In this document: piece by piece, positions 1-61,616 of the stretch | How the letters are laid out: every line of letters starts with the position of its first letter | How positions within the stretch are numbered: the stretch's first letter is position 1 | DNA from: Bacilli bacterium | GTDB lineage: Bacteria > Bacillota_I > Bacilli_A > RF39 > UBA660 | Direction: 5' to 3' | NCBI GenBank assembly: GCA_016283075.1 | Contig: JAEEMF010000069.1 | Coordinates: 1-61,616, forward strand | Length of the DNA stretch: 61,616 nt | The notes under the pieces: generated by a model | What the model saw: the letters and a program-made list of their open reading frames with translations, nothing else | The model's database searches: none | What the model was told of the DNA's origin: nothing | Program-made: the position numbers and the translations under genes

Positions 1-200
1 ACTGCGAACCTAGTTCTACTAGAAGAATAGAAAAAAGTGAATCATTTAATAAATGGTTTACCTTTTGGGAAAACCATAGAAAAACTCTTGATACATGTAA
101 ATATGCCGAATTTCTTCATAAATTAGTAAATAATGAAGATGTAAGTGAATATATGCCTGATACTAAATGGAATGATAATCCTAAATCGTTAATAAAATAA
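1..200 (+). CDS. 3' end of an unidentified ORF (partial, 5' end outside window)
   Basis: Frame beginning at nt 3 is open until TAA at 198-200. No motif I recognise. Confidence 0.4.
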   Translation, partial: CEPSSTRRIEKSESFNKWFTFWENHRKTLDTCKYAEFLHKLVNNEDVSEYMPDTKWNDNPKSLIK

Positions 201-209
201 ATATATTTA

Positions 210-218
210 TGTTATAAT
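210..218 (+). promoter_or_regulatory. extended -10 promoter element (TGTTATAAT)
   Basis: TG at 210-211, TATAAT at 213-218, followed by AGGAGG (225-230) and ATG 237. Confidence 0.45.
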
Positions 219-236
219 TAACTTAGGAGGATTAAT

Positions 237-812
237 ATGAAAGATCACTCAAAAAGTATAGAAGAAAGAAGTAAATATGTTCTTTCTTATAAAGTTAAAG
301 ATAACAAATTAATATGTAATATGGCTACTGGAGAATCACTTGTTTATGATTATTCAGTGGAAAACGAAAATAAAATTAAAAAAGTTATGGAAAAGCAAGC
401 AACTGATCATAAAGATGATAATTATGAAACTAATTCATATATAACATATATTATTGTTTTATTGATGATACTTGCACTATTTAATTTAAATCTTCCTGTT
501 ATAGGAGTATGCTCTTTTTTATTACTTGTTAAAGGAGCATCTAGATTATATGCTACATCACTTAAAAATGATATAGAAAAGTTAAATTTATTCTTAGAAT
601 CTGGGAATATAATTAATGATAATTTAGATAAACCTAATATTAAAGCAGGTATATCTAAAAAAACTAAAAAGATTATTAATAATGGTCCAATTGATATAAA
701 TACACTTGATAAAGTTAAATTAAGAGATTATAAGAAATTACTTCTAAATATAAAAAGAGAAGAACTATTTAATATAGAAGAAATAAATAGTCCAAAAGTA
801 TATTCAAGATAG
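237..812 (+). CDS. two-TM membrane protein, distant member of the tandem paralog family (unknown function)
   Basis: AGGAGG RBS. N-terminal soluble region, adjacent hydrophobic helices (YITYIIVLLMILALF / VIGVCSFLLLV), Lys/Glu-rich C-terminus. Confidence 0.7.
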   Translation: MKDHSKSIEERSKYVLSYKVKDNKLICNMATGESLVYDYSVENENKIKKVMEKQATDHKDDNYETNSYITYIIVLLMILALFNLNLPVIGVCSFLLLVKGASRLYATSLKNDIEKLNLFLESGNIINDNLDKPNIKAGISKKTKKIINNGPIDINTLDKVKLRDYKKLLLNIKREELFNIEEINSPKVYSR

Positions 813-833
813 AGTTAAAACTCTATCTTTTTT
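807..833 (+). terminator. rho-independent terminator
   Basis: AGATAGAG / CTCTATCT stem followed by a T-run; overlaps the stop codon. Confidence 0.7.
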
Positions 834-847
834 ATTTCTATATCAAT

Positions 848-875
848 TTGTACTTTTTCATAAATATGTTATAAT
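848..875 (+). promoter_or_regulatory. sigma-A type promoter (TTGTAC-16-TGtTATAAT)
   Basis: -35-like TTGTAC at 848-853, TG at 867-868, TATAAT at 870-875. Confidence 0.45.
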
Positions 876-927
876 AGGGAACAATTGTGGCAGGATTTGC
901 CCATTAAAAGTAATTGGGGGTTATTAT

Positions 928-1530
928 ATGAAAAAGGAATTAGTACCATCAATATTTAAACTTAATTATATAAATAATTATGAGGTAGTAACAAATGAAA
1001 ATAAAACAAAAGATATTGTTATCAACTACATAATGGGTAATAAGGATATATTACCTTATACTAATACCAATATTTATATAGTAGAAAAACAAGTAAAAAC
1101 ACAGTTAGAAACTTTAAAGAATATGTTTTTATTTGATATTACTCACTTTGGTATTAGTTCTATTTGTAGTATAGCACTAGCTTTAGTATGTTTTATTTTT
1201 ACTGTTGCTAGTTCTGGAATACTTGCTGGATTATCGTTAGCAGCACTTTTATCTGTAACTGGATTTAGTGTTAAACAGTTTAAAAAAATGAAAGATGAAT
1301 ATGACTTTATTAAAAAAGTAGATTACTTTGAAAAGAATAAAGATGTATTTAATGGAGAAACTACTATAGAAAAAACAGTAGAAAAAGAAGAACCTACTTA
1401 TAAATTAAGTTATATTGATATAGATAATATGAGTTATAAAGAGTTAAAAGAAGCAAAAAAGGGTTTAGAAAATTTAGGATATGTTCCAAAAGAAGAATCT
1501 TCTTTAGGTAAACAACATATTAGGTTATAG
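928..1530 (+). CDS. two-TM membrane protein, distant member of the tandem paralog family
   Basis: Same architecture: N-terminal domain, hydrophobic hairpin (ISSICSIALALVCFIF / ILAGLSLAALLSV), charged C-terminus. Confidence 0.7.
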   Translation: MKKELVPSIFKLNYINNYEVVTNENKTKDIVINYIMGNKDILPYTNTNIYIVEKQVKTQLETLKNMFLFDITHFGISSICSIALALVCFIFTVASSGILAGLSLAALLSVTGFSVKQFKKMKDEYDFIKKVDYFEKNKDVFNGETTIEKTVEKEEPTYKLSYIDIDNMSYKELKEAKKGLENLGYVPKEESSLGKQHIRL

Positions 1531-1538
1531 GTGACAAC

Positions 1539-2315
1539 ATGGAAGAAGAAAAGAAAATTTATTATAACCAAATAGTAGGTTACGATAAAATTAACAATGG
1601 AAAAAATATTAAAATAACATATCTAAATAAGGATAAAGAGTATTTTACTGATATAGTACCAGCTGAATCATTTGATTTTGACTTAGCTGAGAAATGGACA
1701 GAAGGTAATTTTAAATCTTTTTTTGATACGATACGTATGTATTCTTTATTAGGCTTTGGATCAGTTGCTTTTGCTTGGTTTGTAAATACAACTACCTCAG
1801 CATTATTTGAAAAAATTATATATTATACTATAGAAACTTTATTTGCTGCTTTCTTTGCATTAGCAATAAAAAGTATTCCTAGTAATGTTGTACAAATAAA
1901 AAATGCTTGGGGATTTATGTTTAAAAAAATTAAATCCGAAAGGATGCTTAAGAAATTTAGAAAGATACAAAAGTTAAATGAAAAGGTTAAATTAATAGAT
2001 GATGAATCAATGATATGTCCTGTTGATATTCCTGTATCTTGTGAAGAAATGTTTATGAATTATAGTTTAAAAGATCTTAAAGATATATATAAAAATTTAA
2101 AGAGATCATATAAGGATAATAAAGAAGAAATAGAATTTAAAGAAATATTTGTTAAACCTGAAGTAGAGGTTCTAGAACTTCCTGAAGAAAAAGAAGAAGA
2201 AAAAGAATCTGAAGAAAATAATCATATATTAGATGATATTTATAGTATTATGGATAAATATAATTATACTCCAGATGAAAAACAAAAAATAATTACTTAT
2301 TTAATGGATAAATAA
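1539..2315 (+). CDS. TM-hairpin paralog family protein (unknown function)
   Basis: Motifs NKEEIEF and EVLELPEEKEE; two hydrophobic helices; AGGTGA RBS. Confidence 0.75.
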   Translation: MEEEKKIYYNQIVGYDKINNGKNIKITYLNKDKEYFTDIVPAESFDFDLAEKWTEGNFKSFFDTIRMYSLLGFGSVAFAWFVNTTTSALFEKIIYYTIETLFAAFFALAIKSIPSNVVQIKNAWGFMFKKIKSERMLKKFRKIQKLNEKVKLIDDESMICPVDIPVSCEEMFMNYSLKDLKDIYKNLKRSYKDNKEEIEFKEIFVKPEVEVLELPEEKEEEKESEENNHILDDIYSIMDKYNYTPDEKQKIITYLMDK

Positions 2316-2335
2316 TAACAAAAGGGGGTTTTGTT

Positions 2336-3121
2336 ATGCCAAGAAATGATGATATGAATATTTATGAAAATGCAATTAGATATGAAGTAGTAGGTAACGG
2401 AAAAACAGTTAAAGTATTTTTTAGGAATTGTGATACAGTTAAATTTTCTGTTATTCCTAGTGAAGAAGTTAATTTTGAAAAACTAGATGAAACAGTAAAA
2501 AAGAATGCTGGCGATTTAAAAAAAGAATTGAAAACTATCTCAATGATAGTTGGAATTCCTATTGCAATTGTTATGATACCTATCATGATAGTTAATGGAT
2601 TAATATTACCTACTTTATTGTCAGGTTTATCTGTTGTTGCCTATGCAGTATCAATTGATTATTTAATTTATACTAAAAATTTAAGAAGCTTAAAATATGT
2701 AGAAAAATATAAAGATAAAATTAATAATATGTATGCAGATATAGAAGGGGTAATATCTGGATATAACAAAATGTGTGAATTAGATGGTAAAGCTATTAAA
2801 GGTGTTACTTTTCCACTATTAAGTGAAGATATCTTATATAGTATTAAACCAAAACGTGTTAAGAAAATATACAAAGAACTTAAGAAATTACATAAAGCTA
2901 ATAAAGAAGATATTGAATATAGAAATTTCTTAATAGAATCAAGAAAGACAGTTATTCCTGAAGAAATTGAAGTACTTAAACTTCCTGAAGAAGAACAAGT
3001 TGTTGATTCTAATGAATGGCTTATTGCAGTTCAAAAGATTAAAGAACAATATGGCTTTAATCCTGATTCAGAAGGATTAATAGAAAATAAATTTAAAAAT
3101 TATACTCTTAGAAATAATTAG
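2336..3121 (+). CDS. TM-hairpin paralog family protein
   Basis: Motifs INNMYADIE, FPLLSED, NKEDIEY, EVLKLPEEE; two TM helices. Confidence 0.75.
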   Translation: MPRNDDMNIYENAIRYEVVGNGKTVKVFFRNCDTVKFSVIPSEEVNFEKLDETVKKNAGDLKKELKTISMIVGIPIAIVMIPIMIVNGLILPTLLSGLSVVAYAVSIDYLIYTKNLRSLKYVEKYKDKINNMYADIEGVISGYNKMCELDGKAIKGVTFPLLSEDILYSIKPKRVKKIYKELKKLHKANKEDIEYRNFLIESRKTVIPEEIEVLKLPEEEQVVDSNEWLIAVQKIKEQYGFNPDSEGLIENKFKNYTLRNN

Positions 3122-3134
3122 GAGGATTTAAATA

Positions 3135-3875
3135 ATGAAAGAAATAGAATACGATTGTTTAGTAGATTACACCATTGATGAAGATAATAAAAAGGCTACA
3201 TTAATATATGTAGATATTGATAAACGTACTGGTAAATGTTTATGCTCGGATACTGTACCAGTAAATATTCTTGATAAAGAAAAAGCAGATGAATCTATTG
3301 TTAATTGTAAGAAAACATTAAAGGATTATGCTGCACTTCTTTTACTATGTCCAGCAGTAGGTGTAATACTATATTTTTCGTACTTCTATTTAGAAATGTG
3401 TTTAGGTGGATTATCCCATACTGCATCAACACTTGTAGGTGTAGTTGCAGCACTTGCTTCTATTTATCCTCTTCCTGATAGTCTTCAAAGATATAGAGCA
3501 ATATTTATTAGTAAGAAACTTAAATATGAAGAAAAACATAGAGAAGAAATTAATAAGATGTATGAAGATGTTAAACTTCTTGATTGTATAACACTTGGAA
3601 GTGAAACAATTTCCTTACCTCTTTCTAAAAAAGAGTTTCTATGTGATATAAAACCTAAAAGTTTAAGAAAATTAAGAAAAGACTTAAAAAGTATAATTAA
3701 AGAGAATAAAGAGGAAATTGAATATCGAAAAGATTTATTAAAACAAAAGGAACGTATAGAAAGTACAAAAACATTAGAAGTAGAAACTGATAGAGGAGAA
3801 GTTGATATAAATAACTACTATGAAACACCTACCATATCTAATGAAACAAAATGCCCTGTATTATATAAAAAATAG
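3135..3875 (+). CDS. TM-hairpin paralog family protein
   Basis: Motifs INKMYEDV, LPLSKKE, NKEEIEY; AGGAGG RBS. Confidence 0.75.
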   Translation: MKEIEYDCLVDYTIDEDNKKATLIYVDIDKRTGKCLCSDTVPVNILDKEKADESIVNCKKTLKDYAALLLLCPAVGVILYFSYFYLEMCLGGLSHTASTLVGVVAALASIYPLPDSLQRYRAIFISKKLKYEEKHREEINKMYEDVKLLDCITLGSETISLPLSKKEFLCDIKPKSLRKLRKDLKSIIKENKEEIEYRKDLLKQKERIESTKTLEVETDRGEVDINNYYETPTISNETKCPVLYKK

Positions 3876-3892
3876 AAGAGGATGTGACATCT

Positions 3893-4723
3893 ATGCCTTA
3901 CTACCAAGAATTAATTCCTATAATTAGATATGAAGAAGTAATTGGTTATGAACCAGTAAAGAATCCTGATTCTGTTAAACTAATATATTTTGATCCTAAA
4001 ATATATAAAGATAATAATGGATATAATTTTCATGTTGTTTGGAAAAGAGATGTTGATTTTCAAAAACTGGATGAATCTATAAAAGAAAACCGTAAGAAAA
4101 TTAATAAGGACAGCTTTATATACTTATTACCTTTATCTTTAATAATCATTACTTTCTTTTATATGATTATTGGAAAGGTTTTGAATTTATTAGATACATC
4201 TAATCTATATGATATAATTTTGTATCTATTCGCTATAGCAGATGGTATAACTAGTGCCGCATTAAGGGATGAAATTGTTGGTAAAAGAAAATCACTACTT
4301 ACAAAGCGTAAGCTTAAGTTTATGGATAAGCATCGTGATGAAATAAATAAGATGTATGAAGATGTGTCACTTCTAGGATATAGTACTGATATGTTTAATA
4401 CATATAATAATAGAACTTATCCTTTAAGTAAAGAACATTTCTTAAATGGAGAGAGACTTTTAAATTTATTTGTATTAAATAAAAGATTAAAAAAAATAAC
4501 CAAAAAGAATAAAGATGAAATAGAACATCAAAAAGAACTTCTTTCTAAATTTAAAAAGGTTGAAAAAACTAAAGAAGAAGTAGAAGTACTAGAACTTCCT
4601 AAAGAGAAAGAAGAAATAAAAGAAGAAAATATACTAGATGAAGTAAATGCTATTTTAGATCAGTATAATGTTAGTCCTAGTGATAATACTAATAATTCAA
4701 TAAAAAATTTAATAAAGAAATAA
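3893..4723 (+). CDS. TM-hairpin paralog family protein
   Basis: Motifs INKMYEDV, YPLSKEH, NKDEIEH, EVLELPKEKEE. The ORF track starts at GTG 3884, but that lies only 2 nt after the GAGG, so ATG 3893 is preferred. Start is uncertain. Confidence 0.7.
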   Translation: MPYYQELIPIIRYEEVIGYEPVKNPDSVKLIYFDPKIYKDNNGYNFHVVWKRDVDFQKLDESIKENRKKINKDSFIYLLPLSLIIITFFYMIIGKVLNLLDTSNLYDIILYLFAIADGITSAALRDEIVGKRKSLLTKRKLKFMDKHRDEINKMYEDVSLLGYSTDMFNTYNNRTYPLSKEHFLNGERLLNLFVLNKRLKKITKKNKDEIEHQKELLSKFKKVEKTKEEVEVLELPKEKEEIKEENILDEVNAILDQYNVSPSDNTNNSIKNLIKK

Positions 4724-4734
4724 ATGGTGATTTT

Positions 4735-5556
4735 ATGGCGAAAGAAGAATACTATAATTTTTATAATCTTATATATCCTATTGATTATGAAATAGTAAAA
4801 GAAGATGAAAATGATACTATATATAGAGCTTTTGGAATATCTTCTGATAGAAAGAATCCAATAGAATCAGCTATTTTTAGAAAGAATACTTTTCAAGATG
4901 AAAAATATAATAAAGATCAACTAGCAAATAAATTCAATATAATTGAAAGAAACCATAAGAAAGTGATACCATTATGTTTTCATGATATTACTAATGTTTT
5001 ATCATTTTTTATTGGTGGTATATCTTTTGCTTCAATATTTGTATTAATTATTTGGTAAGAAACAATTGGTTTTACAAATCCTCTTTTATTATTTATACCG
5101 TTTATTACTTTTGTAGCTTCTATGCTGAAATGGGATAATTATTTCGATGGAAGACTTGAAATGTCAGGAAAAGGTATTCCAGTTTTTAAACGACTATCAT
5201 TCTATAAGAAATATGCAAAAGAGCTAAATAAACAGTATGAAGAAATAAAGAAACTTGGATTTAATAATTCAATTGACTTTGGAATTAATTTTCCTATAAC
5301 TAAGACAGATATATATTTAGCAGATGATTTAAAAAAATATAAAAAAATAAGAAAAGAATTTAAAAAGATAATAAAAGAACATAAAGAAGAAATAGAATAT
5401 ATTAGATATCAAGATAGTATAAAGAAACCTGAAGTACTAGAACTACCTAATGAAAAAGAAGATATTCTAGGTATAATTAATGAAGTAGAAAATAGATTTA
5501 GTCTTGGAATAGATAATACAAGTACAAATCAAAGAAAAAAATTAATAAAGAAATAA
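4735..5556 (+). pseudogene. TM-hairpin paralog interrupted by one in-frame TAA (5056-5058) between TM1 and TM2
   Basis: ORFs 4735-5058 and 5122-5556 are in the same frame. There is no other stop between them, and the read-through sequence (ETIGFTNPLLLFIPFITFVAS) supplies the missing second TM helix. Confidence 0.7.
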
Positions 5557-5579
5557 AAGGGTGATATTATGGAAGAAAA
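5188..5579 (+). repeat. direct repeat copy 1 (C-terminal half of paralog, intergenic region and next start)
   Basis: Near-identical by eye to 5998-6390 (a handful of substitutions and a 1-nt indel). Confidence 0.85.
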
Positions 5580-6366
5580 AATGGTTGAAAAACATACTAT
5601 TAAAATTCCGATCGATTATGAACTTGTTGATAGTGATAGTTATAAACCTAAAATTAGATTATATGGTATAGATAATGATACTATTAAAAGTGAGTTATTA
5701 TTTAAGAGTGATTTTCGTTGGGATTATAGTTGTTGTGGAGACTTCGGTATGTTAGACTACGACATCAAAAGAAATACAAATGTATTAGAAGAAATAGTTT
5801 CATTTGAAAATACAAATAAAGTATTGTTATCAACAACTTTAATTGGATCAATGATTATTGGGTTAGGTATATTTCTAGGTATTTCTGATGTTACTCTAGT
5901 GGGCTTAATTTCAGCTGGAATTTCTTTAGGTATTTATGGTTTTAATTATGTTTTATATTCCATGGAACGTTTTTACTGTCATGGTACACCAATAATGAAA
6001 CGTTTATCATTCTATAAGAAATATGCAAAAGAGCTAAATAAACAGTATGAAGAAATAAATAAACTTGGATTTAATAATTCAATTGACTTTGGAATTAATT
6101 TTCCTATAACTAAGAAAGATATATATTTAGCAGATGATTTAAAAAAATATAAAAAAATAAGAAAAGAATTTAAAAAGATAATAAAAGAACATAAAGAAGA
6201 AATAGAGTATATTAGATATCAAGATAGTAATAAGAAACCTGAAGTATTAGAACTACCTAATGAAAAAGAAGATATTCTAGGTACTATTAATGAAGTAGAA
6301 AATAGATTTAGTCTTGGAATAGATAACACAAGTACAAATCAAAGAAAAGAATTAATAAAGAAATAA
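5569..6366 (+). CDS. TM-hairpin paralog family protein
   Basis: Motifs LNKQYEEI, FPITKKD, KEHKEEIEY, EVLELPNEKE. Confidence 0.8.
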   Translation: MEEKMVEKHTIKIPIDYELVDSDSYKPKIRLYGIDNDTIKSELLFKSDFRWDYSCCGDFGMLDYDIKRNTNVLEEIVSFENTNKVLLSTTLIGSMIIGLGIFLGISDVTLVGLISAGISLGIYGFNYVLYSMERFYCHGTPIMKRLSFYKKYAKELNKQYEEINKLGFNNSIDFGINFPITKKDIYLADDLKKYKKIRKEFKKIIKEHKEEIEYIRYQDSNKKPEVLELPNEKEDILGTINEVENRFSLGIDNTSTNQRKELIKK

Positions 6367-6390
6367 AAATGGTGATATTATGGAAGAAAA
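5998..6390 (+). repeat. direct repeat copy 2
   Basis: See 5188-5579; the offset is 810-811 bp. Confidence 0.85.
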
Positions 6391-7195
6391 TGAAAAAACA
6401 GTAGTAGATTTTACAATTGATTATCCTATTGACTATGAACTTGTTGAAGGTGAAGGATCTCAACCAAAAATAAGGGTTTTTGGCGTAACTGGCGATAATT
6501 TTAAAAGTGAGTTATTGTTTAAATATAATTTTGAAAATGAATATAATGACCGAGGAGATCTATATAATTTAAATAGTGATATTAAGAAAAATATGAAAAT
6601 TGTTAAAAAATCAGCCGTGAGGGAATTAATAACTTATATATTTTTTCCTCTAATAATCATTGGTTTTGCTACTTTTATTACTGGCTTAATTTCTAATGGT
6701 ATGGTACTAGCTGGTATTACTAGAATTGGTTATTTTTTAATGTGGTCTTCTATTTTGATTAATAATACAAGTAAGTTATTATGTAGAAATAAAGATATTC
6801 TTGGTTTTGGTCTTCCAATACTTCGAAGAAAAAAATTCTATGAGAAAAAAGCTAAAGAACTTAATAAACAGTATGAAGAAATTAATAAACTTGGTTTTAT
6901 TTGTACGATAAATACTGATGTAGACTTTCCTATTAGTAAGAAAGATATTTACTGTACTAAAAGACTTAAAAAGTTTAAAAAGGTAAGTAAAGACTTTAAA
7001 AAGATTATAAAAGAACATAAAGAAGAAATAGAATATATTAGATATCAAGATAGTATTAAAAAACCTGAAGTACTAGAACTTCCTAATGAAAAAGAAGATA
7101 TTCTAGGTACTATTAATGAAGTAGAAAATAGATTTACTCCTTCTTTTACTAGTGAAACTAGTAAAAAACATTTACTTGAAAAGACAATTAGATAA
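6380..7195 (+). CDS. TM-hairpin paralog family protein
   Basis: Motifs LNKQYEEI, FPISKKD, KEHKEEIEY, EVLELPNEKE. Confidence 0.8.
   Translation: MEENEKTVVDFTIDYPIDYELVEGEGSQPKIRVFGVTGDNFKSELLFKYNFENEYNDRGDLYNLNSDIKKNMKIVKKSAVRELITYIFFPLIIIGFATFITGLISNGMVLAGITRIGYFLMWSSILINNTSKLLCRNKDILGFGLPILRRKKFYEKKAKELNKQYEEINKLGFICTINTDVDFPISKKDIYCTKRLKKFKKVSKDFKKIIKEHKEEIEYIRYQDSIKKPEVLELPNEKEDILGTINEVENRFTPSFTSETSKKHLLEKTIR
6995..7136 (+). repeat. third, partial copy of the paralog C-terminal repeat
   Basis: 142 nt nearly identical to 5359-5500. Confidence 0.8.
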
Positions 7196-7206
7196 GTGGT
7201 GATAAT

Positions 7207-8100
7207 ATGATAAATTTTAATGATAAACATGATCTATCTTATGATGAAGTATATGATTTTATAGTTGACTATGAAAAGTTAGATGATAATACTTATAAGA
7301 TTTATTATAGAGACTTTGATTTTTATGATATGGTAAATTATACAATTGTAAAAAATGATGATAATAAGATTAATGAAGATAAAATGGATAGGATGAAAGA
7401 ACGTACTTTATCAAGATGTAGTTATGCTAAGGATAAAAAAAGAAAAGATATCCTTTTCTTTGGTACGTGGCTTTTTATTATAGCTGGTCTAGTTCTAAGT
7501 ACATTTATGCGTTTTCCTGTTTCAAGAAGTATTTTTTTAATTTTAAATAGTACTTATTTGATACGTAGTCATACTGTCCGTAGATCTAAAATAGATGATG
7601 AATATGAAGAATGTGATAGAACACTATTTAAGAAAATAAACTTTACTAATAATAATAGAGAAAATCTTAATAAGATGTATGAGTATATTAGAAGATTAGG
7701 TTTTATCTCAGAACTATTTGAAGGTATAAAGTTTCCTTTAAGTAAGGAAGATACTTTAATAAATATACCTGTAAGTAAACTTAAAAAAATAGAAAAAGAA
7801 GTTAAAAAGATTGTAAAAGAACATAAAGAAGAAATAGATCAGTTTACTATAGAAGATGAACTTGAAAGAGAAAAAGAAAAGTTAAGAAATATAAAACTTC
7901 AAGAAATGGAAGATGAAAAAATGCGTTCTGAAATAAAAGAACTATTAGAGCATCCGGATGAATGGGATACTTCTTCTATGAAAAAAGAGGTAACTAAAGG
8001 TGATATTTTAGATACTATTAAAGAAATTCATAATATGTATTTATATACTCCCGAAACTGAAAATATAGAAAATCCAAAGTCTTTTGGAGCAAAAAAATAA
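7207..8100 (+). CDS. TM-hairpin paralog family protein (longer coiled-coil-like C-terminus)
   Basis: Motifs LNKMYEYI, FPLSKED, KEHKEEID; two hydrophobic helices. Confidence 0.75.
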   Translation: MINFNDKHDLSYDEVYDFIVDYEKLDDNTYKIYYRDFDFYDMVNYTIVKNDDNKINEDKMDRMKERTLSRCSYAKDKKRKDILFFGTWLFIIAGLVLSTFMRFPVSRSIFLILNSTYLIRSHTVRRSKIDDEYEECDRTLFKKINFTNNNRENLNKMYEYIRRLGFISELFEGIKFPLSKEDTLINIPVSKLKKIEKEVKKIVKEHKEEIDQFTIEDELEREKEKLRNIKLQEMEDEKMRSEIKELLEHPDEWDTSSMKKEVTKGDILDTIKEIHNMYLYTPETENIENPKSFGAKK

Positions 8101-8122
8101 CGAACTAAATAGTTCGTTTTTT
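8101..8122 (+). terminator. rho-independent terminator ending the paralog array
   Basis: CGAACT / AGTTCG stem followed by TTTTTT. Confidence 0.7.
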
Positions 8123-8180
8123 ATTTTCTATGAAATGGTAATAATACTTATTTGTGGTATAATGTTAATAGAGGTGTTTT

Positions 8181-9506
8181 ATGAAAACATTAGAGGAAAT
8201 TAAAAAGTACAAAGAGTTTATTTTTGATAGATATACAGTAGATTATGTAGATAATAAAATGGTGATTAATTATTATTATGAAATACCTGGTTTATCTACT
8301 TTTAATCATAAAATAGAGATCCCATATACAAGTAGAGTATTTGATAAAGAGTTTGCTTCTTACCTTGCATTTAATATAGGTGTAATGGAAATAGTAAGTT
8401 ATTATAAATGCGCTATTCCTAAAACTATTACTATTAAATGTGGATATTTAGATGAAAATCAAAAAGAATTCTTTAAAAAGATTTATTACTATGGTTTAGG
8501 AGAGTTCTTTTACCGTAATAATATAGAAGTAAGTTATGATGATTTTGTTACTATTAACTCTACTGGTGATAAGAAAGAATATAAACCTACTTATAACGGA
8601 GTAGGTAATATGATAGCAATAGGTGGAGGAAAAGATTCTTGTGTTACTTTAGAACTATTAAAAGATGAAAAAAATAATTCTTGTTTTATAATTAATCCTA
8701 AAGAAGTACAACTTAAATGTGCAGAAGTAGCGGGATATACCGATACTGATATTATTTCTATAAAAAGAGTTATTGATAAAAACTTAATTAAACTTAATGA
8801 AGAAGGATACTTAAATGGACATACTCCTTTTTCTGCTATGGTAGCTTTTGTATCTTTCTTAGCTGCATATCTTAATAATAGAAAATATATTGTACTTTCT
8901 AATGAATCAAGTGCTAATGAATCTAATGTTGATGGTACTAAGATAAACCATCAATATTCTAAAACATATGAATTTGAAAATGACTTTAATAACTATGCTA
9001 AAAAGTACTTTAATGTAGATATTAAGTATTTCTCATTCTTAAGACCACTTACTGAATATCAAATAGGTATGTTATTTTCTAAATTTGAAAAATATCATAC
9101 TATATTTAAAAGTTGTAATGTAGGTAGTAAGGATTCTAAGTGGAACTGGTGTGGAAAATGTGCTAAATGTTTATTTGTTTATACACTACTTAGTCCTTAT
9201 TTATATAAAGATAAGCTAATTAATATATTTGGGAAAGATTTATTTGAAGATGAGGAGTTACTCCAAATATTTACAGAACTTATAGGTAAAGGAGAAAATA
9301 AACCTTTTGACTGTGTAGGAACTTATGAAGAAGTTAATTATGCAGTAAGTAAAACTATAAAAAATATAAAAGGAGATCTTCCTTACTTACTAAAATATTA
9401 TAAAGATAATTTTAAACTAACTGATGATTTAAATATAGAGAAAAGATATAACAATGAGAATAATCTAGATTCCCACTTTAATGAAATATTAAGGAGGTAT
9501 ATATAG
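8181..9506 (+). CDS. PP-loop (adenine-nucleotide alpha-hydrolase-like) protein, candidate MurL-type UDP-MurNAc-L-Ala-L-Glu epimerase
   Basis: GGGKDSCV PP-loop-like motif and C-terminal CGKCAKC. The stop overlaps the start of the MurD-type ligase by 1 nt. The MurL assignment is inferred from architecture and neighbourhood only. Confidence 0.5.
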   Translation: MKTLEEIKKYKEFIFDRYTVDYVDNKMVINYYYEIPGLSTFNHKIEIPYTSRVFDKEFASYLAFNIGVMEIVSYYKCAIPKTITIKCGYLDENQKEFFKKIYYYGLGEFFYRNNIEVSYDDFVTINSTGDKKEYKPTYNGVGNMIAIGGGKDSCVTLELLKDEKNNSCFIINPKEVQLKCAEVAGYTDTDIISIKRVIDKNLIKLNEEGYLNGHTPFSAMVAFVSFLAAYLNNRKYIVLSNESSANESNVDGTKINHQYSKTYEFENDFNNYAKKYFNVDIKYFSFLRPLTEYQIGMLFSKFEKYHTIFKSCNVGSKDSKWNWCGKCAKCLFVYTLLSPYLYKDKLINIFGKDLFEDEELLQIFTELIGKGENKPFDCVGTYEEVNYAVSKTIKNIKGDLPYLLKYYKDNFKLTDDLNIEKRYNNENNLDSHFNEILRRYI

Positions 9507-10843
9507 TGATAGAACGTATTGTAAATTTACTTAAAGGTAAGAAAATTGCTATATTAGGATTTGGTAGAGAAGGAGTATCTTCATACGAATTTATTACTAA
9601 ATATGTTGATAATCCTGATATTACAGTTATTGATAAAGATACATCTTTACTTTCTAAATATGATTATTTAAATGAAAGTAATAGTGTTTTAGGAGATAAC
9701 TATCTTGATAATTTAAATAAATATGATTTAATTATTAAGACTCCTGGTATTTCTTTAAAAGATATAGATATAACAGGTATTAAAGATAGAATTACTTCTC
9801 AAGTAGAATTACTTTTAAAAGCAAATAAAGAAAAAGTAATAGGAGTAACAGGTACTAAAGGTAAAAGTACTACTTCATCTTTAATATATGAAATAATTAA
9901 AGAACAGAATGAAAACACTATATTAGTAGGGAATATTGGTCTTCCAATATTATCTAATATAGAAAACTGTGATGAAGATACAATAATAGTTGCAGAAATG
10001 TCATCACATCAACTTGAATACATAGATGTATCTCCACATATAGGAGTTATTCTTAATCTATTTGAAGATCATTTAGATCATGCTGGATCAGTAGAACATT
10101 ATCATGATATAAAATTAAATATGTTTAGATATCAAAATGATAATGACTATATGATATATTGTTCTAATAATAAAACATTAGATAATTTAATAAAGAAAAA
10201 TAATTTCAAAGGAATTAAATATACAGTCAATCCTTATGGAAGTGCTAGTATTACTATTAAAGATAATTATGTAGTATTTAATGATACTAGAATATATGAT
10301 ATTAATTCTAAAAGAAATTTACTTGGTAAACATAATTTAGAAAATATAATGACAGCCTTAACTGTAGCAATAATACTTAATCTAGATATAGATAGAGCAA
10401 TAAGTATTATTAATACTTTTAAAGGATTACCTTATAGATTAGAAAATATAGGTACAGTAGATGAAGTAACATATTATACAGATACACTTGCTACTATTCC
10501 AGAAGCAACAGAAGAAGCAACTAAATCATTAAATGATATAGATACTTTAATATTTGGAGGAATGGATAGAGGTATATCTTATGAAGGATTTGCTGATTAT
10601 CTAAATAGTACAAGTATAAGAAACTTTATTTGTATGCCAGAAACAGGACATACTATAGGTAAAGATCTTATTAATAAGAATGTTTATTTTGTAGAAACAT
10701 TAGAAGAAGCAGTAAAAATGGCCAAAGAAGTAACTGCTAAAGGTAAAATATGTTTGCTTTCTCCAGCAGCATCTAGTTATAATAGTTTTAAAAACTATGC
10801 TGAAAAAGGAGATAAGTATAAAGAGTTAGTTTATGATAAATAG
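9506..10843 (+). CDS. murD: UDP-N-acetylmuramoyl-L-alanine--glutamate ligase (MurD or MurD2 type)
   Basis: GTG start 8 nt after AGGAGG. Mur ligase motifs GVTGTKGKSTT, GNIG and HQLEY; typical length of 445 aa. Confidence 0.85.
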   Translation: MIERIVNLLKGKKIAILGFGREGVSSYEFITKYVDNPDITVIDKDTSLLSKYDYLNESNSVLGDNYLDNLNKYDLIIKTPGISLKDIDITGIKDRITSQVELLLKANKEKVIGVTGTKGKSTTSSLIYEIIKEQNENTILVGNIGLPILSNIENCDEDTIIVAEMSSHQLEYIDVSPHIGVILNLFEDHLDHAGSVEHYHDIKLNMFRYQNDNDYMIYCSNNKTLDNLIKKNNFKGIKYTVNPYGSASITIKDNYVVFNDTRIYDINSKRNLLGKHNLENIMTALTVAIILNLDIDRAISIINTFKGLPYRLENIGTVDEVTYYTDTLATIPEATEEATKSLNDIDTLIFGGMDRGISYEGFADYLNSTSIRNFICMPETGHTIGKDLINKNVYFVETLEEAVKMAKEVTAKGKICLLSPAASSYNSFKNYAEKGDKYKELVYDK

Positions 10844-10854
10844 TAGGTGGCAAG

Positions 10855-12624
10855 ATGAGACTTAATAAATTACACGCTATAAGAGATTTTTTCGAAGGGC
10901 TTTTTAAAGGAAAGCATCCTGATGAACCTTGGCTTGATTATTATTCAGAAGAAGATAGATCTATTAAATTTACTAATAAAAGGATTTATGATTATTTAAA
11001 GGATAGTGTAGGAGTTGATACTGATTTTGTAGCAATTAACTACTTTAATTCACGTATAAGATATTATGAATTCTTTGATAGAATAGATAAAACTAGTAAA
11101 GCACTATTACATTATGGAGTAAAACAAGGTGACATTGTAACAATATGTATGCCTAATACTCCTGAGGCAGTAATTATGTTTTATGCAATAAATAAAATAG
11201 GTGCAGTATCAGATATGATTCATCCATTATCTGCTCCAGAACAAGTAAGAACTTATTTAGAACAATCTAAGTCTAAAGTAATGATGCTAGTAGATTTTGA
11301 TTATGATAAGTATAAAGATGTTATAAAAGAATCATCTTTAAAGAAAGTAATAATTGTTTCTGTTGCAGACTCAATGCCTATGTCTACAGCAGTTTTATAT
11401 CAAGTTTTTAAAGGACTTGGTATAAAGAAACCTAAGTATAATCAAAATGACTTATATCAAACATATAGTGACTTTGTTAATCAAGGTTCTATGTATAATA
11501 AAAATATTAATAATACAACTAAATGTAAGGATGTAGCAATTATTCTTCATAGTGGTGGATCTACAGGCACTCCTAAAGGAATAGAAATAACTAATTATAG
11601 TTTTAATGCTTTTATGCAGCAAGCATCTATAGTTGTATATAATGTAAGACCTAAAGATAGAATTGTTTCAATACTTCCAATATTCCATGGATTTGGCTTA
11701 GGAGCATGTGTACACTGCCCGCTATGTTTAAAAGTAGAAACAATTTTAGTACCAGAATTTGATGGTAAAAGATTTCCTAGAATGATGAAAATGTATAAAC
11801 CAAATGTACTAGTTGGAGTTCCAACACTTTGGGAAGCAATGCTAAGTAATAAAAACTTTGATAATGTAGATTTATCAAATCTAAAATATGTTGTTAGTGG
11901 CGGAGATTATTTATCTATTCAAATGGAAGAAAGAATGAATACATTCTTAAGAACACATGGTGCAAATATCTCCATGACTAAAGGATATGGTATGACAGAA
12001 TCGGTTGCTGCAACAGCATATACCTTTGATGGAGCAAATGTTCCTGGTTCAGTAGGTATCCCAATAGTAGGTAATACTTTTTGTATATGTAAGCCTGATA
12101 CAACAGAAGAACTACCTTTCGGAGAAGAAGGAGAAATATGTGTAACAGGACCTACACTTATGAAAGGATATCTTAATAATAAAGAAGAAACAAATAAAAT
12201 GCTTATTAAACATAAAGATGGTAAAGTATATCTTCATTCAGGAGATTTAGGATATATATCAGCAGATGGAATTCTATTCTTTACTCAAAGATTAAAAAGA
12301 ATGATAGTATCATCTGGATTTAACGTATATCCAGCTGCCATAGAAAAAACAATAAATAAGCATGAAGCAGTAGAAAAAGTATGTGTAATAGGTGTACCAC
12401 ATCCATATAAAATGCATGTACCAAAAGCATTTATAGTTTTAAAAGAAGGATATAAACAGTCACCTAAATTATTAAGTGAAATAAAAGAATTATGTAAAAA
12501 AGATTTAGCCGCATACTCTATACCTAAATTATTTGAGTTTAGAGATAACCTTCCTAAAACTCTATATGGTAAAGTAGATTTTAAATCTTTAGAAAAAGAA
12601 GAAACTAAAAAAGAAGAAAAATAG
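10855..12624 (+). CDS. AMP-dependent synthetase/ligase (acyl-CoA synthetase-like)
   Basis: AMP-binding motifs SGGSTGTPKG, GYGMTE and GDLGY. Confidence 0.85.
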   Translation: MRLNKLHAIRDFFEGLFKGKHPDEPWLDYYSEEDRSIKFTNKRIYDYLKDSVGVDTDFVAINYFNSRIRYYEFFDRIDKTSKALLHYGVKQGDIVTICMPNTPEAVIMFYAINKIGAVSDMIHPLSAPEQVRTYLEQSKSKVMMLVDFDYDKYKDVIKESSLKKVIIVSVADSMPMSTAVLYQVFKGLGIKKPKYNQNDLYQTYSDFVNQGSMYNKNINNTTKCKDVAIILHSGGSTGTPKGIEITNYSFNAFMQQASIVVYNVRPKDRIVSILPIFHGFGLGACVHCPLCLKVETILVPEFDGKRFPRMMKMYKPNVLVGVPTLWEAMLSNKNFDNVDLSNLKYVVSGGDYLSIQMEERMNTFLRTHGANISMTKGYGMTESVAATAYTFDGANVPGSVGIPIVGNTFCICKPDTTEELPFGEEGEICVTGPTLMKGYLNNKEETNKMLIKHKDGKVYLHSGDLGYISADGILFFTQRLKRMIVSSGFNVYPAAIEKTINKHEAVEKVCVIGVPHPYKMHVPKAFIVLKEGYKQSPKLLSEIKELCKKDLAAYSIPKLFEFRDNLPKTLYGKVDFKSLEKEETKKEEK

Positions 12625-12677
12625 TATTTTCTTCTTTTTTATGTTAAAATAAAAGCACAAAGAGGTAGGTGATTATT

Positions 12678-13496
12678 GTGAAAGTAACTACAATAATTGA
12701 TAGAGATAAGGATAATGTTTTAGAAGCAGCTGAAGTACGTAAAAAAATACATGATTCTATGAAACAAGAAGTAGAGTGGGATCCAGTAATTGCTACTGAA
12801 AAAAGTTTAAATTCTGATGATGCATTATATGTTAGTAGAAGTAGAAGAAATAATACTGATTTCTTTCTAGCTATTGGAGATGATAAATTAGTTCATGATA
12901 GTATGGATGGGCTTATTTATTCTAATACCAAGTTTGGTATAATTCCTTTTGGTTCAAGAAATAATATATATGACAAATTAAAAGGAAAGAAAAACTTTAG
13001 TTTAAGTGTTGGAGGTATTAATAGAACTATCTTCGTAGATAAGATGAATATGGGTATTAATCTTCAAAAAGAAAGTAAGTACTATAATGCACATAAATTT
13101 AAAAGATTATTTAGAAAAGGCTCTTATACTCCTTTTAAAACTAATTTTAAATTAGATGGACATAGTATTACCGATGAATCAGATAATATATTCTTCTTAC
13201 AAATAGAAAATAATATAGAAGAAAGATGTTTTGATATATATCTAATTAGAAATATAGATGAAAACTCTTTATATAAAATATTTGATTTAATGAATAAATG
13301 TTCTTTAAAAGAAATACCATACGTAGAACATTTTGGTGGTATGTTTGTAGATATTAATTCTAAAGATGAACTTGAATATTCCTATGACGGAATTAAAGAT
13401 AAAGATAAAGATATAAAAATAGAGATGAAAAGAGATGCAATTAACTTTATAAATACTGATAAAGTTATTGAGGAAATAAGTAAGAAAAGTAGATAA
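12678..13496 (+). CDS. hypothetical protein with degenerate diacylglycerol/lipid kinase-like motifs
   Basis: AIGDDKLVHDSMDGL and IPFGSRNN resemble the GGDGT and IPxGTGN motifs of DAGK_cat but are degenerate. Start is uncertain (GTG 12669 in the ORF track; GTG 12678 has better spacing from AGGTGA). Confidence 0.5.
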   Translation: MKVTTIIDRDKDNVLEAAEVRKKIHDSMKQEVEWDPVIATEKSLNSDDALYVSRSRRNNTDFFLAIGDDKLVHDSMDGLIYSNTKFGIIPFGSRNNIYDKLKGKKNFSLSVGGINRTIFVDKMNMGINLQKESKYYNAHKFKRLFRKGSYTPFKTNFKLDGHSITDESDNIFFLQIENNIEERCFDIYLIRNIDENSLYKIFDLMNKCSLKEIPYVEHFGGMFVDINSKDELEYSYDGIKDKDKDIKIEMKRDAINFINTDKVIEEISKKSR

Positions 13497-13543
13497 TATA
13501 TTATTTCTTATGATATAATTGTTTTAATAGATAAGGTGATGTT

Positions 13544-14125
13544 ATGAAGATAACTTCTGTTGATTTAAAAATAAGTGCAGTTAGACGTAGTCAGTATCCA
13601 ACTGATAACAAACCAGAATTTTTAATGGTAGGTAGATCTAATGTTGGTAAAAGTAGTTTTATTAATACAATTATTAATAGAAAAAATTTTGCTCGTACAT
13701 CTGCAACACCAGGTAAAACTCAAACAATTAACTTTTATTTAGTAAATGATAAGTTTTATTTAGTAGATGCTCCTGGATATGGATATGCTAGTTTAAATAA
13801 AGCTAAAACTAAAAAATTTGGTTTAATGATGGAAGATTATTTAACATCAAGAACTAATCTAAAACAAGTATTTATGTTAATAGATTTTAGACATAAACCA
13901 ACTAGTGATGATATCATGATGTACAACTATTTAAAGTATTATAAATTACCAGTTACTATTATTGCTACTAAAGTAGATAAAATAGGTGTAACAATGCAAC
14001 AAAAACAACGTAAGATGATACTTGATGAATTAGATCTTGTTGTAGGGGATGAATTTGTATTATTCTCTAATGTTACTAAACTAGGTAAAGAAGATATAAC
14101 TAAAAAAATTGAAAGAATACTATAA
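13544..14125 (+). CDS. engB: ribosome-biogenesis GTPase YsxC/EngB
   Basis: G1 GRSNVGKSS, G3 DAPGYG, G4 TKVDK; typical size. Confidence 0.9.
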   Translation: MKITSVDLKISAVRRSQYPTDNKPEFLMVGRSNVGKSSFINTIINRKNFARTSATPGKTQTINFYLVNDKFYLVDAPGYGYASLNKAKTKKFGLMMEDYLTSRTNLKQVFMLIDFRHKPTSDDIMMYNYLKYYKLPVTIIATKVDKIGVTMQQKQRKMILDELDLVVGDEFVLFSNVTKLGKEDITKKIERIL

Positions 14126-14137
14126 AGTATTCTTTTT
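14112..14137 (+). terminator. rho-independent terminator after engB
   Basis: AAAGAATAC / GTATTCTTT stem with a T-run. Confidence 0.65.
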
Positions 14138-14140
14138 CAC

Positions 14141-14169
14141 TTGATTAATTATATTATTTATAATAATAT
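14141..14169 (+). promoter_or_regulatory. promoter of candidate antitoxin sRNA copy 1 (TTGATT-17-TAATAT)
   Basis: -35 at 14141-14146, 17-nt spacer, -10 at 14164-14169. Confidence 0.5.
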
Positions 14170-14175
14170 AAATAT

Positions 14176-14244
14176 AGGAATACCTAATTTTCGCATGTTA
14201 GGTGTTACCGTGTGGTAGACCTAACTAACTAGTTAGGTTTTTTT
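14176..14244 (+). ncRNA. candidate antisense small RNA 1 (~69 nt), putative type I antitoxin
   Basis: Start predicted from its own promoter. 5' hairpin ACCUAA...UUAGGU. Terminator CCTAAC-TAACTA-GTTAGG followed by T7 (14238-14244). Convergent with the peptide gene and complementary to the region downstream of it. Confidence 0.5.
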
Positions 14245-14245
14245 G

Positions 14246-14329
14246 TTATTTCATCATCATTATTATGATTGATAATAGGATGAAGATGATAACTACTAAA
14301 GAAGAGATTAAAAAATCTTTTTTAGTCAT
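14246..14329 (-). CDS. 27-aa hydrophobic peptide MTKKDFLISSLVVIIFILLSIIIMMMK, candidate type I toxin (copy 1)
   Basis: GGAGGTGG lies 4 nt upstream of the ATG. Single TM-like helix with N-terminal KK and C-terminal K. Copy 2 encodes an identical peptide with one synonymous change. Below the ORF-track size cutoff. Confidence 0.55.
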   Translation of the reverse strand: MTKKDFLISSLVVIIFILLSIIIMMMK

Positions 14330-14444
14330 AGTACCACCTCCCTTCGAAGATAACACCTAACATTTAGATACTCCTACATTAATATGATACGAGAAAACTT
14401 TCCCATATCCTTTTTTTATACTTAATTTTTTTATTATAGTTATC

Positions 14445-14472
14445 TTGACATATATAACTAATATGATATTAT
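14445..14472 (+). promoter_or_regulatory. promoter of candidate antitoxin sRNA copy 2 (TTGACA-16-TGaTATTAT)
   Basis: -35 at 14445-14450, extended TG at 14464-14465, -10 at 14467-14472. The predicted start maps to the same repeat position as in copy 1. Confidence 0.55.
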
Positions 14473-14478
14473 GAATAT

Positions 14479-14547
14479 AGGAATACCTAATTTTCGTAGG
14501 TTAGGTGTTACCGTTTGGGAACCCTAACTAACTAGTTAGGTTTTTTT
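14479..14547 (+). ncRNA. candidate antisense small RNA 2
   Basis: Same architecture as copy 1, with terminator T-run at 14541-14547. Confidence 0.5.
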
Positions 14548-14548
14548 G

Positions 14549-14632
14549 TTATTTCATCATCATTATTATGATTGATAATAGGATGAAGATGATAACTACT
14601 AAAGAAGAAATTAAAAAATCTTTTTTAGTCAT
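14549..14632 (-). CDS. 27-aa hydrophobic peptide, candidate type I toxin (copy 2)
   Basis: Same peptide and same GGAGGTGG RBS as copy 1. Confidence 0.55.
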   Translation of the reverse strand: MTKKDFLISSLVVIIFILLSIIIMMMK

Positions 14633-14774
14633 AGTACCACCTCCCTTCGAAGATAACACCTAACATTTAGATACTCCTACATTAATATGATACGGCAAAA
14701 CCTTCTCATATCCTTTTTTATTATAAATATTTTGAAATTATGGTAAAATGAAAGTGTTATTTGTAGGAGGATTT

Positions 14775-15314
14775 ATGAAAATAGTATATTATGTACATGG
14801 TACTACTTATGATAATGCTTCTAAGAAATGTAGTGGTCATAAAGATGTAGAGTTAAATGATTTAGGTAAGGAGCAAGCTATTAATTTAGGAAAGAATACT
14901 CCATATAAATTTGATGTTCTTTTTACTTCAGATTTAAAAAGAGCAATTACTTCTAGTGAGTTAGCATTTCCTTTATATAGTTCCATACCTGATAGTAGAT
15001 TAAGAGAATGTAATTATGGGGATTTTGACGGAGAGGATAAGAGTTTAGTTGTATATGAAGAACACGTGGATACTCCTTTTCCAAACGGAGAATCTTTAAA
15101 AGATGTTGAAAAAAGAGTTAGAGATTTCTTAAAAGAAATATATGATAAATATAAGGATAAAACCATTGGAATAATAGCTCATAGAGCGCCTCAGCTTGCT
15201 ATAGAAGTTATTACTAAACATATTACCTGGGAAGAAGCTAATAAGAATGACTGGAGAAAAACAGGTTCTTGGCAACCAGGATGGGAGTATACTCTAAATA
15301 AAGAAGATTTATAA
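14775..15314 (+). CDS. histidine phosphatase (phosphoglycerate mutase-like) family protein
   Basis: N-terminal YVHGTTYDN (RHG-like motif, with V replacing R) and distal AHRAP His motif. AGGAGG lies 5 nt before ATG 14775, so the ORF-track start at 14748 is probably an extension. Confidence 0.7.
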   Translation: MKIVYYVHGTTYDNASKKCSGHKDVELNDLGKEQAINLGKNTPYKFDVLFTSDLKRAITSSELAFPLYSSIPDSRLRECNYGDFDGEDKSLVVYEEHVDTPFPNGESLKDVEKRVRDFLKEIYDKYKDKTIGIIAHRAPQLAIEVITKHITWEEANKNDWRKTGSWQPGWEYTLNKEDL

Positions 15315-15422
15315 ACATTGCAAATGCAATGTTTTTATTTGTGTAAACTAAAAGAATATGTTATAATAACCTAGCGTTTTTGAAATATATTTATGTTATA
15401 ATTTAGAAAAGAGGTGGCTTTT

Positions 15423-16742
15423 ATGAAAAAACCAGTTGTTGCTTTAGTAGGTAGACCAAATGTAGGTAAATCAACTATCTTTAATAGACTAGTCGGAAAG
15501 AAAATATCTATTATAGAAGATACTCCAGGTATTACTAGAGATCGTATATATGGAACTGTTACTTTTAATAATAGAAGTTTTCATTTAATTGATACAGGTG
15601 GTATTGATTTAGCTAATGAATCGTTTAATGATGAAATTAAAGTTCAAGCTGAACTTGCTATTGAAGAAGCAGATATCGTTTTATTTGTTGTAGATGGAAA
15701 AGAAGGATTAACAAGTAATGACTTTGCTGTTAGAGATATTCTTTTAAAGACAGATAAAAAGGTTATAGTAGTAATAAATAAGTGTGATAGTAAAGAATCT
15801 AGAGATAATATATATGATTTCTATGAACTAGGTTTTGATAATTATATGACTATTTCTGGTGAACAAAATGAAGGTATTTGGGATTTAGAAGAAGAAATTA
15901 CAAAAGACTTCAAAGAAGATGAAGCTGAAGAAGAAGATCCACGTATTAAGTTTTGTATTATTGGTAGACCAAATGTAGGTAAAAGTAGTTTAGTTAATGC
16001 AATATTAAATGAAGAAAGAGTTATTGTATCAGATGTAGCAGGTACTACTAGAGATTCTGTAGATACTCCTTTTACTTATCATGGCGAAGAATATGTAGTA
16101 ATAGATACTGCAGGTATGAGAAAACGTGGTAAGGTTTGGGAGAATGTAGAAAAATATAGTTTACTTAGAAGTATGAGAGCTATTGATAGAGCTGATGTTT
16201 GTTGTATAGTAATTAATGCTGAAGAAGGTATTATTGAACACGATAAACATATTGCTGGATATGCTCTAGAAGCTGGTAAAGCAGTAGTACTAGTTGTAAA
16301 CAAATGGGATATGATAGAAGATAAAGAAGCTAAGATGAAAGAGTTTAAGGAAGACTTAAGAAATAACTTCCAGTTCATGAGTTATGCTCCAATAGTATTC
16401 TTATCTGCTAAAACTCATAAAAGAGTACATACATTAATGCCTGAAATATTAAAGGTATATGAAAATGCTAACAGAAATATTCCTACTAACTTGTTAAATG
16501 ATGTTATAAGAGATGCATATAATTTAAATTTACCACCAACATATAAAGGTAAAAGACTTAAAATATACTTCTCTGTTCAAGCATCTAACTGTCCACCAAC
16601 ATTTAATATACAGGTAAATAGTAAGGGACTTGTTCATTTCTCTTATGAAAGATATATTGAAAATAAACTAAGAGAGTCTTTTGATTTTGAAGGTACTCCT
16701 ATAGTTATTCAGTGGAAAAATAAAGGAGAGCAAGAACTATAG
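15423..16742 (+). CDS. der: ribosome-associated GTPase Der/EngA
   Basis: Two GTPase domains (GRPNVGKST/NKCD and GRPNVGKSS/NKWD) plus a KH-like C-terminus. ATG 15423 follows AGAGGTGG. Confidence 0.92.
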   Translation: MKKPVVALVGRPNVGKSTIFNRLVGKKISIIEDTPGITRDRIYGTVTFNNRSFHLIDTGGIDLANESFNDEIKVQAELAIEEADIVLFVVDGKEGLTSNDFAVRDILLKTDKKVIVVINKCDSKESRDNIYDFYELGFDNYMTISGEQNEGIWDLEEEITKDFKEDEAEEEDPRIKFCIIGRPNVGKSSLVNAILNEERVIVSDVAGTTRDSVDTPFTYHGEEYVVIDTAGMRKRGKVWENVEKYSLLRSMRAIDRADVCCIVINAEEGIIEHDKHIAGYALEAGKAVVLVVNKWDMIEDKEAKMKEFKEDLRNNFQFMSYAPIVFLSAKTHKRVHTLMPEILKVYENANRNIPTNLLNDVIRDAYNLNLPPTYKGKRLKIYFSVQASNCPPTFNIQVNSKGLVHFSYERYIENKLRESFDFEGTPIVIQWKNKGEQEL

Positions 16743-16770
16743 TTTTTGCTTTTTTTATAGAGGTGATTAT

Positions 16771-17511
16771 ATGAAATTAGAAGGTAAAACTGCTATAGTT
16801 ACAGGTGCATCTAAAGGACTAGGAAAAGCTATAGCTATAGAACTAGCTAAAGAAGGATGTAATGTAGTAATTAATTATCTTAGTGATACTAGTGGTGCAA
16901 GTAATACTTTAGAAGAAGTACTAAAATATAATGTAAAAGCATTTATTTACCAAGGTGATGTAATAGATGAATCGTCTATGAAAGAAATGGTAAATAAAAC
17001 AGTTAATGAATTTGGTAAAGTAGATATACTAGTTAATAATGCTGGTATAGCAAATGACTCTACTATAGAAGATAAAACTATAGAAGGCTTTAGAAAAGTA
17101 CTTGATACTAATTTAATAGGACCATTTATACTATCTAGATTAGTAGCTCCTATTATGAAGAACAATAAATATGGAAGAATAATTAATATATCTAGTACCA
17201 CTGGTATAGATACATATTATCCATATAGTTTAGATTATGATGCTTCTAAAGCAGGGTTAATTAATTTAACACATAATCTTGCTGAAATATATAAACCATA
17301 TATTAATGTAAACTGTGTATGTCCAGGATGGATGGATACAGATATGAATAAAGAATTAGATAAAGATTATATTGAAGAAGAATGTAAGAATATTAAACTA
17401 GGTCGTTTTGGAAAGCCTGAAGAAGTTGCTAAAGTAGTAGCATTCCTTGCAAGTAATGATGCTAGTTATGTAAATGATGCTATTATTAGAGTAGATGGGG
17501 GAGAAAAATAA
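16771..17511 (+). CDS. short-chain dehydrogenase/reductase, FabG-like
   Basis: TGASKGLG, NNAG and YDASK motifs. Confidence 0.85.
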   Translation: MKLEGKTAIVTGASKGLGKAIAIELAKEGCNVVINYLSDTSGASNTLEEVLKYNVKAFIYQGDVIDESSMKEMVNKTVNEFGKVDILVNNAGIANDSTIEDKTIEGFRKVLDTNLIGPFILSRLVAPIMKNNKYGRIINISSTTGIDTYYPYSLDYDASKAGLINLTHNLAEIYKPYINVNCVCPGWMDTDMNKELDKDYIEEECKNIKLGRFGKPEEVAKVVAFLASNDASYVNDAIIRVDGGEK

Positions 17512-18746
17512 TGGAAATAAAAGATAAAGCAGTAGAACTAGTAAATAACGCTGAATTAGAGCTAGATTCTATATTTAAAGAAATAGATAGATTAGAAGAA
17601 ATAAATAGTTTAAAAGTATTAAATGCTTTCCATAATGCTGAAATATCAGAAGCACACTTTAACTCTACAACTGGATATGGTTTTGGAGATATAGGTAGAG
17701 ATGCTATTGAAAAAGTATTTGCTGAAGTACTAGGAGCAGAAGATGCTTTAGTACGTAATCAAATGATTTCAGGATCACACGCTTTAACAGTATGTTTATT
17801 TGGACTATTAAGACCAGGAGATACTATGCTTAGTATTTCAGGACTTCCATATGATACTCTTCATGAAGTAATAGGTATCACTGATAATCCTAGCTCATTA
17901 AAAGCATGGGGAGTAGATTATAAACAAATAGATTTAGTAGATAATGATTTTGATATTGATGCTATTAAAGCTTGTTTAGAAAATAAAAAAATTAAGCTTA
18001 TAGAAATACAAAGATCTAAAGGATACTCTACAAGAAAAAGTTTAACTATTGATAAACTTGAAAGAGTTATAAAAGCTATTAGAGAAGTAGATAAAGAAGT
18101 TATTATTATGGTGGATAACTGCTACTGTGAATTTGTAGAAACAAAAACTCCTCTTGAAGTAGGAGCAGATATAATGGTAGGTTCACTTATTAAAAACTTA
18201 GGTGGAGGTATTGCTCCTAATGGTGCTTATATAGCTGGAAGAAAAGACTTAGTAGAACTTGCTAGTGAAAGACTTACAGTTCCAGGAGAAGGTAAAGAAG
18301 TAGGACCAACACTAGGAGTAAATAAATCATTCTTACAAGGAATATATATGGCTCCTCAAGTAGTTGCAGCATCCTTAAAAACAGCAATACTTACTGCTAA
18401 AGTACTTGAAGACTTAGGCTTTGATGTAGAACCTAGATATAATGAAAAACGAGCTGATATAGTAGAAAATGTTATATTTAGAGACCCAGAAAAACTAATT
18501 AGTTATGTAGGTTCTATACAGGAAGCATCTGCAATAGATGCTCATGCTAAAGCTGTTCCTACAGAAATGCCTGGGTATGAAGATTTAGTTATTATGGCAT
18601 CTGGTTCATTTACACAAGGATCATCTATTGAAATATCATGTGATGGACCTATAAGAGAACCTTTTATAGCATATCAACAAGGCGGTCTTACATATAAATA
18701 TGGTAAGATAGCAATAATGAATGCCGTAAGTAAATTAATCGATTAA
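17511..18746 (+). CDS. PLP-dependent YnbB-type (methionine gamma-lyase family / aluminium-resistance) protein
   Basis: N-terminal HFNSTTGYGFGDIGRD signature typical of YnbB-like proteins. Start overlaps the upstream stop (ATAATG). Confidence 0.7.
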   Translation: MEIKDKAVELVNNAELELDSIFKEIDRLEEINSLKVLNAFHNAEISEAHFNSTTGYGFGDIGRDAIEKVFAEVLGAEDALVRNQMISGSHALTVCLFGLLRPGDTMLSISGLPYDTLHEVIGITDNPSSLKAWGVDYKQIDLVDNDFDIDAIKACLENKKIKLIEIQRSKGYSTRKSLTIDKLERVIKAIREVDKEVIIMVDNCYCEFVETKTPLEVGADIMVGSLIKNLGGGIAPNGAYIAGRKDLVELASERLTVPGEGKEVGPTLGVNKSFLQGIYMAPQVVAASLKTAILTAKVLEDLGFDVEPRYNEKRADIVENVIFRDPEKLISYVGSIQEASAIDAHAKAVPTEMPGYEDLVIMASGSFTQGSSIEISCDGPIREPFIAYQQGGLTYKYGKIAIMNAVSKLID

Positions 18747-18766
18747 AGCACTTATGTGCTTTTTTT
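18745..18766 (+). terminator. rho-independent terminator
   Basis: AAAGCAC / GTGCTTT stem followed by a T-run. Confidence 0.65.
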
Positions 18767-18796
18767 GTGGTATACTTTATATAGTAGGTGACTATA

Positions 18797-19885
18797 ATGA
18801 ATGTAATTGAGTTTATTAAAAAATATGGTAATACTTCTTTTGAAGAGAAACCCTTAAATGATGCAGATAAACTTTTATTTGGACTTTTATCTTATGTATA
18901 TTATAATGGTGCTGCTCCTAAGTGTGAAAATGAAAAAAAGACTATTAAAGAAGTAGCAGAAACCTTCTTTGAAAGTAATACAAGAGAAAGTCTAAAAAAG
19001 AATATTCTTGCTATAAGAGGTTCTATTAAATTATTAAAACTTATTCAAAATAAAAAAAGATATCAAGATCTTTATATGTATAATGATACTTATATAGGAG
19101 ATGATTCTCAGCAGTTTTCAGCTATATGTATAGAAATAACTCCTAGTTTAATATATGTATCTTTTGAAGGAACTGATCAAAGAATAAGTGGATGGGAAGA
19201 AGATGCTAAAATGGCATACATGTTCCCAGTAAAAGCTCAAAGACACGCTATTAGATATTTAAATAAACATTTTTCATTTAAAAAATGTAGTATTATTGTA
19301 GGAGGCCACTCTAAAGGTGGTAATCTATCACTAGTAGCAAGTATGTATTGTAACTGTTTAGTAAGAAATAAAATAGTAGAAATCTATTCATTTGATGGAC
19401 CAGGTCTTACTAAAAAAATGATTGATTCTAAAAGATATAAAAGAATTGAAAATAGATTTTATCATGTAGTACCACATAACTCAGTAGTAGGTATGCTTAT
19501 GAGAAATGGTAATAACGATATCGTTATTAAAACTAGTGCTAGTGGAATATTAGGACACTACGCTGAAAGATGGCAATTTGAAGATCATAAGTTTAAAAGA
19601 GTTAAATTAAGTAGATCTTCTAGAGTAGTATATAATGGTATTCAAACATGGGTTGATAAGTACTCTAAAAAAGAATTTAAACTATTTACACAGCAGGTAT
19701 TTAGTCTTTTTAAAAAAGAAAATGTAACTAGTTTACTTGAAATATTTGAACATCCTAAAATATTAATTAATATTTATAAGAATACCCATGATTTAGATCC
19801 TATCGTATCAAATATGGTAAAAGACTTAATTGATATATTAGTAGATTATTCTAAAGAGGCATTTACCTCAATATTTAAAAGATAA
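18797..19885 (+). CDS. alpha/beta-hydrolase, lipase-like (DUF2974 / Mbeg1-like)
   Basis: GGHSKGGNLS nucleophile-elbow motif. ATG 18797 has better RBS spacing than GTG 18788. Confidence 0.65.
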   Translation: MNVIEFIKKYGNTSFEEKPLNDADKLLFGLLSYVYYNGAAPKCENEKKTIKEVAETFFESNTRESLKKNILAIRGSIKLLKLIQNKKRYQDLYMYNDTYIGDDSQQFSAICIEITPSLIYVSFEGTDQRISGWEEDAKMAYMFPVKAQRHAIRYLNKHFSFKKCSIIVGGHSKGGNLSLVASMYCNCLVRNKIVEIYSFDGPGLTKKMIDSKRYKRIENRFYHVVPHNSVVGMLMRNGNNDIVIKTSASGILGHYAERWQFEDHKFKRVKLSRSSRVVYNGIQTWVDKYSKKEFKLFTQQVFSLFKKENVTSLLEIFEHPKILINIYKNTHDLDPIVSNMVKDLIDILVDYSKEAFTSIFKR

Positions 19886-19908
19886 TTACTTAGATAATTA
19901 TCTTTTTT
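19880..19908 (+). terminator. rho-independent terminator
   Basis: AGATAATTA / TAATTATCT stem followed by a T-run. Confidence 0.65.
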
Positions 19909-19936
19909 AATGTTATAATAATACTGGAGGATTACT

Positions 19937-22315
19937 ATGGAAATAAAAGATAACTTACTAATAATTGGACCTTCATATTTAAGAAAGAATATACTTGAAG
20001 AAAATAAATTAAAACATAATATAAAGTATATAGATGAATATGAATTAATAGATAAAAATATATATACCTATAAAGACGGGGTACTATCTTACCTTGATAA
20101 GAAAGAAAATATCTCTCCAGAACTATGTAATATCTATTTAAATAATATGTATGATATAGATATTAATAAGAATTATAAGTCTAAAAAACTTAATAAACTA
20201 AGTGTTATAAAAAAAGACTTAATAGATAAAGGATATATTATCTTTAATGACAACTTTAAAAAGTATTTAACTAATAAAGATATCTTAGTACTTAATAATC
20301 ATTTTGATAAAAGAGTATCTAATATAATAAAAGAACTTGATAAAGTAAATCATATTACTTATGAAGAAGATAAAGCACCTTTAAAGAAAGATATAATAGT
20401 TAAAGAATGTCAAACTCTAGAAGATGAAGTTATTTTTGCTGCAACTTCTATAGTAGACTTAATTAACAAGGGAGTAGATATAAATAATATCTATATTAAT
20501 AAATTAAGTGATGATTATAAAGGAGTATGTATACGTATATTTGATATGTATGGAATTCCAACATCATTTAAGAAAAACAGTTTATATTCTATAGAAAGTG
20601 TAAGAAATTTGCTAGATAATATTTCCCTTGACGACAACATATTATCTATAAATGAAAAGTTAGGCTCGCTTGATAGTAAACTATCAAATAAACTTGTAAG
20701 TATCTTTAATAAATACGTTGATTTTGAATATTTTAGGGATGTAAAGGAAGAAATTATCTATGAATGTAAAAATACATTGGTAGATTTATATCCACTTGAT
20801 AGAAGTATTAAAGAAGTAAGTTATAAAACTAAATATTTAAATAGTAATGAATATATCTTTATATTAGGATGTAATGATGCATCTATTCCTTATGTATATA
20901 AAGATGATGATTTCTTAAGTAATGAAGAAAAGAAAGAACTTAATTTAAATAGTTCACTTAAGCTATCTAGATTAGAGGAATCTTATTTTATAGATTATGT
21001 AAATAGTAATAACGTAATACTATCTTATAAATTAAAAGATACTAGTAGTGAATATGCACCATCAAGTGTATTTAATAAGTATTCTAACTTTACAAAAGTT
21101 AACTACTGGTATGGATTTGATAATAAAGAGATTAATAAATTACGTCTTGGAAGTAAACTAGATAACTATTTTAAATATAATGAAGAAGATGACACATTAT
21201 ATTTACTTAGTAATATTAATCTTAATTATAAAGATTATGACAATAACTATACAAAGATAAATTTTGATACTATAAAAAGAGAAACTAATAATAAACTAAA
21301 TATATCTACATCTTTATCAGATGTATATTATGGATGTAAATTTAGATGTCTACTTAATAATATTTATAAAGTAGAAGAGTTTACTCCTACCGTAGCGCAA
21401 AAAATAGGATTATTCTTTCATGATGCATTATGTGAATATTTTAAAGATGGTAATGATTTAGATACTATTATTGAAAGTAAACTTGATAAATATTTTACTG
21501 ATGGTACTAAGAAAGAAAACTTTTATAAAGAAAAGTATTCTAAATCTTTAAACGAATTAGTAGGTATTATAGAACAGCATCTAAATAATACTAATTTTAA
21601 AAACACTTTCTTTGAAAAAAGAATTACTGTGGAAAAACCAAATGACTTAGGTATAAAAATAACAGGTGTAATAGACAAAATACTTACATTTGAAGACAAA
21701 GATAGTACTTATGTAATAGTAATAGATTATAAAACAGGTAATCCACATGACTTTAGAAATGCTGTATACGGTATAGATATGCAGTTAGGATTCTATTTCT
21801 ATTTAATAAATCATTCTAATTTATTTAAGAATCCTAAATTTGGAGGAATGTACCTTCAAAAGATTATGAATGATGTTCTAAATTATGATAAGAAAAGATC
21901 TTATGAAGAACAACTATCTAATTTATCTAAACTAAATGGATATACTACAGATAATGCATTTATTGTAAGTAACATTGATACTACTTTATCACCAGGTGAT
22001 AGTTCTCCTTTTATAGGAAGTCTTAAACTTACTAAAGATGGGGGATTTACAAAACAATCTAAAGTAATAAGTGATGATACATTTAAAGAAGTAATGGATA
22101 TTATTTCAAGTAAAATAGAAAGTGCAATTACTGATATAAATAAATGTGATTTTGAAATAAATCCTAAAGTATTAGATGGAAAGAATATTTCTTGTCAGTA
22201 CTGTACATTTAAAGATATTTGTTATAGAACGCATGATAATGAAGTAGAACTTGATAAAACGCTTAAGGATAACTTTTTAGGAGGTGAATCTAATGAAGAT
22301 GAAGCCGGAAAATAG
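19937..22315 (+). CDS. addB: helicase-nuclease AddAB subunit B (AddB/RexB), short form
   Basis: Sits directly upstream of addA and overlaps it. C-terminal PD-(D/E)XK block (VIDKIL...VIVIDYKTG) with four Cys (CKFRC ... CQYCTFKDIC) as in the AddB Fe-S nuclease domain. No Walker A at the N-terminus. Confidence 0.8.
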   Translation: MEIKDNLLIIGPSYLRKNILEENKLKHNIKYIDEYELIDKNIYTYKDGVLSYLDKKENISPELCNIYLNNMYDIDINKNYKSKKLNKLSVIKKDLIDKGYIIFNDNFKKYLTNKDILVLNNHFDKRVSNIIKELDKVNHITYEEDKAPLKKDIIVKECQTLEDEVIFAATSIVDLINKGVDINNIYINKLSDDYKGVCIRIFDMYGIPTSFKKNSLYSIESVRNLLDNISLDDNILSINEKLGSLDSKLSNKLVSIFNKYVDFEYFRDVKEEIIYECKNTLVDLYPLDRSIKEVSYKTKYLNSNEYIFILGCNDASIPYVYKDDDFLSNEEKKELNLNSSLKLSRLEESYFIDYVNSNNVILSYKLKDTSSEYAPSSVFNKYSNFTKVNYWYGFDNKEINKLRLGSKLDNYFKYNEEDDTLYLLSNINLNYKDYDNNYTKINFDTIKRETNNKLNISTSLSDVYYGCKFRCLLNNIYKVEEFTPTVAQKIGLFFHDALCEYFKDGNDLDTIIESKLDKYFTDGTKKENFYKEKYSKSLNELVGIIEQHLNNTNFKNTFFEKRITVEKPNDLGIKITGVIDKILTFEDKDSTYVIVIDYKTGNPHDFRNAVYGIDMQLGFYFYLINHSNLFKNPKFGGMYLQKIMNDVLNYDKKRSYEEQLSNLSKLNGYTTDNAFIVSNIDTTLSPGDSSPFIGSLKLTKDGGFTKQSKVISDDTFKEVMDIISSKIESAITDINKCDFEINPKVLDGKNISCQYCTFKDICYRTHDNEVELDKTLKDNFLGGESNEDEAGK

Positions 22316-25300
22316 TACATGGACTGATGAACAGTGGGAAGCTATTACTCATGAAGGAGAAAATACTTTAGTATCAGCAGGAGCAGGTTCTGGTAAAACA
22401 GCTGTACTATCTACAAGAGTAATTGAAAAGATAAAAGATGGAATGTCTATCGATAAGTTAATACTTATTACCTTTACAAATGCTGCCGCATTTGAAATGA
22501 AGACACGTATTAAAGATAAATTAGAAAAACTTATAAAAGAAGACCCATCATATAAAGAACAACTAGATCTTTTAGATCAAGCATACATTACAACATTTGA
22601 TGGCCTAGCTTTATCTCTTGTAAAGAAGTATCACTATCTCCTAGGAGTAGATAGATCTATTAATATTATTGATAATGTTGATCTAAATATGAAGAAAAAA
22701 GCATTATTAGATCAAATTATTGAAGATTCTTATGATAATAAAGAGTTTACAGATATGCTAGATATTTACACTAATAAAGATGATGAAAGTATAAAAGAAA
22801 TAATATCTAGTTTCTATGATTCTATGGATATTATTCTAGATAAAAAAGAATACTTAAATACTTATATTGATAAATATTATAGTAAAGAAGCACTTCTTAA
22901 TTATTTAACAAGTTATATGGATATTATCTATAGAACAAAAGAAATAATTATTAATATGGTGGATAATTTATCATCATTTAAAGATAACTTTGATAGAATT
23001 ATTAAATTTAAATTAGCAGTTGAGCCTCTAAAAGAAGCTAAAAACTATCAAGATATAAAATATACTATAAATGAAATATCATTTCCTATTATGTCTAAAA
23101 AACTAGAACTAGATGAAGAAGATAAAGAAGCACTAAAAAAATATAATAAAAAGATTACTGAATATAAAGATTCTTTAAAAGATTTAACATCGTATTCTAG
23201 CTTAGAAGAAATAGAAGAAGAAATATTAGAAACAAAACCATTTGCTAAAGTAGTCGTAGATATTCTTTTAAAACTAGATTCTAAAGTTGAAGAATATAAA
23301 AGAAGTATTAATTCGTACTCATTTAGTGATATAACAAGACTTGCTATAAAACTTCTTGAAGGAAATGAAGAAGTAAGAGATTCTATTAAAAATAATACTA
23401 AAGAAATAATGATAGATGAATATCAAGATACTAATAGAATAGGTGACTACTTAGTAAGTTTAATAAGTAATAATAATGTTTATATGGTAGGAGATGTAAA
23501 ACAATCTATTTATAGATTTAGATATGCTGATCCTAGTATCTTTATGGAAAAATATCAAAACTATAAAAATGGTAATGGTGGTCATGTAATAGATTTAAAT
23601 AAGAACTTTAGATCTAGAGATGAAGTACTATCTTCTATAAATGATATCTTTGAATATATCATGGATGAAGATGTTGGCGGAGCAAACTATTCTATTGGAC
23701 ATAAAATGATTTTTGGATTCTTAAAATTCTTAAATCTTGTTAAAAGTAACTATAATCTAGAAGTATATGATTATAGTACTGAAGAAGAGTATAGTAAAGG
23801 TAAATCTAAGGATATAATAGAAGCCTTTATAATAGCAAAAGATATTAAAAATAAACTAAGTAGTGGTATGGAAGTATATGATAAAGAAGAGGGTATTAGA
23901 CCTATACAGGAAAAAGATTTCTGTATAATAGCCGCATCTAAAACACATTTTGATACCTATAAAAAAGTACTTGATTACTATGGTATAAAGTCTCTTTTAT
24001 ATAAAAATGAAGAATTCTCTTCATCAAATGAAATATATGTTTTAAGAAATATATTAAAACTAATTAATAATATTAAAAATAATGAGGATATTAAATATCC
24101 ATTCTTATCTATAGCAAGATCTTACTTATTTGATTATAAAGATAATGATATCTTTACTAGTATTACTAATAATGATATGAGAAGTAATCCTATATTTAAA
24201 GATTTATTTGATAAGATAGATAACCTTGTAATTAAAAGCGATAATGAATCTATAAGTAATTTACTTTTATCTATATATAAAGAATTTGATATGTATTCTA
24301 AATCTATTAGAATAGGTAATATTGATTCTATAACAGTTAAACTAGATTACTTAGTAAAGAATGCTAAGAATTTAGAAGAAGTAGGGTATACACTTTCTGA
24401 TTATATAGAATATTTAAATGATATTTACACAGGAAAACTAGATATAGAAATGGATAATAAACCTGATCCTAAGACAAATGCTGTTAAGATAATGACAATA
24501 CATGCATCTAAAGGATTAGAGTTTCCTATATGTTATTTTCCAGATATGTATAAAGAATATAATGATAGAGATTTAAACTCTAAGTTTATGTTTGATTATA
24601 AATATGGATTTATAATGCCAGTATTTAATGAAGGTAAAAAAGATACTATTATTAAAACACTAGCAAAAGATAACTATTATAAAGAAGATAGGTCTGAAAA
24701 AATAAGAACTCTTTATGTAGCGCTTACTAGAGCTAGAGAAAAACTTATTATAGTAGCACCTCTTTCTGAATCTAAATACTTAGAACTGCCATTTATAAAT
24801 GGTAAAGTATCAAAGTTAGAAAGAGTAAAACATAAAAGTTTCTTAGATGTACTTGGTAGTATTAAATCAGTACTTAAAAAATACATAACTCATGTTAATT
24901 ATGAAGTAGATACTAATTATTTAAAGACTTCTAAAAAAGATATTACTAAGATAAAGAAATTACCTTATAAGTTTAATGAAAAGTATTTAAATATAGATAG
25001 TAGTATTACAGAAGAAAAAAGTTATTCCCATACTAGAACTGAAATAAAGAAAATAGATTCTTCTTTTGGTACATATATCCATGAAGTATTAGAATACTTA
25101 GATTTTAATAATCCTAAAGAAGATATAAATAATTATAATGTGGATAACTTTATGAAGAGTAAAATACTTAAACTATTTGAGGCGCCTTTTATAAATAAGG
25201 ATGCTAAAGTATATAAAGAATATGAATTCTATAATAACGATACTAAAGGTATAATAGACTTACTTCTAGAATATGAAGATAAGTTTATAGTAGTAGATTA

Positions 25301-25439
25301 TAAGCTTAAAGATATAGAAGAAGATTATTACGTAGAGCAAGTTAAAGGATATATGGAATATATAAAATCTATTACAAGTAAAAAAGTAGAAGGATATCTA
25401 TATTCTGTAATAGATTCTACTTATAAAGAAATAAAATAG
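22293..25439 (+). CDS. addA: ATP-dependent helicase/nuclease AddAB subunit A
   Basis: UvrD-family motifs AGAGSGKT, IDEYQDTN, TIHASKGLEF and VALTRAREKL. C-terminal RecB-type nuclease block (GIIDLL...VVDYK). ATG 22293 lies 8 nt after AGGAGG. Confidence 0.9.
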   Translation: MKMKPENSTWTDEQWEAITHEGENTLVSAGAGSGKTAVLSTRVIEKIKDGMSIDKLILITFTNAAAFEMKTRIKDKLEKLIKEDPSYKEQLDLLDQAYITTFDGLALSLVKKYHYLLGVDRSINIIDNVDLNMKKKALLDQIIEDSYDNKEFTDMLDIYTNKDDESIKEIISSFYDSMDIILDKKEYLNTYIDKYYSKEALLNYLTSYMDIIYRTKEIIINMVDNLSSFKDNFDRIIKFKLAVEPLKEAKNYQDIKYTINEISFPIMSKKLELDEEDKEALKKYNKKITEYKDSLKDLTSYSSLEEIEEEILETKPFAKVVVDILLKLDSKVEEYKRSINSYSFSDITRLAIKLLEGNEEVRDSIKNNTKEIMIDEYQDTNRIGDYLVSLISNNNVYMVGDVKQSIYRFRYADPSIFMEKYQNYKNGNGGHVIDLNKNFRSRDEVLSSINDIFEYIMDEDVGGANYSIGHKMIFGFLKFLNLVKSNYNLEVYDYSTEEEYSKGKSKDIIEAFIIAKDIKNKLSSGMEVYDKEEGIRPIQEKDFCIIAASKTHFDTYKKVLDYYGIKSLLYKNEEFSSSNEIYVLRNILKLINNIKNNEDIKYPFLSIARSYLFDYKDNDIFTSITNNDMRSNPIFKDLFDKIDNLVIKSDNESISNLLLSIYKEFDMYSKSIRIGNIDSITVKLDYLVKNAKNLEEVGYTLSDYIEYLNDIYTGKLDIEMDNKPDPKTNAVKIMTIHASKGLEFPICYFPDMYKEYNDRDLNSKFMFDYKYGFIMPVFNEGKKDTIIKTLAKDNYYKEDRSEKIRTLYVALTRAREKLIIVAPLSESKYLELPFINGKVSKLERVKHKSFLDVLGSIKSVLKKYITHVNYEVDTNYLKTSKKDITKIKKLPYKFNEKYLNIDSSITEEKSYSHTRTEIKKIDSSFGTYIHEVLEYLDFNNPKEDINNYNVDNFMKSKILKLFEAPFINKDAKVYKEYEFYNNDTKGIIDLLLEYEDKFIVVDYKLKDIEEDYYVEQVKGYMEYIKSITSKKVEGYLYSVIDSTYKEIK

Positions 25440-25479
25440 TTATTTACTTTTTAAAAACTTGTGATAAAATATACTTATA

Positions 25480-25667
25480 AATCAATGACGAAGACTAGTA
25501 GTAAAATGATTATTAATAGAGAACTTATGGCTGGTGGAAATAAGTAATATAGTTTTATGAATCTACTTCTAAGAGGAACTAATACTTCCCGGTGATGAGC
25601 CGTTATCTAATTAAGTATATAAAAGGATGGTACCGCCTATATAGGCTCCTTATACCATTCTTTTTTT
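25480..25667 (+). promoter_or_regulatory. T-box leader, probable Ser specifier (UCU at 25562-25564)
   Basis: Stem-I AGAGA (25518-25522) and GCUGGUGGAAA. T-box sequence AAGGATGGTACCGCC (25623-25637). Overlapping terminator hairpin followed by T7. Aligns position-for-position with the proS leader, where the equivalent codon is CCU. Confidence 0.8.
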
Positions 25668-25683
25668 GTTAGAAAGGTGCAAT

Positions 25684-26136
25684 ATGATTAAATTACATGA
25701 TGATGAAATAGTCCTTGATTTATCTATAGAGTTTGAAAATTCTTTATTCTTTCATATAAATAGAAAAGAAGATAATAAACATATAGGTAATTGTGGACTT
25801 AGACTTGATAAGAATAAAAATAATTATATATTAGGAAATATTGAGTATGAAGTATTTAATGAGTACCAAGGTAATAACTATGCTTATAAGGCATGTTTAC
25901 TTCTTGGAAAAGTAGCTTCTATGAAAGGAGCAACTTCTTTAATACTAACAGCAAATCCTGATAATATAGCATCTATTAAAACAATAGAAAAATTAGATGT
26001 AAAACATTTAGAAGTAAAAAAAGTACCTAAATCACATTACTTATATAAGAAAGGTGATAGGTACGTAACTATATATGAATGGAATATAGAAGGAGAGAGA
26101 AAAAATGATAGACATAAAATTAATAAGAGAAAATAA
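25684..26136 (+). CDS. GNAT-family N-acetyltransferase
   Basis: YEVFNEYQGNNYAYKA acetyl-CoA-binding-like segment; ~150 aa. ATG 25684 follows AAAGGTG. The ORF-track TTG 25666 lies inside the T-box terminator. Confidence 0.65.
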   Translation: MIKLHDDEIVLDLSIEFENSLFFHINRKEDNKHIGNCGLRLDKNKNNYILGNIEYEVFNEYQGNNYAYKACLLLGKVASMKGATSLILTANPDNIASIKTIEKLDVKHLEVKKVPKSHYLYKKGDRYVTIYEWNIEGERKNDRHKINKRK

Positions 26137-27391
26137 AGACTTAGTAAAAGAAAACATTAAAAAGAAATTTCAAGATGAAAAATTAAAACTAGTTGATGAA
26201 GTATTTGATATGGATGAAAAGGTTAGAAAAGTACAGTTTGATGTAGACAACCTTAAAGCTGAAAAAAATAAAATATCAAAAGAAATTGGTATGTTAATGG
26301 GACAAGGTAAGAAAGATGAAGCTGAAAAAGCTAAAGCTAGAATTGCTGAAATCTCAAATGAAATTACTAGTGGTGAAGAAGAAAAAGTTAGACTAGATGA
26401 AGAAATCAAATCTAGAATGATGGTTATTCCAAATATTATTGATGAATCAGTACCAGTAGGTAAAGATGATTCTGAAAATGTAGAAGTAGAAAAATTTGGA
26501 GAACCAGTAGTACCATCATATGAAATACCATATCATGCAGATATCATTGATAGATTTAATGGTCTTGATAAAGAATCAGCAGGACGTACTTCAGGAGAAG
26601 GATTCTATTATTTACTAGGTGATGTAGCAAGACTTCATGAGGCTATGATAGCATGTGCAAGAGATTACATGATTGATCATGGATTTACTTATGCTATACC
26701 TCCATTTATGATTAGATCAGATGTTGTAACAGGAGTTATGTCATTTGCTGAAATGGAATCAATGATGTATAAAATTGAAGGTGAAGATTTATACTTAATA
26801 GGTACTTCTGAACACTCAATGATAGGTAAATTTAAAGGACAAATGCTTAAAAAAGATACTTTACCTATTAACTTAACTTCTTATTCTCCTTGCTTTAGAA
26901 AAGAAGGAGGGTCACACGGTCTAGAAGAAAGAGGTTTATACCGTGTACATCAATTTGAGAAACAAGAAATGATCGTTATCTGTGAACCAGAAGATTCTAT
27001 GGAATGGTATAACAAGATGTGGAAGCTTACTGTTGATTTATTTAGATCATGGGATGTTCCAGTAAGACAACTTGAATGTTGTTCTGGAGATTTAGCAGAT
27101 CTTAAAGTTAAATCATGTGATATTGAAGCATGGAGTCCAAGACAACAAAAATACTTTGAAGTTGGATCTTGTTCAACTTTAGGAGATGCTCAAGCTAGAA
27201 GACTTGGTATTCGTGTAAAAGGAGAAAATGGTAACTACTATCCACATACATTAAATAATACAGTAGTTGCAACTCCAAGAGGATTAATTGCTTTAATAGA
27301 AAACAATTATCAAGAAGATGGTTCTGTATTAATACCAAAAGTATTACAACCATATATGGGTGGAAAAGAAAAAATTGTTCCAGTTAAATAA
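26105..27391 (+). CDS. serS: serine--tRNA ligase
   Basis: N-terminal MIDIKLIREN coiled-coil arm and class II core; typical 428 aa. Confidence 0.93.
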   Translation: MIDIKLIRENKDLVKENIKKKFQDEKLKLVDEVFDMDEKVRKVQFDVDNLKAEKNKISKEIGMLMGQGKKDEAEKAKARIAEISNEITSGEEEKVRLDEEIKSRMMVIPNIIDESVPVGKDDSENVEVEKFGEPVVPSYEIPYHADIIDRFNGLDKESAGRTSGEGFYYLLGDVARLHEAMIACARDYMIDHGFTYAIPPFMIRSDVVTGVMSFAEMESMMYKIEGEDLYLIGTSEHSMIGKFKGQMLKKDTLPINLTSYSPCFRKEGGSHGLEERGLYRVHQFEKQEMIVICEPEDSMEWYNKMWKLTVDLFRSWDVPVRQLECCSGDLADLKVKSCDIEAWSPRQQKYFEVGSCSTLGDAQARRLGIRVKGENGNYYPHTLNNTVVATPRGLIALIENNYQEDGSVLIPKVLQPYMGGKEKIVPVK

Positions 27392-27413
27392 GAGTACGAA
27401 AGTACTCTTTTTT
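27305..27413 (+). repeat. direct repeat copy 1: serS 3' end plus terminator
   Basis: Repeated at 31550-31658 (offset 4245 bp). About 78 nt are identical, after which the copies are near-identical. Confidence 0.9.
27390..27413 (+). terminator. serS terminator
   Basis: AAGAGTAC / GTACTCTT stem followed by a T-run. Confidence 0.75.
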
Positions 27414-27472
27414 CTTTTATTGACTTGATATAGATATATATATTAAAATATAGATAGAATAGGAAAATATGT

Positions 27473-28435
27473 ATGAATAGATTTAGAATATCAAAACTAT
27501 TTATCTTTATTATGCTAGTACTTATATTTAGTATAAGTGCTGTTTTTGCATATTCCTATTTAGCAGGGGATGTAGGATTTACTCCTAAGGATAGTAACTG
27601 GGATGTAGATAATACAAAAGATGCTTTAGATGATTTAAAAGAGTCTATTGATAGGAGTTGTAATGATCTAATTAATAATGTATGGGTTTATCCTTACACT
27701 GGTGAAGAACAAATATTTTCAGCGCCTTGCAGAGGATATTATTTACTACAAGTGTGGGGCGCACAAGGTGGAAATGCGACTGCTACTTACATAGGCGGAT
27801 ATGGAGCCTATGCTGAAGGAAAGATAAAAGTTAACCAGGTTGAAAATCTATATGTAAATGTTGGCGGTGCTGGTGCTTCGCAATACACAACAGGAAAATA
27901 TCAAGAAGTTGCTGGTGGATATAACGGCGGAGGAACCGCATCTTGTAATAGTGATAAATATTGCAAGTATTATTATAATGGTTCCGGTGGTGGAGCTACT
28001 CATATATCGAAAGAAAGTGGTTTATTAAAAGATACTGTAAATACTACGAATATTATAATAGTTTCTGGTGGAGGAAATGGTGGTCATCATGACTCTGGTA
28101 CTCCTAGTTGGTCTTATGTTGGAGGAAGTGCAATTGGAATTGCTGAATCAGGCACATACTTTGGTTATGGTGGAAGTAATACTTCAATCGCTACTAATGC
28201 TGGTGGAGGTGGTGGTTACTATGGTGGAAACTATGGAACTGCAACTGCTGCAACTATTCCCGGCGGATCTTCTTATTTATCACCAGCTCTAACTGGTGGA
28301 AAAATATACTGCTATAATTGTACAGAGTCGGAGAATGTTTTTAATTCAGCAACTACTTCTCAAAATCCTGCTATTAATGTTGCAAAACAAGGTAATGGAT
28401 ATGCTAAAATAACATATCTTGGTAAATCTTTATAG
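27473..28435 (+). CDS. secreted glycine-rich repeat protein (family member 1)
   Basis: Signal peptide ending VFA|YSY. Conserved N-module YSYLAGDVGFTPKDSNWDVDNTKDALDDL. Motifs VWGAQGG, GGYGAY, YVNVGGAG, GGYNGGG, GGGATHI and GNGYAKITYLG. Confidence 0.8.
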   Translation: MNRFRISKLFIFIMLVLIFSISAVFAYSYLAGDVGFTPKDSNWDVDNTKDALDDLKESIDRSCNDLINNVWVYPYTGEEQIFSAPCRGYYLLQVWGAQGGNATATYIGGYGAYAEGKIKVNQVENLYVNVGGAGASQYTTGKYQEVAGGYNGGGTASCNSDKYCKYYYNGSGGGATHISKESGLLKDTVNTTNIIIVSGGGNGGHHDSGTPSWSYVGGSAIGIAESGTYFGYGGSNTSIATNAGGGGGYYGGNYGTATAATIPGGSSYLSPALTGGKIYCYNCTESENVFNSATTSQNPAINVAKQGNGYAKITYLGKSL

Positions 28436-28464
28436 AAAAAGCATAGATTTTATCTATGCTTTTT
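28436..28464. terminator. bidirectional terminator between convergent genes
   Basis: AAAAAGCATAGA / TCTATGCTTTTT with A-run and T-run flanks. Confidence 0.75.
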
Positions 28465-28466
28465 GT

Positions 28467-31400
28467 TTAAAATAATTCTAGTTGTTCGCTCTTTTGACCA
28501 CAACTTGTTAATATTAATTCTTTTATTGTTTCATATGATTTGGCAAATGAATTAGGAATTTCAAGAAGAATAATATCATTTTCTTTGCATATTTGTGCTT
28601 TTCTAGTATCACATTTTTCTCTATCAATATTACCAAAGTGTTCTCCACCTTGTAATTCGATAGCAATTTGTGGAATTAAATCAATTCCATGAATCTTATA
28701 TAGAACAACATCGAATTCTAATTTTGATTTGCTTAATATAGGATCCTTAGAGAAAAGGGTACTCAACTTAACATTTCTCTTTGCTTGGAATGTATTATTA
28801 ACGCTGCAAAAGTGAGAAATTGTTTTATAAAACATATCTTCATTTTTACTTCCATTCGAATTACCTATTTTAATTGTGTAAGATTCATTACGAGGTACTT
28901 CTATATTCCCATTATTTGCTACATAATTAACTAGATTATATAAATCATCTTTTTTGTCGGTTGATAGTGCCTTTAATGCTTCGACATCTGATGCAATTAT
29001 TAAGTTTTTCTTTGCTCTTGTAACAGCAACGTTTGTTATTTCGGAATTATTCTTTATCCAATCAAATGTTTTTCTACTTGTTTTTGGTGATAAAGATGAA
29101 GAAATAATAATTGTATCTTTTTCTGCTCCTTGTACTTGATGTATAGTACCACAAGTTATATCTTCCATATTGCTTTCTTTTAACATGGATGAAATCAAAC
29201 TTTGTTGATTTTTAAATGGAGTAATTATTGCTACGTCTTTTAAATTGTTTCTTTTCAAATAATCGATAATTGCTTTTGCTTCCTCATAATTCTCATTTTT
29301 GCGTTTAGAATTTTTATTTTCAACGTTTATTAAAGATAAGTTCCCTTCGTTGGAAAGATAATTTAAATTTAGTTTATCATTATAAAATCTTTTATTGGAA
29401 AAGTTTATAATCTTTTTGCCACATCGATAGTGGTATGTTAACATGATATCTTTTGAAATATTATCGTGCTTTTTCATAACATCTAATATAGAATTTGAAA
29501 TATAGTCATAATCATCTGATATACCATATTGTTCTTTTAAATCACTATTTATTTGCTTTTCTAATATAATTACAGGTTTTAATTGATTAGTATCTCCAAC
29601 TAATAATAAATTTTTCGCTCTTGCTATTGGTAGAAGTGCAACAGCACAGTTACATTGGCCTGCCTCATCCATTATTACTAAATCAAATTTATGATTTGCA
29701 GTCCCTAATCTTGCTGCAGACATGTTTGTTGTTATTATAATTGGGAATGCGTTTTCAAGTAGTTTAATATTTGAATCTATTGAGCACCATTTATTAAAAA
29801 TATTAACTCGTTCATCTTCATCTTCAATCTTACAGACATCAATTAGTTGTGAGTATGAAGGGTTTTTTAATTTCTTAATAAATTTTAATGACTCAAAGTA
29901 CATGTATTGCTTAAAGTATCTATCTTCAGATACTGATGTTACTAAGTTTAGGACATCTTGATTTGTTATTGTTGGAAGTTCGTTGTATTCAGTTATTAAT
30001 TTTTGAAGTTCAGAAGCAACATTTTGATAAATGTGACTTACTGGAGCATCTATTGATTCGAGTAATCTCTTTGCACATTCGATTCTATTTTTAATATCAC
30101 GTTTCTTTTCATATGTTTCAAGATGCAAAACTAACTCTTTGTTATTATTGTTAGTATTATCTTTTATTCTTTTAATTTTATCTTCATCTGGATTAAGTTT
30201 TGATTCATAATTATATAGCTCAAGAATGCGTAATGTTGATTTTGCAACTTCTTGTTTATTACCTAATCTTAAATATGGAAACGGAATATCGTTATCATCT
30301 CGATATGAAAACGACAATTTCTCAAGAATACCATTTATTGGTTTGTTATTTGCCGAGCAGATTAAAGTTGTTTTAAGGTAAAAAAAAGCACTTAATATAA
30401 CGTTGAGAATAGTTTGAGTTTTGCCAGTTCCTGGAGGACCTTGAACATATGTGATAGGATACTTCATTGAATTATATATAACTCTCATTTGATCAATGTT
30501 TACTTTGTCATCATATATTACAATTGATGGTTCTTTGCGTCTTGAACCAAATCTTCTTGTGTTTCCAAAGAATGCTTTTAGTGGATATTCTAATTCTCCA
30601 TTATTAATTTGTTCTTCTATTGTATTGAAAGTTGGCTCTAGATTGGCAGCTGTTATTCTTTGCATAATCATAAACTCTGGCATTTGATTTATTATTTCTG
30701 AACTTCTTAAATTACTTCTAATAAGTTCGGTGTACATTTCTAAGCAATCATCTAAATGATTTACAATATTATCGCAAAATTCTTGCGGGTCCATATTTAT
30801 ATATGCTGATAGTGAATGTCTCTTATTTCTAATTAAGAAACTTTGATTAATTCTTGGGGTCTTATCAATTGATAGCTCTTTTGATGTAGGGTTGAACCTA
30901 ACATTGTAATATAGAACAATATATTTTTTGTCATTTTCATCAATCGACAGAAATGATAGTATTAAATAATTAATTTCAGAATCAACTCTTTTTATATCAA
31001 ATGTTTTAATATATGAAATAACTTTTCTTTCTTGTTCCTCATTAAGTTTGATCTTTTTGTTATTTAGTAATACTTCTTTATCTACCCCATCAACTAGAAA
31101 ACCATCTATTTGATATGGGTCATTATCTAATTCGTTACATTTTAGATAATATTTTAAAATGTTATTATTAAATGTTTCGTATTGAAGCCATTTCGCTTCT
31201 TCACGATTTTTTTCAAGTTTGGTGATTAAACTTTGTGGAGTATCATATGTAGTAAAATCCAAAATCTTTGCACGTACTATGTTATCGAATTTAATTCGAA
31301 CACCTAATGTATCGAGTGATTTTTGGTCGTTAAAAATATCTACGGATAGGATTCTACTTTTTAAATCAATATCTTTAATCGCAATCCAATAATATGTCAT

Positions 31401-31484
31401 TTCGTTATTACTATTTTGGTATGCTATATCGATCCATTTTCCGTATTTAATTGCTTCAGATATTATTAATTCTATATTTTTCAT
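28467..31484 (-). CDS. WYL-like domain / Upf1-DNA2-like SF1 helicase / DUF2726-Vsr-like nuclease fusion protein (candidate defence gene, Hhe-like architecture)
   Basis: Helicase motifs GPPGTGKTQT, VIMDEAGQ, LVGDTNQLKP, YHYRCG, TIHQVQGAEKD and VAVTRAKKNL. N-terminus IDIAYQN...YYWIAIKD...RIKFDNIVRAKIL is WYL-like. C-terminus EFDVVLY...IAIELQGGEH...ILLEIP has a PD-(D/E)xK-like pattern. AAGGTGG RBS. Confidence 0.8.
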   Translation of the reverse strand: MKNIELIISEAIKYGKWIDIAYQNSNNEMTYYWIAIKDIDLKSRILSVDIFNDQKSLDTLGVRIKFDNIVRAKILDFTTYDTPQSLITKLEKNREEAKWLQYETFNNNILKYYLKCNELDNDPYQIDGFLVDGVDKEVLLNNKKIKLNEEQERKVISYIKTFDIKRVDSEINYLILSFLSIDENDKKYIVLYYNVRFNPTSKELSIDKTPRINQSFLIRNKRHSLSAYINMDPQEFCDNIVNHLDDCLEMYTELIRSNLRSSEIINQMPEFMIMQRITAANLEPTFNTIEEQINNGELEYPLKAFFGNTRRFGSRRKEPSIVIYDDKVNIDQMRVIYNSMKYPITYVQGPPGTGKTQTILNVILSAFFYLKTTLICSANNKPINGILEKLSFSYRDDNDIPFPYLRLGNKQEVAKSTLRILELYNYESKLNPDEDKIKRIKDNTNNNNKELVLHLETYEKKRDIKNRIECAKRLLESIDAPVSHIYQNVASELQKLITEYNELPTITNQDVLNLVTSVSEDRYFKQYMYFESLKFIKKLKNPSYSQLIDVCKIEDEDERVNIFNKWCSIDSNIKLLENAFPIIITTNMSAARLGTANHKFDLVIMDEAGQCNCAVALLPIARAKNLLLVGDTNQLKPVIILEKQINSDLKEQYGISDDYDYISNSILDVMKKHDNISKDIMLTYHYRCGKKIINFSNKRFYNDKLNLNYLSNEGNLSLINVENKNSKRKNENYEEAKAIIDYLKRNNLKDVAIITPFKNQQSLISSMLKESNMEDITCGTIHQVQGAEKDTIIISSSLSPKTSRKTFDWIKNNSEITNVAVTRAKKNLIIASDVEALKALSTDKKDDLYNLVNYVANNGNIEVPRNESYTIKIGNSNGSKNEDMFYKTISHFCSVNNTFQAKRNVKLSTLFSKDPILSKSKLEFDVVLYKIHGIDLIPQIAIELQGGEHFGNIDREKCDTRKAQICKENDIILLEIPNSFAKSYETIKELILTSCGQKSEQLELF

Positions 31485-31504
31485 ATGATTCCACCTTCAA
31501 AAAA

Positions 31505-31513
31505 ATAATATCA
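31505..31513 (-). promoter_or_regulatory. extended -10 element (TGATATTAT) upstream of the helicase-nuclease gene
   Basis: Read on the minus strand, ~20 nt upstream of the start codon. Confidence 0.35.
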
Positions 31514-31549
31514 TATTTTATTGTTTTTTTCCATTTTAATATAATTTGA

Positions 31550-31636
31550 AATTATCAAGAAGATGGTTCTGTATTAATACCAAAAGTATTACAACCATAT
31601 ATGGGTGGAAAAGAAAAAATTGTTCCAGTAAAGTAA
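31550..31636 (+). pseudogene. orphan duplicate of the last 28 codons of serS
   Basis: Encodes NYQEDGSVLIPKVLQPYMGGKEKIVPVK*, identical to the SerRS C-terminus. No upstream coding continuity. Confidence 0.9.
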
Positions 31637-31658
31637 GAGTACGTGAGTACTCTTTTTT
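31635..31658 (+). terminator. duplicate of the serS terminator
   Basis: AAGAGTAC / GTACTCTT stem followed by a T-run. Confidence 0.7.
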
Positions 31659-31659
31659 A

Positions 31660-31688
31660 TTGACTAAATATATATATATATATATAAT
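31660..31688 (+). promoter_or_regulatory. promoter TTGACT-17-TATAAT with (TA)9 filling the spacer
   Basis: -35 at 31660-31665 and -10 at 31683-31688. The spacer is exactly 17 nt. Confidence 0.6.
31669..31686. repeat. (TA)9 dinucleotide microsatellite
   Basis: Counted directly: TA x9. Confidence 0.95.
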
Positions 31689-31720
31689 TAAAGTATAAAG
31701 TAAGATAATAGGGTGTTTAT

Positions 31721-32305
31721 ATGAAAAATATTTTTAAAAGAAAAATTCCTTATTTTATACTTGGAGTACTTGTAGCAATAACAAGTACTGTTTTTGCATA
31801 TAGTTATTTAGCTCCCGATGTTGGCTTTACTCCTACTGATACAACTTGGAGTGTTAGTAATGTTAAAAGTGCTTTAGATTCACTTAGAAATGAGCACATA
31901 TTCGAACATTTATCAAACAATTTTCTAAATGGAAGTATTTATGGAATATATAATAGTAGTAGTCTTGCCTTATATAGTGGTGCTTCTAGAGATGGAGATT
32001 ATATATCCCTTAATTCAAATAATGCGCTTTATTCTATACCAAATTTAAGCATTCCAGAGGGGTGTTATTTTATTATTGTAAACGGCCAAAATCTGACAAA
32101 TGCTTTTTCTCCTGATGTAGTAAATGCTTCTACATACAAAGCATATGCTCCCAAAATAGTTGAAAAGGGTAATAATTATGCATATTACTACATAAATGTT
32201 GGAGAAACCATGAGTACTGGAGAATTTAGAATTTGGAATAAATCTTCTAATGTTATAAAAATAAAAACTACAATGATTTTCAACGTTGAGACATGTCCTT
32301 ATTAA
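31721..32305 (+). CDS. secreted protein with the family N-module but a non-glycine-rich C-terminal domain
   Basis: Signal peptide ending VFA|YSY, then YSYLAPDVGFTPTDTTWSVSNVKSALDSL. The C-terminus is unrelated to the Gly-rich body. Confidence 0.75.
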   Translation: MKNIFKRKIPYFILGVLVAITSTVFAYSYLAPDVGFTPTDTTWSVSNVKSALDSLRNEHIFEHLSNNFLNGSIYGIYNSSSLALYSGASRDGDYISLNSNNALYSIPNLSIPEGCYFIIVNGQNLTNAFSPDVVNASTYKAYAPKIVEKGNNYAYYYINVGETMSTGEFRIWNKSSNVIKIKTTMIFNVETCPY

Positions 32306-32333
32306 AAGATATCTATTTGGATATCTTTTATTA
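32304..32333 (+). terminator. rho-independent terminator
   Basis: AAAAGATATC / GATATCTTTT stem. Confidence 0.7.
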
Positions 32334-32467
32334 TATTTTAAACTAGCGGAATTTCTCTAGTTTAAAAATTAGTTGACTACAATTTGTCACCAACTGATTA
32401 CGACTTGACTTAATTGCTACTTATATATATAATTTATAGTGATTTTTAAAAGAAAGAGGTGAGAAAT

Positions 32468-33574
32468 ATGAAGAAAAAAGTTGTTATAGGTATGAGTGGT
32501 GGTGTTGATTCATCAGTTGCGGCTATTGAATTACAAAAACAAGGTTATGAAGTACTAGGATTATTTATGCGTAACTGGGATTCACTTGCTGATGGTGAAA
32601 TGAATGGACCTACTACTGATCAAGGTATTTGTCCTCAAGAAGTAGATTATAATGATGCTTTAAAAGTATGTAATAAACTTGGTATTGAGCTTCATAGAAA
32701 AGACTTTGTTAAAGAATACTGGGATTATGTATTTACTTATTTCTTAGATGAACTTAAAAAGGGTAGAACTCCTAATCCAGATATAATGTGTAATAAATAT
32801 ATTAAGTTTGATATGTTTGCCAAAGAAGCTCTAAAATTAGGCGCAGATTATATAGCAACTGGTCATTATGCTCGTATTAAAGATGGTAAATTATTAAGAG
32901 CAGTAGATGACAATAAAGATCAAACATATTTCTTATCACAAGTAAGTAAAGAGCAGCTAAAAAATGTCCTATTCCCAATAGGAGATATGGTTAAACCAGA
33001 TGTAAGAAAAATCGCGGAAGAATATGAACTTGTTACTGCTGAGAAAAAAGATTCTACAGGTATCTGTTTTATAGGAGAAAGAAACTTTACTAACTTCTTA
33101 AAAAACTATTTACCAAATCAACCTGGTAAAATAGTAAATATTGATACTAATGAAGTAATTGGTGAGCATATCGGTTTAATGAACTATACAATAGGTCAAA
33201 GAAGAGGACTTGATATTGGTGGTACAAAAGAAAGAATGTTTGTAGTAGGTAAAAACCTAAAAGATAATATTCTTTATATATGTATAGGAGAAGATAATGA
33301 TTACTTAATGTCTACATCTTGTATTGTAGATTCTATTAACTATTTAGGTGATGAAAAGATAACTAAATGTACTGCTAAATTTAGATATCGTCAGCCAGAC
33401 ATTGATGTAGAAATTAAATGGCTTAGTGATGATGAAATAGAAGTAATCTATCCGCAAGGAGTAAAAGCTGTTACTCCAGGACAAGCATGCGTTTTATATA
33501 ACGGAGAAGAATGCTTAGGTGGAGGAATTATCAAAGAAGTACGTAAAAACGGAGAAAAACTTTGGTATTTATAA
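32468..33574 (+). CDS. mnmA: tRNA-specific 2-thiouridylase MnmA
   Basis: PP-loop GMSGGVDSS and conserved Cys motifs. ATG 32468 follows AAGAGGTG. Confidence 0.92.
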
Positions 33575-33600
33575 CTAGTATTTAATATACTAGTTTTTTT
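33573..33600 (+). terminator. rho-independent terminator
   Basis: AACTAGTA / TACTAGTT stem followed by T7. Confidence 0.7.
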
Positions 33601-33643
33601 ATATTGTTTTTGATATAATACATATAGTAGGGAGGAATAAAAA

Positions 33644-34225
33644 ATGGGAAAGAGTAAAACTAATAAAAAAATGAAGAAATTTTTTAAAGAATTAGTGATT
33701 GAATGTAAGTCACTTAAATTTACTAAACATCATTTTTATTACACTTTATTATCTTTAATTATATTAATACTATCTATATTCTTATTTAATAATTATAATA
33801 ATTGTCAAATATATGAAGTAAGTATAAATACACCAGGATTTGTAGTAGATAATGGACTTGTAGTTCTATCTAAAGGTAATAATATTATTAGAATGGATTC
33901 TATTAAATATAACGGGGATATAGAAACAATTAGTTATATTAAAAGTGAATTATATGTATTAGTAGACGGAGAAGAAATGTTATTAAACGCTTTTACAACT
34001 TCATCTGAAGATGGATTCTCATTAGAAGAATATACAAAGAATATGTCTTTTGATATTAATGAAACAAAATATAATGAAGATGTAATTACTCGTAAAGTTA
34101 GAAAAGCTTTACCAAACAATTTATATTTAAGAATATCAACATTTACTACTGATGGAAATGAACAGTTATTTAAACTTAAATTAAATGCTGAAAAATTATA
34201 TTCAAATAGTAAGTTATTTTATTAA
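33644..34225 (+). CDS. membrane-anchored hypothetical protein
   Basis: Basic N-terminus, then one TM helix (YYTLLSLIILILSIFLF). GGGAGG RBS. Confidence 0.65.
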   Translation: MGKSKTNKKMKKFFKELVIECKSLKFTKHHFYYTLLSLIILILSIFLFNNYNNCQIYEVSINTPGFVVDNGLVVLSKGNNIIRMDSIKYNGDIETISYIKSELYVLVDGEEMLLNAFTTSSEDGFSLEEYTKNMSFDINETKYNEDVITRKVRKALPNNLYLRISTFTTDGNEQLFKLKLNAEKLYSNSKLFY

Positions 34226-34287
34226 AAAATAAGGGTAAACTATATAAAGTTTACTCTTTTTATGTTATACTCTTTTTAGGTGATACT

Positions 34288-35235
34288 ATGGAAGAACTAA
34301 TAAGTGTAATTGTTCCAGTATTAGATGTTGAATCTTACTTAACTTCAACTATTGATTCACTAGAGAAACAAACATATTCTAATATTGAAATTATCTTAAT
34401 ATGTAGAGAATCTAATAAGAACTGTATGAAACTATGTAATTATTATGCTGAAAAGGATAAACGTCTTAAAGTAGTACCTGTTAAAATGACTTCTACTAAG
34501 AATTTTAAGAATTTAGGATTATCTAAAGCAAAAGGTAAATATATTACTTTTCTTGATGGAGGAGATACTGTTTCTAAATCTTATGTAGAATATATGTATA
34601 ACCTTTTAAAAGATGAAAAAGCTGATATAGTTTGTACACGAAGATATATTAAAGGTTCTAAACAGAAAAAATCTATAGATTATGATACTTATACTAATAA
34701 AAATATTATGTATAAATATTTAACTGGTCATTTCCGTAGTCACTTTTATGCTAAACTTTATAAAAAAGAATTATTTGATGAAATAGAATATCCTGAAGTA
34801 TCATATTATGATGACTTTATGGTAGGGTATAAAATATTTGATAAAGCTAAAAAACTTGTTAATAGTCATAATGAATTATATTCATATAATGAAGAAAAAA
34901 GAGATAGATTCTTTGGTATACAAGATTATGATCAAATGAAAAAGATAGGGGCATGTTTTGATATGCTTACCTATGTAGAAGAAAAGTATCCTGATTATAT
35001 AGATGATTGTAAAGCTAAAATATGTTTAGAAGCTTTAGACTTATTTAAATATGTAAGAGATAAAGAATATCGTAAACAATTATTTAGTTATATTTCTTTA
35101 TATAGAAGATATGCTTTTAGAAGTGAAAACATAACTTTTAAAGAAAAATTAATATGTGTAAGATCTATTTTAGGATATAACTTTTTAAAACTAAGTTTAG
35201 GAATGGAAAAATTTATAAAGAAGCCTATTAAATAG
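34288..35235 (+). CDS. glycosyltransferase family 2
   Basis: ISVIVPVLDVESYL N-terminus and FLDGGD (DxD-like) motif. Confidence 0.8.
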   Translation: MEELISVIVPVLDVESYLTSTIDSLEKQTYSNIEIILICRESNKNCMKLCNYYAEKDKRLKVVPVKMTSTKNFKNLGLSKAKGKYITFLDGGDTVSKSYVEYMYNLLKDEKADIVCTRRYIKGSKQKKSIDYDTYTNKNIMYKYLTGHFRSHFYAKLYKKELFDEIEYPEVSYYDDFMVGYKIFDKAKKLVNSHNELYSYNEEKRDRFFGIQDYDQMKKIGACFDMLTYVEEKYPDYIDDCKAKICLEALDLFKYVRDKEYRKQLFSYISLYRRYAFRSENITFKEKLICVRSILGYNFLKLSLGMEKFIKKPIK

Positions 35236-35297
35236 GCTTCTTATATTGTTTATAGAACAAATGTATGATAAAATTATAAAAGATAGATGGTGATACA

Positions 35298-37382
35298 GTG
35301 GATTTAAGTATGCTTAATGAAAACCAATTAGAAGCAGTAAAAACAACAGAAGGACCTCTTTTAGTTTTAGCAGGAGCAGGTTCTGGTAAAACTAAAGTAC
35401 TTACTACTAGAGTAGCGTACCTTATAGAAGAACTAGGAATAGATCCTAAATCTATTCTAGCTATTACATTTACAAATAAAGCTGCTAAAGAAATGAAGGA
35501 TAGAGTTATAAAAATGCTAGGAGATGTAGGATATAAAATACAAATATCTACATTTCACTCATTTGGACTTACTATTATAAAAGAGAATTATAAGTTACTT
35601 GGATATGAAAAGAACTTTACTATACTTGATAGTGAAGACTCTTTAACACTTATTAAAAAGATACTTAAAGATATGGATAAAGATCCTAAAATCTTTAATC
35701 CTAAAATGATAAGAAATAAAATAAGTGGATATAAAAATGACTTAATGGAGCCAGATGACTTAGTTAAGTTTTCAACAAGTGAATTAGATGATTTAATAAT
35801 AAGTGTTTATCGTAAATATAAAGATAAATTAGCTATTAATAATTCAGTAGATTTCGATGATTTATTAATACTACCAATTATTTTATTTAAACAAAATCCA
35901 AATGTTTTAAAATATTATCAAGATACTTTTAAATATGTACTTATTGATGAGTATCAGGATACTAATGAAGCTCAGTATACTTTAACTAAAATGATTAGTG
36001 CTAAGTATAAAAATATATGTGTAGTAGGAGATAATGATCAGTCTATATATTCTTTTAGAGGTTCTAATTATAAAAATATATTAAACTTTGAAAAAGATTA
36101 TAAGAATGCTAAAGTAATAATGCTTGAAAGAAATTATAGATCTACTAAACAAATACTTGATGTAGCAAACTGTATTATTAAAAATAATACACTTAGAAAA
36201 GATAAAAACTTATGGACTAAAGAAGAAAGTGGTTCTAAAGTAAGATATCATAGAGCATCTAACGAAAAAGATGAAGCATCTTTTGTAACAAGTGAAATTA
36301 AAACTCTTATGAAAGATAATCCATTATCTGAAATAGCTGTACTATATAGAACTAATGCTCAGTCTAGAAATATGGAAGAAGCACTTCTTAAAGAAAACAT
36401 TCCTTATAAAGTAATAGGAAGTATGTATTTCTATAAAAGAAAAGAAATTAAAGATTTACTTTCATATTTAAATGTAATTTATAATTCAAGTGATGATATA
36501 AGTTTACTTAGAGTTATTAATGTTCCTAAAAGAGGTATAGGAGATAAAACAATAGAAAATCTTACTATTAAAGCAAATAAAAATCATACAAGTTTATATG
36601 ATGCAATTGATAGTGGAAAAGAATTAGAATTTAAAAATATTATAGAAGATATTAAATCTAAACAAGATAATATGTCTTTAACAGAACTCGTTGATTATAT
36701 ACTTACAGTTACTGGAATAAGATTTGAATTAGAATCAGATGAATCTATAGATTCGGAAATAAGACTTGAAAACTTAGAAGAATTTAAATCTATTACTAAA
36801 GCCTTTGAAGAAGAAAAAGGAGTAGTATCTCTAGAAGAATTTTTAATGGAAATATCTCTAGTATCAGATGTAGAAGAACATAAAAATAATAATGATGTAG
36901 TAACCTTAATGACTATTCATAGCGCAAAAGGACTAGAATTTGATAATGTATTTATTATAGGACTAGAAGAAGGATTATTCCCACATATGAATAGTATGGA
37001 TGATTTTGATGGTATAGAAGAAGAAAGAAGACTATGTTATGTAGCAGTAACTAGAGCAAGAAAAAGATTATATTTAGTTAATGCTAAAGAAAGAATGATA
37101 TATGGTCAAACATCTTCTAATGTAGTAAGTAGATTTATAAAAGAAATAGATAAAGACTTACTAGATATTGATGAAGTTGAAACACTTTATAAACCTAAAA
37201 AAGTTATTCACAGCAATATTGATACAAATGCTGAATATAATCCAGGTGATAAGGTAATACATGATGTATTTGGAAAAGGAATGATTATTACAGTAGATAA
37301 ATCGGTAGTAACAATAGCATTCCCTGGGCCATATGGAATTAAGACTTTAATGAAAGGTCATAGTAGTATTAAGAAAATATAA
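35298..37382 (+). CDS. pcrA: ATP-dependent DNA helicase PcrA/UvrD
   Basis: AGAGSGKT, DEYQDTN, TIHSAKGLEF and VAVTRARKRL motifs. Confidence 0.92.
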   Translation: MDLSMLNENQLEAVKTTEGPLLVLAGAGSGKTKVLTTRVAYLIEELGIDPKSILAITFTNKAAKEMKDRVIKMLGDVGYKIQISTFHSFGLTIIKENYKLLGYEKNFTILDSEDSLTLIKKILKDMDKDPKIFNPKMIRNKISGYKNDLMEPDDLVKFSTSELDDLIISVYRKYKDKLAINNSVDFDDLLILPIILFKQNPNVLKYYQDTFKYVLIDEYQDTNEAQYTLTKMISAKYKNICVVGDNDQSIYSFRGSNYKNILNFEKDYKNAKVIMLERNYRSTKQILDVANCIIKNNTLRKDKNLWTKEESGSKVRYHRASNEKDEASFVTSEIKTLMKDNPLSEIAVLYRTNAQSRNMEEALLKENIPYKVIGSMYFYKRKEIKDLLSYLNVIYNSSDDISLLRVINVPKRGIGDKTIENLTIKANKNHTSLYDAIDSGKELEFKNIIEDIKSKQDNMSLTELVDYILTVTGIRFELESDESIDSEIRLENLEEFKSITKAFEEEKGVVSLEEFLMEISLVSDVEEHKNNNDVVTLMTIHSAKGLEFDNVFIIGLEEGLFPHMNSMDDFDGIEEERRLCYVAVTRARKRLYLVNAKERMIYGQTSSNVVSRFIKEIDKDLLDIDEVETLYKPKKVIHSNIDTNAEYNPGDKVIHDVFGKGMIITVDKSVVTIAFPGPYGIKTLMKGHSSIKKI

Positions 37383-37404
37383 AAGAAGATGTAAATCTTC
37401 TTTT
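37381..37404 (+). terminator. rho-independent terminator
   Basis: AAAAGAAGAT / ATCTTCTTTT stem. Confidence 0.7.
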
Positions 37405-37446
37405 ATTTATGTTATAATCAAATTAACAAGAAAGGTCGTAAAGTAT

Positions 37447-37614
37447 ATGGTAACAGAAAAACAAACATTTATTGAGTGGCTTGATGAAACAATTGCCGAG
37501 CCATTTAAAAACTGGATAGTGGCAAATTATACTAATCCATTCTTATGGCTTGGATTATTCTTATTAGGACTTGCTATTTTTGGTATTACATATAATGCTT
37601 TACATAAGGATTAA
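37447..37614 (+). CDS. 55-aa small membrane protein (not in ORF track)
   Basis: ATG preceded by GAAAGG. Sequence MVTEKQTFIEWLDETIAEPFKNWIVANYTNPFLWLGLFLLGLAIFGITYNALHKD has one TM helix. The stop lies 1 nt before the galU ATG. Confidence 0.5.
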   Translation: MVTEKQTFIEWLDETIAEPFKNWIVANYTNPFLWLGLFLLGLAIFGITYNALHKD

Positions 37615-37615
37615 T

Positions 37616-38473
37616 ATGAAGAAAGTAAGAAAATTAGTTATACCAGTTGCTGGTATGGGAACACGTTTTTTACCAGTAACAAAAAGTGTACCTAAAGAAA
37701 TGCTCCCAATAGTAGATATTCCTACAATTCAGTTACAACTTGAAGAAGCAAAAAATGCAGGAATAGAAGAAGTATTATTTATAACAAGTGGTACTAAAAA
37801 TAGTATAGTAAGTCATTTTGATATTGATTATGAACTTGAAGATAAGTTAGAAAAATCAGGAAAAACAAAACAACTTGAAATGGTAAGAAAATTACCTAAA
37901 ATGATGAAAGTATATTCTATTAGACAAGGGCAACCTCTAGGTAGTGGTCATGCTGTAGGACTAGCAAAAGAGTGGGTAGGAGACGAACCATTTGCAGTAA
38001 TGTACGGTGATGATCTTATTAAAGGTGGATGTGCTTTAAAAGAATTAATAGAAGTATATGAAAAATATGATGCTAACGTTGTAGGTGTACAAGAAGTACC
38101 ACATGAAATGACATATAAATATGGTATTGTATCTTTAAAAGATAAAGATACTTTAGAAATGTCTGGTTTAGTAGAAAAACCAAAAGTAGAAGATGCACCT
38201 AGTGATTTAGCAGGACTAGGAAGATACATCTTAAAACCAGAAATCTTTAATGAGTTAGAAAACCTTAAAGCAGGTAAAAATGGGGAATACCAACTTACTG
38301 ATGCAATGGGAAATCTAATGAAGAAAGATAAGTTCTATGCTTGTAAATTTAAAGGCACATATTATGATATTGGAAATCAACTAGGATATATCAAAGCTAA
38401 TATTATGTATGCTTTAGATAGAGAAGAATATAAAGATGAATTAATAGAATTTATGAAAGGGATAGAGAAATAA
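37616..38473 (+). CDS. galU: UTP--glucose-1-phosphate uridylyltransferase
   Basis: PVAGMGTRFLPVTKSVPKEMLP signature. The ORF-track start (TTG 37571) lies inside the upstream small ORF. Confidence 0.9.
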   Translation: MKKVRKLVIPVAGMGTRFLPVTKSVPKEMLPIVDIPTIQLQLEEAKNAGIEEVLFITSGTKNSIVSHFDIDYELEDKLEKSGKTKQLEMVRKLPKMMKVYSIRQGQPLGSGHAVGLAKEWVGDEPFAVMYGDDLIKGGCALKELIEVYEKYDANVVGVQEVPHEMTYKYGIVSLKDKDTLEMSGLVEKPKVEDAPSDLAGLGRYILKPEIFNELENLKAGKNGEYQLTDAMGNLMKKDKFYACKFKGTYYDIGNQLGYIKANIMYALDREEYKDELIEFMKGIEK

Positions 38474-38499
38474 CTCTATCTTTTTATAAAAGGTGAAAT

Positions 38500-38763
38500 A
38501 TGAATATAGAAGATGATTTTAGTTTAGAAGAATCTGAAAAAAGATTTTTAAAAAAACAAAGTAATGGAATGCTTCTTTCTGAAAATCATATTAATATTTT
38601 AAATAAATATGATATAGATTATTTAAAATGTTCTAGTATTAATGATTTACTTTATCAAATAGATGAAGTTTTAAATGAAGGCGAATATGATGAAGTTGAT
38701 GACCTAGAATGGGTATCTATTGATTTAGCAGAAAGAAACTATTATCAAAATACAAACAAATAG
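38500..38763 (+). CDS. small acidic hypothetical protein
   Basis: AAGGTGA RBS; no recognisable motif. Confidence 0.55.
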   Translation: MNIEDDFSLEESEKRFLKKQSNGMLLSENHINILNKYDIDYLKCSSINDLLYQIDEVLNEGEYDEVDDLEWVSIDLAERNYYQNTNK

Positions 38764-38798
38764 CGGATTAATAATCCTCTTTTTTGCTTGTACTTTGA

Positions 38799-38827
38799 TT
38801 GACCAAAATTGCAGTTTAAACTATAAT
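38799..38827 (+). promoter_or_regulatory. promoter TTGACC-17-TATAAT of the glycine-rich operon
   Basis: -35 at 38799-38804 and -10 at 38822-38827. Confidence 0.6.
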
Positions 38828-38852
38828 AATGATATAAGGTAGGAGTATGTAC

Positions 38853-39908
38853 ATGAAGAAAATATTAAAGTCTAGATTAGTATGTTATTTTCTTGGAATC
38901 CTTACAATGATAGGTGTAGGAAGTGTTTTTGCATACTCTTATATAGCAGGTGAAATAGGTTTTACACCCACTTCTGGAGACTGGGATGTTGAAAATGTTC
39001 AGGAAGCTCTTGATAACTTCCGTGATATAGCAGGAACATGTATTTTTACATGCCCTTATGCACCTGGTTCTACAGTATATGAATCAGGTACATCTGGAAT
39101 AAGTGTTAAATTTGTACCACTATGTAATGGTACTTATCAGTTTGAAGTATGGGGAGCTTCTGGTGGATATGGTTATTCATCTACTTATAGAGGTGGATAC
39201 GGAGCATATGCTAGAGGTGTTGCAACACTTCAAGCAAATGATCCAATATATATTACTATAGGTGGAGTAGGAAAAAATGGTACTTCTAAAACTGCAGATT
39301 ATGCAGGAGGATATAATGGTGGTGGTAATTCTTATCACTGGGGTAATAATAATACCTATAGTGCATCAGGTGGAGGTGGAGGATATTACTTTACTACAAC
39401 TGAAAATGCAGTTGGTGGTTCTGGAGGAGGAATCTCCGGAGTAAATGGTAATGTAAACCCATCCGCTCAGTATAGACGAGGACTTGGTGGAACACAAACA
39501 GCTGCCGGTAGCTTCGATGGTACTGGTCGTAGAGAAGCTAATGCTGGTGGTTTTGGTTATGGTGGAGACTCGAGTGCAACTGTTTCTGGATCTGGTGGAG
39601 GATCTGGTGGAGGAGCAGGATTCTTTGGTGGTGGAGGTTCTTCCGTAGCCGGAGCCGGAGGAGGTTCTAGTTATATTGCAAGTTCACTTCTTATTCCTAA
39701 CAATAGTAATCAAATAAGAAATGTAATGTACTGCTATCAATGTACTGAAAGTAGTAATTTATATACCTATACTGTATCAACTTATGGTACTACAACTCAT
39801 GAAGGCGAAAGAAATTCAGAATGTTCAAGTGGATATAGTACATCACCACTTAGTGGATGTGCTAAATCAGGTAGTGGATACGCCATTATAAAATATATAG
39901 GAGAATAG
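38853..39908 (+). CDS. secreted glycine-rich repeat protein (family member 2)
   Basis: VFA|YSY signal and N-module. Motifs VWGASGG, GGYGAY, ITIGGVG, GGYNGGG, MYCYQCTES, VSTYGTTTHE and GSGYAIIKYIG. ATG 38853 lies 7 nt after AGGAG. Confidence 0.8.
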   Translation: MKKILKSRLVCYFLGILTMIGVGSVFAYSYIAGEIGFTPTSGDWDVENVQEALDNFRDIAGTCIFTCPYAPGSTVYESGTSGISVKFVPLCNGTYQFEVWGASGGYGYSSTYRGGYGAYARGVATLQANDPIYITIGGVGKNGTSKTADYAGGYNGGGNSYHWGNNNTYSASGGGGGYYFTTTENAVGGSGGGISGVNGNVNPSAQYRRGLGGTQTAAGSFDGTGRREANAGGFGYGGDSSATVSGSGGGSGGGAGFFGGGGSSVAGAGGGSSYIASSLLIPNNSNQIRNVMYCYQCTESSNLYTYTVSTYGTTTHEGERNSECSSGYSTSPLSGCAKSGSGYAIIKYIGE

Positions 39909-39919
39909 AAAGGATACGT

Positions 39920-41070
39920 ATGAAAACACACTTAAAGAATTTATTTTTTATAGTGATTGGATTAATCTTGGGGATATCTCTAAGTGTTTTGCATACTCTT
40001 ATTTAGCAGAACAAATAGGATTTACTCCTTCGGCAGAAGACTGGGATGTAGATAATGTTCAAGATGCTTTAGATAGTTTTAGAGATATAGCAAGCCATTG
40101 TCCTTTTGGTTGTGAATATGTTGTAGGAGAACCTGCAATTGAATTACAATATAGAGGTGTAGAGGATGTCGTTAATATAAAATGTCCTGGAAAATTCAAA
40201 ATAGAAGTATGGGGAGCTTCTGGGAATATTGTAGACGCTACTTATGCACATTCCGGTTATGGAGGTTATTCCGTCGGAATTATGTCTTTTAATGAAGGAG
40301 ATACTTTATATATAAATGTTGGTGGAACCGGCGCTTCTTCAACATATGGTTCTGCATCAGGTGGATATAATGGTGGAGGAAGCGGAAAGGATTATAGAGA
40401 TGGAAGAGGAACCGGAGGTGGCGGAGGTGCTACACATATTGCTAAAGTAACTGGTGAACTTAGATATCTTGAATCATTCAAGGGAGAATTAAATAATGCA
40501 TCTGGAACTTATATATCTGACAAGATAATAATTGTCGCTGGGGGTGGTGGCGGAGTTGGTAATTTTACAGGACTTCATACAGCAAATCTTGTTGCGGGTT
40601 CCGGTGGTGGAAGTGTTGGTGTTACAGGAGTTAGTCCAGGAACTGGTAAAACTTACTATGGAACAGGTGGAACACAATTAGCTGCAGGAACTGCTGAAAG
40701 AACAGATTCAGTATACCAGGGGACAGACGGGAGTTTTGGATTTGGTGGAGATTGCACTGGAGCTGCCGAAGGAAACTGTTCTGGAGGAGGCGGAGGATTT
40801 TTTGGAGGAGGCTCCAATTCAAATTACTCTGGAGCAGCCGGTGGTGGCTCTGGTTATATAGGAAACATTTCTTTAAGTGAAAAAGCGATGTACTGTTATA
40901 ATTGCACTGAAAGTGATACTGCTGATTCATATACTGTTTCAACTTATGGAACAACAACTCATGAAAATGAAAGAAATCCGTTATGTGTAAATGGCTATTC
41001 GTTTGATCCTATTAGTAAATGCGCTAAAGCAGGAAACGGATATGTTAGAATAACTTATTTAGGAAGTTAA
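39920..41070 (+). pseudogene. glycine-rich family member 3, frameshifted in a T-run at 39987-39990
   Basis: The N-terminal 23 codons are nearly identical in DNA to the 41085 gene, which has TTTTT where this copy has TTTT. The frame then stops at 40004-40006. The +1-shifted frame continues open (FAYSYLAEQIGFTP...) into ORF 40282-41070. Confidence 0.75.
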
Positions 41071-41084
41071 TAGAAAGGGTAAGT

Positions 41085-42170
41085 ATGAAAAAACACTTAA
41101 AGAATATATCTTTTATAGTGATTGGATTAATCTTGGGGATATCTCTAAGTGTTTTTGCATATTCAGTATTTGCTGAAGAGGTTGGATATACTCCTGTTGA
41201 TACTGAGTGGAATGTAGAAAATTCTAAAGAAGCAATAGATGATTTACATGGAACATGTGATTATTGCAAGAATCGTTTCTTAGGAATTACGTGGGATTTT
41301 ACTTTTGAAGGAAAAGAAAGACAATTTAATGTTCCTTTAAAAGGAATATATAAATTAGAAGCATGGGGAGCACAAGGTGGAAGCTATGATACTACTATTT
41401 ATGGTGGATATGGTGGATATTCAGTTGGTGAAATACTTCTAAATGAAAATGATACTCTTTATATAAATGTTGGTGGGAAAGGTTCGACTACATATCATAA
41501 TGAAACAATTCTAAACGGTGGTTATAATGGTGGTGGGTCTGCTAAATCAATCGGTGATGCTGATGTATATGTTGGTTCAGGTGGCGGAGCTACACACATA
41601 GCCAAGGCATCAGGTTTACTATCAACTTTAGTGACAAATCAAAGCGATATTTTGATAGTTGCAGGTGGTGGCGGAGGAGCTAACAAGTTTGTCTCGGATT
41701 ATTATGGTCATGGTGGAAATGGAGGAGGAGTCTCTGGTGAAAAGCCTACTTTAACTAATGTATCTGGCTATACTTATCCAATTGGCACAGCTAATGGAGG
41801 AACCCAAAATGCTGGTGGTAGTTACATGACTACTTGTTCTGGAAGTGCCTGTTATAATACACAAGCCGGTAGTTTTGGCCAAGGTGGCAATGCCATTAAT
41901 GTAAGAACATCAGGTGGAGGCGGAGGCTACTATGGAGGCTCTAGTGGAGCAAGATCTGGTGGAGCAGGTGGTTCTGGATATATAGCAGCCCTTAATCAAA
42001 AATCAATTGATATTGATGAAAAACATATGACTTGTTATAAATGTACAACTTCTAATAATGCAATAGATCGAACAAGAACAACTGATAATGTATCAGAAGA
42101 TGCTGAGAGCGATTATGCAAAAATGGGGAATGGTTACGCTAAGATAACTTTAGTAATGGTAAGCCAGTAA
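41085..42170 (+). CDS. secreted glycine-rich repeat protein (family member 4)
   Basis: Signal peptide ending VFA|YSV and an N-module. Motifs AWGAQGG, GGYGGY, YINVGGKG, GGYNGGG, GGGATHI and GNGYAKITL. Confidence 0.8.
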   Translation: MKKHLKNISFIVIGLILGISLSVFAYSVFAEEVGYTPVDTEWNVENSKEAIDDLHGTCDYCKNRFLGITWDFTFEGKERQFNVPLKGIYKLEAWGAQGGSYDTTIYGGYGGYSVGEILLNENDTLYINVGGKGSTTYHNETILNGGYNGGGSAKSIGDADVYVGSGGGATHIAKASGLLSTLVTNQSDILIVAGGGGGANKFVSDYYGHGGNGGGVSGEKPTLTNVSGYTYPIGTANGGTQNAGGSYMTTCSGSACYNTQAGSFGQGGNAINVRTSGGGGGYYGGSSGARSGGAGGSGYIAALNQKSIDIDEKHMTCYKCTTSNNAIDRTRTTDNVSEDAESDYAKMGNGYAKITLVMVSQ

Positions 42171-42226
42171 ACTTTTTATAAAGTAATATACTTATGAAAA
42201 GTAGTTTTAAATATTATATAAAATGA

Positions 42227-42253
42227 AGGAGAAAAAAACTTTTTCTCCTTTTT
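42227..42253 (+). terminator. rho-independent terminator
   Basis: AGGAGAAAA / TTTTCTCCT stem followed by a T-run. Confidence 0.7.
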
Positions 42254-42311
42254 AGTATGGAAAAAAAGTTACTTTTAAGATATACTAATATATAGTAGGA
42301 GGGTAGGCTAT

Positions 42312-44642
42312 ATGAGTATTAGTAAAAAAGAAATTAAAAAGATGGATGCATATTTTAGAGCACTTAATTATTTGTCAGTAGCACAACTATATTTACTAGA
42401 TAATCCACTTCTTAGAAGAAAACTAGAAATATCCGATATTAAACCTAATGTTGTAGGACACTGGGGTACTGCTCCTGGACAAAACTTTATTTATATGCAT
42501 TTAAATAGAATTATAAAAGAATATGATTTAAATATGATATATGTATCTGGACCTGGACATGGTGGACAGGCTATGGTAGCAAATAATTATTTAGAAGGAG
42601 TATATTCTAAGTTTTATCCAGAAATAACTGAGGATGAAGCTGGACTTAGAAAACTATGTAAACAATTTAGTTTTCCTGGTGGAATATCTTCTCACGTTGC
42701 ACCAGAAACTCCTGGTTCTATTCATGAAGGTGGAGAACTAGGTTATAGCTTAGCTCATGCTGCAGGAGCTGCACTTGATAATAAAGATTTAATTGTAGCT
42801 TGTGTAGTAGGTGATGGAGAAGCTGAAACTGGACCACTTGCAACATCTTGGAATATAAATAAATTCTTAAATAAGAAAAAAGATGGAACTGTACTTCCTA
42901 TTCTTCATAGAAATGGATATAAAATAGCGAATCCAACTGTATTTGGAAGAATGAGTGAAACTGAGCTTATTGCATTCTTTAATGGATATGGATGGAAACC
43001 ATATTTTGTTACTGAATCAGATACTATGAAAGCTCATGAAAAAATGGCTAGAGTACTTGATAATGTAGTAAGTGATATCTTTAAAATTAAGAAAACTGGT
43101 AAAGGTATGTATCCAGTGGTAATCTTAACTACTCCTAAAGGATGGACTGGTCCAAAATTTGTAAATGGTAAGAAAATGGAAGGTACTTTTAGAGCACATC
43201 AAGTACCAATTACTATTTCTAAAAATGATATGAGTAATTTAGAAGTAATTGAAAGATGGCTTAGAAGTTATCATCCAGAAGAACTATTTGATGAAAAGGG
43301 TAGACTTAATAAAGAATTAAAAGAATTATGTCCTACTTTATCAAAATGTATGGGATATAATAAAATTGCTAATGGAGGATTACTTCTTAAAGAGTTAAAG
43401 ACTCCTGACTGGGAAGACTACTGTATTAATATAAATAAACCTGGTGAAATTATAGACCAAGATACTATGGAACTAGGTAATTATATAAGAGATTTATTTG
43501 TATTAAATAAAGATAATAAAAACTTTAGAATATTTGGACCTGATGAAGCTTTATCTAATAGATTTAATCATATATTTGAAAAAGAAAGTAGAACTTGGAA
43601 TTATAAAACACTTAAAACAGATGAGTTCTTATCTGAAGATGGTAGAGTAATGGATTCTTATCTATCAGAACACTTATGTGAAGGTATGCTAGAAGGATAC
43701 TTACTAACTGGTAGACACGGATTTATTCATAGTTATGAAGCATTTGTAAGAATAATAGATTCTATGGCAAGTCAACATGCTAAATGGTTAAAGGTATGTA
43801 ATTCAATATCTTGGAGAGCTCCAATAGCATCACTTAACTTCATGCTAGTATCACATGTATTCCAACAAGATCATAATGGATATACACATCAAGATCCTGG
43901 ATTCTTAAATCATTTAGTTACTAAAAAAGCTGATGTAGTAAGAATGTATTTACCTCCAGATACTAACTGTTTACTTTCATGTTTTGATCACTGTATCAAA
44001 TCTAAAAACTATATTAATGTTATAGTAGCAAGTAAACATCCAAGACCACAGTGGCTTACTAAAGAGCAAGCTAGAAAACACTGTGCTAAAGGAGCAGGTG
44101 TTTGGGAATTTGCTAGTAATGATAAAGATGGTGTAGATGTAGTAATGGCGTGCTGCGGAGAAACTCCAACTTTAGAAACTTTAGCAGCCGTAGAACTTTT
44201 AAGAGCAAATATTCCTGGAATTAGAATTAGAGTTGTTAATGTAGTAGACTTAATGAAACTTGAACCAAATTATGTTCATCCACATGGAATGAGTGATGAT
44301 GAATATGATAAGTTATTTACTACTGATAAACCTATTATCTTTAACTTCCATGGATATCCTTCTTTAATACATCAATTAACATATAAACGTACTAACCGTA
44401 ACTTACATGTTCACGGTTATAAAGAAGAAGGAACTATTACTACAACATTTGATATAAGAGTACAAAATGAAATAGATAGATTTAGCTTAGTAAAAGCTGT
44501 TATTAAAGAAATACCTGAATATAAAGAAAAATATTCTAATATAATTAATTGGTGTGATGATATGTTAAGTTATCATAAAGCCTATATCCATGAATATGGA
44601 GAGGACATGCCAATAGTTAAAAACTGGAAATGGCAAGGATAA
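42312..44642 (+). CDS. xfp: xylulose-5-phosphate/fructose-6-phosphate phosphoketolase
   Basis: HWGTAPG, EGGELGYS and GDGEAETGP motifs; ~776 aa. Confidence 0.92.
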   Translation: MSISKKEIKKMDAYFRALNYLSVAQLYLLDNPLLRRKLEISDIKPNVVGHWGTAPGQNFIYMHLNRIIKEYDLNMIYVSGPGHGGQAMVANNYLEGVYSKFYPEITEDEAGLRKLCKQFSFPGGISSHVAPETPGSIHEGGELGYSLAHAAGAALDNKDLIVACVVGDGEAETGPLATSWNINKFLNKKKDGTVLPILHRNGYKIANPTVFGRMSETELIAFFNGYGWKPYFVTESDTMKAHEKMARVLDNVVSDIFKIKKTGKGMYPVVILTTPKGWTGPKFVNGKKMEGTFRAHQVPITISKNDMSNLEVIERWLRSYHPEELFDEKGRLNKELKELCPTLSKCMGYNKIANGGLLLKELKTPDWEDYCININKPGEIIDQDTMELGNYIRDLFVLNKDNKNFRIFGPDEALSNRFNHIFEKESRTWNYKTLKTDEFLSEDGRVMDSYLSEHLCEGMLEGYLLTGRHGFIHSYEAFVRIIDSMASQHAKWLKVCNSISWRAPIASLNFMLVSHVFQQDHNGYTHQDPGFLNHLVTKKADVVRMYLPPDTNCLLSCFDHCIKSKNYINVIVASKHPRPQWLTKEQARKHCAKGAGVWEFASNDKDGVDVVMACCGETPTLETLAAVELLRANIPGIRIRVVNVVDLMKLEPNYVHPHGMSDDEYDKLFTTDKPIIFNFHGYPSLIHQLTYKRTNRNLHVHGYKEEGTITTTFDIRVQNEIDRFSLVKAVIKEIPEYKEKYSNIINWCDDMLSYHKAYIHEYGEDMPIVKNWKWQG

Positions 44643-44669
44643 AACATAGGAAACTATGTTTTATTTTTG
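44641..44669 (+). terminator. rho-independent terminator
   Basis: AAAACATAG / CTATGTTTT stem. Confidence 0.7.
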
Positions 44670-44712
44670 TTTTGTGGTATAATATGGTCTCGTATATGTT
44701 TGAGGTGAAAAT

Positions 44713-46749
44713 ATGAAAATTTGTTTAGTTCATGAGGAATACCCTGATGAGACGAATTTTGGTGGTATAGCAACTTATCAAAAATATTTAGCAGAGAACT
44801 TAGTAAAAAAAGGTCATGAAGTTACAGTTATCTGTAGAGGTCTTAAAGAATATAGTGATAAAGTTATAAATAAAGTAAGAGTAATACGTATTTATAATGA
44901 AGAAACTGAAGATATTTATAATAATTATTATAAATATAGAGAACTAGTTTCCGATAAACTATTAGAGCTTCAAAATCATAATGAAATAGAAATAATTGAA
45001 GTTCCAGACTGGGGAGCAGAAACCGTTCTATTTGAAAAATATCGTAAGATACCACTAGTAGTAAGACTTCATACTCCTTTAGTTATTTGGAGTGAATATA
45101 ATAAGTCTAAACTAGATGATAGTATTCATAAAACTATGCTTAAATGGGAAAAGAAAATGATTGAAAGTGCTGATAAAGTAGTATCATGTACGGAGATTTT
45201 AAAAAATCTTGTAATAGATAAGATGAATCTAACTAGAACTGATATAGATGTAATACCTAATCCATCTAATGTAGATTACTTTATTTCTAAAAAAGATATA
45301 AAGAAGTTAAAATCAAAGACTATTTTATATTGTGGTAGTATAGAACAAAGAAAAGGAGTAATCCTTCTTGCTGAGGCTATTCCTACTATTATAGAAAAAC
45401 TAGGTAATGTTAAATTCTTATTTGTCGGAAAAGATACTACTAGAAATGATAAAAATATATCTACAGTAGAATATATAAAAGAAATAGTACCTAAGAAATA
45501 TCATAAGAATTTAGAATTTAAAGGACAACTTTTAAATAGTGATCTTGTTAAAATATATAATAGTTCTGCTATAGGAGTATATCCATCTTTATTTGATAAC
45601 TTTCCTTATGTAGTACTAGAAAGTATGGCTTGTTCTCTACCATTTGTTGGAAGTATTAATAGTGGTATGAAAGAAATGACCGCTAACTCTAAATACTTAT
45701 ATGATGCTAAAACAAGTGAAGATTTAGCAAACAAAGTAATAGAACTATATAATAATAAAGAAGATAGAGAAGCTTTATCTAAAGAGCTAAGAGAAAGAGT
45801 AATAAGTGAATATAGCTCTGATATAGTAACTGATAAGTTTATTAAGATGTATAAGAATGCTATAAATAACTATAACTCTACAATGATAAAATCTGTTTTT
45901 AGAGATGATATTAAAGAAGAAATAACTGATTTAAAACGTATAGAAGGTGGTATAGCTAATATAGTATATTTAGTAACAACACCTAAAAATAAATATGTAG
46001 CTAAAATATATCGTAAATGTATTGATAGAAAAGCAACTGAAGAATTTATAAAAGTATGTAATAAAAATAATATAAGTGTACTTAATTCTATAAATAGTAC
46101 TTTCTATGAAATAGGTAATTCATGTTTATGTATTTATGAATATATAGAAGGTAAACATATTAAAAAACTTACTAATCCTCAAATAGAAAGTATTATGGAC
46201 TTTATAAAGATAGATAAAACTACAAATATTAAATGTAATACACTTCTTGATAAAGTTAATTTCTATTACGATGAACTAAGAAATATGGAAACTAAAAAAG
46301 TAGATCGTAATATAATAGATGAACTTTTAAGAAGATATATGAAATTACAAAACTATAGTATATTCTATGATAATGAAATAATACACGGAGATTTAACACC
46401 TACAAATATTATTTGGAATGATAAAGGTTTTACAATTATAGATTTAGATGAAGCTACTATCTTTACTAAGTTATATGACTTAGTAGTATTTGCTATTAAA
46501 TTTAGTAAAACTGGTAAAGATATAGATATTAAACTTGCTAAAAAGATATTAAAACCTTTTGATAAATATACTAAGATAGATATTATTAATATATGGAATT
46601 TCTATATATTAAAAGTACTTATGGAAAAGATTTATCTATATGAAATAGGTAAAATAGATTTATTAGATGAAGTACAAAAACAAGATAACTGGGAAGACTG
46701 GTATTCTATTTTAAATAATGGAGTAATAGAAGATATCTTAAATAAATAA
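44713..46749 (+). CDS. fusion protein: GT4 glycosyltransferase (N-terminal) plus APH/choline-kinase-like phosphotransferase (C-terminal)
   Basis: N-terminus has FGGIATY and FPYVVLESMACSLPFVGS (GT4 E-x7-E region). C-terminus has VAKIYRK (Lys) and IIHGDLTPTNIIW...IIDLDEA (HGDxxxxN...D kinase motifs). Confidence 0.75.
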   Translation: MKICLVHEEYPDETNFGGIATYQKYLAENLVKKGHEVTVICRGLKEYSDKVINKVRVIRIYNEETEDIYNNYYKYRELVSDKLLELQNHNEIEIIEVPDWGAETVLFEKYRKIPLVVRLHTPLVIWSEYNKSKLDDSIHKTMLKWEKKMIESADKVVSCTEILKNLVIDKMNLTRTDIDVIPNPSNVDYFISKKDIKKLKSKTILYCGSIEQRKGVILLAEAIPTIIEKLGNVKFLFVGKDTTRNDKNISTVEYIKEIVPKKYHKNLEFKGQLLNSDLVKIYNSSAIGVYPSLFDNFPYVVLESMACSLPFVGSINSGMKEMTANSKYLYDAKTSEDLANKVIELYNNKEDREALSKELRERVISEYSSDIVTDKFIKMYKNAINNYNSTMIKSVFRDDIKEEITDLKRIEGGIANIVYLVTTPKNKYVAKIYRKCIDRKATEEFIKVCNKNNISVLNSINSTFYEIGNSCLCIYEYIEGKHIKKLTNPQIESIMDFIKIDKTTNIKCNTLLDKVNFYYDELRNMETKKVDRNIIDELLRRYMKLQNYSIFYDNEIIHGDLTPTNIIWNDKGFTIIDLDEATIFTKLYDLVVFAIKFSKTGKDIDIKLAKKILKPFDKYTKIDIINIWNFYILKVLMEKIYLYEIGKIDLLDEVQKQDNWEDWYSILNNGVIEDILNK

Positions 46750-46777
46750 TTATGATATAATTAATATAGGTGATGAT

Positions 46778-47359
46778 ATGAAAAAAAGAGATCTTGTTTG
46801 TATAGTAGTTAACTTATCGGTAACTATATTATTTACTATACTTTATGTATTTGGAGGATTTAGTAGTAATGTAGCAAACTTTTTTGAAAAAGTAATATAT
46901 TTTTCATTATTTACTATGTATATACTAAGTTCATTCATAGTATATGAAAGAATGAAAGGAAATGAAAAACATTTAAGTTTACTTAACAGAGTTCTAATAG
47001 TATATACATTATCGGCTTTTTTATATATACTTTCATTCTTAGTAAGAAATAGTGTAGCACTATTTATATTTACTGGAGTATTCCTTGCTATATTATTTAT
47101 GTCTATGGTAACTTATACAGCAGTAATATTTAAATTAATTGAGAAGAAAGAAAGAAAAGTTCTTACAAAATTAGTAACAATATTATCAGCAGTATTCTTA
47201 CTTTCATTAGGACTAAGATTTTTAATTAAAACTACTATAGAAGGAAATGTATATGCTGTTACAATATCACTTACACAAGTAATATGTGTTTCAGCACTTA
47301 TTGGTCTTTTAATAATATTCTTTACATATATTATTAGGAAATTAATCCTATTTAAATAA
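46778..47359 (+). CDS. polytopic membrane protein, unknown function
   Basis: About 5-6 hydrophobic helices; AGGTGA RBS. Confidence 0.65.
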   Translation: MKKRDLVCIVVNLSVTILFTILYVFGGFSSNVANFFEKVIYFSLFTMYILSSFIVYERMKGNEKHLSLLNRVLIVYTLSAFLYILSFLVRNSVALFIFTGVFLAILFMSMVTYTAVIFKLIEKKERKVLTKLVTILSAVFLLSLGLRFLIKTTIEGNVYAVTISLTQVICVSALIGLLIIFFTYIIRKLILFK

Positions 47360-47367
47360 AAGCGTAA

Positions 47368-49401
<2,034 letters not shown>

Positions 49402-49403
49402 TT

Positions 49404-49820
49404 ATGGAAAGATTTAAATCAGTAATATGTGTTGATACATTATTTATAAAAGATAATAAAGTACTTCTAATGGAAAGAATAAATACTGGAAATGATGATG
49501 GATACTTTGAACTTCCAGGCGGTCATTTAGAAGAAAATGAAGATTTATTTGATGCAATGATAAGAGAAGCTAAAGAAGAATTACTTATAGATTTAAGTAG
49601 AGATGATTTAGAAATAGTACATGTAATGCATCATTATACTGGTTTACTATTAAATGTTATCTTTAAATGTAATAAAGATATTAATCCTTCTATAGGTGAA
49701 CCAAATAAGTGTTCTAAACTTATTTGGAGTGATATAAATGATTTACCTATAAATACTACTGATAAAGTAAAGAAAATAATTAGTAATATTAATAATGATA
49801 AGTATTATGATTATATGTAA
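49404..49820 (+). CDS. NUDIX hydrolase
   Basis: Nudix box GGHLEENEDLFDAMIREAKEEL. Confidence 0.8.
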   Translation: MERFKSVICVDTLFIKDNKVLLMERINTGNDDGYFELPGGHLEENEDLFDAMIREAKEELLIDLSRDDLEIVHVMHHYTGLLLNVIFKCNKDINPSIGEPNKCSKLIWSDINDLPINTTDKVKKIISNINNDKYYDYM

Positions 49821-49845
49821 AGAAAGATTTTTATCTTTCTTTTTT
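49820..49845 (+). terminator. rho-independent terminator
   Basis: AGAAAGAT / ATCTTTCT stem followed by a T-run. Confidence 0.7.
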
Positions 49846-49906
49846 AGTATTCTATGATATAATAGAAAGCAAGTTAGCAAAAATATGCAAAGATAGGAGA
49901 GATAAT

Positions 49907-51079
49907 ATGGCAATGCCAGATTTACATTGTTTTGATGGAGGACTTAGTCCAAATGAATATGTTGCAAAGAAATTCGATGAATGTATTAAATTAATTGAGT
50001 ATATAAATACTATTTATGATTTAGAGTATGCTTCTAATGATAATGTTAAATTTGCAGCAGCATTAGATTTTGAATCTATAATTAATTGCTTGGATTTAGA
50101 AAATGGCGTAGGTAGTGATGAAAAAGTATTTGATAAAGATGAAAGTTTCATATCTTGTAGAGTAGATAAACTTATAACTATACTAAAGAAGAAAATTGAT
50201 GCTATTAGATATGCTTCTGATTTTGTTTTTCCTGAAATGGACTGCGGAGTTAGTGAACTTGAAAATGAATATAAGGAACTATTAGGAATTCCTGATTTTT
50301 ATTTTGATTTAGTACATCATTTAGAAGCACTTGATGCTATGGAAACATATGGAAAGAAAATATTTTATTCAGATATGCCTGTAAGTCTTGCTGCTAATTT
50401 TTTATATAATGTTATTGAAAATGGGGATTGTTGGCTTTCAGATTTAGAAAATCCTGATAAAAGATTTAATAAAGAAGGATTTAAAAATTATGCTTATAGA
50501 TTAAGATGTTATTTTGATAATAATAAAGACGTTAAAAAAGATATTTTTAATCTTGCTCAATTTTCGGATATAAGCGATCTTAAAGAATTAGGATTTGTTA
50601 TATTTGATGAACCAGAATATCTAGGAGAATTACTTGAAAAGAATAATTTTGTATTTGATTCAAAATTAAGTAAACATGTATCTACTATTATTAATGGTGA
50701 AAAGTTTAAAGAATTATCGCCTGAAGAGAAAACACAATTATATGGAAATCTTTTGGATAATTTAAGTCAAAAAAGTGGAGTAAATGAAAGCCTAACTAGT
50801 TGTGGTGATTTCCCTGATATTGATTTAAAATATGTTTTAGATATTTTAGAGGATTATATATATGAAGGGATTCCTTCTCCAGAAAAATTTGCACATATCA
50901 TTTATGTAGCAATTAATAAATGTAAAGATGTAGAAGAATTAAAAAATCTTCTTGGTTTAATAAGTGATGCTATAAATTCATTAAATTATGATAAGAAAGA
51001 TGCTGCTGAAAAGAAGCATGTTCTTACATTTGCAGCTGGAATGTTAAATGATATGATAAAAGACAAAAGTAGACAATAA
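49907..51079 (+). CDS. acidic cytoplasmic hypothetical protein
   Basis: Long ORF with a GGAGAG RBS and its own terminator; no motif recognised. Confidence 0.6.
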
Positions 51080-51094
51080 TAAGTCTACTTTTTT
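51065..51094 (+). terminator. rho-independent terminator
   Basis: AAAAGTAGAC / GTCTACTTTT stem. Confidence 0.7.
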
Positions 51095-51137
51095 ATTTGT
51101 TAGTATGGTATACTTTATAATAGAAAGTAGGGATCAT

Positions 51138-53387
51138 ATGAAAGATATATTAATGATTATGGATGAGTGGGAAGGCTTTAAAGGCTCTAAGTGGAGAAAA
51201 GGTATAAATGTAGAGGATTTTATTAAAACTAATTACACTGAATATACAGGAGATGATAGTTTTTTAAGTGGACCAACTAAAAAAACTACAAAGATATGGG
51301 AAAAGTGTGAGTCCCTTCTTAAAAAAGAACTTGAAAAAGGAGTACTTGATGTAGAAACTGAGATAGTATCAGGTATCAATAATTTTAAACCAGGATATAT
51401 TTCTAGTGATGATGATGTAATAGTAGGACTTCAAACAGATGCGCCTCTTAAAAGAATAGTAAATCCTTTTGGTGGAATGCGTATGGTTAATTCATCGCTT
51501 GAAAGTTATGGATATAAACTTGGTAAAACAATAGAAGAAAACTTTAGTAAATATCGTAAAACTCATAATGAAGGAGTATTTGATGCTTATACTACTGATA
51601 TAAAGAAAGCAAGACATGTAGGACTTTTAACAGGTCTTCCAGATGCATACGGTAGAGGAAGAATAATAGGAGATTATAGAAGAATTGCTTTATATGGTAT
51701 TGACTATTTAATAGAAGATAAAGAAGAAGATTTACTTCTTTTAGAAAAGAAAGAAATAGATGAATATAACATAAGACTTCGTGAAGAAGTAAGTATGCAA
51801 ATAAAAGCTTTAAAAGAAATAAAAGAAATGGCTAAATCTTATGGATTTGATATTTCTTTCCCAGCTAGTAATGCTAAAGAAGCAGTACAGTGGACTTATT
51901 TTGGATACTTAGCAGCAATTAAAGAGAATAATGGAGCTGCCATGAGTCTTGGTAGAACTTCTACATTTTTAGATATCTATTTTGAAAGAGATATAAATAA
52001 TGGAGTTCTTACTGAAGAAGAATCTCAGGAAATAGTAGATAACTTTATTATTAAGTTAAGACTAGCTAGACACCTTAGAACTCCAGAATATAATGAACTT
52101 TTTGCTGGAGATCCAACATGGGTTACTGAGTCTATTGGTGGTATGCTTGATGATAATAAATCACTTGTTACTAAAACAAGTTTTAGATATTTACATACAC
52201 TTACTAATTTAGGTTCTGCGCCAGAACCTAATATGACAGTACTTTGGAGTACAGGACTTCCTTTAAACTTTAAAAAGTACTGCGCTAAAATGTCTATCTT
52301 AACTGATTCAATTCAGTATGAAAATGATGATATTATGAGACCTATACATGGCTCTGATTACGCAATTGCTTGCTGCGTTTCAGCAATGACACTTGGTAAA
52401 CAAATGCAGTTCTTTGGTGCAAGATGTAATCTTGCTAAAGCACTTCTATACTCTATAAATGGAGGAGTAGATGAAGTAAAAGGAGACCTAGTTGTAGAAG
52501 GTTTCGATAAGATGTATGATGAATACTTAGATTATGATAAAGTTATGAAAGCATATGATAAGATGCTTGATAAAGTAGCAAAAACTTACGTTGATGCTAT
52601 GAATATAATACATTTTATGCATGATAAATATGCCTATGAAGCAGGACAACTTGCACTTCATGATACTGATCCAGAAAAACTTATGGCCTTTGGTATAGCA
52701 GGTTTTTCAGTAGCAGTAGACTCTTTATCAGCAATTAAATATGCTAAAGTAAAACCTATTCGTGATAAAGATGGTATTGCTATAGATTTTGAAATTGAAG
52801 GAGATTATCCTAAATATGGTAATGATGATGATAGAGTAGATGAAATAGGTGTAAAACTTGCTAAAACATTCTATAAAAAATTAGCATCTCATAAATTATA
52901 TAAGAATGCTAAACATACACTATCTATTCTTACTATTACATCAAATGTAGTATATGGTAAGAAAACAGGATCTACTCCAGATGGAAGAAAAGCAGGAGAA
53001 CCATTTGCACCAGGTGCAAACCCAATGCATGGTAGAGATGAAAATGGAGCACTAGCTTCACTTAACTCAGTAGCAAAAATACCATATAAAGATTGCTGCG
53101 AAGATGGTATATCAAATACATTCTCTATTATTCCTTCAGCATTAGGACACTCTGATGAAGAAAGAATTAATAATCTAGCAGGAATACTTGATGGATACTT
53201 CTCTCAAGGAGCACATCATTTAAATGTAAATGTACTTAATAGAGAAATGCTTATAGATGCTATGAATCATCCTGAAAAATATCCAACACTTACAATAAGA
53301 GTATCTGGATATGCTGTAAGATTTAATAGATTAACTAAAGAACAACAAAAAGAAGTTATTTCAAGAACATTCCACGGTAAGATGTAA
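51138..53387 (+). CDS. pflB: formate C-acetyltransferase (pyruvate formate-lyase)
   Basis: Glycyl-radical motif RVSGYAVRF, catalytic CC (IACCVSA) and N-terminal WEGFKGSKW. The ORF-track ATG 51105 lies inside a TGGTATACT promoter element, so 51138 is preferred. Confidence 0.9.
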
Positions 53388-54091
53388 TGATAGGATATAT
53401 AGATTCTGTTGAAACAATGGGTCTAGTCGATGGACCTGGTATAAGATTTGTTACATTCTTAAAAGGATGTAAATTAAGATGTTTATTCTGCCATAATCCA
53501 GAAACATGGACTAAAGATGGTGCACTTGAAATAACTAGTGAAGAACTACTTAAAAAAATACATAAGTATCATGCTTATTATACTGATGGAGGAGTTACCT
53601 TCTCGGGAGGAGAACCACTTCTTCAGCCAGACTTTCTTATAGATATATTAAAAAAATGTAAGATGATTAATTTACATACTGCTATTGATACAGCAGGAGT
53701 AGGTATAGGTAAATATGAAGAAATACTTAAGTATACTGATTTAGTAATACTTGATGTAAAAGCCTATACTGAAGATAAATATAAATATATAACAGGTGTA
53801 AATGCTGATATGTCTGAATTTAATAAGTTTTTAGACGTATGTCAAAAACTAGATAAGAAGTTATGGATAAGACAAGTAATAGTACCTGGTATAAATGATA
53901 CTGAAGAATATATATTAGGACTTAAAGAATATTTAAAAAATATTAAGAATATTGAAAGAGTAGAACTTCTTCCATATCATACAATGGGAGTACCTAAATA
54001 TCATAAACTTGGTATACCTTATAAATTAGAAGGTGTACCTGATATGGATATAAATAGATGTAAAGAATTAGAAAGAATTCTTAATAGATAA
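53387..54091 (+). CDS. pflA: pyruvate formate-lyase activating enzyme (radical SAM)
   Basis: CKLRCLFCHNP (CxxxCxxC). Start overlaps the pflB stop by 1 nt. Confidence 0.9.
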   Translation: MIGYIDSVETMGLVDGPGIRFVTFLKGCKLRCLFCHNPETWTKDGALEITSEELLKKIHKYHAYYTDGGVTFSGGEPLLQPDFLIDILKKCKMINLHTAIDTAGVGIGKYEEILKYTDLVILDVKAYTEDKYKYITGVNADMSEFNKFLDVCQKLDKKLWIRQVIVPGINDTEEYILGLKEYLKNIKNIERVELLPYHTMGVPKYHKLGIPYKLEGVPDMDINRCKELERILNR

Positions 54092-54094
54092 TAC

Positions 54095-54123
54095 TTGACA
54101 AATATAACCTTTAAAAGTAGAAT
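54095..54123 (+). promoter_or_regulatory. promoter TTGACA-17-TAGAAT for the proS leader
   Basis: -35 at 54095-54100 and -10 at 54118-54123. Confidence 0.6.
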
Positions 54124-54129
54124 TATAGA

Positions 54130-54322
54130 CATAAAGCAATGACTGGGACATAATTATTATGATACTTTTAAAGAGAGTAGATGGCTGGTGTAAATCTATA
54201 AAGTTAGTAATGATTCCTACCCATGAGTGGAATGTAAACATTCCCGGCGATGAGTCGTTATCAAATTAAGTTAAATAGAGGATGGCACCGCCTTATAGGC
54301 TCCTTTGCTGTTCTCTTTTTTT
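54130..54322 (+). promoter_or_regulatory. T-box leader, probable Pro specifier (CCU at 54216-54218)
   Basis: AGAGA and GCUGGUG stem-I elements. T-box AGAGGATGGCACCGCC (54277-54292). Terminator hairpin followed by a T-run. Confidence 0.8.
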
Positions 54323-54343
54323 ATTTTTATAGGAGGTAATAAT

Positions 54344-55768
54344 ATGGAAAATAATAAAAGTATAACTAAAAGAGATGTTGACTTTGCAAAATGGTATACA
54401 GATGTAGTAAGAGCTGCTCATTTAGCAGATTATTCTAGTGTAAAAGGATGTATGGTTATTGAACCAAATGGATATGCTATTTGGGAAAAGATGCAAGAAA
54501 TACTTGATAAGAAGTTTAAAGAACTTGGACATGTTAATGTAGCAATGCCAGTTTTTATACCAGAAAACTTACTAAAAAAAGAAGGAGAGTTAGTACAAGG
54601 ATTTGCTCCAGAAGTAGCATGGATTACTAAAGGAGGATCTAAAGACCTTGAAGAAAGACTAGCATTTCGTCCAACAAGTGAAACTTTATTCTGTGACTAT
54701 TACAAAGATCATATTGCTTCATATAGAGATTTACCTAAATTATATAATCAGTGGTGTAATGTAGTAAGATGGGAAAAAGAAACTAGACCATTCTTAAGAT
54801 CAAGAGAGTTCTGGTGGCAAGAAGGTCATACTATTCATGAAACTGAAGAAGAAGCTATTAAAGAAACACATCAAATGATGGATGTATATAGATGGTTCCA
54901 TCATGAAATACTTGCTATACCTACAATTAATGGTGTTAAAACTGAAAAAGAAAAATTTGCCGGAGCAGAATTTACTTTAACAAACGAAGCACTTATGTAT
55001 AATGGTGTAGCACTTCAAGCAGGAACTAGTCATTATTTTGGACAAAAGTTTGCTAAGGCATATGATGTTAAATTCTTAAATAGAGAAAATAAACTTGAAT
55101 ATGTATATCAAACTTCTTGGGGAACTACTACTCGTATGATAGGTGGACTTATAATGGTACACTCAGATGATAAAGGATTAGTTTTACCACCAAGAATTGC
55201 TCCAAAACAAGTCGTAATTATTCCAATTAAAGATACTGAAGAAGTAACTACTTTATCAAATGAAATATGTACTAGATTAAATGAAAATGGTATTGTTACA
55301 TATATTGATAATACTGAGAAGAGTGCTGGATTTAAATTTGCAGAAGCAGAAGTAAATGGTATTCCAGTAAGAATAGAAATAGGACCTAGAGATTTAGAAC
55401 AAAATAAAATTACTTTTGTAAGAAGAGATACATCTGAAAAGTATACAGTAGATAAAGATATAGACGTTGTAAACTATGTATCTAATTTACTTGAAACTAT
55501 TCAAAATGATATGTATACAAGAGCAGTAGAAAGAAGAGATAAACTTACATTTACTGCTAAGACTTATGAAGAAATGAGAGATATTCTAAATACTCAACCA
55601 GGATTTATACATGCTGATTGGTGTGGAGACCAGGATTGTGAATTAAAAGTAAAAGAATTAAAAGGATGTAAATCTAGATGTATTAGCGAAGAACCACTTA
55701 TTACTGGTAAATGCGTAGTATGTGGTAAAGAAGCTAAACATCATGTTATTTGGGGATTACAATACTAA
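54344..55768 (+). CDS. proS: proline--tRNA ligase (archaeal/eukaryote-like short type)
   Basis: N-terminal DFAKWYTDV, class II motifs and C-terminal Cys cluster (CGDQDCE...CVVCGK). ATG 54344 follows AGGAGG. The ORF-track start lies inside the T-box terminator. Confidence 0.9.
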   Translation: MENNKSITKRDVDFAKWYTDVVRAAHLADYSSVKGCMVIEPNGYAIWEKMQEILDKKFKELGHVNVAMPVFIPENLLKKEGELVQGFAPEVAWITKGGSKDLEERLAFRPTSETLFCDYYKDHIASYRDLPKLYNQWCNVVRWEKETRPFLRSREFWWQEGHTIHETEEEAIKETHQMMDVYRWFHHEILAIPTINGVKTEKEKFAGAEFTLTNEALMYNGVALQAGTSHYFGQKFAKAYDVKFLNRENKLEYVYQTSWGTTTRMIGGLIMVHSDDKGLVLPPRIAPKQVVIIPIKDTEEVTTLSNEICTRLNENGIVTYIDNTEKSAGFKFAEAEVNGIPVRIEIGPRDLEQNKITFVRRDTSEKYTVDKDIDVVNYVSNLLETIQNDMYTRAVERRDKLTFTAKTYEEMRDILNTQPGFIHADWCGDQDCELKVKELKGCKSRCISEEPLITGKCVVCGKEAKHHVIWGLQY

Positions 55769-55787
55769 GACTCGTAAGAGTCTTTTT
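55767..55787 (+). terminator. rho-independent terminator
   Basis: AAGACTC / GAGTCTT stem followed by a T-run. Confidence 0.7.
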
Positions 55788-55834
55788 CTTTGCGTGTAAA
55801 TGTGTTATAATCTTGTTAGTTAGGAGTTTTTTAC

Positions 55835-56548
55835 ATGAAGAAAAAGTTTATTGCATTAGCATTCTTATTACTTGTTTTTGTAGCTAGTATTGTTTATTTA
55901 ATAAAAATTAATACTAAGTTTGAATCAAGTGTTACAGATGCTGAATCATTTAAAAAAGAATATGAAGTATTAAATGGGGAACTAGTTGGTAATACTGATA
56001 AAATATATAGAGAAGTTACTATTGATGAAAATAATACAGTAGTACTTTCTAATTATAGTGATATAGTAAGTAGAATAAATAATAAAGAGACATTTATCGT
56101 ATACTTTGGATTTGCTAAATGTCCATGGTGTAGAAGTGTTATAGAAGTATTCTTAAATGAAGCTAAAGAAAATAATATAAACGTATATTATGTAGATGTA
56201 TATTCAAATAGAGATACTTATGAATTAGTAGAGAAAGTTCCTACTAAGAAAAATGATGCTTCTAAAGAATATTATGAATTACTTAAGAAGTTAGATTCAC
56301 TTTTAAGTGACTATAATTTAACAGATGAAGATGGTAATAAAGTACCAGTAGGTGAAAAAAGAATATATGCACCTAATATGGTAGCAGTAGTAGATGGTAA
56401 ACCAATGTATCTTACTACTGGAGTAAGTCCTCTTCAAAATGATGCTTATATGGCACTTACTGATGAAATGATTAATTATTCCAAAGAAGAATTTAATAAA
56501 TTATTTAGTTATTTAGAAGAAACTAAATGTACATCAAAAGGATGCTAA
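55835..56548 (+). CDS. membrane-anchored thioredoxin-fold protein
   Basis: N-terminal signal/anchor and a CPWC redox motif. Confidence 0.7.
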   Translation: MKKKFIALAFLLLVFVASIVYLIKINTKFESSVTDAESFKKEYEVLNGELVGNTDKIYREVTIDENNTVVLSNYSDIVSRINNKETFIVYFGFAKCPWCRSVIEVFLNEAKENNINVYYVDVYSNRDTYELVEKVPTKKNDASKEYYELLKKLDSLLSDYNLTDEDGNKVPVGEKRIYAPNMVAVVDGKPMYLTTGVSPLQNDAYMALTDEMINYSKEEFNKLFSYLEETKCTSKGC

Positions 56549-56563
56549 TAAGCATCTTTTTTA
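56541..56563 (+). terminator. rho-independent terminator
   Basis: GATGCT / AGCATC stem followed by T6. Confidence 0.65.
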
Positions 56564-56609
56564 TTGCTTTTTAAAGTAATTTGTTTTATCATTATAATAG
56601 GTGAAGGAT

Positions 56610-57416
56610 ATGAAAAGAGAGGACAGTATTAAGTTACAAGATTTAAAAATGCATACTAATTTTTCTTATAACATTGCATCTGGAAGAATAACATCTCTTC
56701 GTGTCTTTCTAGATAAAAATGGTAATAAGTATAAGAAACAAGTATTAGAAACTTTAGACTATTTAAAATACTTTTTAAATGAAAAATATTCTAAAGTATT
56801 AAATCCATATGATAGTAAGTCTAAAACTATTTTAGAAGAATATTTAAATAGATTAGATGAAGATTTATTTAAGTTACTAGGATTACATGTTACTATAGCA
56901 TCACTTCTTAAAATATATACAAATACTAAATTTGGTAAAAAAGATAAAGAGTTTTGTGAATATATAAAAGATATGAAAGGTGATACTCCATATGACTTTT
57001 CTTCTTATTTAGAAGAAATGAAAAATAGTACTAAAAATCTTAGTACTGGATCATATGAATCCTTAGAAGCAGTACTTTCTAAATATATTAGAAGAATGAA
57101 TAGAGCACTTAATATAAAAGAAAGTCCTATTACTATAGAAGACGGTATAATAAAAAGTGATGATGAATCTTTCTATTTTAAAAATAAAATATTATTTGAT
57201 TCAGAATCACTATTTGGAAGTTTCTCTAGTATGTTAGAAAGTATTAAAAATTCTATTATAAATTTAGTTAATAATTTAAAAGAATTATATAAGTTTATAA
57301 AAGTAAATGATAATACTAAAGATGAATTAGGTACATCTTTTACAGGTATCTCTATAGTAGATGCTATTGAAAGATTAAGATCTAATAAAGTTACATATCA
57401 AAAAAGCAGGTTATAA
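56610..57416 (+). CDS. hypothetical protein
   Basis: ATG lies 5 nt after AGGTGA (ORF track gives GTG 56601). No motif recognised. Confidence 0.6.
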   Translation: MKREDSIKLQDLKMHTNFSYNIASGRITSLRVFLDKNGNKYKKQVLETLDYLKYFLNEKYSKVLNPYDSKSKTILEEYLNRLDEDLFKLLGLHVTIASLLKIYTNTKFGKKDKEFCEYIKDMKGDTPYDFSSYLEEMKNSTKNLSTGSYESLEAVLSKYIRRMNRALNIKESPITIEDGIIKSDDESFYFKNKILFDSESLFGSFSSMLESIKNSIINLVNNLKELYKFIKVNDNTKDELGTSFTGISIVDAIERLRSNKVTYQKSRL

Positions 57417-57428
57417 ACCTGCTTTTCT
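57401..57428. terminator. bidirectional terminator between convergent genes
   Basis: AGCAGGTT / AACCTGCT stem flanked by A-run and T-run. Confidence 0.7.
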
Positions 57429-59260
57429 TATTCTATAACATTATTACTATAAGTATTATTAGTTCCTGCTTGATTTAATAAAGCAAATCCAACTTTATTA
57501 TCAGTTATAACATATCCTTTAGCACTACTTCTTAGCGCGATAGTACCATTTACTAATCTATTGTTAGTTATTTGTGTGTTCTGTTCACCAAAACATAGAA
57601 TTAGATGTTTCCCTAATGTTTCATCTTTTCTAGTTAGTGTGTTATTAATTATTACTACATTTTTACTATTTCCATCAAGGTGAATAAATACATAATCATT
57701 GTTTTTATATCCACAATCTTCTAATGTATTATTTCTTGCTGTAACATTTGTGGTATCTTTTAAACGAAGGCCCATGAAACCAGTATGCTTAACAGTATTA
57801 CCATCTATATCAATATTTGATGATGATTCAATATTTATACCATTTTCAGAACCTGATGTTTTCTTATTTTCAGTATCAATAGTATTATTCTTTATTACTA
57901 AATTATTTGATGATTTAATAACCATTCCATAATGAGTATTAATTGCTTTATTATTAGATATTTCACCTTTAGTAACTTTTACTAGTGAAGCAAGACCGCC
58001 GCCTTTACCATCTAGTGTATTATTAGTTACTACTAAGTTTGTTACAGTAGCTGAATTATTAAGTACAAATAATCCGTATGATGTACCATTGGCTTTATTA
58101 CTATCAATAGTAATTGTATCAGTTGCACCTGTTCCACTAAAATAGATGTCATTTGTAACATAACTAAATGTACAGTTACTAATATTAATGTTATTAGAAC
58201 TTATATCGCGTATTCCAGGTCCCATACTATATTTAAAATATACATTACTTATACCAACTTTGCTTGAATTTCTAACGTCAATAAGTTTTGGTGCATTACT
58301 AGAATTATATCCATTTTCAGTAGTAATAACACTGGTGTCACCATTAATTGTTAAACCGGATATTAATACGTTTGATACTTTATATGCTAAAAATACATAA
58401 CTATTTATTGGGAAACCAGCTTTAACTCTTATAATTGATTCTTCTCCAGCGCCATAGATAAGAGTTTTCTCTGATACTGTTAAGACATCTCCAACTAAAT
58501 AATCTCCTTCTGGAATATATAGTATTTTACCTTTTTGTGTACTAAGCGCTTTATTTATTGCTGCTGTATCATCATTAGCTCTATCGCCTTTAGCACCAAA
58601 CTGTTTTACATTCATAGTATTGTTTATAACAAGTTTAGCTTTTAATGATCCGGTTAAACTAATTACTGTCTTATTATCTGCTGTTAGGGAAGAGTCATTT
58701 ACTATATCATAAATTGCTCCACCGCCATCACCTTTAGAATAGAAACCTTCTGTTTTAACAGTTTTTCCTGCTACTAAAGAGCTTGATTCTTTCATGGCAG
58801 CTACATTTTCAAAAGTAGAAGTAGCTTCTTTTTCCTCAGTAAAATTAACTACTGATTTATCTGGTAATATGTCACATACTTTATCTGTTACTAGTGTTAC
58901 TTTGGTTTCATTTTCTTTTTTATAAACACTATTAGTTCCATCTGTCATACATATTACTATTTTTTTATCTTTAGTAATTACTATAGTAGCGTTTTCTACT
59001 TTACCATCATACTCTAGATTCTTTTTAGCATTTGTAAGCTGTTTACCATTTATAATATCGAATCTAATAAGTTCTTTTGTTCTATTTTGAGTAGCATATA
59101 ATTCTGCTTGCTTAACAAGAACCATTGCATCTGTTTTCATGGTATTTACTTTGGCATTCTTAATAATATTATTTACTTGTGGTACGGCTATTAAGGCAAT
59201 CATACCAAGAATTAATATTACTGCCATAAGTTCTAGTAGTGTAAAACCTCTTTTATTCAT
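57428..59260 (-). CDS. modular type IV pilin-like protein: prepilin N-terminus fused to a right-handed beta-helix (pectate-lyase-fold) domain
   Basis: MNKRG|FTLLELMAVILILGMIALIA is a class III (prepilin) signal with Glu at +5. FGAKGDRANDDTAAINKAL is a Pectate_lyase_3-like motif. There are more than 10 PbH1-like repeats (xNNT/xNCT). Confidence 0.8.
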   Translation of the reverse strand: MNKRGFTLLELMAVILILGMIALIAVPQVNNIIKNAKVNTMKTDAMVLVKQAELYATQNRTKELIRFDIINGKQLTNAKKNLEYDGKVENATIVITKDKKIVICMTDGTNSVYKKENETKVTLVTDKVCDILPDKSVVNFTEEKEATSTFENVAAMKESSSLVAGKTVKTEGFYSKGDGGGAIYDIVNDSSLTADNKTVISLTGSLKAKLVINNTMNVKQFGAKGDRANDDTAAINKALSTQKGKILYIPEGDYLVGDVLTVSEKTLIYGAGEESIIRVKAGFPINSYVFLAYKVSNVLISGLTINGDTSVITTENGYNSSNAPKLIDVRNSSKVGISNVYFKYSMGPGIRDISSNNINISNCTFSYVTNDIYFSGTGATDTITIDSNKANGTSYGLFVLNNSATVTNLVVTNNTLDGKGGGLASLVKVTKGEISNNKAINTHYGMVIKSSNNLVIKNNTIDTENKKTSGSENGINIESSSNIDIDGNTVKHTGFMGLRLKDTTNVTARNNTLEDCGYKNNDYVFIHLDGNSKNVVIINNTLTRKDETLGKHLILCFGEQNTQITNNRLVNGTIALRSSAKGYVITDNKVGFALLNQAGTNNTYSNNVIE

Positions 59261-59345
59261 ATTATCACCTTATAATGATTATAACATATATAATTGTATT
59301 TTACTAAACATACTTTATCATGATATAATTAAGTAGGTGATTTGT

Positions 59346-60071
59346 ATGGAAAGAGTCCAAAAAGTAATAGCAAATAATGGATACTGCTCAAGAAGAAAAG
59401 CAGAAGAATTAATTAAACAAGGAAAAGTTAAAGTAAATAATGTTGTTGTAAGAGAACTTGGTACTCAAGTAGATACAAATGATATTATTGAAGTAGAAGG
59501 ATATGTACTTGAAAAGAAACAAGATAAAGTATATATCTTACTTAATAAACCAAGAGGTGTTGTAACATCAACTAGTGATGATAAACACCGTAAAGTAGTA
59601 ACTGATTTAATACATATTCCTACTAGAGTATACCCAGTAGGAAGACTAGATTATGATACTACAGGAGTACTTTTACTTACTAATGATGGTGTACTTACTA
59701 ATGCAATGTTACATCCATCTAATAACATTGAAAAAATATATATTGCTAAAATAAAAGGAGTACTTACTCCAGGACATAAAAAAAGTTTAGAAACTGGTGT
59801 AGTAATTGATGGTAAAAAGACTGCTCCAGCTAAGGTTAAAATAGTTAGAATAGATAAAAAGACTAATACTTCCGTAGTAGAAATAATGATTCACGAAGGA
59901 AGAAATCATCAAATAAAGAATATGTTTAGTACACTTGGTTATGAAGTAACTAAACTTAGAAGAGAAAGTGTAGCTTTCTTAACATGTGATGGTGTTAAAG
60001 TAGGAGAATATAGGTTCTTATCTATTAAAGAAGTTAAGATGTTATATAGTTTAATTAATATAAAAAAATAG
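59346..60071 (+). CDS. rluB: RluB/RsuA-family pseudouridine synthase
   Basis: S4 domain at the N-terminus and catalytic GRLDYDTTGVLLLTNDG. ATG 59346 follows AGGTGA. Confidence 0.88.
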   Translation: MERVQKVIANNGYCSRRKAEELIKQGKVKVNNVVVRELGTQVDTNDIIEVEGYVLEKKQDKVYILLNKPRGVVTSTSDDKHRKVVTDLIHIPTRVYPVGRLDYDTTGVLLLTNDGVLTNAMLHPSNNIEKIYIAKIKGVLTPGHKKSLETGVVIDGKKTAPAKVKIVRIDKKTNTSVVEIMIHEGRNHQIKNMFSTLGYEVTKLRRESVAFLTCDGVKVGEYRFLSIKEVKMLYSLINIKK

Positions 60072-60081
60072 AGGTGGTTCT

Positions 60082-61395
60082 ATGGAACTAAAAAGATATC
60101 ATAGAGACTTTCTAACTGGTATTCCTAATGAAGAATATATAAAAGATATATTTCCTTCATTTATAAAAGAAAATGATAATACTAGTATAGTTATGATTGA
60201 TTTTAAAAAGTTCAAAGCAATAAATGATAATTTTGGACATAATGTAGGAGATGAATGTTTACAAACATTTGCGGCTATTTTATATGCAACTTTTAATGAA
60301 GATCCAAGAGATTATAAAAGATATGGAGAACTTTTTAATAAAGTATTTAAATCTGAAAGTCCTATATTAGAAAGTGAAGATTCTAAATCAGTAGTATCAC
60401 GTTTACATGGTGATGAATACTGTATACTTACTACTTTAGATTATGATGGTATTAAAGAAAAACTTGATATCGTAAATAGTAGAATAAAAGAATCAGTAGT
60501 AGTAAAAGAAAAACTTGGTGGAAAACCATTCCAGTTTAATGCAGGTGTAGCACCATGCTCTGAAACATTAGAAGAATCTAAAAGTAATGCTGACTTTGTT
60601 CTTTACTGGGCTAAGAGTCATAATGAAACATATAATGTACTTAATGATGAGATAATAAGTGCTAAAAATGCTAAAGATAATTTAGTAGCAGGCGTAAGAG
60701 ACGGAGTAAAAGATAAAAGTATTACTCATATACTTAGACCATATTATTCATCAGATGATAATAAAGAAGTAGGTATATCTGAAATATCTTCTAGAGGTAA
60801 AGATGGATCTTCTATTATTACTGAAGAAAATGTAAGTGTATTAAAAGCAAATAACTTATTAACTGATCTAGATATGTATAATTTAGATGCCTTATTTAAA
60901 AAAATAGGGGATATAAATGATTACTTACTAATTAACTTTGATAGTGGTACTATTTATGCTAATTCAAATCTAGATGAAATAATAAAAGAAAAACTTGTTA
61001 AATATAATATTAATCCTGGTCATATAATAATAAGTGTTAGTTTAAAAAATATAGATGATAATGTATTTAATAATATAAGTGATACTTTAAATAAAGTAAA
61101 AAAACTTGGTATAAAGATATGTGCAGATAAAGTATCTTCTTCTATAAAGGATTCATATATTATTAAATTAAATCCAGAGTATTTAAAATATGATCCTTCA
61201 TATGTAAACTCACTTGATAGTGATATAGAGAAAGAATTATTTAAATTAATTTTAAAATTCTACTCAGATCATGGTATGAAACCAATGTTTACTTTTGCTA
61301 AAGATAAAGAAACTTATAATAAGATAACTGAGTTATCTAAAGGTACAAAAGTATTTATAACAGGAGATTATTTAGAAAAAGAAAAGAGAATTTAG
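60082..61395 (+). CDS. degenerate GGDEF domain protein with a degenerate EAL-like C-terminal region
   Basis: DFKKFKAINDNFGHNVGD is typical of GGDEF domains, but the signature reads HGDEY. The C-terminal half has only weak EAL-like spacing (ISEISSRG, ICADKVSS). Confidence 0.65.
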   Translation: MELKRYHRDFLTGIPNEEYIKDIFPSFIKENDNTSIVMIDFKKFKAINDNFGHNVGDECLQTFAAILYATFNEDPRDYKRYGELFNKVFKSESPILESEDSKSVVSRLHGDEYCILTTLDYDGIKEKLDIVNSRIKESVVVKEKLGGKPFQFNAGVAPCSETLEESKSNADFVLYWAKSHNETYNVLNDEIISAKNAKDNLVAGVRDGVKDKSITHILRPYYSSDDNKEVGISEISSRGKDGSSIITEENVSVLKANNLLTDLDMYNLDALFKKIGDINDYLLINFDSGTIYANSNLDEIIKEKLVKYNINPGHIIISVSLKNIDDNVFNNISDTLNKVKKLGIKICADKVSSSIKDSYIIKLNPEYLKYDPSYVNSLDSDIEKELFKLILKFYSDHGMKPMFTFAKDKETYNKITELSKGTKVFITGDYLEKEKRI

Positions 61396-61416
61396 TAAAC
61401 TAAATTCTCTTTATTT
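61384..61416. terminator. bidirectional terminator
   Basis: AAGAGAATTTA / TAAATTCTCTT stem. Confidence 0.6.
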
Positions 61417-61608
61417 TTCTTCATCTTTTTCTACTTCGATAGCCATTACTGGACATCCTGCTGCAGCATCCTCAACTTGTTCTTCAAGTTCTTCTGGAAC
61501 TTCTTCCATAAGAAGTTCAACAGCGTCTTCTACTTTAAAAACTTTATCACATGTTGCTTCACAAGCACCACATCCAATACATATATCACTATTAACTTTT
61601 ACTTTCAT
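61411..61608 (-). CDS. fdx: small [4Fe-4S] ferredoxin
   Basis: CIGCGACEATC ... CP motif; 65 aa, acidic. Confidence 0.85.
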   Translation of the reverse strand: MKVKVNSDICIGCGACEATCDKVFKVEDAVELLMEEVPEELEEQVEDAAAGCPVMAIEVEKDEEK

Positions 61609-61616
61609 TGTTTTAT

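Follow-up and report, generated by a model that had tools for sequence, protein, structure and literature searches.

We identified a tandem array of ten + strand genes (g1-g10) in a 61,616-nt stretch of DNA (the window) from an uncultured low-GC gut bacterium; the array appears, from sequence comparisons, to encode a lineage-restricted orphan family of proteins with a predicted transmembrane (TM) hairpin. Our best guess, with a probability of roughly 0.35, is an orphan immunity or exclusion repertoire. In this reading the N-domain and hairpin, which vary between paralogues, would let each protein recognise and neutralise its own variant of an incoming agent that inserts into or crosses the membrane; a bacteriocin, a phage entry protein or a toxin delivered by contact or secretion would be examples. 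The agent would be recognised at the membrane's inner face or within it. A common cationic helix would anchor the C-terminal module to the anionic inner leaflet, the common tail would bind a shared partner or mediate oligomerisation, and co-expression of many variants would give broad protection.

ORF calling on the window returned all ten + strand genes at the starts listed by an earlier sequence-only reading (Table 1), with products of 191-297 aa. The intergenic gaps from g1 to g10 are, in order, 115, 8, 20, 13, 17, 11, 12, 13 and 11 nt, the last seven of which agree with the ~8-20 bp claimed from position 1539 onward. The distance from g10 to murL is 80 nt. An SD-like motif is present in front of each of the ten genes. 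The start of g6 is likely ATG 3893 rather than GTG 3884, because the SD spacing fits and orthologues begin MPYYQ. The gene at 4735 (g7), which had been called broken, has a single in-frame TAA at 5056-5058 (codon 108) and is open over its remaining 273 codons. Alignment shows an extended E/K-rich insert in g10 that precedes the tail motif.

The promoter-like site before g1 consists of TTAATA, an 18-nt spacer and TATAAT, with TG present. Terminator-like hairpins within the array follow only g1 and g10. These signals indicate that g1 is monocistronic. Based on the 8-20 nt spacers, SD sites and flanking terminators, g2-g10 look like one co-transcribed operon, with g2 probably its first gene. GC3 is 0.12 in array genes vs 0.11 in housekeeping genes, a native codon usage indicating that the array is chromosomally native.

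Table 1. Features of the array and its flanks, in window coordinates.
Feature	Position	Strand	Details
3' end of upstream gene	1-200	+	translation = C-terminus of 132-aa protein at L001 4242-4640
Promoter-like site, TG-extended -10 box, upstream of g1	189-218	+	consensus match only
g1	237-812	+	191 aa; ORF, AF2 layout
Intrinsic-terminator-like hairpin and T-run 3' of g1	806-829	+	10-bp stem then TTTTATTTCT
g2	928-1530	+	200 aa; divergent member
g3	1539-2315	+	258 aa; core family, HMM E = 1.2e-84
g4	2336-3121	+	261 aa; core family, HMM E = 7.8e-78
g5	3135-3875	+	246 aa; core family, HMM E = 2.9e-78
g6	3893-4723	+	276 aa from ATG 3893; core family, HMM E = 3.9e-93
g7	4735-5556	+	pseudogene or nonsense allele
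Gene-conversion tract, g7 copy	5188-5568	+	paired with 5997-6379 in g8
g8	5569-6366	+	265 aa; core family, HMM E = 1.3e-93
g9	6380-7195	+	271 aa; core family, HMM E = 9.5e-97
g10	7207-8100	+	297 aa; core family, HMM E = 3.7e-80
Bidirectional terminator-like hairpin at array end	8099-8118	+	8-bp stem, T-runs on both strands

All ten proteins are predicted to share a cytoplasmic beta-beta-beta-alpha N-domain (60-90 aa), an N-in/C-in TM hairpin and a cationic amphipathic helix. An acidic disordered tail with an EVLELP motif and a short helix is added in g3-g10 alone. Kyte-Doolittle hydropathy resolves two segments in six of the ten genes, and in the remaining four only one is clear (TM segments at residues 76-94 and 98-116 in g2, and 68-86 and 93-111 in g4), and AF2 models a pair of long helices with a 3-residue turn between them. 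The two-helix hairpin of the sequence-only reading is thus predicted by both methods. The g9 model (pLDDT 74, pTM 0.61) has strands at 15-47, helices at 62-104 and 108-134, C-terminal helices at 144-227 and a disordered tail; that of g1 runs from a beta-beta-beta-alpha N-domain through a hydrophobic hairpin to a cationic helix. K/R residues lie on both hairpin flanks and are almost absent from the 3-12 residue loops, which predicts N-in/C-in topology and so the two cytoplasmic termini that had been proposed. The cationic amphipathic helix occupies an equivalent position in every member (muH 0.46-0.70, net charge +2 to +6). The array ORFs have no lipobox and, as claimed, no signal peptide.

Direct HMM evidence places g3-g10 in one family (E 1e-54 to 1e-97), and the g7 N-fragment matches the family HMM at 5e-5. 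INKMYE, FPLSK, KEHKEEIEY and EVLELP motifs are found across g3-g10. They are missing from g1 and g2, neither of which matches the g3-g10 HMM at E<10. The g2 N-domain aligns with the family N-domain at an hhalign probability of 30-65% and a score of 31.0, compared to 13.7 +/- 2.2 for 40 column shuffles, none of which reaches the real score. Full-length g1 and g2 align with a probability of 62% (score 35.2 vs 13.2 +/- 2.6 shuffled). The direct score of g1 against the family is marginal (18.5, a value reached by one of 40 shuffles). On these alignments we count eight members as certain (g3-g10), one as probable (g2) and one as indirect, linked via g2 (g1); the earlier claim of ten paralogues with shared C-terminal motifs holds in full for g3-g10, and its motif part fails for g1 and g2. 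g1 is probably a distant member of ancestral type. Its relatives elsewhere are single-copy and 32% identical, and single, housekeeping-like g1-type genes adjoin vanY and spoVS in another organism.

Searches of 5.8 and 1.84 billion proteins recovered only 8 family proteins, all of them on a few metagenome contigs from one lineage. Pfam, NCBIfam, PHROG and PADLOC gave no significant match to the family, and PDB and Foldseek gave no match, with no solved or predicted viral structure resembling it, consistent with its having been described as unrecognisable. The family was likewise missing from the GTDB representatives, from IMG/VR and JGI metagenomes, from phages and plasmids, and from 54 related genomes sampled at the murL locus.

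Averaged over all pairs of g3-g10, identity is 22% for the N-domain and 16% for the TM region, compared with 38% for the C-core and 36% for the tail; between paralogues, the N and TM parts show 16-46% identity. These values bear out quantitatively the proposed combination of a variable and a conserved end, and indicate that the N-domain and hairpin diverge fast and that the C-terminal module is conserved. The report of C-terminal halves almost identical in DNA applies to g7 and g8, whose paired tracts (Table 1) are 96.3% identical across 382 nt, and the match begins abruptly at its 5' end. Their N-domains are 28% identical and their C-halves 93-95%. The g7 and g8 C-terminal regions show 96.7% identity, vs 89.7% for that of g8 and its orthologue in the related strain L001, and at 34 sites g7 equals g8 and L001 differs from both. 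g7 thus joins its own N-domain and TM region to a C-half copied from g8, indicating that gene conversion homogenises the C-terminal module of neighbours, and does so after strain divergence.

Array proteins are 81-94% identical to their L001 orthologues (86% for g3), vs 98-99% for murL, murD2 and AMP-ligase. dN/dS is 0.18-0.46 in array genes vs 0.06-0.09 in neighbours; by region, omega is highest in the TM part (0.56) and lowest in the C-domain (0.21). Values fall below 1 in each region, which indicates purifying selection throughout and gives no direct sign of diversifying selection. The family thus appears to evolve fast yet under constraint. Copy number, which the sequence-only reading had suggested comparing between related strains, does differ: L001 has nine genes against ten here. 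g7 is missing from L001 and L061, and in L061 an in-frame g5::g6 hybrid stands immediately before g8. Nucleotides 1-542 of L061 match window positions 3212-3753 in g5 at 96.5%, identifying g5 as the 5' parent of the hybrid. A k-mer assembly chimera would need a longer junction overlap than the roughly 10 nt present. Gene number thus shifts between strains through recombination among paralogues.

The locus is syntenic in three independent samples, with tRNA and ABC-F genes on one side and murL-murD2 on the other. We annotated this locus with Pfam in the window to about 38.5 kb and in 4.6 kb upstream in L001. Upstream gene order in L001 and L060 is a 635-aa protein of no assigned family, an ABC-F ATPase, tRNA-Gln, tRNA-Thr, and 52-aa and 132-aa proteins. 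Downstream, the 28 kb examined beyond the array, starting with murL-murD2, are housekeeping. Genes for toxins, secretion systems, bacteriocins, phages or mobile elements are absent from the 4.6 kb covered upstream in L001 and L060 and from the 28 kb downstream. The sequence-only reading had proposed extending upstream in search of a T7SS/LXG or other polymorphic toxin; through L001 and L060, this extension revealed none of the LXG or T7SS kind. It also traced the truncated ORF at the window edge to the 132-aa protein, which has no Pfam, NCBIfam or PHROG match; we rejected this ORF as a toxin or family member.

Several observations favour an immunity or exclusion repertoire: a real family with shared architecture and operon signals, fast but constrained evolution, modules split into variable and conserved, a shared cationic amphipathic helix, and native origin. 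Gene conversion, copy-number differences, a hybrid gene and a nonsense allele are the same dynamics as in published esaG, tipC and lpl tandem arrays, where copies are gained and lost and hybrid genes arise between close strains, and where conserved sequence blocks support recombination between non-identical tandem paralogues (PMC9484751). Like esaG/DUF600, tipC, tsaI/DUF443 and Staphylococcus aureus lpl arrays, g1-g10 are non-identical tandem paralogues with conserved blocks, recombination, copy-number variation, and variable regions beside a conserved framework; like TsaI, they encode membrane proteins. However, they have no sequence or fold relation to EsaG-DUF600, TsaI-DUF443 or TipC (no Pfam/NCBIfam match). 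With a two-helix hairpin and cytoplasmic soluble domains, the array proteins also differ in build from EsaG (soluble), TipC (a lipoprotein) and TsaI (five TM helices). In contrast to T7SS immunity arrays, the locus has no toxin (LXG or other) or secretion genes in the upstream and downstream stretches covered.

The immunity-array reading proposed from the sequence alone therefore gains from strain behaviour and loses by the missing toxin and T7SS. Other observations also weigh against it. No conflict genes are linked at the locus. Immunity and defence families are usually patchily spread over many taxa, typically via horizontal transfer, and the esaG, tipC and tsaI families are widespread, whereas the g1-g10 family is limited to one lineage. 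Purifying selection acts in all regions. The predicted cytoplasmic location of both soluble domains would be unusual in proteins that give immunity to envelope-acting toxins. Finally, relaxed constraint in any dispensable tandem family would leave the same evolutionary signatures.

It is possible, if doubtful, that the array is instead a lineage-specific physiological membrane scaffold with an accessory cell-biology role apart from conflict. Co-expressed paralogues would hetero-oligomerise by their conserved C-terminal helices and tail, and the variable N-domains would bind different cytoplasmic clients and thereby tether them to the membrane. This reading is consistent with the conserved syntenic core-chromosome position, native codon usage, purifying selection on all members, and a tight single operon that suggests co-expression. 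Disorder around the tail motif is typical of partner-binding linear motifs, the g1-type genes beside vanY and spoVS look like housekeeping genes, and about 7 kb are kept for the array even though related genomes are only about 1.2-1.5 Mb in size. However, a fixed-stoichiometry machine would not tolerate variable gene number in close strains, a pseudogene and an in-frame hybrid. The proteins have diverged 5-10 times as much as those of the housekeeping neighbours, and the array was not found at the murL locus in any of 54 related genomes sampled.

We consider it improbable that these proteins are SLATT-like anti-phage abortive-infection effectors. In that model a cue from the phage would be detected by the variable cytoplasmic N-domain, and oligomerisation of the hairpin would create a pore and depolarise the cell. 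The layout, with a sensor ahead of two TM helices and then cytoplasmic helices, does resemble that of SLATT 2-TM effectors such as the DRT10 SLATT-5 protein, though this likeness is generic rather than diagnostic. SLATT domains (SMODS/SLOG/RT-associated predicted pore-formers) are also often fused to variable N-terminal modules, and quick evolution and copy-number variation fit such a role. The sole recurrent profile match is PADLOC RTasSLATT (4 of 15 members), which in g4 spans the hairpin and next helices (residues 66-210), but its best E of 0.019 is sub-threshold and far from significance. No other PADLOC system matched, and no Pfam SLATT_1-5 or fungal SLATT match occurs in the 15 members even at E <= 10. 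The usual companions of SLATT effectors (RT, SMODS, SLOG, TIR) are absent at the locus, with no nucleotide-generating, RT, TIR or GTPase partner in the first 38.5 kb or so of the window or the 4.6 kb upstream. The family is not distributed with phages, plasmids or defence islands, constitutive co-transcription of nine pore-formers would endanger the cell, and we know of no nine-gene paralogue operons of SLATT genes. Class II holins also have two TM helices, N-in/C-in topology and a highly charged C-terminal tail. Unlike these holins (under about 150 aa), the array proteins are two to three times longer, have a folded N-domain and occur in nine tandem copies, with no endolysin, PHROG match or phage context.

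The contingency family that had also been suggested, here taken as antigenically variable surface proteins of the kind seen in Mollicutes-like reduced genomes, is very unlikely. Tandem genes that recombine with one another in a small, low-GC genome would fit it, but the predicted N-in/C-in topology exposes only a 3-12 residue external loop, and the proteins lack a signal peptide or lipobox. Unlike phase- or antigenically variable surface families, they have no predicted large exposed domain, and we found no slippage-prone repeats or invertible elements, with one A8 tract only in 8.1 kb. Copies share one operon rather than individually switchable promoters. Although metagenome assembly and spurious ORFs in AT-rich DNA are possible sources of error, an assembly artefact or non-coding open frames are ruled out by dN/dS well under 1, an SD motif before each gene, paralogues too divergent in their N and TM parts to be collapsed or duplicated repeats, and independent assembly of the same array, at 89-99.7% identity, from three or more other samples.

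The ten plus-strand ORFs of the array (g1–g10) are present at the positions assigned by the sequence-only reading, as an ORF check of the window showed. The gene it had called broken, g7, contains one in-frame TAA, and the rest of its 274-codon frame is open. Intergenic spacers measure 8–20 nt from g2 on, and an SD-like motif precedes all array genes. Terminator-like hairpins are found at two places only, 3′ of g1 and 3′ of g10, and a TG-extended promoter-like site lies upstream of g1. From these spacers, motifs and signals, we infer that g1 is monocistronic and that g2–g10 form a single operon. GC3 is the same in the array as in housekeeping genes.

Coordinates of features in the window and in other metagenome contigs (L001, syntenic with the window; L061, array contig from another sample; L058 and L059, from another low-GC organism)
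Sequence	Positions	Strand	Feature
Window	1-200		End of the 132-aa upstream protein
Window	237-8100	+	Array, g1–g10
Window	806-829		Terminator-like hairpin 3′ of g1
Window	5056-5058	+	In-frame TAA in g7
Window	8099-8118		Terminator-like hairpin 3′ of g10
Window	8181-10843		murL–murD2 pair
Window	18788-19885		Mbeg1-like protein
Window	27473-28435		Protein matching the ALK/LTK glycine-rich domain
Window	28467-31484	−	SF1 helicase
Window	38000-42000		Region of raised GC
L001	117-2024		635-aa protein upstream of the ABC-F gene
L001	3728-3880		tRNA-Gln(CTG) and tRNA-Thr(CGT)
L058	228-893		g1-type homologue
L059	959-1498		g1-type homologue
L061	1238-1346		Divergent end of a g8-type gene

An HMM built on clear members retrieves g3–g10 (E-values of 1e-54 to 1e-97) and does not retrieve g1 or g2. 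In profile–profile comparisons, the g2 N-domain matches the family with a probability of 30–65% and a score of 31.0, versus 13.7 ± 2.2 in column-shuffled controls (40 shuffles per comparison, none of which scored as high). Full-length g1 matches g2 with a probability of 62% and a score of 35.2 versus 13.2 ± 2.6 (0/40 shuffles as high), a value somewhat flattered because it spans the hairpin and column shuffling disrupts hydrophobic runs. The direct match of g1 to the family is marginal (1/40 shuffles as high). By these comparisons, the array consists of eight certain members, one probable member (g2) and one indirect member (g1). The earlier description of ten paralogues with one architecture holds for the architecture, which is found in all ten; the C-terminal motifs that went with it occur in g3–g10 and are absent from g1 and g2.

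The shared architecture consists of a predicted cytoplasmic N-domain, a two-helix transmembrane hairpin, a cationic helix and, in g3–g10, an acidic tail. Transmembrane segments were called by hydropathy alone, with the first segment strong and the second weaker. Lysine and arginine cluster on both flanks of the hairpin and are nearly missing from its 3–12 residue loops, and the predicted topology is thus N-in/C-in. In all members, a cationic and strongly amphipathic helix follows 40–60 residues past the hairpin (hydrophobic moment 0.46–0.70, net charge +2 to +6), with lysines spaced i, i+3, i+7, i+10 in g3–g10 (K204, K207, K211, K214). The tail is predicted to be disordered; within it are EVLELP, a conserved motif, and a short helix of the pattern IL..I...Y. 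AF2 models of g9 (pLDDT 74, pTM 0.61) and g1 (pLDDT 67.5, pTM 0.38, a low-confidence model), which rest on shallow alignments, have a common order of elements: three strands and a helix come first, then two long helices joined by a tight turn, and last the C-terminal helices. Among g3–g10, the C-core and the tail are the better conserved parts (mean pairwise identity 38% and 36%), against 22% for the N-domain and 16% for the transmembrane region.

The family belongs to no described group by sequence or predicted fold and is new as a protein family. Searches with all ten proteins against Pfam (at hmmscan-level sensitivity), NCBIfam, PHROGs and PADLOC gave no significant match, nor did a rescan of 15 members at E ≤ 10, and a profile search of PDB sequences gave no match. 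Foldseek searches with the g9 model (PDB and BFVD) and the g1 model (PDB) had best E-values of only 0.2–0.8; what they retrieved were helical hairpins of a generic kind and beta-beta-beta-alpha units resembling chemokines. Only 8 proteins were recovered when 5.8 billion proteins were searched by word index, and again only 8 in an exhaustive HMMER search across 1.84 billion cluster representatives; all of them derive from the window contig or a handful of other metagenome contigs. The source samples are ERZ28653698 (scaffold_759), GCA_016295295.1, ERZ28633549 and ERZ28633805. No relative was found with the family profile in 185,579 GTDB species genomes, JGI metagenomes and IMG/VR, with the g1 profile in JGI metagenomes, or by tblastn in phage and plasmid records. 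By its MurL, encoded just downstream of g10, the organism falls within a set of uncultured low-GC gut ‘Bacilli’ MAGs whose samples came from rabbits, Hadza humans, chickens and ruminants; the closest species representative has a MurL identity of just 61%, and two complete-looking relatives measure 1.2 and 1.5 Mb. At 54 related murL-anchored loci, an HMM search of the ORFs found no family member, and no look-alike array lies upstream of murL. Unannotated lineage-specific families in uncultured MAGs are not rare as such; the notable point is a recombining operon of nine to ten genes within a small genome.

Only g1 has relatives at ~32% identity (P0022 and P0023). Its homologues in L058 and L059 (32–33% identity) are single-copy, share the conserved N-terminus MKDHS...KY[IV]LSYKV and adjoin convergent vanY and spoVS in another organism of ~24% GC. 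That g1 relatives stand as single genes next to vanY and spoVS points to a g1-type gene in single copy as the ancestor of the family; these homologues may represent the ancestral state.

The family evolves fast yet under purifying selection throughout. Between the window and L001, protein identity is 81–94% in the array versus 98–99% in neighbouring genes, and dN/dS is 0.18–0.46 versus 0.06–0.09. Pooled dN/dS is 0.27 for the N-domain, 0.56 for the transmembrane region and 0.21 for the C-domain. The g7 and g8 proteins are only 28% identical in the N-domain and 21% in the hairpin; from nt 5188 their genes are 96.3% identical over 382 nt, spacer included. In this tract the g7–g8 paralogues (96.7%) are closer than g8 and its L001 orthologue (89.7%), and g7 and g8 agree at 34 sites where both differ from L001, which indicates that gene conversion between them postdates the strain split.

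Copy number also differs between strains, at ten, nine or at most eight genes: L001 has no g7, and L061 has an in-frame g5::g6 hybrid (junction within ...EEIEYRKDLLKQKE/LLSKFKKVEK...) followed directly by g8. Past ...NKLGF, the g8-type gene of L061 continues as ICTVNEDIPFC and then a stop, in sequence that has no match in the window or in L001 and may reflect a further rearrangement or an end effect of assembly. The array-type protein P0007 was considered as a g8::g9 chimera and dropped, as its contig past nt 1238 is unrelated sequence up to the stop codon and possibly an assembly end effect. In P0008, from an 871-bp ENA contig, a g3-type C-terminal part runs through EVLELPEEKEE straight into a GGDEF-domain fragment (PF00990); the join reflects either a genuine rearrangement or misassembly of so short a contig.

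Upstream, L001 (82 kb) and a second syntenic contig, L060, share the order 635-aa protein without known family, ABC-F ATPase, tRNA-Gln, tRNA-Thr, 52-aa and 132-aa proteins, and g1. Extending the locus through them, the check suggested with the sequence-only reading, revealed no T7SS/LXG or other polymorphic toxin ahead of the array, and the examined flanks are free of T7SS and LXG toxin genes as well as of bacteriocin, phage and mobile-element genes. The tRNA genes are ~800 bp from g1 on its upstream side, in the kind of place where genomic islands typically insert. A genomic island at tRNA-Thr was not adopted: we found neither an integrase nor a shift in composition, and the far end carries no direct repeat derived from the tRNA. 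The 635-aa protein is cytoplasmic, with an HExxH-like motif (IIHELNHVYE), and could be an uncharacterised metallopeptidase.

We rank first, with a probability of roughly 0.35, the reading of the array as an orphan immunity or exclusion repertoire, mainly because its dynamics match those of esaG, tipC and lpl arrays (PMC9484751). In mechanistic terms, specificity would reside in the variable N-domain and hairpin, the cationic helix would be an anchor on the inner leaflet, and the tail would offer an interaction motif common to the members. Several points weigh against this first reading: we found no toxin or secretion system linked to the array, the family is not distributed in the broad and patchy way usual for conflict genes, dN/dS exceeds 1 in no region, and all signatures could equally come from a dispensable family whose constraint is relaxed. 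An immunity or exclusion repertoire would add a new class of proteins to those known from conflict between bacteria or with phages, with specificity largely in the transmembrane hairpin, and would come from the uncultured gut Bacilli with reduced genomes, a poorly understood group. More tentatively, the array may be an undescribed class of membrane-anchored conflict proteins, kept by a gut bacterium of reduced genome as a co-expressed recombining repertoire to which no toxin or secretion system is linked. The fast-evolving two-helix hairpin and small beta-beta-beta-alpha cytoplasmic domain would then give target specificity inside the bilayer, and the shared cationic helix and acidic tail a common output; such proteins could have arisen de novo in the lineage from a single-copy g1-type ancestor.

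Somewhat less probable is a membrane scaffold, which is favoured by stable synteny, operon structure and purifying selection and disfavoured by the variation in copy number. A SLATT-like pore effector is unlikely, as its sole support is a sub-threshold PADLOC hint and it has no partner gene. Contingency or surface variation, raised by the sequence-only reading, is effectively excluded by the predicted topology and a repeat search, as is an assembly artefact by dN/dS below 1 and the presence of the array in other samples. Even apart from function, the array (roughly 0.5% of a ~1.2–1.5 Mb genome) is a clean natural case of birth and death, gene conversion and hybrid genes in a young orphan family. 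With an uncultured host and a tiny family, progress depends on heterologous assays.

Downstream of the array lie murL, murD2, AMP-ligase, EngB, EngA, AddB, AddA, SerRS, MnmA, PcrA and similar genes. The murL–murD2 pair specifies an alternative peptidoglycan route in which L-Glu is added and then epimerised; the MurL match (E = 4e-75) is below the Xanthomonadales equivalog cut-off, and the pair is widespread in related gut Bacilli MAGs and also found in Saccharibacteria MAGs. The gene for the Mbeg1-like protein (365 aa; PF11187, E = 4e-60) has a methionine gamma-lyase gene on one side and addB on the other. The ALK/LTK glycine-rich domain matched by the 320-aa protein (PF12810, E = 3.8e-27) is unusual for a bacterium. 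The SF1 helicase (AAA_11/AAA_12, 1005 aa) is encoded by one of just two large minus-strand genes, and its locus falls where GC skew locally collapses and AT skew reverses, at 28–32 kb. The raised-GC region (0.33–0.39 versus a background of 0.24–0.29) contains no rRNA or tRNA that we could find, and its genes are thus presumably protein genes that are highly expressed or conserved.

Follow-up and report, generated by a model that had tools for sequence, protein, structure and literature searches.

A tandemly duplicated candidate type I toxin-antitoxin-like module next to engB in an uncultured gut Bacilli bacterium

In an uncultured gut bacterium with very AT-rich DNA, two near-identical units stand in tandem between two housekeeping genes, and they raise the question of whether such a segment holds a gene system, a repeat element or a regulatory leader. 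We examined them in a 61,616-nt (61.6-kb) stretch of one contig (the window). A preliminary description of this DNA had reported units of about 250 bp at a 303-bp period, and the geometry holds: the direct repeats, 258 nt each, have 14 mismatches (95% identity) and a period of 303 nt, with a 45-nt spacer that belongs to the duplicated segment.

14159-14416: unit 1
14462-14719: unit 2

[quoted passage not shown] In our judgement each 258-nt unit is probably a self-contained type I toxin-antitoxin-like module, a reading supported by the agreement of all in-silico tests run. From its sequence it most likely represents a new, uncatalogued family of a known kind of RNA-controlled module.

The preliminary description placed a strong Shine-Dalgarno sequence (SD) and a 27-codon ORF on the minus strand of each unit, and both are present in both units. 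The SD reads GGAGGTGG (plus-strand positions 14334-14341 and 14637-14644) and lies 7 nt from the ATG.

14246-14329, minus strand (read 14329 to 14246): peptide ORF 1, candidate toxin gene; 27 codons plus stop, encoding MTKKDFLISSLVVIIFILLSIIIMMMK with a single predicted transmembrane (TM) helix
14549-14632, minus strand (read 14632 to 14549): peptide ORF 2, encoding the identical peptide
14330-14357, minus strand: SD 1, GGAGGUGG (plus strand 14334-14341), within a hairpin

The 27-aa peptide is strongly hydrophobic (GRAVY 1.85; best 19-residue window 3.17), as are the known peptides of 27, 31 and 32 aa taken together (GRAVY 1.7-1.85; 19-residue window 3.2-3.4). A 31-aa plus-strand ORF antisense to it (14265-14360) was rejected, given that it has no SD, its start is not kept in the diverged a-type units described below and its codon-position pattern is less coding-like. 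A charged or bulky C-terminal tail is common among type I toxins. In the present peptide the C terminus is a single Lys or QK(TPN/NA), little of such a tail, which counts against the toxin reading. It also speaks for another explanation, a small membrane-protein gene with a cis-antisense regulator in which a benign 27-32-aa peptide, for example a transporter or sensor modulator, has its level tuned by antisense RNA and mRNA structure. The anatomical evidence is the same for both readings, and many small hydrophobic Gram-positive proteins are reported not to be toxins (PMC10730256). Yet the gene is isolated, has no partner gene and is read in the direction opposite to 45 of the 47 long ORFs; with the further points given below, we regard a benign membrane protein as rather unlikely.

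Is the peptide itself under selection? The preliminary description noted that the two copies encode identical peptides and differ by one synonymous change, from which it argued for selection. The observation stands: the change, at 14306/14609, is the only one of the 14 differences between the units that falls inside the ORF. The argument is weak, because gene conversion accounts for the identity. Unit 1 joins a promoter that is 100% the 'a-type' allele of other strains to a 'b-type' body, and for this reason the identity of the two peptides can be attributed mainly, on sequence grounds, to recent gene conversion. The stronger evidence of selection comes instead from the diverged a-type paralogue; units of other strains code for the variants MTKKDLLISVLIIFIFILLSLLFIVLIQKTPN and MTKKDLLITVLIFFIFILLSLLFIVLIQKNA. 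Decay of the ORF in homologous repeats had been named in advance as one outcome that would speak against the type I reading; what we find is an a-type ORF, SD and start codon that are intact, with residues still hydrophobic, despite 67-68% nucleotide identity to the b-type ORF (94% for SD plus spacer, 88-90% for the 5'UTR arm and 97-100% for the 5' hairpin described below). The 26 ORF substitutions between the types fall 10/2/14 at codon positions 1/2/3 (chi-square p = 0.013) and T occupies position 2 in 19-21 codons, so the substitutions spare the position that preserves hydrophobicity. The peptide sequence evolves fast with only its hydrophobicity kept, a pattern that fits a membrane-damaging peptide better than one with a specific protein partner, and that weighs against the benign membrane protein.

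About six copies of the unit are known, all from one species. None of 80 relatives searched has the module next to engB, and in the approximately 45 related species without it the next gene begins 33-50 nt after engB. By this comparison the module is an insertion apparently private to one species. It lies in a strain-variable interval that in one strain contains an IS30-like transposase. Tandem duplication and insertion in one species only both run counter to a benign membrane protein and support the type I reading, since both are hallmarks used in finding such loci (PMC2887945).

The same features could describe a miniature mobile or recombinogenic repeat (a MITE or intergenic repeat), whose terminal inverted repeats would have been taken for RNA pairing and in which ORF, SD and promoter motifs would be incidental. 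In its favour, the pairing arms lie near both ends of the 258-nt repeat, and the duplicated unit borders variable genes in an interval prone to recombination, the one with that transposase. However, copies occur at this locus only, both in the window and in every related contig recovered, and the MITE signature of many dispersed copies, terminal inverted repeats and target-site duplications was not found in the window, related contigs or large collections. Exact-pattern scans gave 0 matches in 185,579 species genomes and 0 in viral contigs, and blastn of the DNA found none in phages and one 33-nt AT-rich chance match in plasmids. The 33 metagenome-contig loci retrieved with inverted 11-mers (JGI) all proved, by nhmmer and by eye, to be unrelated heptamer-repeat or palindromic elements. 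The spacer was duplicated as well, as expected from unequal crossing-over; the G-U pairs of the arms work only on the minus strand, whose folds are 17-19 kcal/mol more stable; and the ORF has a codon-position bias. We therefore consider a repeat element improbable. Since the type I loci ldr and ibs/sib are themselves repeated within single intergenic regions, and ibs-sib was first noticed as a repeat (PMC2887945, PMC4147584), the two readings are not exclusive.

Searches with the peptide were equally negative. The ORF is absent from every protein collection searched. A word search of 5.8 billion proteins, using an alignment of three GTG-extended ORFs, gave 0 matches, and the sole match in a full HMMER scan of 1.84 billion representatives (P0001) was rejected as a spurious repetitive translation. 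In Pfam and NCBIfam only noise below threshold appeared, to SecE, to EssA and to a baculovirus family; PDB sequences had no match to the peptide, and tblastn against plasmids and phages found none. In Rfam the units had no match at E < 0.2 (the best, with E 0.21 and 0.44, were to unrelated families and fell far short of gathering scores), and nothing in the whole window reached the gathering threshold.

The plus strand of each unit is predicted to encode a small RNA convergent with the peptide gene.

14141-14169, plus strand: predicted promoter of small RNA 1; -35 TTGATT (14141-14146), 17-nt spacer, -10 TAATAT (14164-14169)
14445-14472, plus strand: predicted promoter of small RNA 2; TTGACA-16-TATTAT with TG extension, 11/12 matches
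14176-14245, plus strand: small RNA 1, candidate antitoxin, ~70 nt, with HP1, HP2 and terminator hairpin
14182-14187/14198-14203, plus strand: stems of HP1 of small RNA 1, with loop UUUUCGCAUG at 14188-14197
14205-14218, plus strand: HP2 of small RNA 1, the second, variable hairpin
14217-14240, plus strand: terminator of small RNA 1 (hairpin 14220-14237), then U7 at 14238-14244
14479-14548, plus strand: small RNA 2, ~70 nt (z -4.2)
14523-14540, plus strand: terminator of small RNA 2, then T7

One promoter per unit with a matching start point had been proposed, and we recover this: the -10 box sits at the same position in both units even though the -35 regions lack homology. Hexamers resembling promoters are by themselves no commoner than chance predicts for DNA of 26% GC (5 found vs 8.5 expected), so the weight of the call rests on the spacing, which is conserved together with the -10 position in six unit copies. 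Two intrinsic terminators were found vs 0.2 expected in shuffles. Their T-runs stop 1-2 nt short of the opposite-strand stop codon, in line with the earlier view of a terminator abutting that codon; the RNA length is corrected from ~69 to about 70 nt (14176 to ~14245). Small RNA 1 folds at -25 kcal/mol (z -4.65; small RNAs overall, z -3.9 to -5.9), with the HP1 loop unpaired in the ensemble. Six positions separate small RNA 2 from small RNA 1: the HP1 loop holds two of them, HP2 three, and the last is at the terminator hairpin's base. The differences between the units as a whole also concentrate in the HP1 loop and HP2. The small RNA does not overlap the ORF in b-type units, whereas in a-type units the overlap is 4-5 codons. 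A second plus-strand terminator (14386-14417), which would give a long antisense RNA, was rejected as the main reading because its hairpin is weak on that strand (-2.3 kcal/mol).

Lying directly upstream of a histidine-phosphatase gene and in the same direction, these plus-strand elements could also be a cis-regulatory leader or attenuator whose promoter-terminator pairs control read-through into that gene. We hold this to be very improbable. In L001 the unit precedes an unrelated 178-aa gene, and in the window only another unit follows unit 1; there is no Rfam family match; the second hairpin and T-run at 14386-14417 are as weak as stated above; and a leader leaves the conserved minus-strand SD and ORF, and the minus-strand-specific G-U pairs, unexplained.

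The type I reading places the peptide on a short, highly structured mRNA, for which the following elements are predicted.

near 14408-14413, minus strand: predicted start of mRNA 1, downstream of a TATAAA-like -10 at 14415-14420 (weak assignment)
14386-14409, minus strand: 5' hairpin of mRNA 1, 10 bp, GAUAUGGGAA-AGUU-UUCUCGUAUC
14349-14380, minus strand: 5'UTR arm of the long-distance interaction, unit 1, containing the 13-mer AUGUUAGGUGUUA (plus strand 14351-14363)
14171-14209, minus strand: 3'UTR arm of the long-distance interaction, unit 1; complement of the 5' half of small RNA 1
14689-14747, minus strand: 5' hairpin of mRNA 2 (14689-14712, degenerate, two broken pairs) and promoter-like site
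14747-14720, minus strand: promoter-like site of mRNA 2, TTTACC-16-TATAAT; predicted start ~14713
14633-14683, minus strand: SD 2 (14637-14644), SD hairpin and 5'UTR arm of unit 2 (14652-14683)
14474-14512, minus strand: 3'UTR arm of the long-distance interaction, unit 2 (predicted fold)
14114-14137, U-runs on both strands: engB terminator hairpin, AGAAUACU-AUAA-AGUAUUCU

The promoter of this mRNA appears weak or ambiguous in such AT-rich DNA. No canonical minus-strand terminator directly follows either small-RNA region; the 3' end is therefore assumed, and both the overlap with the small RNA and the long-range pairing depend on it. Minus-strand transcripts of unit 1, and any read-through from unit 2, may end at the engB terminator. 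With these predicted ends the mRNA would be about 250-310 nt long and, with its small hydrophobic TM peptide, falls within the type I ranges of 20-60 aa and 150-400 nt.

Predicted folding is stronger on the minus strand, whose transcripts reach -73.8 to -83.5 kcal/mol (z -7.4 to -9.4), compared with -62 to -66 kcal/mol (z -4.5 to -6.4) for the plus strand of the same region. The 5' hairpin is minus-strand-specific, with -10.8 kcal/mol (z -5.6) vs -2.3 on the plus strand. The SD hairpin has a minimal stem CUUC-GAAG-GGAG (14338-14349), extends to 12 bp when folded in isolation and scores -9.9 kcal/mol (z -3.4); the a-type version, CUCC-GAAA-GGAG, reaches -12.7 kcal/mol. In the predicted folds the SD is unpaired with a probability of 0.01-0.11, so that by prediction this is a highly structured mRNA with a sequestered SD, as expected of a type I toxin. 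The 5'UTR and 3'UTR are predicted to pair over ~30 bp, with 30/30 pairs kept in 6 sequences and one-sided A-U/G-U exchanges at four; no base pair shows a double compensatory change among the ~6 unit copies of the one species. Within the 3'UTR arm a 9-nt internal loop, AUGCGAAAA, is complementary to the HP1 loop of the small RNA and has P(unpaired) 0.66-0.85, and fold prediction makes both loops accessible. Layered silencing of this kind, in which a hairpin around the SD is joined by the 30-bp lock and by an RNA of full complementarity made from a near-consensus promoter, is typical where a product must not be made, which again weighs against the benign membrane protein.

Complementarity of the small RNA to the mRNA holds only if the mRNA extends at least 70 nt past the stop codon; the conserved 5'-3' pairing argues, at the level of predicted folds, that it does. 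Since the small RNA terminates at the stop codon, it would be perfectly complementary to such a 3'UTR, which is the 3' arm of the long helix, and its 5' half is therefore a near-copy of the mRNA 5'UTR, in the same and not the complementary sense. The 13-mer AUGUUAGGUGUUA, shared in the same sense by small RNA and mRNA, has 4 matches at one mismatch vs 0.22 expected. In thermodynamic modelling, SD accessibility is unchanged with the 3'UTR occupied or the 3' arm removed, so a translational effect of the small RNA is unsupported. We do not claim an SR4-like lengthening of the SD stem on small RNA binding: once the 3'UTR is blocked, global folding favours other local structures.

Comparison with known systems refines the type I reading. 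The preliminary description likened the locus to txpA/RatA, bsrG/SR4 and the Enterococcus par/fst locus. The first two likenesses stand for layout, without sequence homology; the third fails for want of a bidirectional terminator and of complementarity to the initiation region. As in Bacillus subtilis txpA/RatA and bsrG/SR4 (also bsrE/SR5 and yonT/SR6), a hydrophobic-peptide gene converges with an antisense RNA on the 3' side of its mRNA; as in the first two, complementarity is predicted to involve the 3' part of the mRNA and not the ribosome-binding site, and the SD is predicted to lie in a stem. Those Gram-positive 3'-overlapping antitoxins form an extended duplex with RNase III-initiated decay, and SR4 also induces a change at the ribosome-binding site (PMC4147584, PMC8594479). 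Unlike TxpA/RatA and BsrE-G-H/SR, the module has no similarity by Rfam, Pfam, NCBIfam or sequence to any of them. Its small RNA is ~70 nt rather than 100-220 nt, its peptide 27-32 aa rather than 38-59 aa, its b-type small RNA lacks the ORF overlap of the Bacillus systems, and it sits in a core housekeeping interval instead of a prophage or skin element. A further difference from txpA/RatA and bsrG/SR4 is that the target here is pre-occupied by ~30-bp pairing with the mRNA's own 5'UTR; we know of no description of this for those systems.

Like par of Enterococcus faecalis pAD1 (Fst, RNA I / RNA II) and the Fst/Ldr group, the module is convergent and has an antitoxin RNA of about 66-70 nt and a TM peptide of ~30 aa; the predicted 5' stem-loop and sequestered SD of the mRNA also have counterparts in the par toxin mRNA, and chromosomal homologues of par likewise occur in tandem (PMC4147584, PMC2887945). 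In par, however, one bidirectional terminator serves both RNAs, and the translation-initiation region of RNA I is the pairing target of DRa/DRb in RNA II. In the present module the hairpin at 14220-14237 has U7 on the plus strand only, its minus-strand follow-on being CUACCACACGG, and the duplex of the small RNA with mRNA nt 1-110 (-26.9 kcal/mol) is no better than the shuffle mean of -26.4 (p = 0.43), so DRa/DRb-type pairing was not detected. Nor did Pfam, NCBIfam or the PDB chains give a match to an Fst/Ldr-family toxin.

The predicted ~30-bp 5'-3' lock of the full-length mRNA in 6 sequences instead resembles hok/sok (plasmid R1) and aapA1/IsoA1 (Helicobacter pylori), Gram-negative systems unrelated to the module in sequence. 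There the lock hides the SD and makes for a compact, stable RNA, and antisense recognition starts via exposed loops (PMC5416894). The antisense RNA of those systems targets the 5' region, and only after 3' trimming frees the lock, whereas here it lies at the 3' end and targets the 3' arm of the lock itself, and removing that arm in silico leaves the SD hidden. The Escherichia coli pairs Ibs/Sib, Ldr/Rdl and Zor/Orz share with the module very small TM peptides (19-35 aa), tandem arrangement within one intergenic region and strain-variable presence (PMC2887945, PMC4147584), but their antisense RNAs overlap the ORF and ribosome-binding site or diverge at the 5' end, and there is no homology.

How might such a module work? 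The presumed toxin, a 27-aa membrane peptide with a single helix, would be encoded by a minus-strand mRNA whose structure favours silence: it would be capped by a 5' stem-loop and closed into a circle by the ~30-bp 5'UTR-3'UTR pairing, and the SD hairpin would stack on the long 5'-3' helix. From its strong promoter, the plus strand would give the ~70-nt small RNA ending at the peptide stop codon. The HP1 loop (UUUUCGC...) would first contact the complementary 9-nt internal loop, single-stranded within the long helix of the mRNA; pairing would then extend and displace the 5'UTR to yield a ~70-bp duplex. RNase III would presumably cut this duplex and the mRNA would decay as in txpA/RatA and bsrG/SR4, with the SD sequestered throughout. 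Once the small RNA is lost, some of the stable mRNA would eventually be translated and the peptide would damage the membrane.

We tentatively propose, as a possibility we hold with much less confidence than the type I reading itself, that the antitoxin is a mimic of the toxin mRNA's own 5'UTR that competes for the 3'UTR. The lock would then be the antitoxin's target, a logic undescribed for type I systems, and a closed, nuclease-resistant, long-lived mRNA would be turned into an open one that carries a ~70-bp RNase III substrate, with the fast-evolving HP1 loop and HP2 as specificity determinants that keep the copies orthogonal. Orthogonality of the tandem copies is suggested by the loop differences only.

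Such loci are almost unexplored in uncultured gut Bacillota. At about 260 nt, this one is a compact candidate with clear boundaries; the RNA architecture predicted for it is directly testable, and it joins two principles so far described in separate families, the 5'-3' mRNA lock and the 3'-overlapping antisense RNA. If confirmed, it would provide a new family for covariance-model and peptide searches, a case of small-RNA/UTR 'mimicry' for studies of RNA mechanism and a marker of the engB-der interval, which is prone to recombination in this lineage. Even if the peptide is non-toxic, the locus would still be a clear case of antisense control over a hidden small membrane-protein gene. If the mimicry reading is true, the module would represent a new family that combines the 'lock' strategy of hok/aapA1 with the '3'-antisense' strategy of Bacillus, in an uncultured lineage of reduced-genome gut Bacillota.

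The 622-nt gap between engB and a histidine-phosphatase gene holds two direct repeats (units 1 and 2), each with a peptide ORF on the minus strand and a predicted small RNA on the plus strand:

13544-14125: engB, an MMR_HSR1 GTPase gene bordering the gap
14775-15314: histidine-phosphatase gene, bordering the gap on the other side
14159-14416 and 14462-14719: direct repeats of 258 nt each, 95% identical, at 303-nt spacing
14329 to 14246 and 14632 to 14549, minus strand: peptide ORFs, one per repeat, both encoding MTKKDFLISSLVVIIFILLSIIIMMMK
14217-14240 and 14523-14540, plus strand: intrinsic terminators, each followed by T7
Ahead of the terminator in unit 1, plus strand: promoter-like site TTGATT-17-TAATAT
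Ahead of the terminator in unit 2, plus strand: promoter-like site TTGACA-16-TG-TATTAT
14176 to ~14245 (unit 1) and 14479 to ~14548 (unit 2), plus strand: predicted small RNA of ~70 nt

The preliminary description, of ~250-bp units at a 303-bp period, each with a strong Shine-Dalgarno (SD) sequence, a 27-codon minus-strand ORF, its own plus-strand promoter giving a common start and a terminator at the peptide stop that ends a ~69-nt RNA, is therefore accurate. The SD, GGAGGUGG, lies 7 nt ahead of the AUG, the -10 box has an identical within-unit position in both units (the -35 regions are non-homologous), and the terminator T-run ends 1-2 nt short of the opposite-strand peptide stop codon. Two plus-strand intrinsic terminators were found vs 0.2 expected from shuffles. 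Window-wide, the plus strand carries 45 of the 47 ORFs that reach 150 aa; the two peptide ORFs thus oppose the prevailing direction. GC content is 24-30% over most of the window, and a search of all 61.6 kb against Rfam returned nothing at the gathering score, be it tRNA, rRNA, riboswitch or leader. Elsewhere, 3884-8100 carries a tandem array of five paralogous membrane-protein genes (about 265-297 aa, mutual identity 28-56%) with recurring 21-nt A-rich repeats; one copy, at about 4777-5553, sits in an apparent 845-nt 'gap'.

The engB-adjacent unit has a second, diverged allele, a-type (the window unit bodies being b-type), in contigs L001, L002 and L003 of other strains of the species; it is ~81% identical overall to the window units and encodes MTKKDLLISVLIIFIFILLSLLFIVLIQKTPN or MTKKDLLITVLIFFIFILLSLLFIVLIQKNA. 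Identity between the alleles is 67-68% in the ORF, 94% in the SD and spacer, 88-90% in the 5'UTR arm, 97-100% in the 5' hairpin and 89-90% in the small-RNA region. Frameshifts or non-synonymous drift in related strains had previously been named as evidence against the interpretation; with 26 substitutions over 27 codons, the a-type ORF nevertheless keeps an unbroken frame, start codon and SD, and its hydrophobicity. Substitutions at codon positions 1/2/3 number 10/2/14 (chi-square p = 0.013) and 19-21 codons retain T as their second base, so that hydrophobic residues are swapped for hydrophobic ones. A transmembrane peptide would be expected to evolve in this way if selected for hydrophobicity and not for exact sequence. 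The identity of the two window peptides, which had been taken to argue for selection, is weaker evidence than was supposed. Unit 1 is a chimera, with a small-RNA promoter 100% identical to a-type (14141-14175 vs L002:704-738) and a b-type body like that of unit 2, a sign that the tandem copies underwent gene conversion recently. Even so, units 1 and 2 differ at 14 positions and just one of these lies within the ORF.

A minus-strand transcript over each unit is predicted to fold at -73.8 to -83.5 kcal/mol (z vs shuffles -7.4 to -9.4), more stably than its plus-strand counterpart (z -4.5 to -6.4, at -62 to -66 kcal/mol). The consensus fold of the minus-strand RNA has four elements, three of them as follows:

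14386-14409, minus strand: 5' hairpin of 10 bp
14349-14380 (5'UTR) with 14171-14209 (3'UTR), minus strand: long-distance interaction of 17 + 13 bp
14338-14349, minus strand: SD hairpin stacked on the long helix, CUUC-GAAG-GGAG in the window units

In the fourth, the SD pairs alternatively with a pyrimidine-rich stretch within the ORF, and no predicted state leaves the SD unpaired (P(unpaired) 0.01-0.11). The 5' hairpin is stable only on the minus strand (-10.8 vs -2.3 kcal/mol). All 30 pairs of the long-distance interaction are retained in six sequences, four via A-U/G-U exchange, for example AG vs GA opposite UU. Its core is the perfect 13-mer ATGTTAGGTGTTA, which at one mismatch or fewer occurs four times in the window, always inside the units, vs 0.22 expected. 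The a-type SD hairpin (L002:899-910) is CUCC-GAAA-GGAG; a U-to-C change makes a G-U pair G-C and the loop is a GNRA-type GAAA tetraloop rather than GAAG, hence it is ~3 kcal/mol more stable. The model is least secure at the promoter and the 3' end of the mRNA. A convincing promoter was found in unit 2 only (TTTACC-16-TATAAT, in AT-rich DNA), and no canonical minus-strand terminator was found past the small-RNA region; the nearest candidate for minus-strand module transcripts could be the bidirectional engB terminator hairpin at 14114-14137, which overlaps the stop codon of engB and carries a U-run on either strand.

The predicted small RNA (fold z -3.9 to -5.9) forms three hairpins: HP1 (stems ACCUAA/UUAGGU, loop UUUUCGCAUG), HP2 and the terminator. 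Its antisense target would be the long mRNA helix, in its 3' arm, and its 5' half is thus a near-copy of the mRNA 5'UTR: AUAGGAAUACCUAA-UUUUCGC-AUGUUAGGUGUUACC in the small RNA vs GUAGGAGUAUCUAA joined directly to AUGUUAGGUGUUAUC in the 5'UTR. The HP1 loop consists of the 7-9 additional nucleotides, whose complement is a 9-nt internal loop in the mRNA helix. In the predicted folds both loops are single-stranded (P(unpaired) about 0.9 over most of the HP1 loop, 0.66-0.85 in the internal loop), which makes them an obvious first-contact site. Complementarity of the small RNA to the translation-initiation region is no better than chance. The small RNA accounts for six of the 14 differing positions: the HP1 loop has two and HP2 three, and the last is at the foot of the terminator hairpin. 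The HP2 3' arm differs between alleles with pairing to a fixed GUUACC maintained, and the HP1 loop and HP2 are the fastest-changing small-RNA parts across strains, which would fit specificity determinants.

The closest EngB homologues among 185,579 species genomes are 62-89% identical and come from uncultured gut MAGs labelled Bacillota, Bacilli, Tenericutes, Erysipelotrichaceae or Clostridium sp. CAG:594; none of them carries the module 4 kb or less from engB. Among the 14 closest species inspected (L004-L017, about 4580-5100), most have the next called gene (about 140-170 aa) 33-50 nt past engB, with der after it. A few have a ~500-nt apparent gap there that looks coding from a non-ATG start, and none of the 14 carries the module. 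Among these genomes the module is thus an insertion private to the species of the window. Further copies came from contigs with an identical EngB, phosphatase or Der protein. L002 has two units and, past the phosphatase gene, two extra genes (L002:1958-3339); L001 has one unit and then an extra 178-aa gene (L001:3954-4490), which encodes a signal/TM segment and matches nothing in Pfam; in L003 and L117, from one assembly, two units flank a homologue of that gene (L117:3-413); and L118:3-476 encodes an IS30-like transposase immediately upstream of der. The engB-der interval is thus a hotspot that varies by strain. Given that the genes behind the unit differ by strain, a plus-strand leader of the phosphatase gene is unlikely. 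A MITE-like repeat is also unlikely, since the module occupies one locus, no copies were found in any collection searched, its G-U pairs are strand-specific and the ORF has codon-position bias. An inverted-11-mer pattern search caught by chance a near-perfect ~150-bp palindrome family bounded by TTATTGGTTAGGTGTTAAT...ATTAACACCTAACCAATAA (metagenome contigs L089, L098, L099, L105, L110, L111 and L116) and inverted arrays of the heptamer GGTGTTA; neither is related to the module, and both look like MITE-type or hairpin elements.

The module resembles a type I toxin-antitoxin pair, of the '3'-overlap' kind known from Gram-positive bacteria. The proposed likeness to txpA/RatA and bsrG/SR4 (PMC8594479) holds for layout, with no homology to this class in Rfam, Pfam or NCBIfam. 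That to Enterococcus par/fst does not hold for the features that define par/fst, as the bidirectional terminator, the DRa/DRb-type initiation-region pairing and an Fst-family peptide are missing. The predicted 5'-3' lock resembles those of hok and aapA1 (PMC5416894), but their antisense RNA hits the 5' region after 3' trimming, whereas here the small RNA would hit the 3' arm of the lock. Tandem duplication in one intergenic region and strain-variable presence are shared with ibs/sib, ldr/rdl and zor/orz (PMC2887945).

In the mechanism we propose, the peptide mRNA would be produced closed, stable and translationally silent. Abundant small RNA would invade its 3'UTR, beginning at the loop/internal-loop contact, and oust the 5'UTR to give a ~70-bp duplex (predicted energy near -129 kcal/mol), which RNase III would be expected to cleave, leading to mRNA decay. 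Such cleavage and decay have been shown for txpA/RatA and bsrG/SR4 (PMC4147584). Tightening of the SD stem on small-RNA binding, as by SR4, found no support in silico: the isolated SD segment can fold into a 12-bp SD hairpin, but global folds show no preference for it and SD accessibility is unchanged.

As far as sequence analysis reaches, the toxin-antitoxin interpretation is supported. A true toxin-antitoxin pair is somewhat favoured, and a functional small peptide gene with a cis-antisense small RNA is more probable still; a benign small membrane protein under such antisense control is less likely. The module is best regarded as a new family, orphan to date, within a known kind of system. 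What would set it apart is that the predicted target of the antitoxin and the 5'-3' lock of the mRNA coincide.

Follow-up and report, generated by a model that had tools for sequence, protein, structure and literature searches.

The seryl-tRNA synthetase gene serS lies in the window (the whole stretch of 61,616 nt that was analysed) downstream of addB, addA and a GNAT gene, and is followed by a unit of 4245 bp, probably inserted, in which two open reading frames, 27473-28435 (+) and 28467-31484 (-), are the only ones between two copies of the serS 3' end. An earlier note on this DNA, made from the letters and their translations, had described these two genes as encoding a glycine-rich secreted protein and a minus-strand helicase-nuclease, with no integrase or transposase in the segment, and the ORF list and Pfam searches agree on both counts. 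The features of the locus are the following.

26105-27391, + strand: serS, seryl-tRNA synthetase, intact, the target gene (Pfam PF00587, tRNA-synt_2b, and PF02403, Seryl_tRNA_N)
27305-27416, + strand: proximal module copy, attL-like, with variants seen only in this lineage
27390-27409, + strand: serS intrinsic terminator, variant 1, loop GAAA (hairpin prediction)
27420-27449, + strand: promoter-like site of GRD1, TTGACT-18-TAAAAT
27473-28435, + strand: GRD1, cargo gene 1, a 320-aa secreted or membrane-anchored glycine-rich protein with N-module and ALK_LTK_GRD domain (Pfam PF12810, E=3.8e-27; N-module paralogues)
28436-28464: bidirectional terminator hairpin, A5-GCATAGAT-TTT-ATCTATGC-T5, common to the convergent GRD1 and HEL (read from the sequence)
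28467-31484, - strand: HEL, cargo gene 2, 1005 aa, of defence-island type (Pfam, PADLOC, PDB, homologues in defence islands)
31485-31549, - strand: HEL promoter region, also the element-side arm adjoining the orphan copy; its -10 element, TATGATATTAT, is kept upstream of HEL homologues
31550-31661, + strand: distal orphan module copy, attR-like and non-coding, matching in sequence type the native serS ends of the related loci L164, L165 and L182
31635-31654, + strand: orphan-copy terminator, variant 2, loop GTGA (hairpin prediction)
31660-31688, + strand: promoter-like site of the 31721 gene, TTGACT-17-TATAAT
31721-32305, + strand: N194 (the 31721 gene), a 194-aa N-module protein whose C-terminal part is non-GRD and has no Pfam family
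32306-32377: right edge of the strain-variable region, where homology to L164 resumes, just 5' of the mnmA promoter
32405-32433: mnmA promoter

A repeat search recovered a single family of two copies, 27305-27416 and 31550-31661, which form a direct repeat of 112 nt with 96% identity at an offset of 4245; the duplication of the serS 3' end and terminator proposed in the earlier note was confirmed by this search, by reading and by alignment. Each copy comprises serS codons 401-428, the stop and the intrinsic terminator, and the signature sequence of the exact module is AATTATCARGAAGATGGTTCTGTATTAATACC. The alignment also bears out the claim of about 78 identical nucleotides followed by few changes, with no difference in the initial 78 nt and 4 substitutions and an indel distinguishing the copies: serS codons GTT AAA in copy 1 versus GTA AAG in copy 2, which is synonymous, a terminator loop of CGAAAG versus CGTGAG, and a T-run that differs by 5 nt. 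Copy 1 is the true serS end (ORF 26105-27391), and the encoded SerS is 99% identical at the amino acid level to the same-species proteins P0002 and P0003; copy 2 is an orphan, with an in-frame TGA directly 5' of it at 31547-31549. No RNA gene serves as the target: scanning the window for Rfam families and tRNAs gave no hits.

The earlier note had placed a TTGACT promoter and a gene with the N-module 3' of each copy, and both were recovered by promoter scan and protein comparison. The N-modules of GRD1 and N194 are 59% identical over 49 aa, no higher than to the three other N-module paralogues in the window, located 7-10 kb away, and the similarity is therefore a family feature and not part of a recent duplication. 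Past the terminator, identity between the copies drops from 96% to about 59% (aa) or about 70% (nt), and homology ends after the N-module. The suggestion that the N-module served as a recombination arm was accordingly not demonstrated: the similarity is at paralogue level, and in L182 the exchanged unit stops at the terminator T-run.

HEL, one of just two minus-strand genes in 61 kb, consists of a beta-rich N-terminal region (family unknown), an Upf1/Sen1/DNA2-like SF1B helicase and a C-terminal DUF2726 nuclease-like domain; a WYL domain at the N-terminus was considered and rejected, lacking Pfam support. Homologues with 67-76% identity are located in defence islands elsewhere (L166, L167), and no direct repeats were found around HEL homologues in other genomes, which argues that HEL is not a repeat-bounded unit by itself. 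HEL is a candidate for single-gene anti-phage defence, and GRD1 and N194 would be variable secreted or surface proteins. HEL also has the most atypical codon usage among the long genes (GC3 0.18; RSCU r=0.875 vs 0.94-0.99), and that of the islet overall is only mildly atypical. In the composition check proposed in the earlier note, segment GC is uninformative, because GRD1 is GC-richer from its glycine codons, as are its paralogues, and so is the flip in GC skew, since the skew tracks the orientation of HEL.

An arrangement identical in kind to that of the window is present in L001 (GCA_016295205.1), 99.94% identical to the window over 9966 nt, and in L083 (GCA_016295295.1). The two-copy state is not common to all relatives, as the earlier note had said it should not be if the segment was inserted, and L164 and L165, both of the same species, have one cassette each. 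In the sister strain L165 (ERZ27256878) an intact serS leads through a distal-type terminator (variant 2) into the start of N194, with 1 mismatch in 266 nt (99.6%) to window positions 31550-31815. Thus the first three elements of the predicted empty site, serS-terminator-31721 gene-mnmA, are found in this strain, and mnmA would lie beyond the end of a short metagenome contig that stops 31 codons into the 31721 gene. L164 carries a third allele, in which a single GRD gene of 380 aa (GRD380), just 41% identical to GRD1, stands between serS and mnmA within flanks 95.6-96.6% identical to the window, and the serS-mnmA locus is hence a multi-allelic cassette site. None of the proximal-copy variants (GTT AAA, CGAAAG, T6CT4) occurs in L164, L165 or L182, which all have the distal-copy variants, and this absence fits an import of the proximal variants together with the islet. 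An mnmA-anchored scan of metagenome contigs for further empty sites was set aside, as no other species has serS adjoining mnmA; a serS-anchored scan of species genomes found downstream synteny not conserved, and did reveal orphan serS ends.

The empty site in L165 and the proximal-copy variants support the reading put forward in the earlier note, that an insertion left its footprint at the 3' end of serS, with an att-like duplication as the replacement end. We consider it likely that the segment is a small accessory islet, or cassette, that encodes no recombinase, entered by recombination at the serS-3' module and resembles a cis-mobilizable element (CIME). The incoming unit would have brought its own module copy, the promoter and GRD1, the bidirectional terminator common to both genes and, on the other strand, HEL and its promoter, presumably as a circular or repeat-flanked intermediate. 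Crossover of its module with the resident serS end would keep serS intact and leave it ending in the imported module variant, and the original end would be displaced 4.2 kb downstream, to persist as the non-coding orphan heading N194. We infer an insertion and not a deletion in L165, the two states by themselves giving no direction. Loss of the islet probably proceeds via recombination between its two repeats, and its spread within the species probably via ordinary homologous recombination of the flanks.

The earlier description of the segment as a remnant, a unit mobilised in trans or a recombination-driven cassette holds, there being no integrase in the islet. The crossover may quite possibly have been carried out by a site-specific recombinase acting in trans, at somewhat under an even chance, in which case the islet would be a CIME-like remnant; a RecA-mediated event with the module as homology, either of Campbell type or mediated by the flanks, is possible though a shade more doubtful, and some other crossover mechanism appears unlikely. 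An iterated HMM search of the window detected no tyrosine recombinase, the serS 3' ends of 80 species-level loci showed no ICE or IME, and no relative of the islet with an integrase came to light. The sole integrase seen adjoining serS is a tyrosine integrase right 3' of the gene in L066, without a serS-derived repeat; a 15-nt repeat at that locus is not significant by itself. Viral, plasmid and phage collections contained no attP-like serS fragments: eight 17-mer matches in viral contigs are attributable to chance, and five peptide matches are full-length host serS. Searches of HEL and GRD1 against viral contigs and of the whole unit against plasmids and phages gave nothing relevant. With respect to prophages, satellites and PICIs, the segment has no integrase, replication or packaging genes and no match in phage or viral collections, and with respect to transposons and IS elements it has no transposase and no significant inverted repeats at its ends; the 112-nt duplication far exceeds the length of a target-site duplication, which argues against the latter.

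The module behaves as a discrete unit that is exchanged between lineages. L182 and L165 differ at about 12 positions per 100 nt over the serS body, at 1 position within the last 87 nt and at none in the terminator; beyond the module, which heads a different gene in L182, the DNA is unrelated. In L002 and L003, from the next species, the module differs by 16/87 and 12/25. P0004 matches the window exactly over serS aa 1-402 and has a foreign tail from 403 onwards, a switch that may stem from a chimeric contig, P0004 being known here as a protein only; P0005 has a SerS body of 90% identity and a tail of 28/28. Orphan serS 3' ends occur in four other species (L074, L076, L041 and L045), with three in one array in L076 that have a left-flank motif in common, and the cargo at these loci includes Fic, SLFN/AlbA_2, an AAA_14-DUF4143 ATPase, an ABC transporter and an EF-Tu-domain membrane protein. 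No gene end other than that of serS is repeatedly duplicated downstream in 2.56 Mb of related loci. The orphan left edges vary by species, at about -137, -87, -56 and -35 nt from the stop, and thus lend no support to one fixed crossover site. Two further candidates were rejected: a transfer of the AAA_14 cassette between L041 and L076, where the gene is 91-93% identical and the intergenic DNA 78%, like serS, is not clean evidence, and a 17-nt serS match in L034 falls within an ankyrin gene and is fortuitous. Tentatively, and with the balance of likelihood against it, one may go further and view the last 28 codons of serS and the terminator as a portable handle heading each cassette (GRD1-HEL, N194, a RhuM-like gene, and the Fic, Schlafen-like and AAA_14 genes), which would allow cassettes to be inserted, stacked and swapped across RF39-like gut Bacilli by RecA or a trans-acting recombinase, an integron-like stacking without an adjoining dedicated integrase.

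The same data bear on three other explanations. In the first, which we regard as improbable, the ancestor was serS-GRD1-HEL-mnmA, and an L165-like fragment with a chance start at serS codon 401 entered through homology on the mnmA side and an illegitimate joint by the HEL promoter, making the orphan a hitch-hiker and N194 the newcomer. Such a one-sided import needs no recombinase, homology-facilitated illegitimate recombination (HFIR) is documented in transformable bacteria (PMC3240628), and L164 shows a GRD-type gene directly after serS as a natural state. It would also suit the observation that the orphan and N194 start differ from L165 at 1/266 nt while the serS bodies are 3% apart, a disparity with a P of only about 0.03. 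However, the ends of the orphan match those of the module that was exchanged as one piece in L182, and also the point where the tail of P0004 switches, which is unexpected for a random fragment end; the left-flank motif common to the three L076 orphans and the repeated involvement of serS, and not of other gene ends, in several species are likewise unaccounted for, and the lineage-unique variants are on the proximal copy, not the distal one.

The second explanation, an old local tandem duplication of the unit serS 3' end-terminator-promoter-N-module gene, followed by divergence, later gain of HEL and gene conversion from the functional serS end that kept the orphan alike, is very unlikely. Tandem duplications triggered by transformation have been described (PMC3784515), the two copies each precede a TTGACT promoter and an N-module gene, and the copy-2 variants in copy 1 of L001 could reflect conversion between copies; yet identity falls to paralogue level right after the terminator, so that the units are not homologous over their full length, L164 and L165 of the same species have one-cassette states, and the L182 module precedes an unrelated gene. 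The third, a repeat collapsed or wrongly joined during metagenome assembly, which the earlier note had raised as an objection, can be dismissed almost entirely: the source is metagenomic, and the L001 contig breaks exactly at the repeat edge with a terminal copy 1 that mixes in copy-2 variants, but the two copies in the window differ and both lie within unique sequence of a 61.6-kb contig, and the join HEL-orphan-N194 was made independently in both other assemblies, one of which also joins GRD1 to copy 1.

The known systems closest to the islet include CIMEs. In Firmicutes, the 3' ends of housekeeping genes host CIMEs and tandem accretions, as with the Streptococcus ICE/IME families at fda, rpsI, rpmG, rplL and tRNA-Lys. 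By the definition of a CIME (PMC5704250, PMC7563491), the likeness lies in a few-kb islet with cargo and without integrase, relaxase, coupling-protein, VirB4 or transfer genes, bounded by direct repeats from the 3' end of a target gene that stays intact, in the manner of attL and attR; its size is within the 1.2-13 kb range of classical CIMEs (PMC7563491, PMC5704250), and arrays of several units occur (L076). In contrast to CIMEs, no parent ICE or IME and no cognate serS integrase was found in this clade, and derivation from a conjugative element would be conjectural; moreover, the repeat is long (112 nt, whole terminator included), its edges vary between species, and the host belongs to a lineage of low-GC gut Bacilli that is uncultured and has Candidatus Coprovivens as its nearest named relative. 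Campbell-type insertion-duplication, a single crossover with circular DNA carrying one stretch of homology, gives exactly the topology of the islet, with the homology duplicated on both sides, donor and recipient variants mixed, and reversibility through the repeats, but is a laboratory and plasmid phenomenon, and natural circles with a 112-nt serS end are hypothetical here.

The islet also resembles integrase-free defence and accessory hotspots, in that the content between serS and mnmA varies within one species without mobility genes and the cargo is a single-gene defence-type helicase-nuclease with homologues in defence islands (L166, L167); such hotspots normally have no duplicated piece of a flanking gene, whereas here a copy of the serS end heads every cassette. 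Integron cassette arrays are alike in that small cassettes without recombinase genes are stacked close to the promoter, each bounded by a recombination sequence that recurs, but the islet array has no adjoining IntI/attI and no attC-type imperfect palindromes, its cassettes bring their own promoters, and the recurring sequence is coding DNA of an essential gene with its terminator. Identity with an integron cassette was therefore rejected for want of attC and of an upstream intI/attI platform.

The locus offers a clean small case in which reduced-genome uncultured gut Bacilli gain and stack defence-type and surface-protein genes beside an essential gene without a recombinase. If a dedicated mechanism is at work, serS-3' would become a novel site of integration and a metagenome marker for cassettes; if homologous recombination is sufficient, a piece of an essential gene with its terminator could serve as a self-restoring homology arm. 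HEL is worth testing for anti-phage activity. Its helicase core matches the PADLOC models of MkoC (2.8e-55) and MkoA (2.4e-46) from Mokosh, both of which are Upf1-like SF1 helicases, but the match is confined to the helicase region, and HEL, having neither a PLD nuclease nor an MkoB partner, was rejected as a Mokosh system, Pfam giving DUF2726 and no PLD. With its DUF2726 tail and novel N-terminal region, HEL stands for a large family of helicase-DUF2726 proteins of roughly 1000 aa, uncharacterised and located in defence islands.

A repeat search combined with reading of the window sequence revealed a 112-nt direct repeat (27305-27416 and 31550-31661; 96% identity, offset 4245) of the serS 3' end, comprising codons 401-428, the stop codon and the terminator (the module), which bears out the earlier note's claim that a duplicated serS end and terminator bracket an inserted segment, here one enclosing two genes. 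Alignment of the two copies showed the leftmost 78 nt to be identical; past nt 78, copy 1 reads GTT AAA and copy 2 GTA AAG (synonymous), the terminator loop is CGAAAG in copy 1 and CGTGAG in copy 2, and the T-runs differ by 5 nt. Immediately 5' of copy 2, which is an orphan, stands an in-frame TGA.

Features of the locus around the repeat
26105-27391, plus strand: serS (ORF and Pfam), with copy 1 as its genuine end
27390-27409: terminator-like hairpin of copy 1
27420-27449: TTGACT promoter after copy 1
27473-28435, plus strand: GRD1, joining a signal/N-module to a glycine-rich domain of the ALK_LTK_GRD family (E=3.8e-27)
28436-28464: bidirectional terminator common to the convergent GRD1 and HEL
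28467-31484, minus strand: HEL, 1005 aa, with SF1 helicase domains (AAA_11/AAA_12) and, at its tail, a weak DUF2726 match
31635-31654: terminator-like hairpin of copy 2
31660-31688: TTGACT promoter after copy 2, preceding N194, a 194-aa N-module gene

serS begins within the last 32 nt of an upstream GNAT gene (26105-26136), and a scan of the window for Rfam elements, T-box leaders included, found none 5' of serS.

GRD1 and HEL are the only genes between the repeat copies (n = 2), and no tyrosine recombinase was found in the window by iterated HMM search, in agreement with the earlier observation that the segment lacks an integrase; neither of the unit's genes encodes a recombinase. Because GRD1 and HEL converge on one terminator and the HEL promoter takes up the 65 nt between HEL and the orphan, the unit is compact. 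Among the long genes of the window, HEL has the most atypical codon usage. Only one other gene in the 61 kb shares its minus-strand orientation (57428-59260), and it encodes a right-handed beta-helix joined to an N-terminal methylation motif of prepilin type. Matches of HEL to MkoC and MkoA in PADLOC are confined to the helicase region, its nearest solved structures are DNA2, Sen1, IGHMBP2 and Upf1, and in an AlphaFold model (pLDDT 67.7) the predicted N-terminal domains are beta-rich, matching no known family, and the tail has an alpha-beta-beta-beta-alpha-beta fold. HEL homologues (67-76% identity, >100 clusters) lie in defence islands beside RloB/AAA_21, Schlafen-type helicases, MrcB_N/NOV_C and Eco57I-type systems, and in the flanks inspected in other genomes they neither adjoin serS nor are bounded by repeats.

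The two-copy arrangement is not an assembly artefact, as it is matched by two independent assemblies: L001 (GCA_016295205.1) is 99.94% identical to window positions 27303-37268, and L083 (GCA_016295295.1) joins HEL, orphan and N194 exactly as in the window. The L001 contig stops 2 nt beyond the left edge of the repeat, and its terminal module copy bears the copy-2 variants, reflecting either conversion between copies or bubble merging at the contig end.

Contigs from two strains of the same species (L164, L165) and from a more distant lineage (L182) were found via serS homologues. The 82-kb scaffold L164 runs collinearly with the window (~96% identity) between addB and a point past galU, and its serS-mnmA interval holds a single 380-aa GRD gene, only 41% identical to GRD1, with HEL, the orphan and N194 all absent. 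In L165 (1917 nt), an intact serS leads straight into terminator variant 2 and then into the promoter and 31 codons of N194, with 1 mismatch in 266 nt against window 31550-31815; over the length of this contig, the predicted empty site was thus recovered as a serS-terminator-N194 joint. The serS bodies of the window, L164 and L165 are mutually equidistant (52-61 differences in 1738 nt). Distal-copy variants are common to L164, L165 and L182, and proximal-copy variants occur in the window alone, a distribution that fits arrival of the proximal module copy together with GRD1 and HEL.

L182 (serS protein identity 90%, NUDIX gene upstream) differs from L165 at ~12 nt per 100 in the serS body, at 1 in the last 87 nt and at 0 in the terminator; the likeness ends at TTTTTTATT, after which L182 has a different gene. 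Both exchange edges match those of the window repeat (the left to within ~20 nt). The module is not intrinsically conserved, since L002 and L003 differ from the window at 16/87 and 12/25 positions. P0004, a serS product known as protein only (encoded on a 38-kb contig), is identical to window serS over residues 1-402 and continues into a foreign tail of 26 residues; P0005, the L182 protein, pairs a 90% identical body with an identical tail, and the remaining relatives (84-88% body identity) share 21-27 of 28 tail residues. These comparisons indicate that the module is a discrete unit. Campbell-type homologous recombination through the 112-nt module yields the topology seen in the window, and the module's near-identity between diverged lineages would make such recombination feasible. 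Just left of the repeat edge (27292-27298) the window lineage carries five clustered substitutions (GCACTTCTTG to GCTTTAATAG), and in L164, L165 and L182 a 7-nt inverted repeat absent from the window, CTTCTTG-N11-CAAGAAG, straddles the edge; this feature may be the core site of a recombinase or may have arisen by chance.

Each of 80 species-level serS loci was compared with itself for duplicated serS 3' ends, and four of them had orphans downstream of serS.

Orphan serS ends in other species
L074: a single orphan; the 883-nt unit that it encloses has one 168-aa gene
L076: three orphans with a left-flank motif in common
L041: a 27-nt orphan, 8 kb downstream of serS
L045: a 25-nt orphan

The L076 array runs serS, truncated AAA_14 ATPase, orphan, Fic, orphan, SLFN/AlbA_2 regulator, orphan, followed by genes that in L034 come after serS. 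It spans 11144-15238, and its second and third orphans are composites, each of two different serS ends. L041 (9865-11109) and L076 (11452-11975, with an internal deletion) both have an AAA_14/DUF4143 ATPase gene directly after serS; this gene is 91-93% identical between the two species, their serS and intergenic DNA 78%. No orphan-bounded unit in these four species contains a recombinase gene. The end of serS is the sole gene end found repeatedly duplicated downstream across 2.56 Mb of related loci. The orphan left edges vary by species (about -137, -87, -56 and -35 nt), so that no single fixed crossover point emerges.

Together with the L165 joint and the module exchange, this recurrence supports the earlier proposal of insertion into the serS 3' end with a replacement end, and the structure is best read from these alignments as an integrative unit flanked by attL-like and attR-like copies of the replacement gene end. 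The main rival, in which the orphan-N194 block would have been imported by one-sided, homology-facilitated illegitimate recombination (PMC3240628), is disfavoured by that recurrence and by the coincidence of the orphan edges with those of the exchanged module and the P0004 switch. A tandem duplication of old date is likewise disfavoured, as similarity between the DNA downstream of the two copies falls to paralogue level right past the terminator.

The integrative unit belongs, as a new member, to an already known kind of element; the nearest described class is the cis-mobilizable element (CIME) of Firmicutes ICE/IME biology, tandem accretion included (PMC5704250, PMC7563491), which it resembles only in part because the parent element and cognate integrase are missing. 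Viral, phage and plasmid collections held no attP-like serS fragment or relative of the unit. In L066 the iterated HMM search did detect a phage-type tyrosine integrase, immediately 3' of serS; after it come amidoligase, GGACT and Tad4-like (anti-Thoeris) genes (11365-18012). This locus has no serS-derived repeat, its sole repeat being a 15-mer outside serS. In two IMG/VR contigs (L178, L179), a tyrosine recombinase gene lies divergently upstream of serS, and ~2 kb downstream there is a scaffold gene of the Chlamydia-phage type (Microviridae).

Other repeats occur in the window. About eight paralogous genes of ~260 aa, of no Pfam family, form a tandem array at 928-8100 (period ~805-830 nt), the youngest pair (5173-5472 and 5983-6282) being 95% identical. 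A 273-nt intergenic tandem duplication (14159-14431 and 14462-14733; 93-95% identical), without match in tRNA and Rfam scans, lies between GTPase and histidine-phosphatase genes. In a GRD paralogue (39920-41070), a T4 tract, T5 in the neighbouring 41085 gene, splits the reading frame by a shift of 1 nt; sequencing error, phase variation at the tract or decay to a pseudogene could each account for this. The paralogue's RBS and signal-peptide stretch of 87 nt (39904-39990) is repeated at 41069-41155 with 94% identity.

Follow-up and report, generated by a model that had tools for sequence, protein, structure and literature searches.

Does a single gene, set against the direction of its neighbors, encode an entire immune system? 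The question is raised by a stretch of 61,616 nt from a Bacilli bacterium (GenBank assembly GCA_016283075.1, contig JAEEMF010000069.1; the whole stretch is called the window here), which contains a gene for a protein of 1005 aa that joins a helicase to a predicted nuclease.

The gene and its expression signals

The minus-strand open reading frame reported in the initial annotation proved to be exact, and each of the motifs quoted from it is found in its translation. It was also said to be the only gene on its strand in ~55 kb, and among open reading frames of at least 100 aa no other credible gene is indeed found on the minus strand over the first 57.4 kb of the window. The remaining minus-strand frames of that size are a 108-aa ORF nested within a plus-strand gene and a gene at 57428-59260. 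The GC skew reverses across the gene.

28467..31484, minus strand: helicase–nuclease gene, 1005 aa, ATG start (ORF, full-length AlphaFold2 model and homologues)
31491..31513, minus strand: expression signals of this gene (consensus scan, sequence, and conservation in six contexts)
28436..28464, bidirectional: intrinsic terminator, common to the convergent upstream gene (13-bp stem with flanking A-run and T-run)

An extended −10 element and a bidirectional terminator had been attributed to the gene, and both were located. A consensus scan places the TG-extended −10 sequence, TGATATTAT, at 31505-31513 (minus strand), and the Shine-Dalgarno sequence, GAAGGTGG, lies at 31491-31498 (minus strand). 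The former is the sole upstream DNA of the family gene that is conserved in six otherwise unrelated contexts. The terminator hairpin (28436-28464) is strong; it sits between the convergent stop codons and offers U-runs on either strand, with folding energies of −16.1 and −14.3 kcal/mol and z-scores of −4.6 and −4.8 on the two strands. The possibility of a conserved partner gene was rejected after a scan of 141 immediate neighbors at 37 loci of the family, which encode 162 Pfam families, none found in more than five loci. The gene forms a transcription unit of its own, with no conserved partner.

An insertion bracketed by repeats

27305..27416, plus strand: left direct-repeat copy, the functional 3' end of serS and its terminator
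31550..31661, plus strand: right direct-repeat copy, an orphan serS 3' fragment and terminator, abutting the helicase promoter

The gene had been described as part of a bracketed insertion, and it is in fact flanked by two copies, 96% identical, of a 112-nt direct repeat consisting of the final 87 nt of serS and its terminator. Beyond the repeat, weaker homology takes in the promoter that follows and the initial ~55 codons of both downstream genes. Gene order is identical in a second, independent assembly (GCA_016295205.1), whose contig ends at the right repeat copy. Exact look-up of the helicase and of MnmA from its ATG start returned only that second assembly of the same arrangement, and look-up of SerS and of MnmA from a GTG start returned no record. 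A search for the empty site, covering 80 metagenomic loci with relatives of SerS (71-87% identity), found none (0/80) that shares any further gene with the window; since synteny is so weakly conserved in this group, an uninterrupted serS-mnmA site is not demonstrable. The gene probably arrived, together with a gene for a glycine-rich secreted protein, by a recombination that left a second copy of the serS 3' end.

Two other candidate signs were set aside. Foreign composition is not a useful guide, the difference in GC3 (0.18 vs 0.10-0.16 in neighboring genes) being too small, and the flanking glycine-rich secreted proteins were rejected as partners, as they are missing from all other contexts.

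Architecture of the protein

31245..31484, minus strand: aa 1-80, one helix and a five-stranded β-barrel, marginally WYL-like
30504..31244, minus strand: aa 81-327, family-specific α/β region and linker to the helicase
28965..30503, minus strand: aa 328-840, Upf1/Sen1/Dna2-like SF1B helicase core
29745..30212, minus strand: aa ~425-580, long helical insertion that separates motifs I and II within the first RecA domain
28470..28859, minus strand: aa 876-1005, predicted nuclease domain of the Vsr/DUF559/DUF2726 type, PD-(D/E)xK superfamily

The whole protein was modeled by AlphaFold2 with a pLDDT of 87.2 and a pTM of 0.79. It consists, in order, of a WYL-like β-barrel, a family-specific α/β domain, an Upf1-like SF1B helicase, and a Vsr/DUF2726-type endonuclease. 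The residues conserved across the family in the predicted ATPase and nuclease sites are all intact in the window protein.

The helicase, previously recognized by eye as Upf1/DNA2-like SF1, is certain, with Pfam domains, motifs, and fold in agreement. AAA_11 (5e-31, 108.8 bits) and AAA_12 (5e-23, 82 bits) both exceed their gathering scores (27 in each case), and the PDB sequences matched are those of DNA2, Sen1, IGHMBP2, and Upf1. Foldseek finds SETX, Upf1, Aquarius, IGHMBP2, Sen1, and Dna2 at 1e-24 to 1e-18. The motifs comprise Walker A (GPPGTGKT), DEAGQ, Q634, R687, QG785-786, and R823, and seven residues (K355, D606, E607, Q634, R687, Q785, and R823) are present and invariant or nearly so across 75 diverse family members. 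The long insertion claimed between motifs I and II appears in the model as helices (434-477, 484-502, 522-540, 542-551, 556-567, and 570-579) and is less conserved than any other part of the protein.

The C-terminal nuclease is best seen at the level of the family. In the window protein DUF2726 scores below the Pfam cutoff (E=3.3e-4, 20.8 bits against 24.7), but over 49 diverse family members, counting matches with E up to 0.01, it is found in 36 (best 7.2e-16); MTES_1575 is found in 9 and DUF559 in 4 of the same 49. The C-terminus as a single sequence matches nothing in the PDB; only the family profile reaches a structure, 3r3p (E 6e-4). The modeled domain has the topology α-βββ-α-β, and D925, E943, E948, H949, D959, and K962 are intact in the window protein and conserved in at least 69 of 75 family members. 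These lines agree on a restriction-endonuclease fold, and a C-terminal nuclease of the Vsr/DUF2726 type, predicted from sequence, can be regarded as established for the family. Q945, at the site of the Asp in the DUF559-type E-x-D-G motif, was considered as an inactivating change; the reading was rejected because family members differ in the residue found there (D 34, N 25, C 5, Q 2, and others).

The N-terminal barrel is a more delicate case. Its strands (17-23, 29-40, 45-52, 56-65, and 69-75) are modeled with pLDDT above 93, and a motif (F/Y)-W-(I/C) at aa 32-34 is conserved within it, as are W17, Y22, N24, T30, W33, N52, I69, and A72, and also K13/K16/K44. In a Foldseek search of the PDB the WYL proteins BrxR, PafBC, CapW, and DriD rank at the top, with E-values of 3.8e-3 to 0.1; against four families of WYL proteins the probability is ~1 over 81-91 columns, with rmsd 3.2-5.6 Å and no E-value below 1e-3. 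The Pfam WYL family (PF13280) is the sole Pfam family to recur, below threshold in 5 of 32 N-terminal modules of the family (best E 0.048), and leaves the window protein without a match even when E-values up to 10 are admitted. The N-terminal module profile found nothing significant among PDB sequences (best E 0.095). Of the earlier claim that aa 1-80 are WYL-like, then, the five-stranded barrel and the primacy of WYL proteins among fold matches hold up, while the sequence stays below the Pfam threshold and the statistics are marginal. The barrel may be called WYL-like only in this marginal sense.

The region that follows had been left unassigned, and so it stays. Residues 85-305 fold confidently (AlphaFold2 pLDDT mostly 84-96), and no significant relative was found in Pfam, PDB sequences, PDB folds, or BFVD. 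A fold search of BFVD with the N-terminal model yielded nothing but small phage barrels with weak E-values, of which three carry a WYL annotation, and left aa 85-305 unmatched. The region invariably accompanies the barrel in the N-terminal part of proteins of ~1000 aa.

The family and its neighborhoods

Defined by the N-terminal 330 aa, the family comprises 295 clusters at 50% identity with a fixed architecture, and almost every complete member is ~1000 aa in length. Its distribution is patchy over four phyla, with full-length members in uncultured Bacilli, Erysipelotrichaceae, Acholeplasmataceae, Lachnospiraceae, Coriobacteriaceae, Treponema, Cryomorpha, and Chryseolinea. The combination had been suggested to be an undescribed variant; no model of the family exists in Pfam (for the N-terminal region), NCBIfam, or PADLOC 2.0. 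The family is unnamed and apparently spread horizontally. With this patchiness and no conserved neighbor, the homologues do not behave as syntenic core genes.

More than 120 full-length homologues form a close clade, 67-76% identical and very constant in length (~1005 aa). So abundant a clade, with its constant length and ~70% identity, would also be expected of a conserved cellular function, and to that extent it speaks against immunity. Restriction or defense genes are found near the gene in five of the eight distinct contexts of this clade:

L001: type IIG restriction-modification and a Schlafen/AlbA_2 protein
L003: LlaJI with AAA_5, nSTAND3, and MTES_1575
L005: DUF3427/PLD helicase, NUDIX, and MazG-like
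L006: RloB with AAA_21, MrcB_N/NOV_C, and MazG-like
L173: McrBC, DpnII, methylase, and YobI-ATPase

The context of L171 is ambiguous, and that of L008/L172 has no recognized defense genes. The neighbors in the window itself are housekeeping genes only (serS, mnmA, addAB, and pcrA), which, with L008/L172, does not favor an immune role. In the wider family the immediate neighbors are heterogeneous, and only a minority match PADLOC models; these figures, like those for the close clade, are raw counts.

L003 and L005 differ more in their helicases, which are only 74% identical, than in the core genes that flank them, at 86-92% identity. In seven of the eight contexts the gene is oriented opposite to all of its neighbors. 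The sites of insertion differ and have no common target sequence. Collections of plasmids and phages contained no full-length homologue, only matches to the helicase core, which gives no support to an origin on a plasmid or phage that has been sequenced.

Comparison with known systems

The architecture had been likened to that of Hhe (Gao et al. 2020; NCBIfam NF042953, PADLOC PDLC02194), and the likeness holds insofar as both are single genes encoding an AAA_11/AAA_12 helicase followed by a PD-(D/E)xK nuclease of the Vsr/MTES_1575 type. It does not extend to membership in the Hhe family. Hhe, at ~1800-1900 aa, is about twice the size, and its N-terminus carries DUF4011 (the name of the NCBIfam model), to which the N-terminal 330 aa here are unrelated; DUF4011 has no match in the window protein and none among the reported matches of 49 family members. 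The NCBIfam Hhe model gives 94.9 bits against a cutoff of 2000, aligning the helicase core only (profile positions 1267-1540 of 1797), and the PADLOC match to Hhe is likewise confined to the core. Hhe also possesses a C-terminal DUF3320. As a one-gene helicase-nuclease, Hhe confers protection against phage and is responsive to genes of phage DNA metabolism (bioRxiv 10.1101/2024.10.10.617714).

The closest helicase cores among defense systems are those of Mokosh (Millman et al. 2022), MkoC (2.8e-55) and MkoA (2.4e-46), whose profiles match 49 of 49 family members. Type II Mokosh is likewise a single helicase-nuclease protein. Its nuclease, however, is of the phospholipase-D type, unlike the C-terminal Vsr type here, the N-terminal regions are unrelated, and no PLD domain was found in the window protein, in 49 family members, or in the window neighbors. 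The matches to the MkoA/MkoC profiles are partial, covering positions 669-970 of 1136 and 632-1099 of 1112, and of the Mokosh profiles (1100-1600 aa) the helicase part alone is aligned. CnuH of type III-B CoCoNuT is similar in that its UPF1-like SF1 helicase carries a comparable insertion, described as helical or coiled-coil, and is fused directly to a Vsr-like PD-(D/E)xK nuclease (PMC11090510), but the N-terminal domains differ. The CoCoNuT partners CnuB (McrB-like GTPase) and CnuC (McrC-like) are not found within 10 kb in the window, nor is any conserved partner seen over 37 family loci. To judge from these sequence comparisons, the protein belongs to none of the three systems Hhe, Mokosh, and CoCoNuT.

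The WYL sensors BrxR, CapW, DriD, and PafBC have barrels that sense ssDNA or ligands and are tied to phage defense and DNA-damage responses. WYL domains bind ssDNA, for example in DriD and CapW (PMC9186387, PMC11662680), and DriD and PafBC work in DNA-damage responses (PMC9186387). These proteins are HTH-WYL-WCX transcription factors, whereas the barrel considered here is N-terminal, lacks the HTH, and is fused to an enzyme. The ligand pocket of CapW and BrxR consists of Ser and three Arg (PMC11662680); when lists of conserved residues are compared, no such arginine-rich pocket is evident, and no conserved Arg is found in the family barrel.

Upf1, Sen1/SETX, IGHMBP2, Dna2, and ZNFX1 share with the window protein both the helicase-core fold and its motifs. 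Structural alignments with these eukaryotic and archaeal Upf1-like helicases give 12-18% identity, and the accessory domains differ. Dna2 also joins a helicase to a PD-(D/E)xK nuclease, but there the nuclease is N-terminal to the helicase. Nhi, too, has its nuclease domain before its SF1 helicase, an order not matched here, and no Nhi model is among the PADLOC matches (PADLOC 2.0.0 may lack one).

Discussion

The family is frequent among anti-phage genes and scattered horizontally, and the gene is therefore a credible candidate for a one-gene immune system. I put the probability that its product is a self-contained, single-protein enzyme of nucleic-acid surveillance or immunity at roughly 60%. 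Such an enzyme might work as follows. The WYL-like barrel, possibly with the adjacent domain, would bind single-stranded nucleic acid arising from phage or plasmid replication or from DNA damage. Binding would load or license the helicase, which would move 5'→3', as SF1B enzymes do, and bring the tethered endonuclease to cut the DNA, possibly the RNA, of the invader. The invader would be cleared, or abortive infection would result if host nucleic acid were cut too.

Some of the same evidence might be taken as the mark of a housekeeping enzyme of the lineage, a helicase-nuclease of DNA repair or replication that processes ends or flaps in the manner of Dna2 or RecD2. Dna2 is among the best matches in both sequence and structure, the many close-clade proteins keep to ~1005 aa at ~70% identity, the window neighbors are housekeeping and two contexts lack defense genes, and WYL-type sensors such as DriD and PafBC also serve DNA-damage responses. 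However, the window already encodes AddA, AddB, and PcrA, the nuclease is C-terminal and of the Vsr type rather than N-terminal as in Dna2, and ~295 clusters (50% identity) over four phyla, without synteny, make a patchy rather than a lineage-wide distribution. The gene also diverges faster than the core genes beside it (74% vs 86-92%), its copy in the window is a repeat-bracketed insertion, and restriction or defense neighbors are frequent. I consider a housekeeping role unlikely. Far more improbable is a selfish gene, its Vsr-like endonuclease driving a homing-like insertion with only incidental benefit to the host, though the sole solved structure to which the C-terminal profile is related, 3r3p, is that of a homing endonuclease domain. 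The gene does travel as a minimal unit equipped with a promoter and a terminator of its own, opposing all neighbors in 7/8 close-clade contexts and accompanied in the window by a duplicated 3' end of its target gene; yet 1005 aa with an intact, conserved helicase and a 330-aa sensor-like module exceed the needs of homing, the varied insertion sites have no target sequence in common, no copy was found on the plasmids or phages searched, and the window contains no intron, intein, recombinase, or terminal inverted repeats.

A protein that is immune but directed at RNA is another matter. Characterized Vsr/DUF559-type nucleases and the homing endonuclease I-Bth0305I are DNA endonucleases, the WYL domains of the top structural matches bind ssDNA, and the Upf1-like Dna2 and IGHMBP2 act on DNA too. 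A Mokosh-like protein, its helicase acting on phage transcripts or RNA-DNA hybrids and its nuclease degrading them, is accordingly quite unlikely, despite the nearest defense profiles being the Mokosh helicases (MkoC and MkoA) and the best structural matches (SETX/Sen1, Upf1, IGHMBP2, and Aquarius) being RNA helicases. No feature of the sequence discriminates between the two substrates, and RNA is the predicted target of the CoCoNuT UPF1-like helicases, one of which is joined to a Vsr-like nuclease (PMC11090510).

If the surveillance enzyme is accepted as the preferred reading, its interest lies partly in where it is found. Its members are common among the uncultured, low-GC Bacilli of the gut, a group with few characterized defense systems, and the family, being invisible to Pfam (in its N-terminal region), NCBIfam, and PADLOC 2.0, would be overlooked when the defense repertoires of these genomes are cataloged. 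Single-gene helicase-nuclease defenses are already represented by Hhe, Nhi, Hna, and type II Mokosh, and to my knowledge how these sense infection is mostly unexplained. Here a compact, confidently modeled chain of 1005 aa carries a candidate sensor (the WYL-like barrel and the orphan domain), a motor, and a nuclease, and sensing is therefore open to direct mutagenesis and biochemistry. A tentative and rather doubtful further step is to see the protein as the founding member of an undescribed immune family, in which a WYL-like sensor of single strands acts in cis with an Upf1-like translocase and a Vsr-type nuclease. Were that so, the effector itself would read an "ssDNA alarm" known elsewhere only through WYL transcription factors, and the fold-orphan region of aa 85-305 would be a new module of specificity or autoinhibition.

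The Helicase Gene and Its Bracketing Repeats

The gene described in the initial annotation as a WYL-like/helicase/nuclease fusion (referred to here as the helicase gene) was recovered by an ORF scan of the window, and its translation contains every motif that had been quoted. The gene and the elements around it are as follows.

Elements in and around the helicase gene
27305-27416: left repeat copy, consisting of the last 87 nt of serS and a terminator
27473-28435: gene for a glycine-rich ALK_LTK_GRD protein, downstream of the left repeat
28436-28464, both strands: bidirectional intrinsic terminator, a 13-bp hairpin between convergent stop codons
28467-31484, minus strand: helicase gene, 1005 codons
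31550-31661: right repeat copy, 96% identical to the left, adjoining the helicase promoter
31721-32305: gene downstream of the right repeat

From position 1 to 57.4 kb, the helicase gene is indeed the sole credible minus-strand gene among the ORFs of the window, whose GC content is 23-30% and whose GC skew is positive along the direction of nearly all genes. The second and last minus-strand gene (57428-59260) codes for a pectate-lyase-like β-helix protein whose N-terminus bears a prepilin-type methylation motif. The energies of the terminator hairpin (−16.1 kcal/mol on one strand and −14.3 on the other; z-scores of −4.6 and −4.8) and the A and T runs flanking it agree with the bidirectional terminator that had been claimed. 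Two expression signals precede the ATG, GAAGGTGG as a strong Shine-Dalgarno sequence and TGATATTAT as a TG-extended −10 box. When the upstream regions of six homologues in unrelated contexts were aligned, this box, already proposed as the gene's own, was the only conserved DNA, and the gene therefore brings a minimal promoter of its own.

The two repeat copies place the helicase gene within an insertion, as had been proposed. Their homology begins abruptly within the serS coding sequence and continues, more weakly, beyond the repeat, taking in a TTGACT-N17-TATAAT promoter and ~55 codons at the start of both downstream genes. Since the serS 3' end is repeated and the homology runs into the downstream genes, the 4245-bp block (serS 3' end, glycine-rich protein gene and helicase gene) was set at the 3' end of serS by a recombination event. 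The orphan serS fragment at 31550-31636, 28 codons long (YQEDGSVLIPKVLQPYMGGKEKIVPVK*) and with its own copy of the terminator, is a remnant of the insertion. There is no recombinase at the block, and no empty site was found: the relatives of SerS (71-87% identity) have no other gene in common with the window. An independent second assembly, GCA_016295205.1, has the identical gene order, its contig ending at the repeat, and it is at the orphan fragment or repeat that assemblers break contigs.

Three secreted or anchored proteins of the window (27473-28435, 31721-32305 and 41085-42170) share an N-terminal module of ~55 aa, a signal anchor followed by FAYSxxAxxVG(F/Y)TPxDxxWxVxNxKxAxDxL, and differ in their C-termini. 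The ALK_LTK glycine-rich domain occurs in four genes of the window, and this accounts for the rise in GC content at 39-42 kb; 38847-39908 and 40282-41070 are to be listed with these loci. Phage protein families of unknown function are matched by the glycine-rich part of the proteins.

Domains of the Protein

The central part of the protein matches Pfam AAA_11 (aa 328-640) and AAA_12 (aa 666-833), both far over threshold, and the helicases found by a search of PDB sequences were Dna2, Sen1, IGHMBP2 and Upf1. A full-length AlphaFold2 model, given 49 diverse relatives as input, was confident (pLDDT 87.2, pTM 0.79) and resembled the solved folds of SETX/Sen1, Upf1, Aquarius, IGHMBP2, Dna2 and ZNFX1 (E-values of 1e-24 to 1e-18). 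With all three lines concurring on the core first recognized by eye, the protein is a genuine member of the Upf1-like SF1B helicases, and by its conserved residues the ATPase/helicase, of the 5'→3' SF1B class, is intact. The long insertion noted between motifs I and II is seen in the model as a bundle of long helices (aa ~434-579), where conservation along the protein is lowest.

The C-terminal domain falls just below the Pfam cutoff for DUF2726 (20.8 bits, cutoff 24.7), and the case for the Vsr/DUF2726-like nuclease fold that had been suspected comes from the family. Among 49 diverse members, DUF2726 is found in 36 (best E-value 7e-16), MTES_1575 in nine and DUF559 in four. Searched as a profile, the domain matches PDB 3r3p (E=6e-4), the Vsr-like catalytic domain of the homing endonuclease I-Bth0305I, and in the AlphaFold2 model its elements follow the α-βββ-α-β order of a restriction-endonuclease core. 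At least 69 of 75 members keep the residues D925, E943, E948, H949, D959 and K962; all six are present here, and the Vsr-type nuclease is intact by its residues. Q945 was considered as a possible defect and dismissed, since position 945 varies across the family.

The N-terminal third is what sets the family apart. When aa 1-330 alone were compared with 1.84 billion representative proteins, 295 clusters were found, the complete matches being nearly all ~1000 aa long with the module at the extreme N-terminus; the module therefore defines a family of fixed architecture. Modeled separately, aa 1-325 (pLDDT 87.8, pTM 0.83, again confident) show one helix, five strands forming a small barrel (aa 17-75), and an α/β region reaching to aa ~305. 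The top Foldseek matches of the barrel in the PDB are WYL proteins of four separate families (BrxR, PafBC, CapW and DriD), over 81-91 columns at 3.2-5.6 Å with probability ~1, but with E-values of only 3.8e-3 to 0.1. Among 32 N-terminal modules, WYL was the sole recurring Pfam family (five matches, each below threshold). These two signals, both weak, concur with the WYL-like reading of the N-terminus. No arginine-rich ssDNA pocket like that of CapW/BrxR (PMC11662680) is evident among the conserved N-terminal residues of the family, those of the barrel being W17, Y22, N24, T30, W33 and N52. The region between barrel and helicase is as orphan as it had seemed, aa 85-305 having no match in Pfam, PDB sequences, PDB folds or BFVD.

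Distribution and Genomic Contexts

Metagenomes contain close relatives in abundance (67-76% identity, ~1005 aa throughout), and those with names are "Bacilli bacterium" MAGs, annotated merely as "DNA helicase". In reference genomes, full-length members occur in uncultured Bacilli, Erysipelotrichaceae, Acholeplasmataceae, Izemoplasmataceae, Staphylococcaceae, Lachnospiraceae and other Clostridia, and also in Coriobacteriaceae, Treponema, Cryomorpha and Chryseolinea. The distribution of the family, only ~300 clusters spread over four phyla, is patchy. No full-length copy was found in 72,556 plasmid records or 50,697 phage records. An 'AAA domain-containing protein' of plasmid NZ_CP124741.1 (177576-179702; E. 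coli O157:H7 EDL933), also in NZ_OQ420472.1, aligns with aa 315-976 at 27.5% identity, a span covering the helicase and part of the C-terminal nuclease and leaving the N-terminal module unmatched; the protein may be a relative that joins a helicase to DUF2726 behind another N-terminus.

No partner gene emerged from the 141 immediate neighbors at 37 loci, which fall into 162 Pfam families, none present at more than five loci. The close clade offers eight distinct annotated contexts, including the window and counting L008 and L172 as one, and in five of them restriction or defense genes adjoin the helicase gene.

Restriction or defense genes adjoining the helicase gene, by close-clade context
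L001: type IIG restriction-modification and a Schlafen/AlbA_2 protein
L003: LlaJI and AAA_5, nSTAND3, MTES_1575
L005: DUF3427-PLD helicase, NUDIX, MazG-like
L006: RloB and AAA_21, MrcB_N/NOV_C, MazG-like
L173: McrBC, DpnII, methylase, YobI-ATPase

L171 is ambiguous in this respect, and no such genes lie near the helicase gene in the window or in L008/L172. Between L003 and L005 the flanking core genes are 86-92% identical and the helicases only 74%, and past the helicase the two loci differ throughout. The gene behaves as an autonomous accessory or mobile gene.

Several other features of these loci may be recorded. The helicase gene is opposite in strand to all its neighbors in seven of the eight contexts (the window and L001, L003, L005, L006, L171 and L173, in the last six at about 10001-13018 of the locus), and hence head-on to the presumed direction of replication; this opposition is not seen in the wider family. 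A cassette of a Schlafen-group-3-type helicase and a MazG-like protein recurs on either side of the gene (L005 19279-21783, L006 4732-9500, L173 16108-19089), joined by NUDIX in L005 and L006, whose MazG-like proteins are 91% identical; it may be a separate defense module. At 1-2138 of L172, ~8 kb upstream of the helicase gene, are a fragment of a reverse-transcriptase gene and the lysis cassette of a prophage (XhlA, holin, CHAP endolysin).

Probable Function

The intact domains, the accessory behavior and the defense neighbors in the close clade support the anti-phage reading of the initial annotation as a candidate, and I put at roughly 60% the probability that the protein is an immune enzyme, a single-protein helicase-nuclease. 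DriD and CapW bind ssDNA through their WYL domains (PMC9186387, PMC11662680). By analogy, the barrel would bind single-stranded nucleic acid from invading or damaged DNA, which would load or license the helicase, whose translocation would then bring the tethered nuclease onto its target.

A housekeeping, Dna2-like repair enzyme, as the likeness to Dna2 might suggest, is unlikely; the window holds AddB-like (PDDEXK_1), AddA-like (UvrD) and PcrA genes (19937-25439 and 35298-37382), so the usual housekeeping helicase-nucleases are already in the genome. About as unlikely is an RNA-directed variant in the manner of Mokosh. By sequence comparison the protein is not Mokosh itself, the match to that system being confined to the helicase core and its PLD nuclease being absent. 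A selfish homing-type gene, which the match to 3r3p brings to mind, is very improbable.

The nearest named analogue of the putative immune enzyme is Hhe, likewise a single helicase-nuclease gene, triggered by phage DNA-metabolism functions (bioRxiv 10.1101/2024.10.10.617714). The resemblance noted earlier holds for this single-gene layout and not for membership: scoring 94.9 bits where the cutoff is 2000, and lacking the DUF4011 of Hhe, the protein is not an Hhe member. Neither is it CoCoNuT III-B, whose McrBC-like partners it lacks. In Pfam, NCBIfam (release 20) and PADLOC 2.0, neither the N-terminal module nor the whole protein is covered by a model, and a full-text search of the literature found no paper joining DUF2726, helicase and defense in this architecture, in line with the suggestion of an undescribed variant. 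Helicase-nuclease fusions are a familiar theme in defense, and within it these proteins are a candidate; they form an unnamed family, distinguished by a fold-orphan domain and an N-terminus that is WYL-like. As the protein is compact and well modeled, the question of what it senses is open to experiment.
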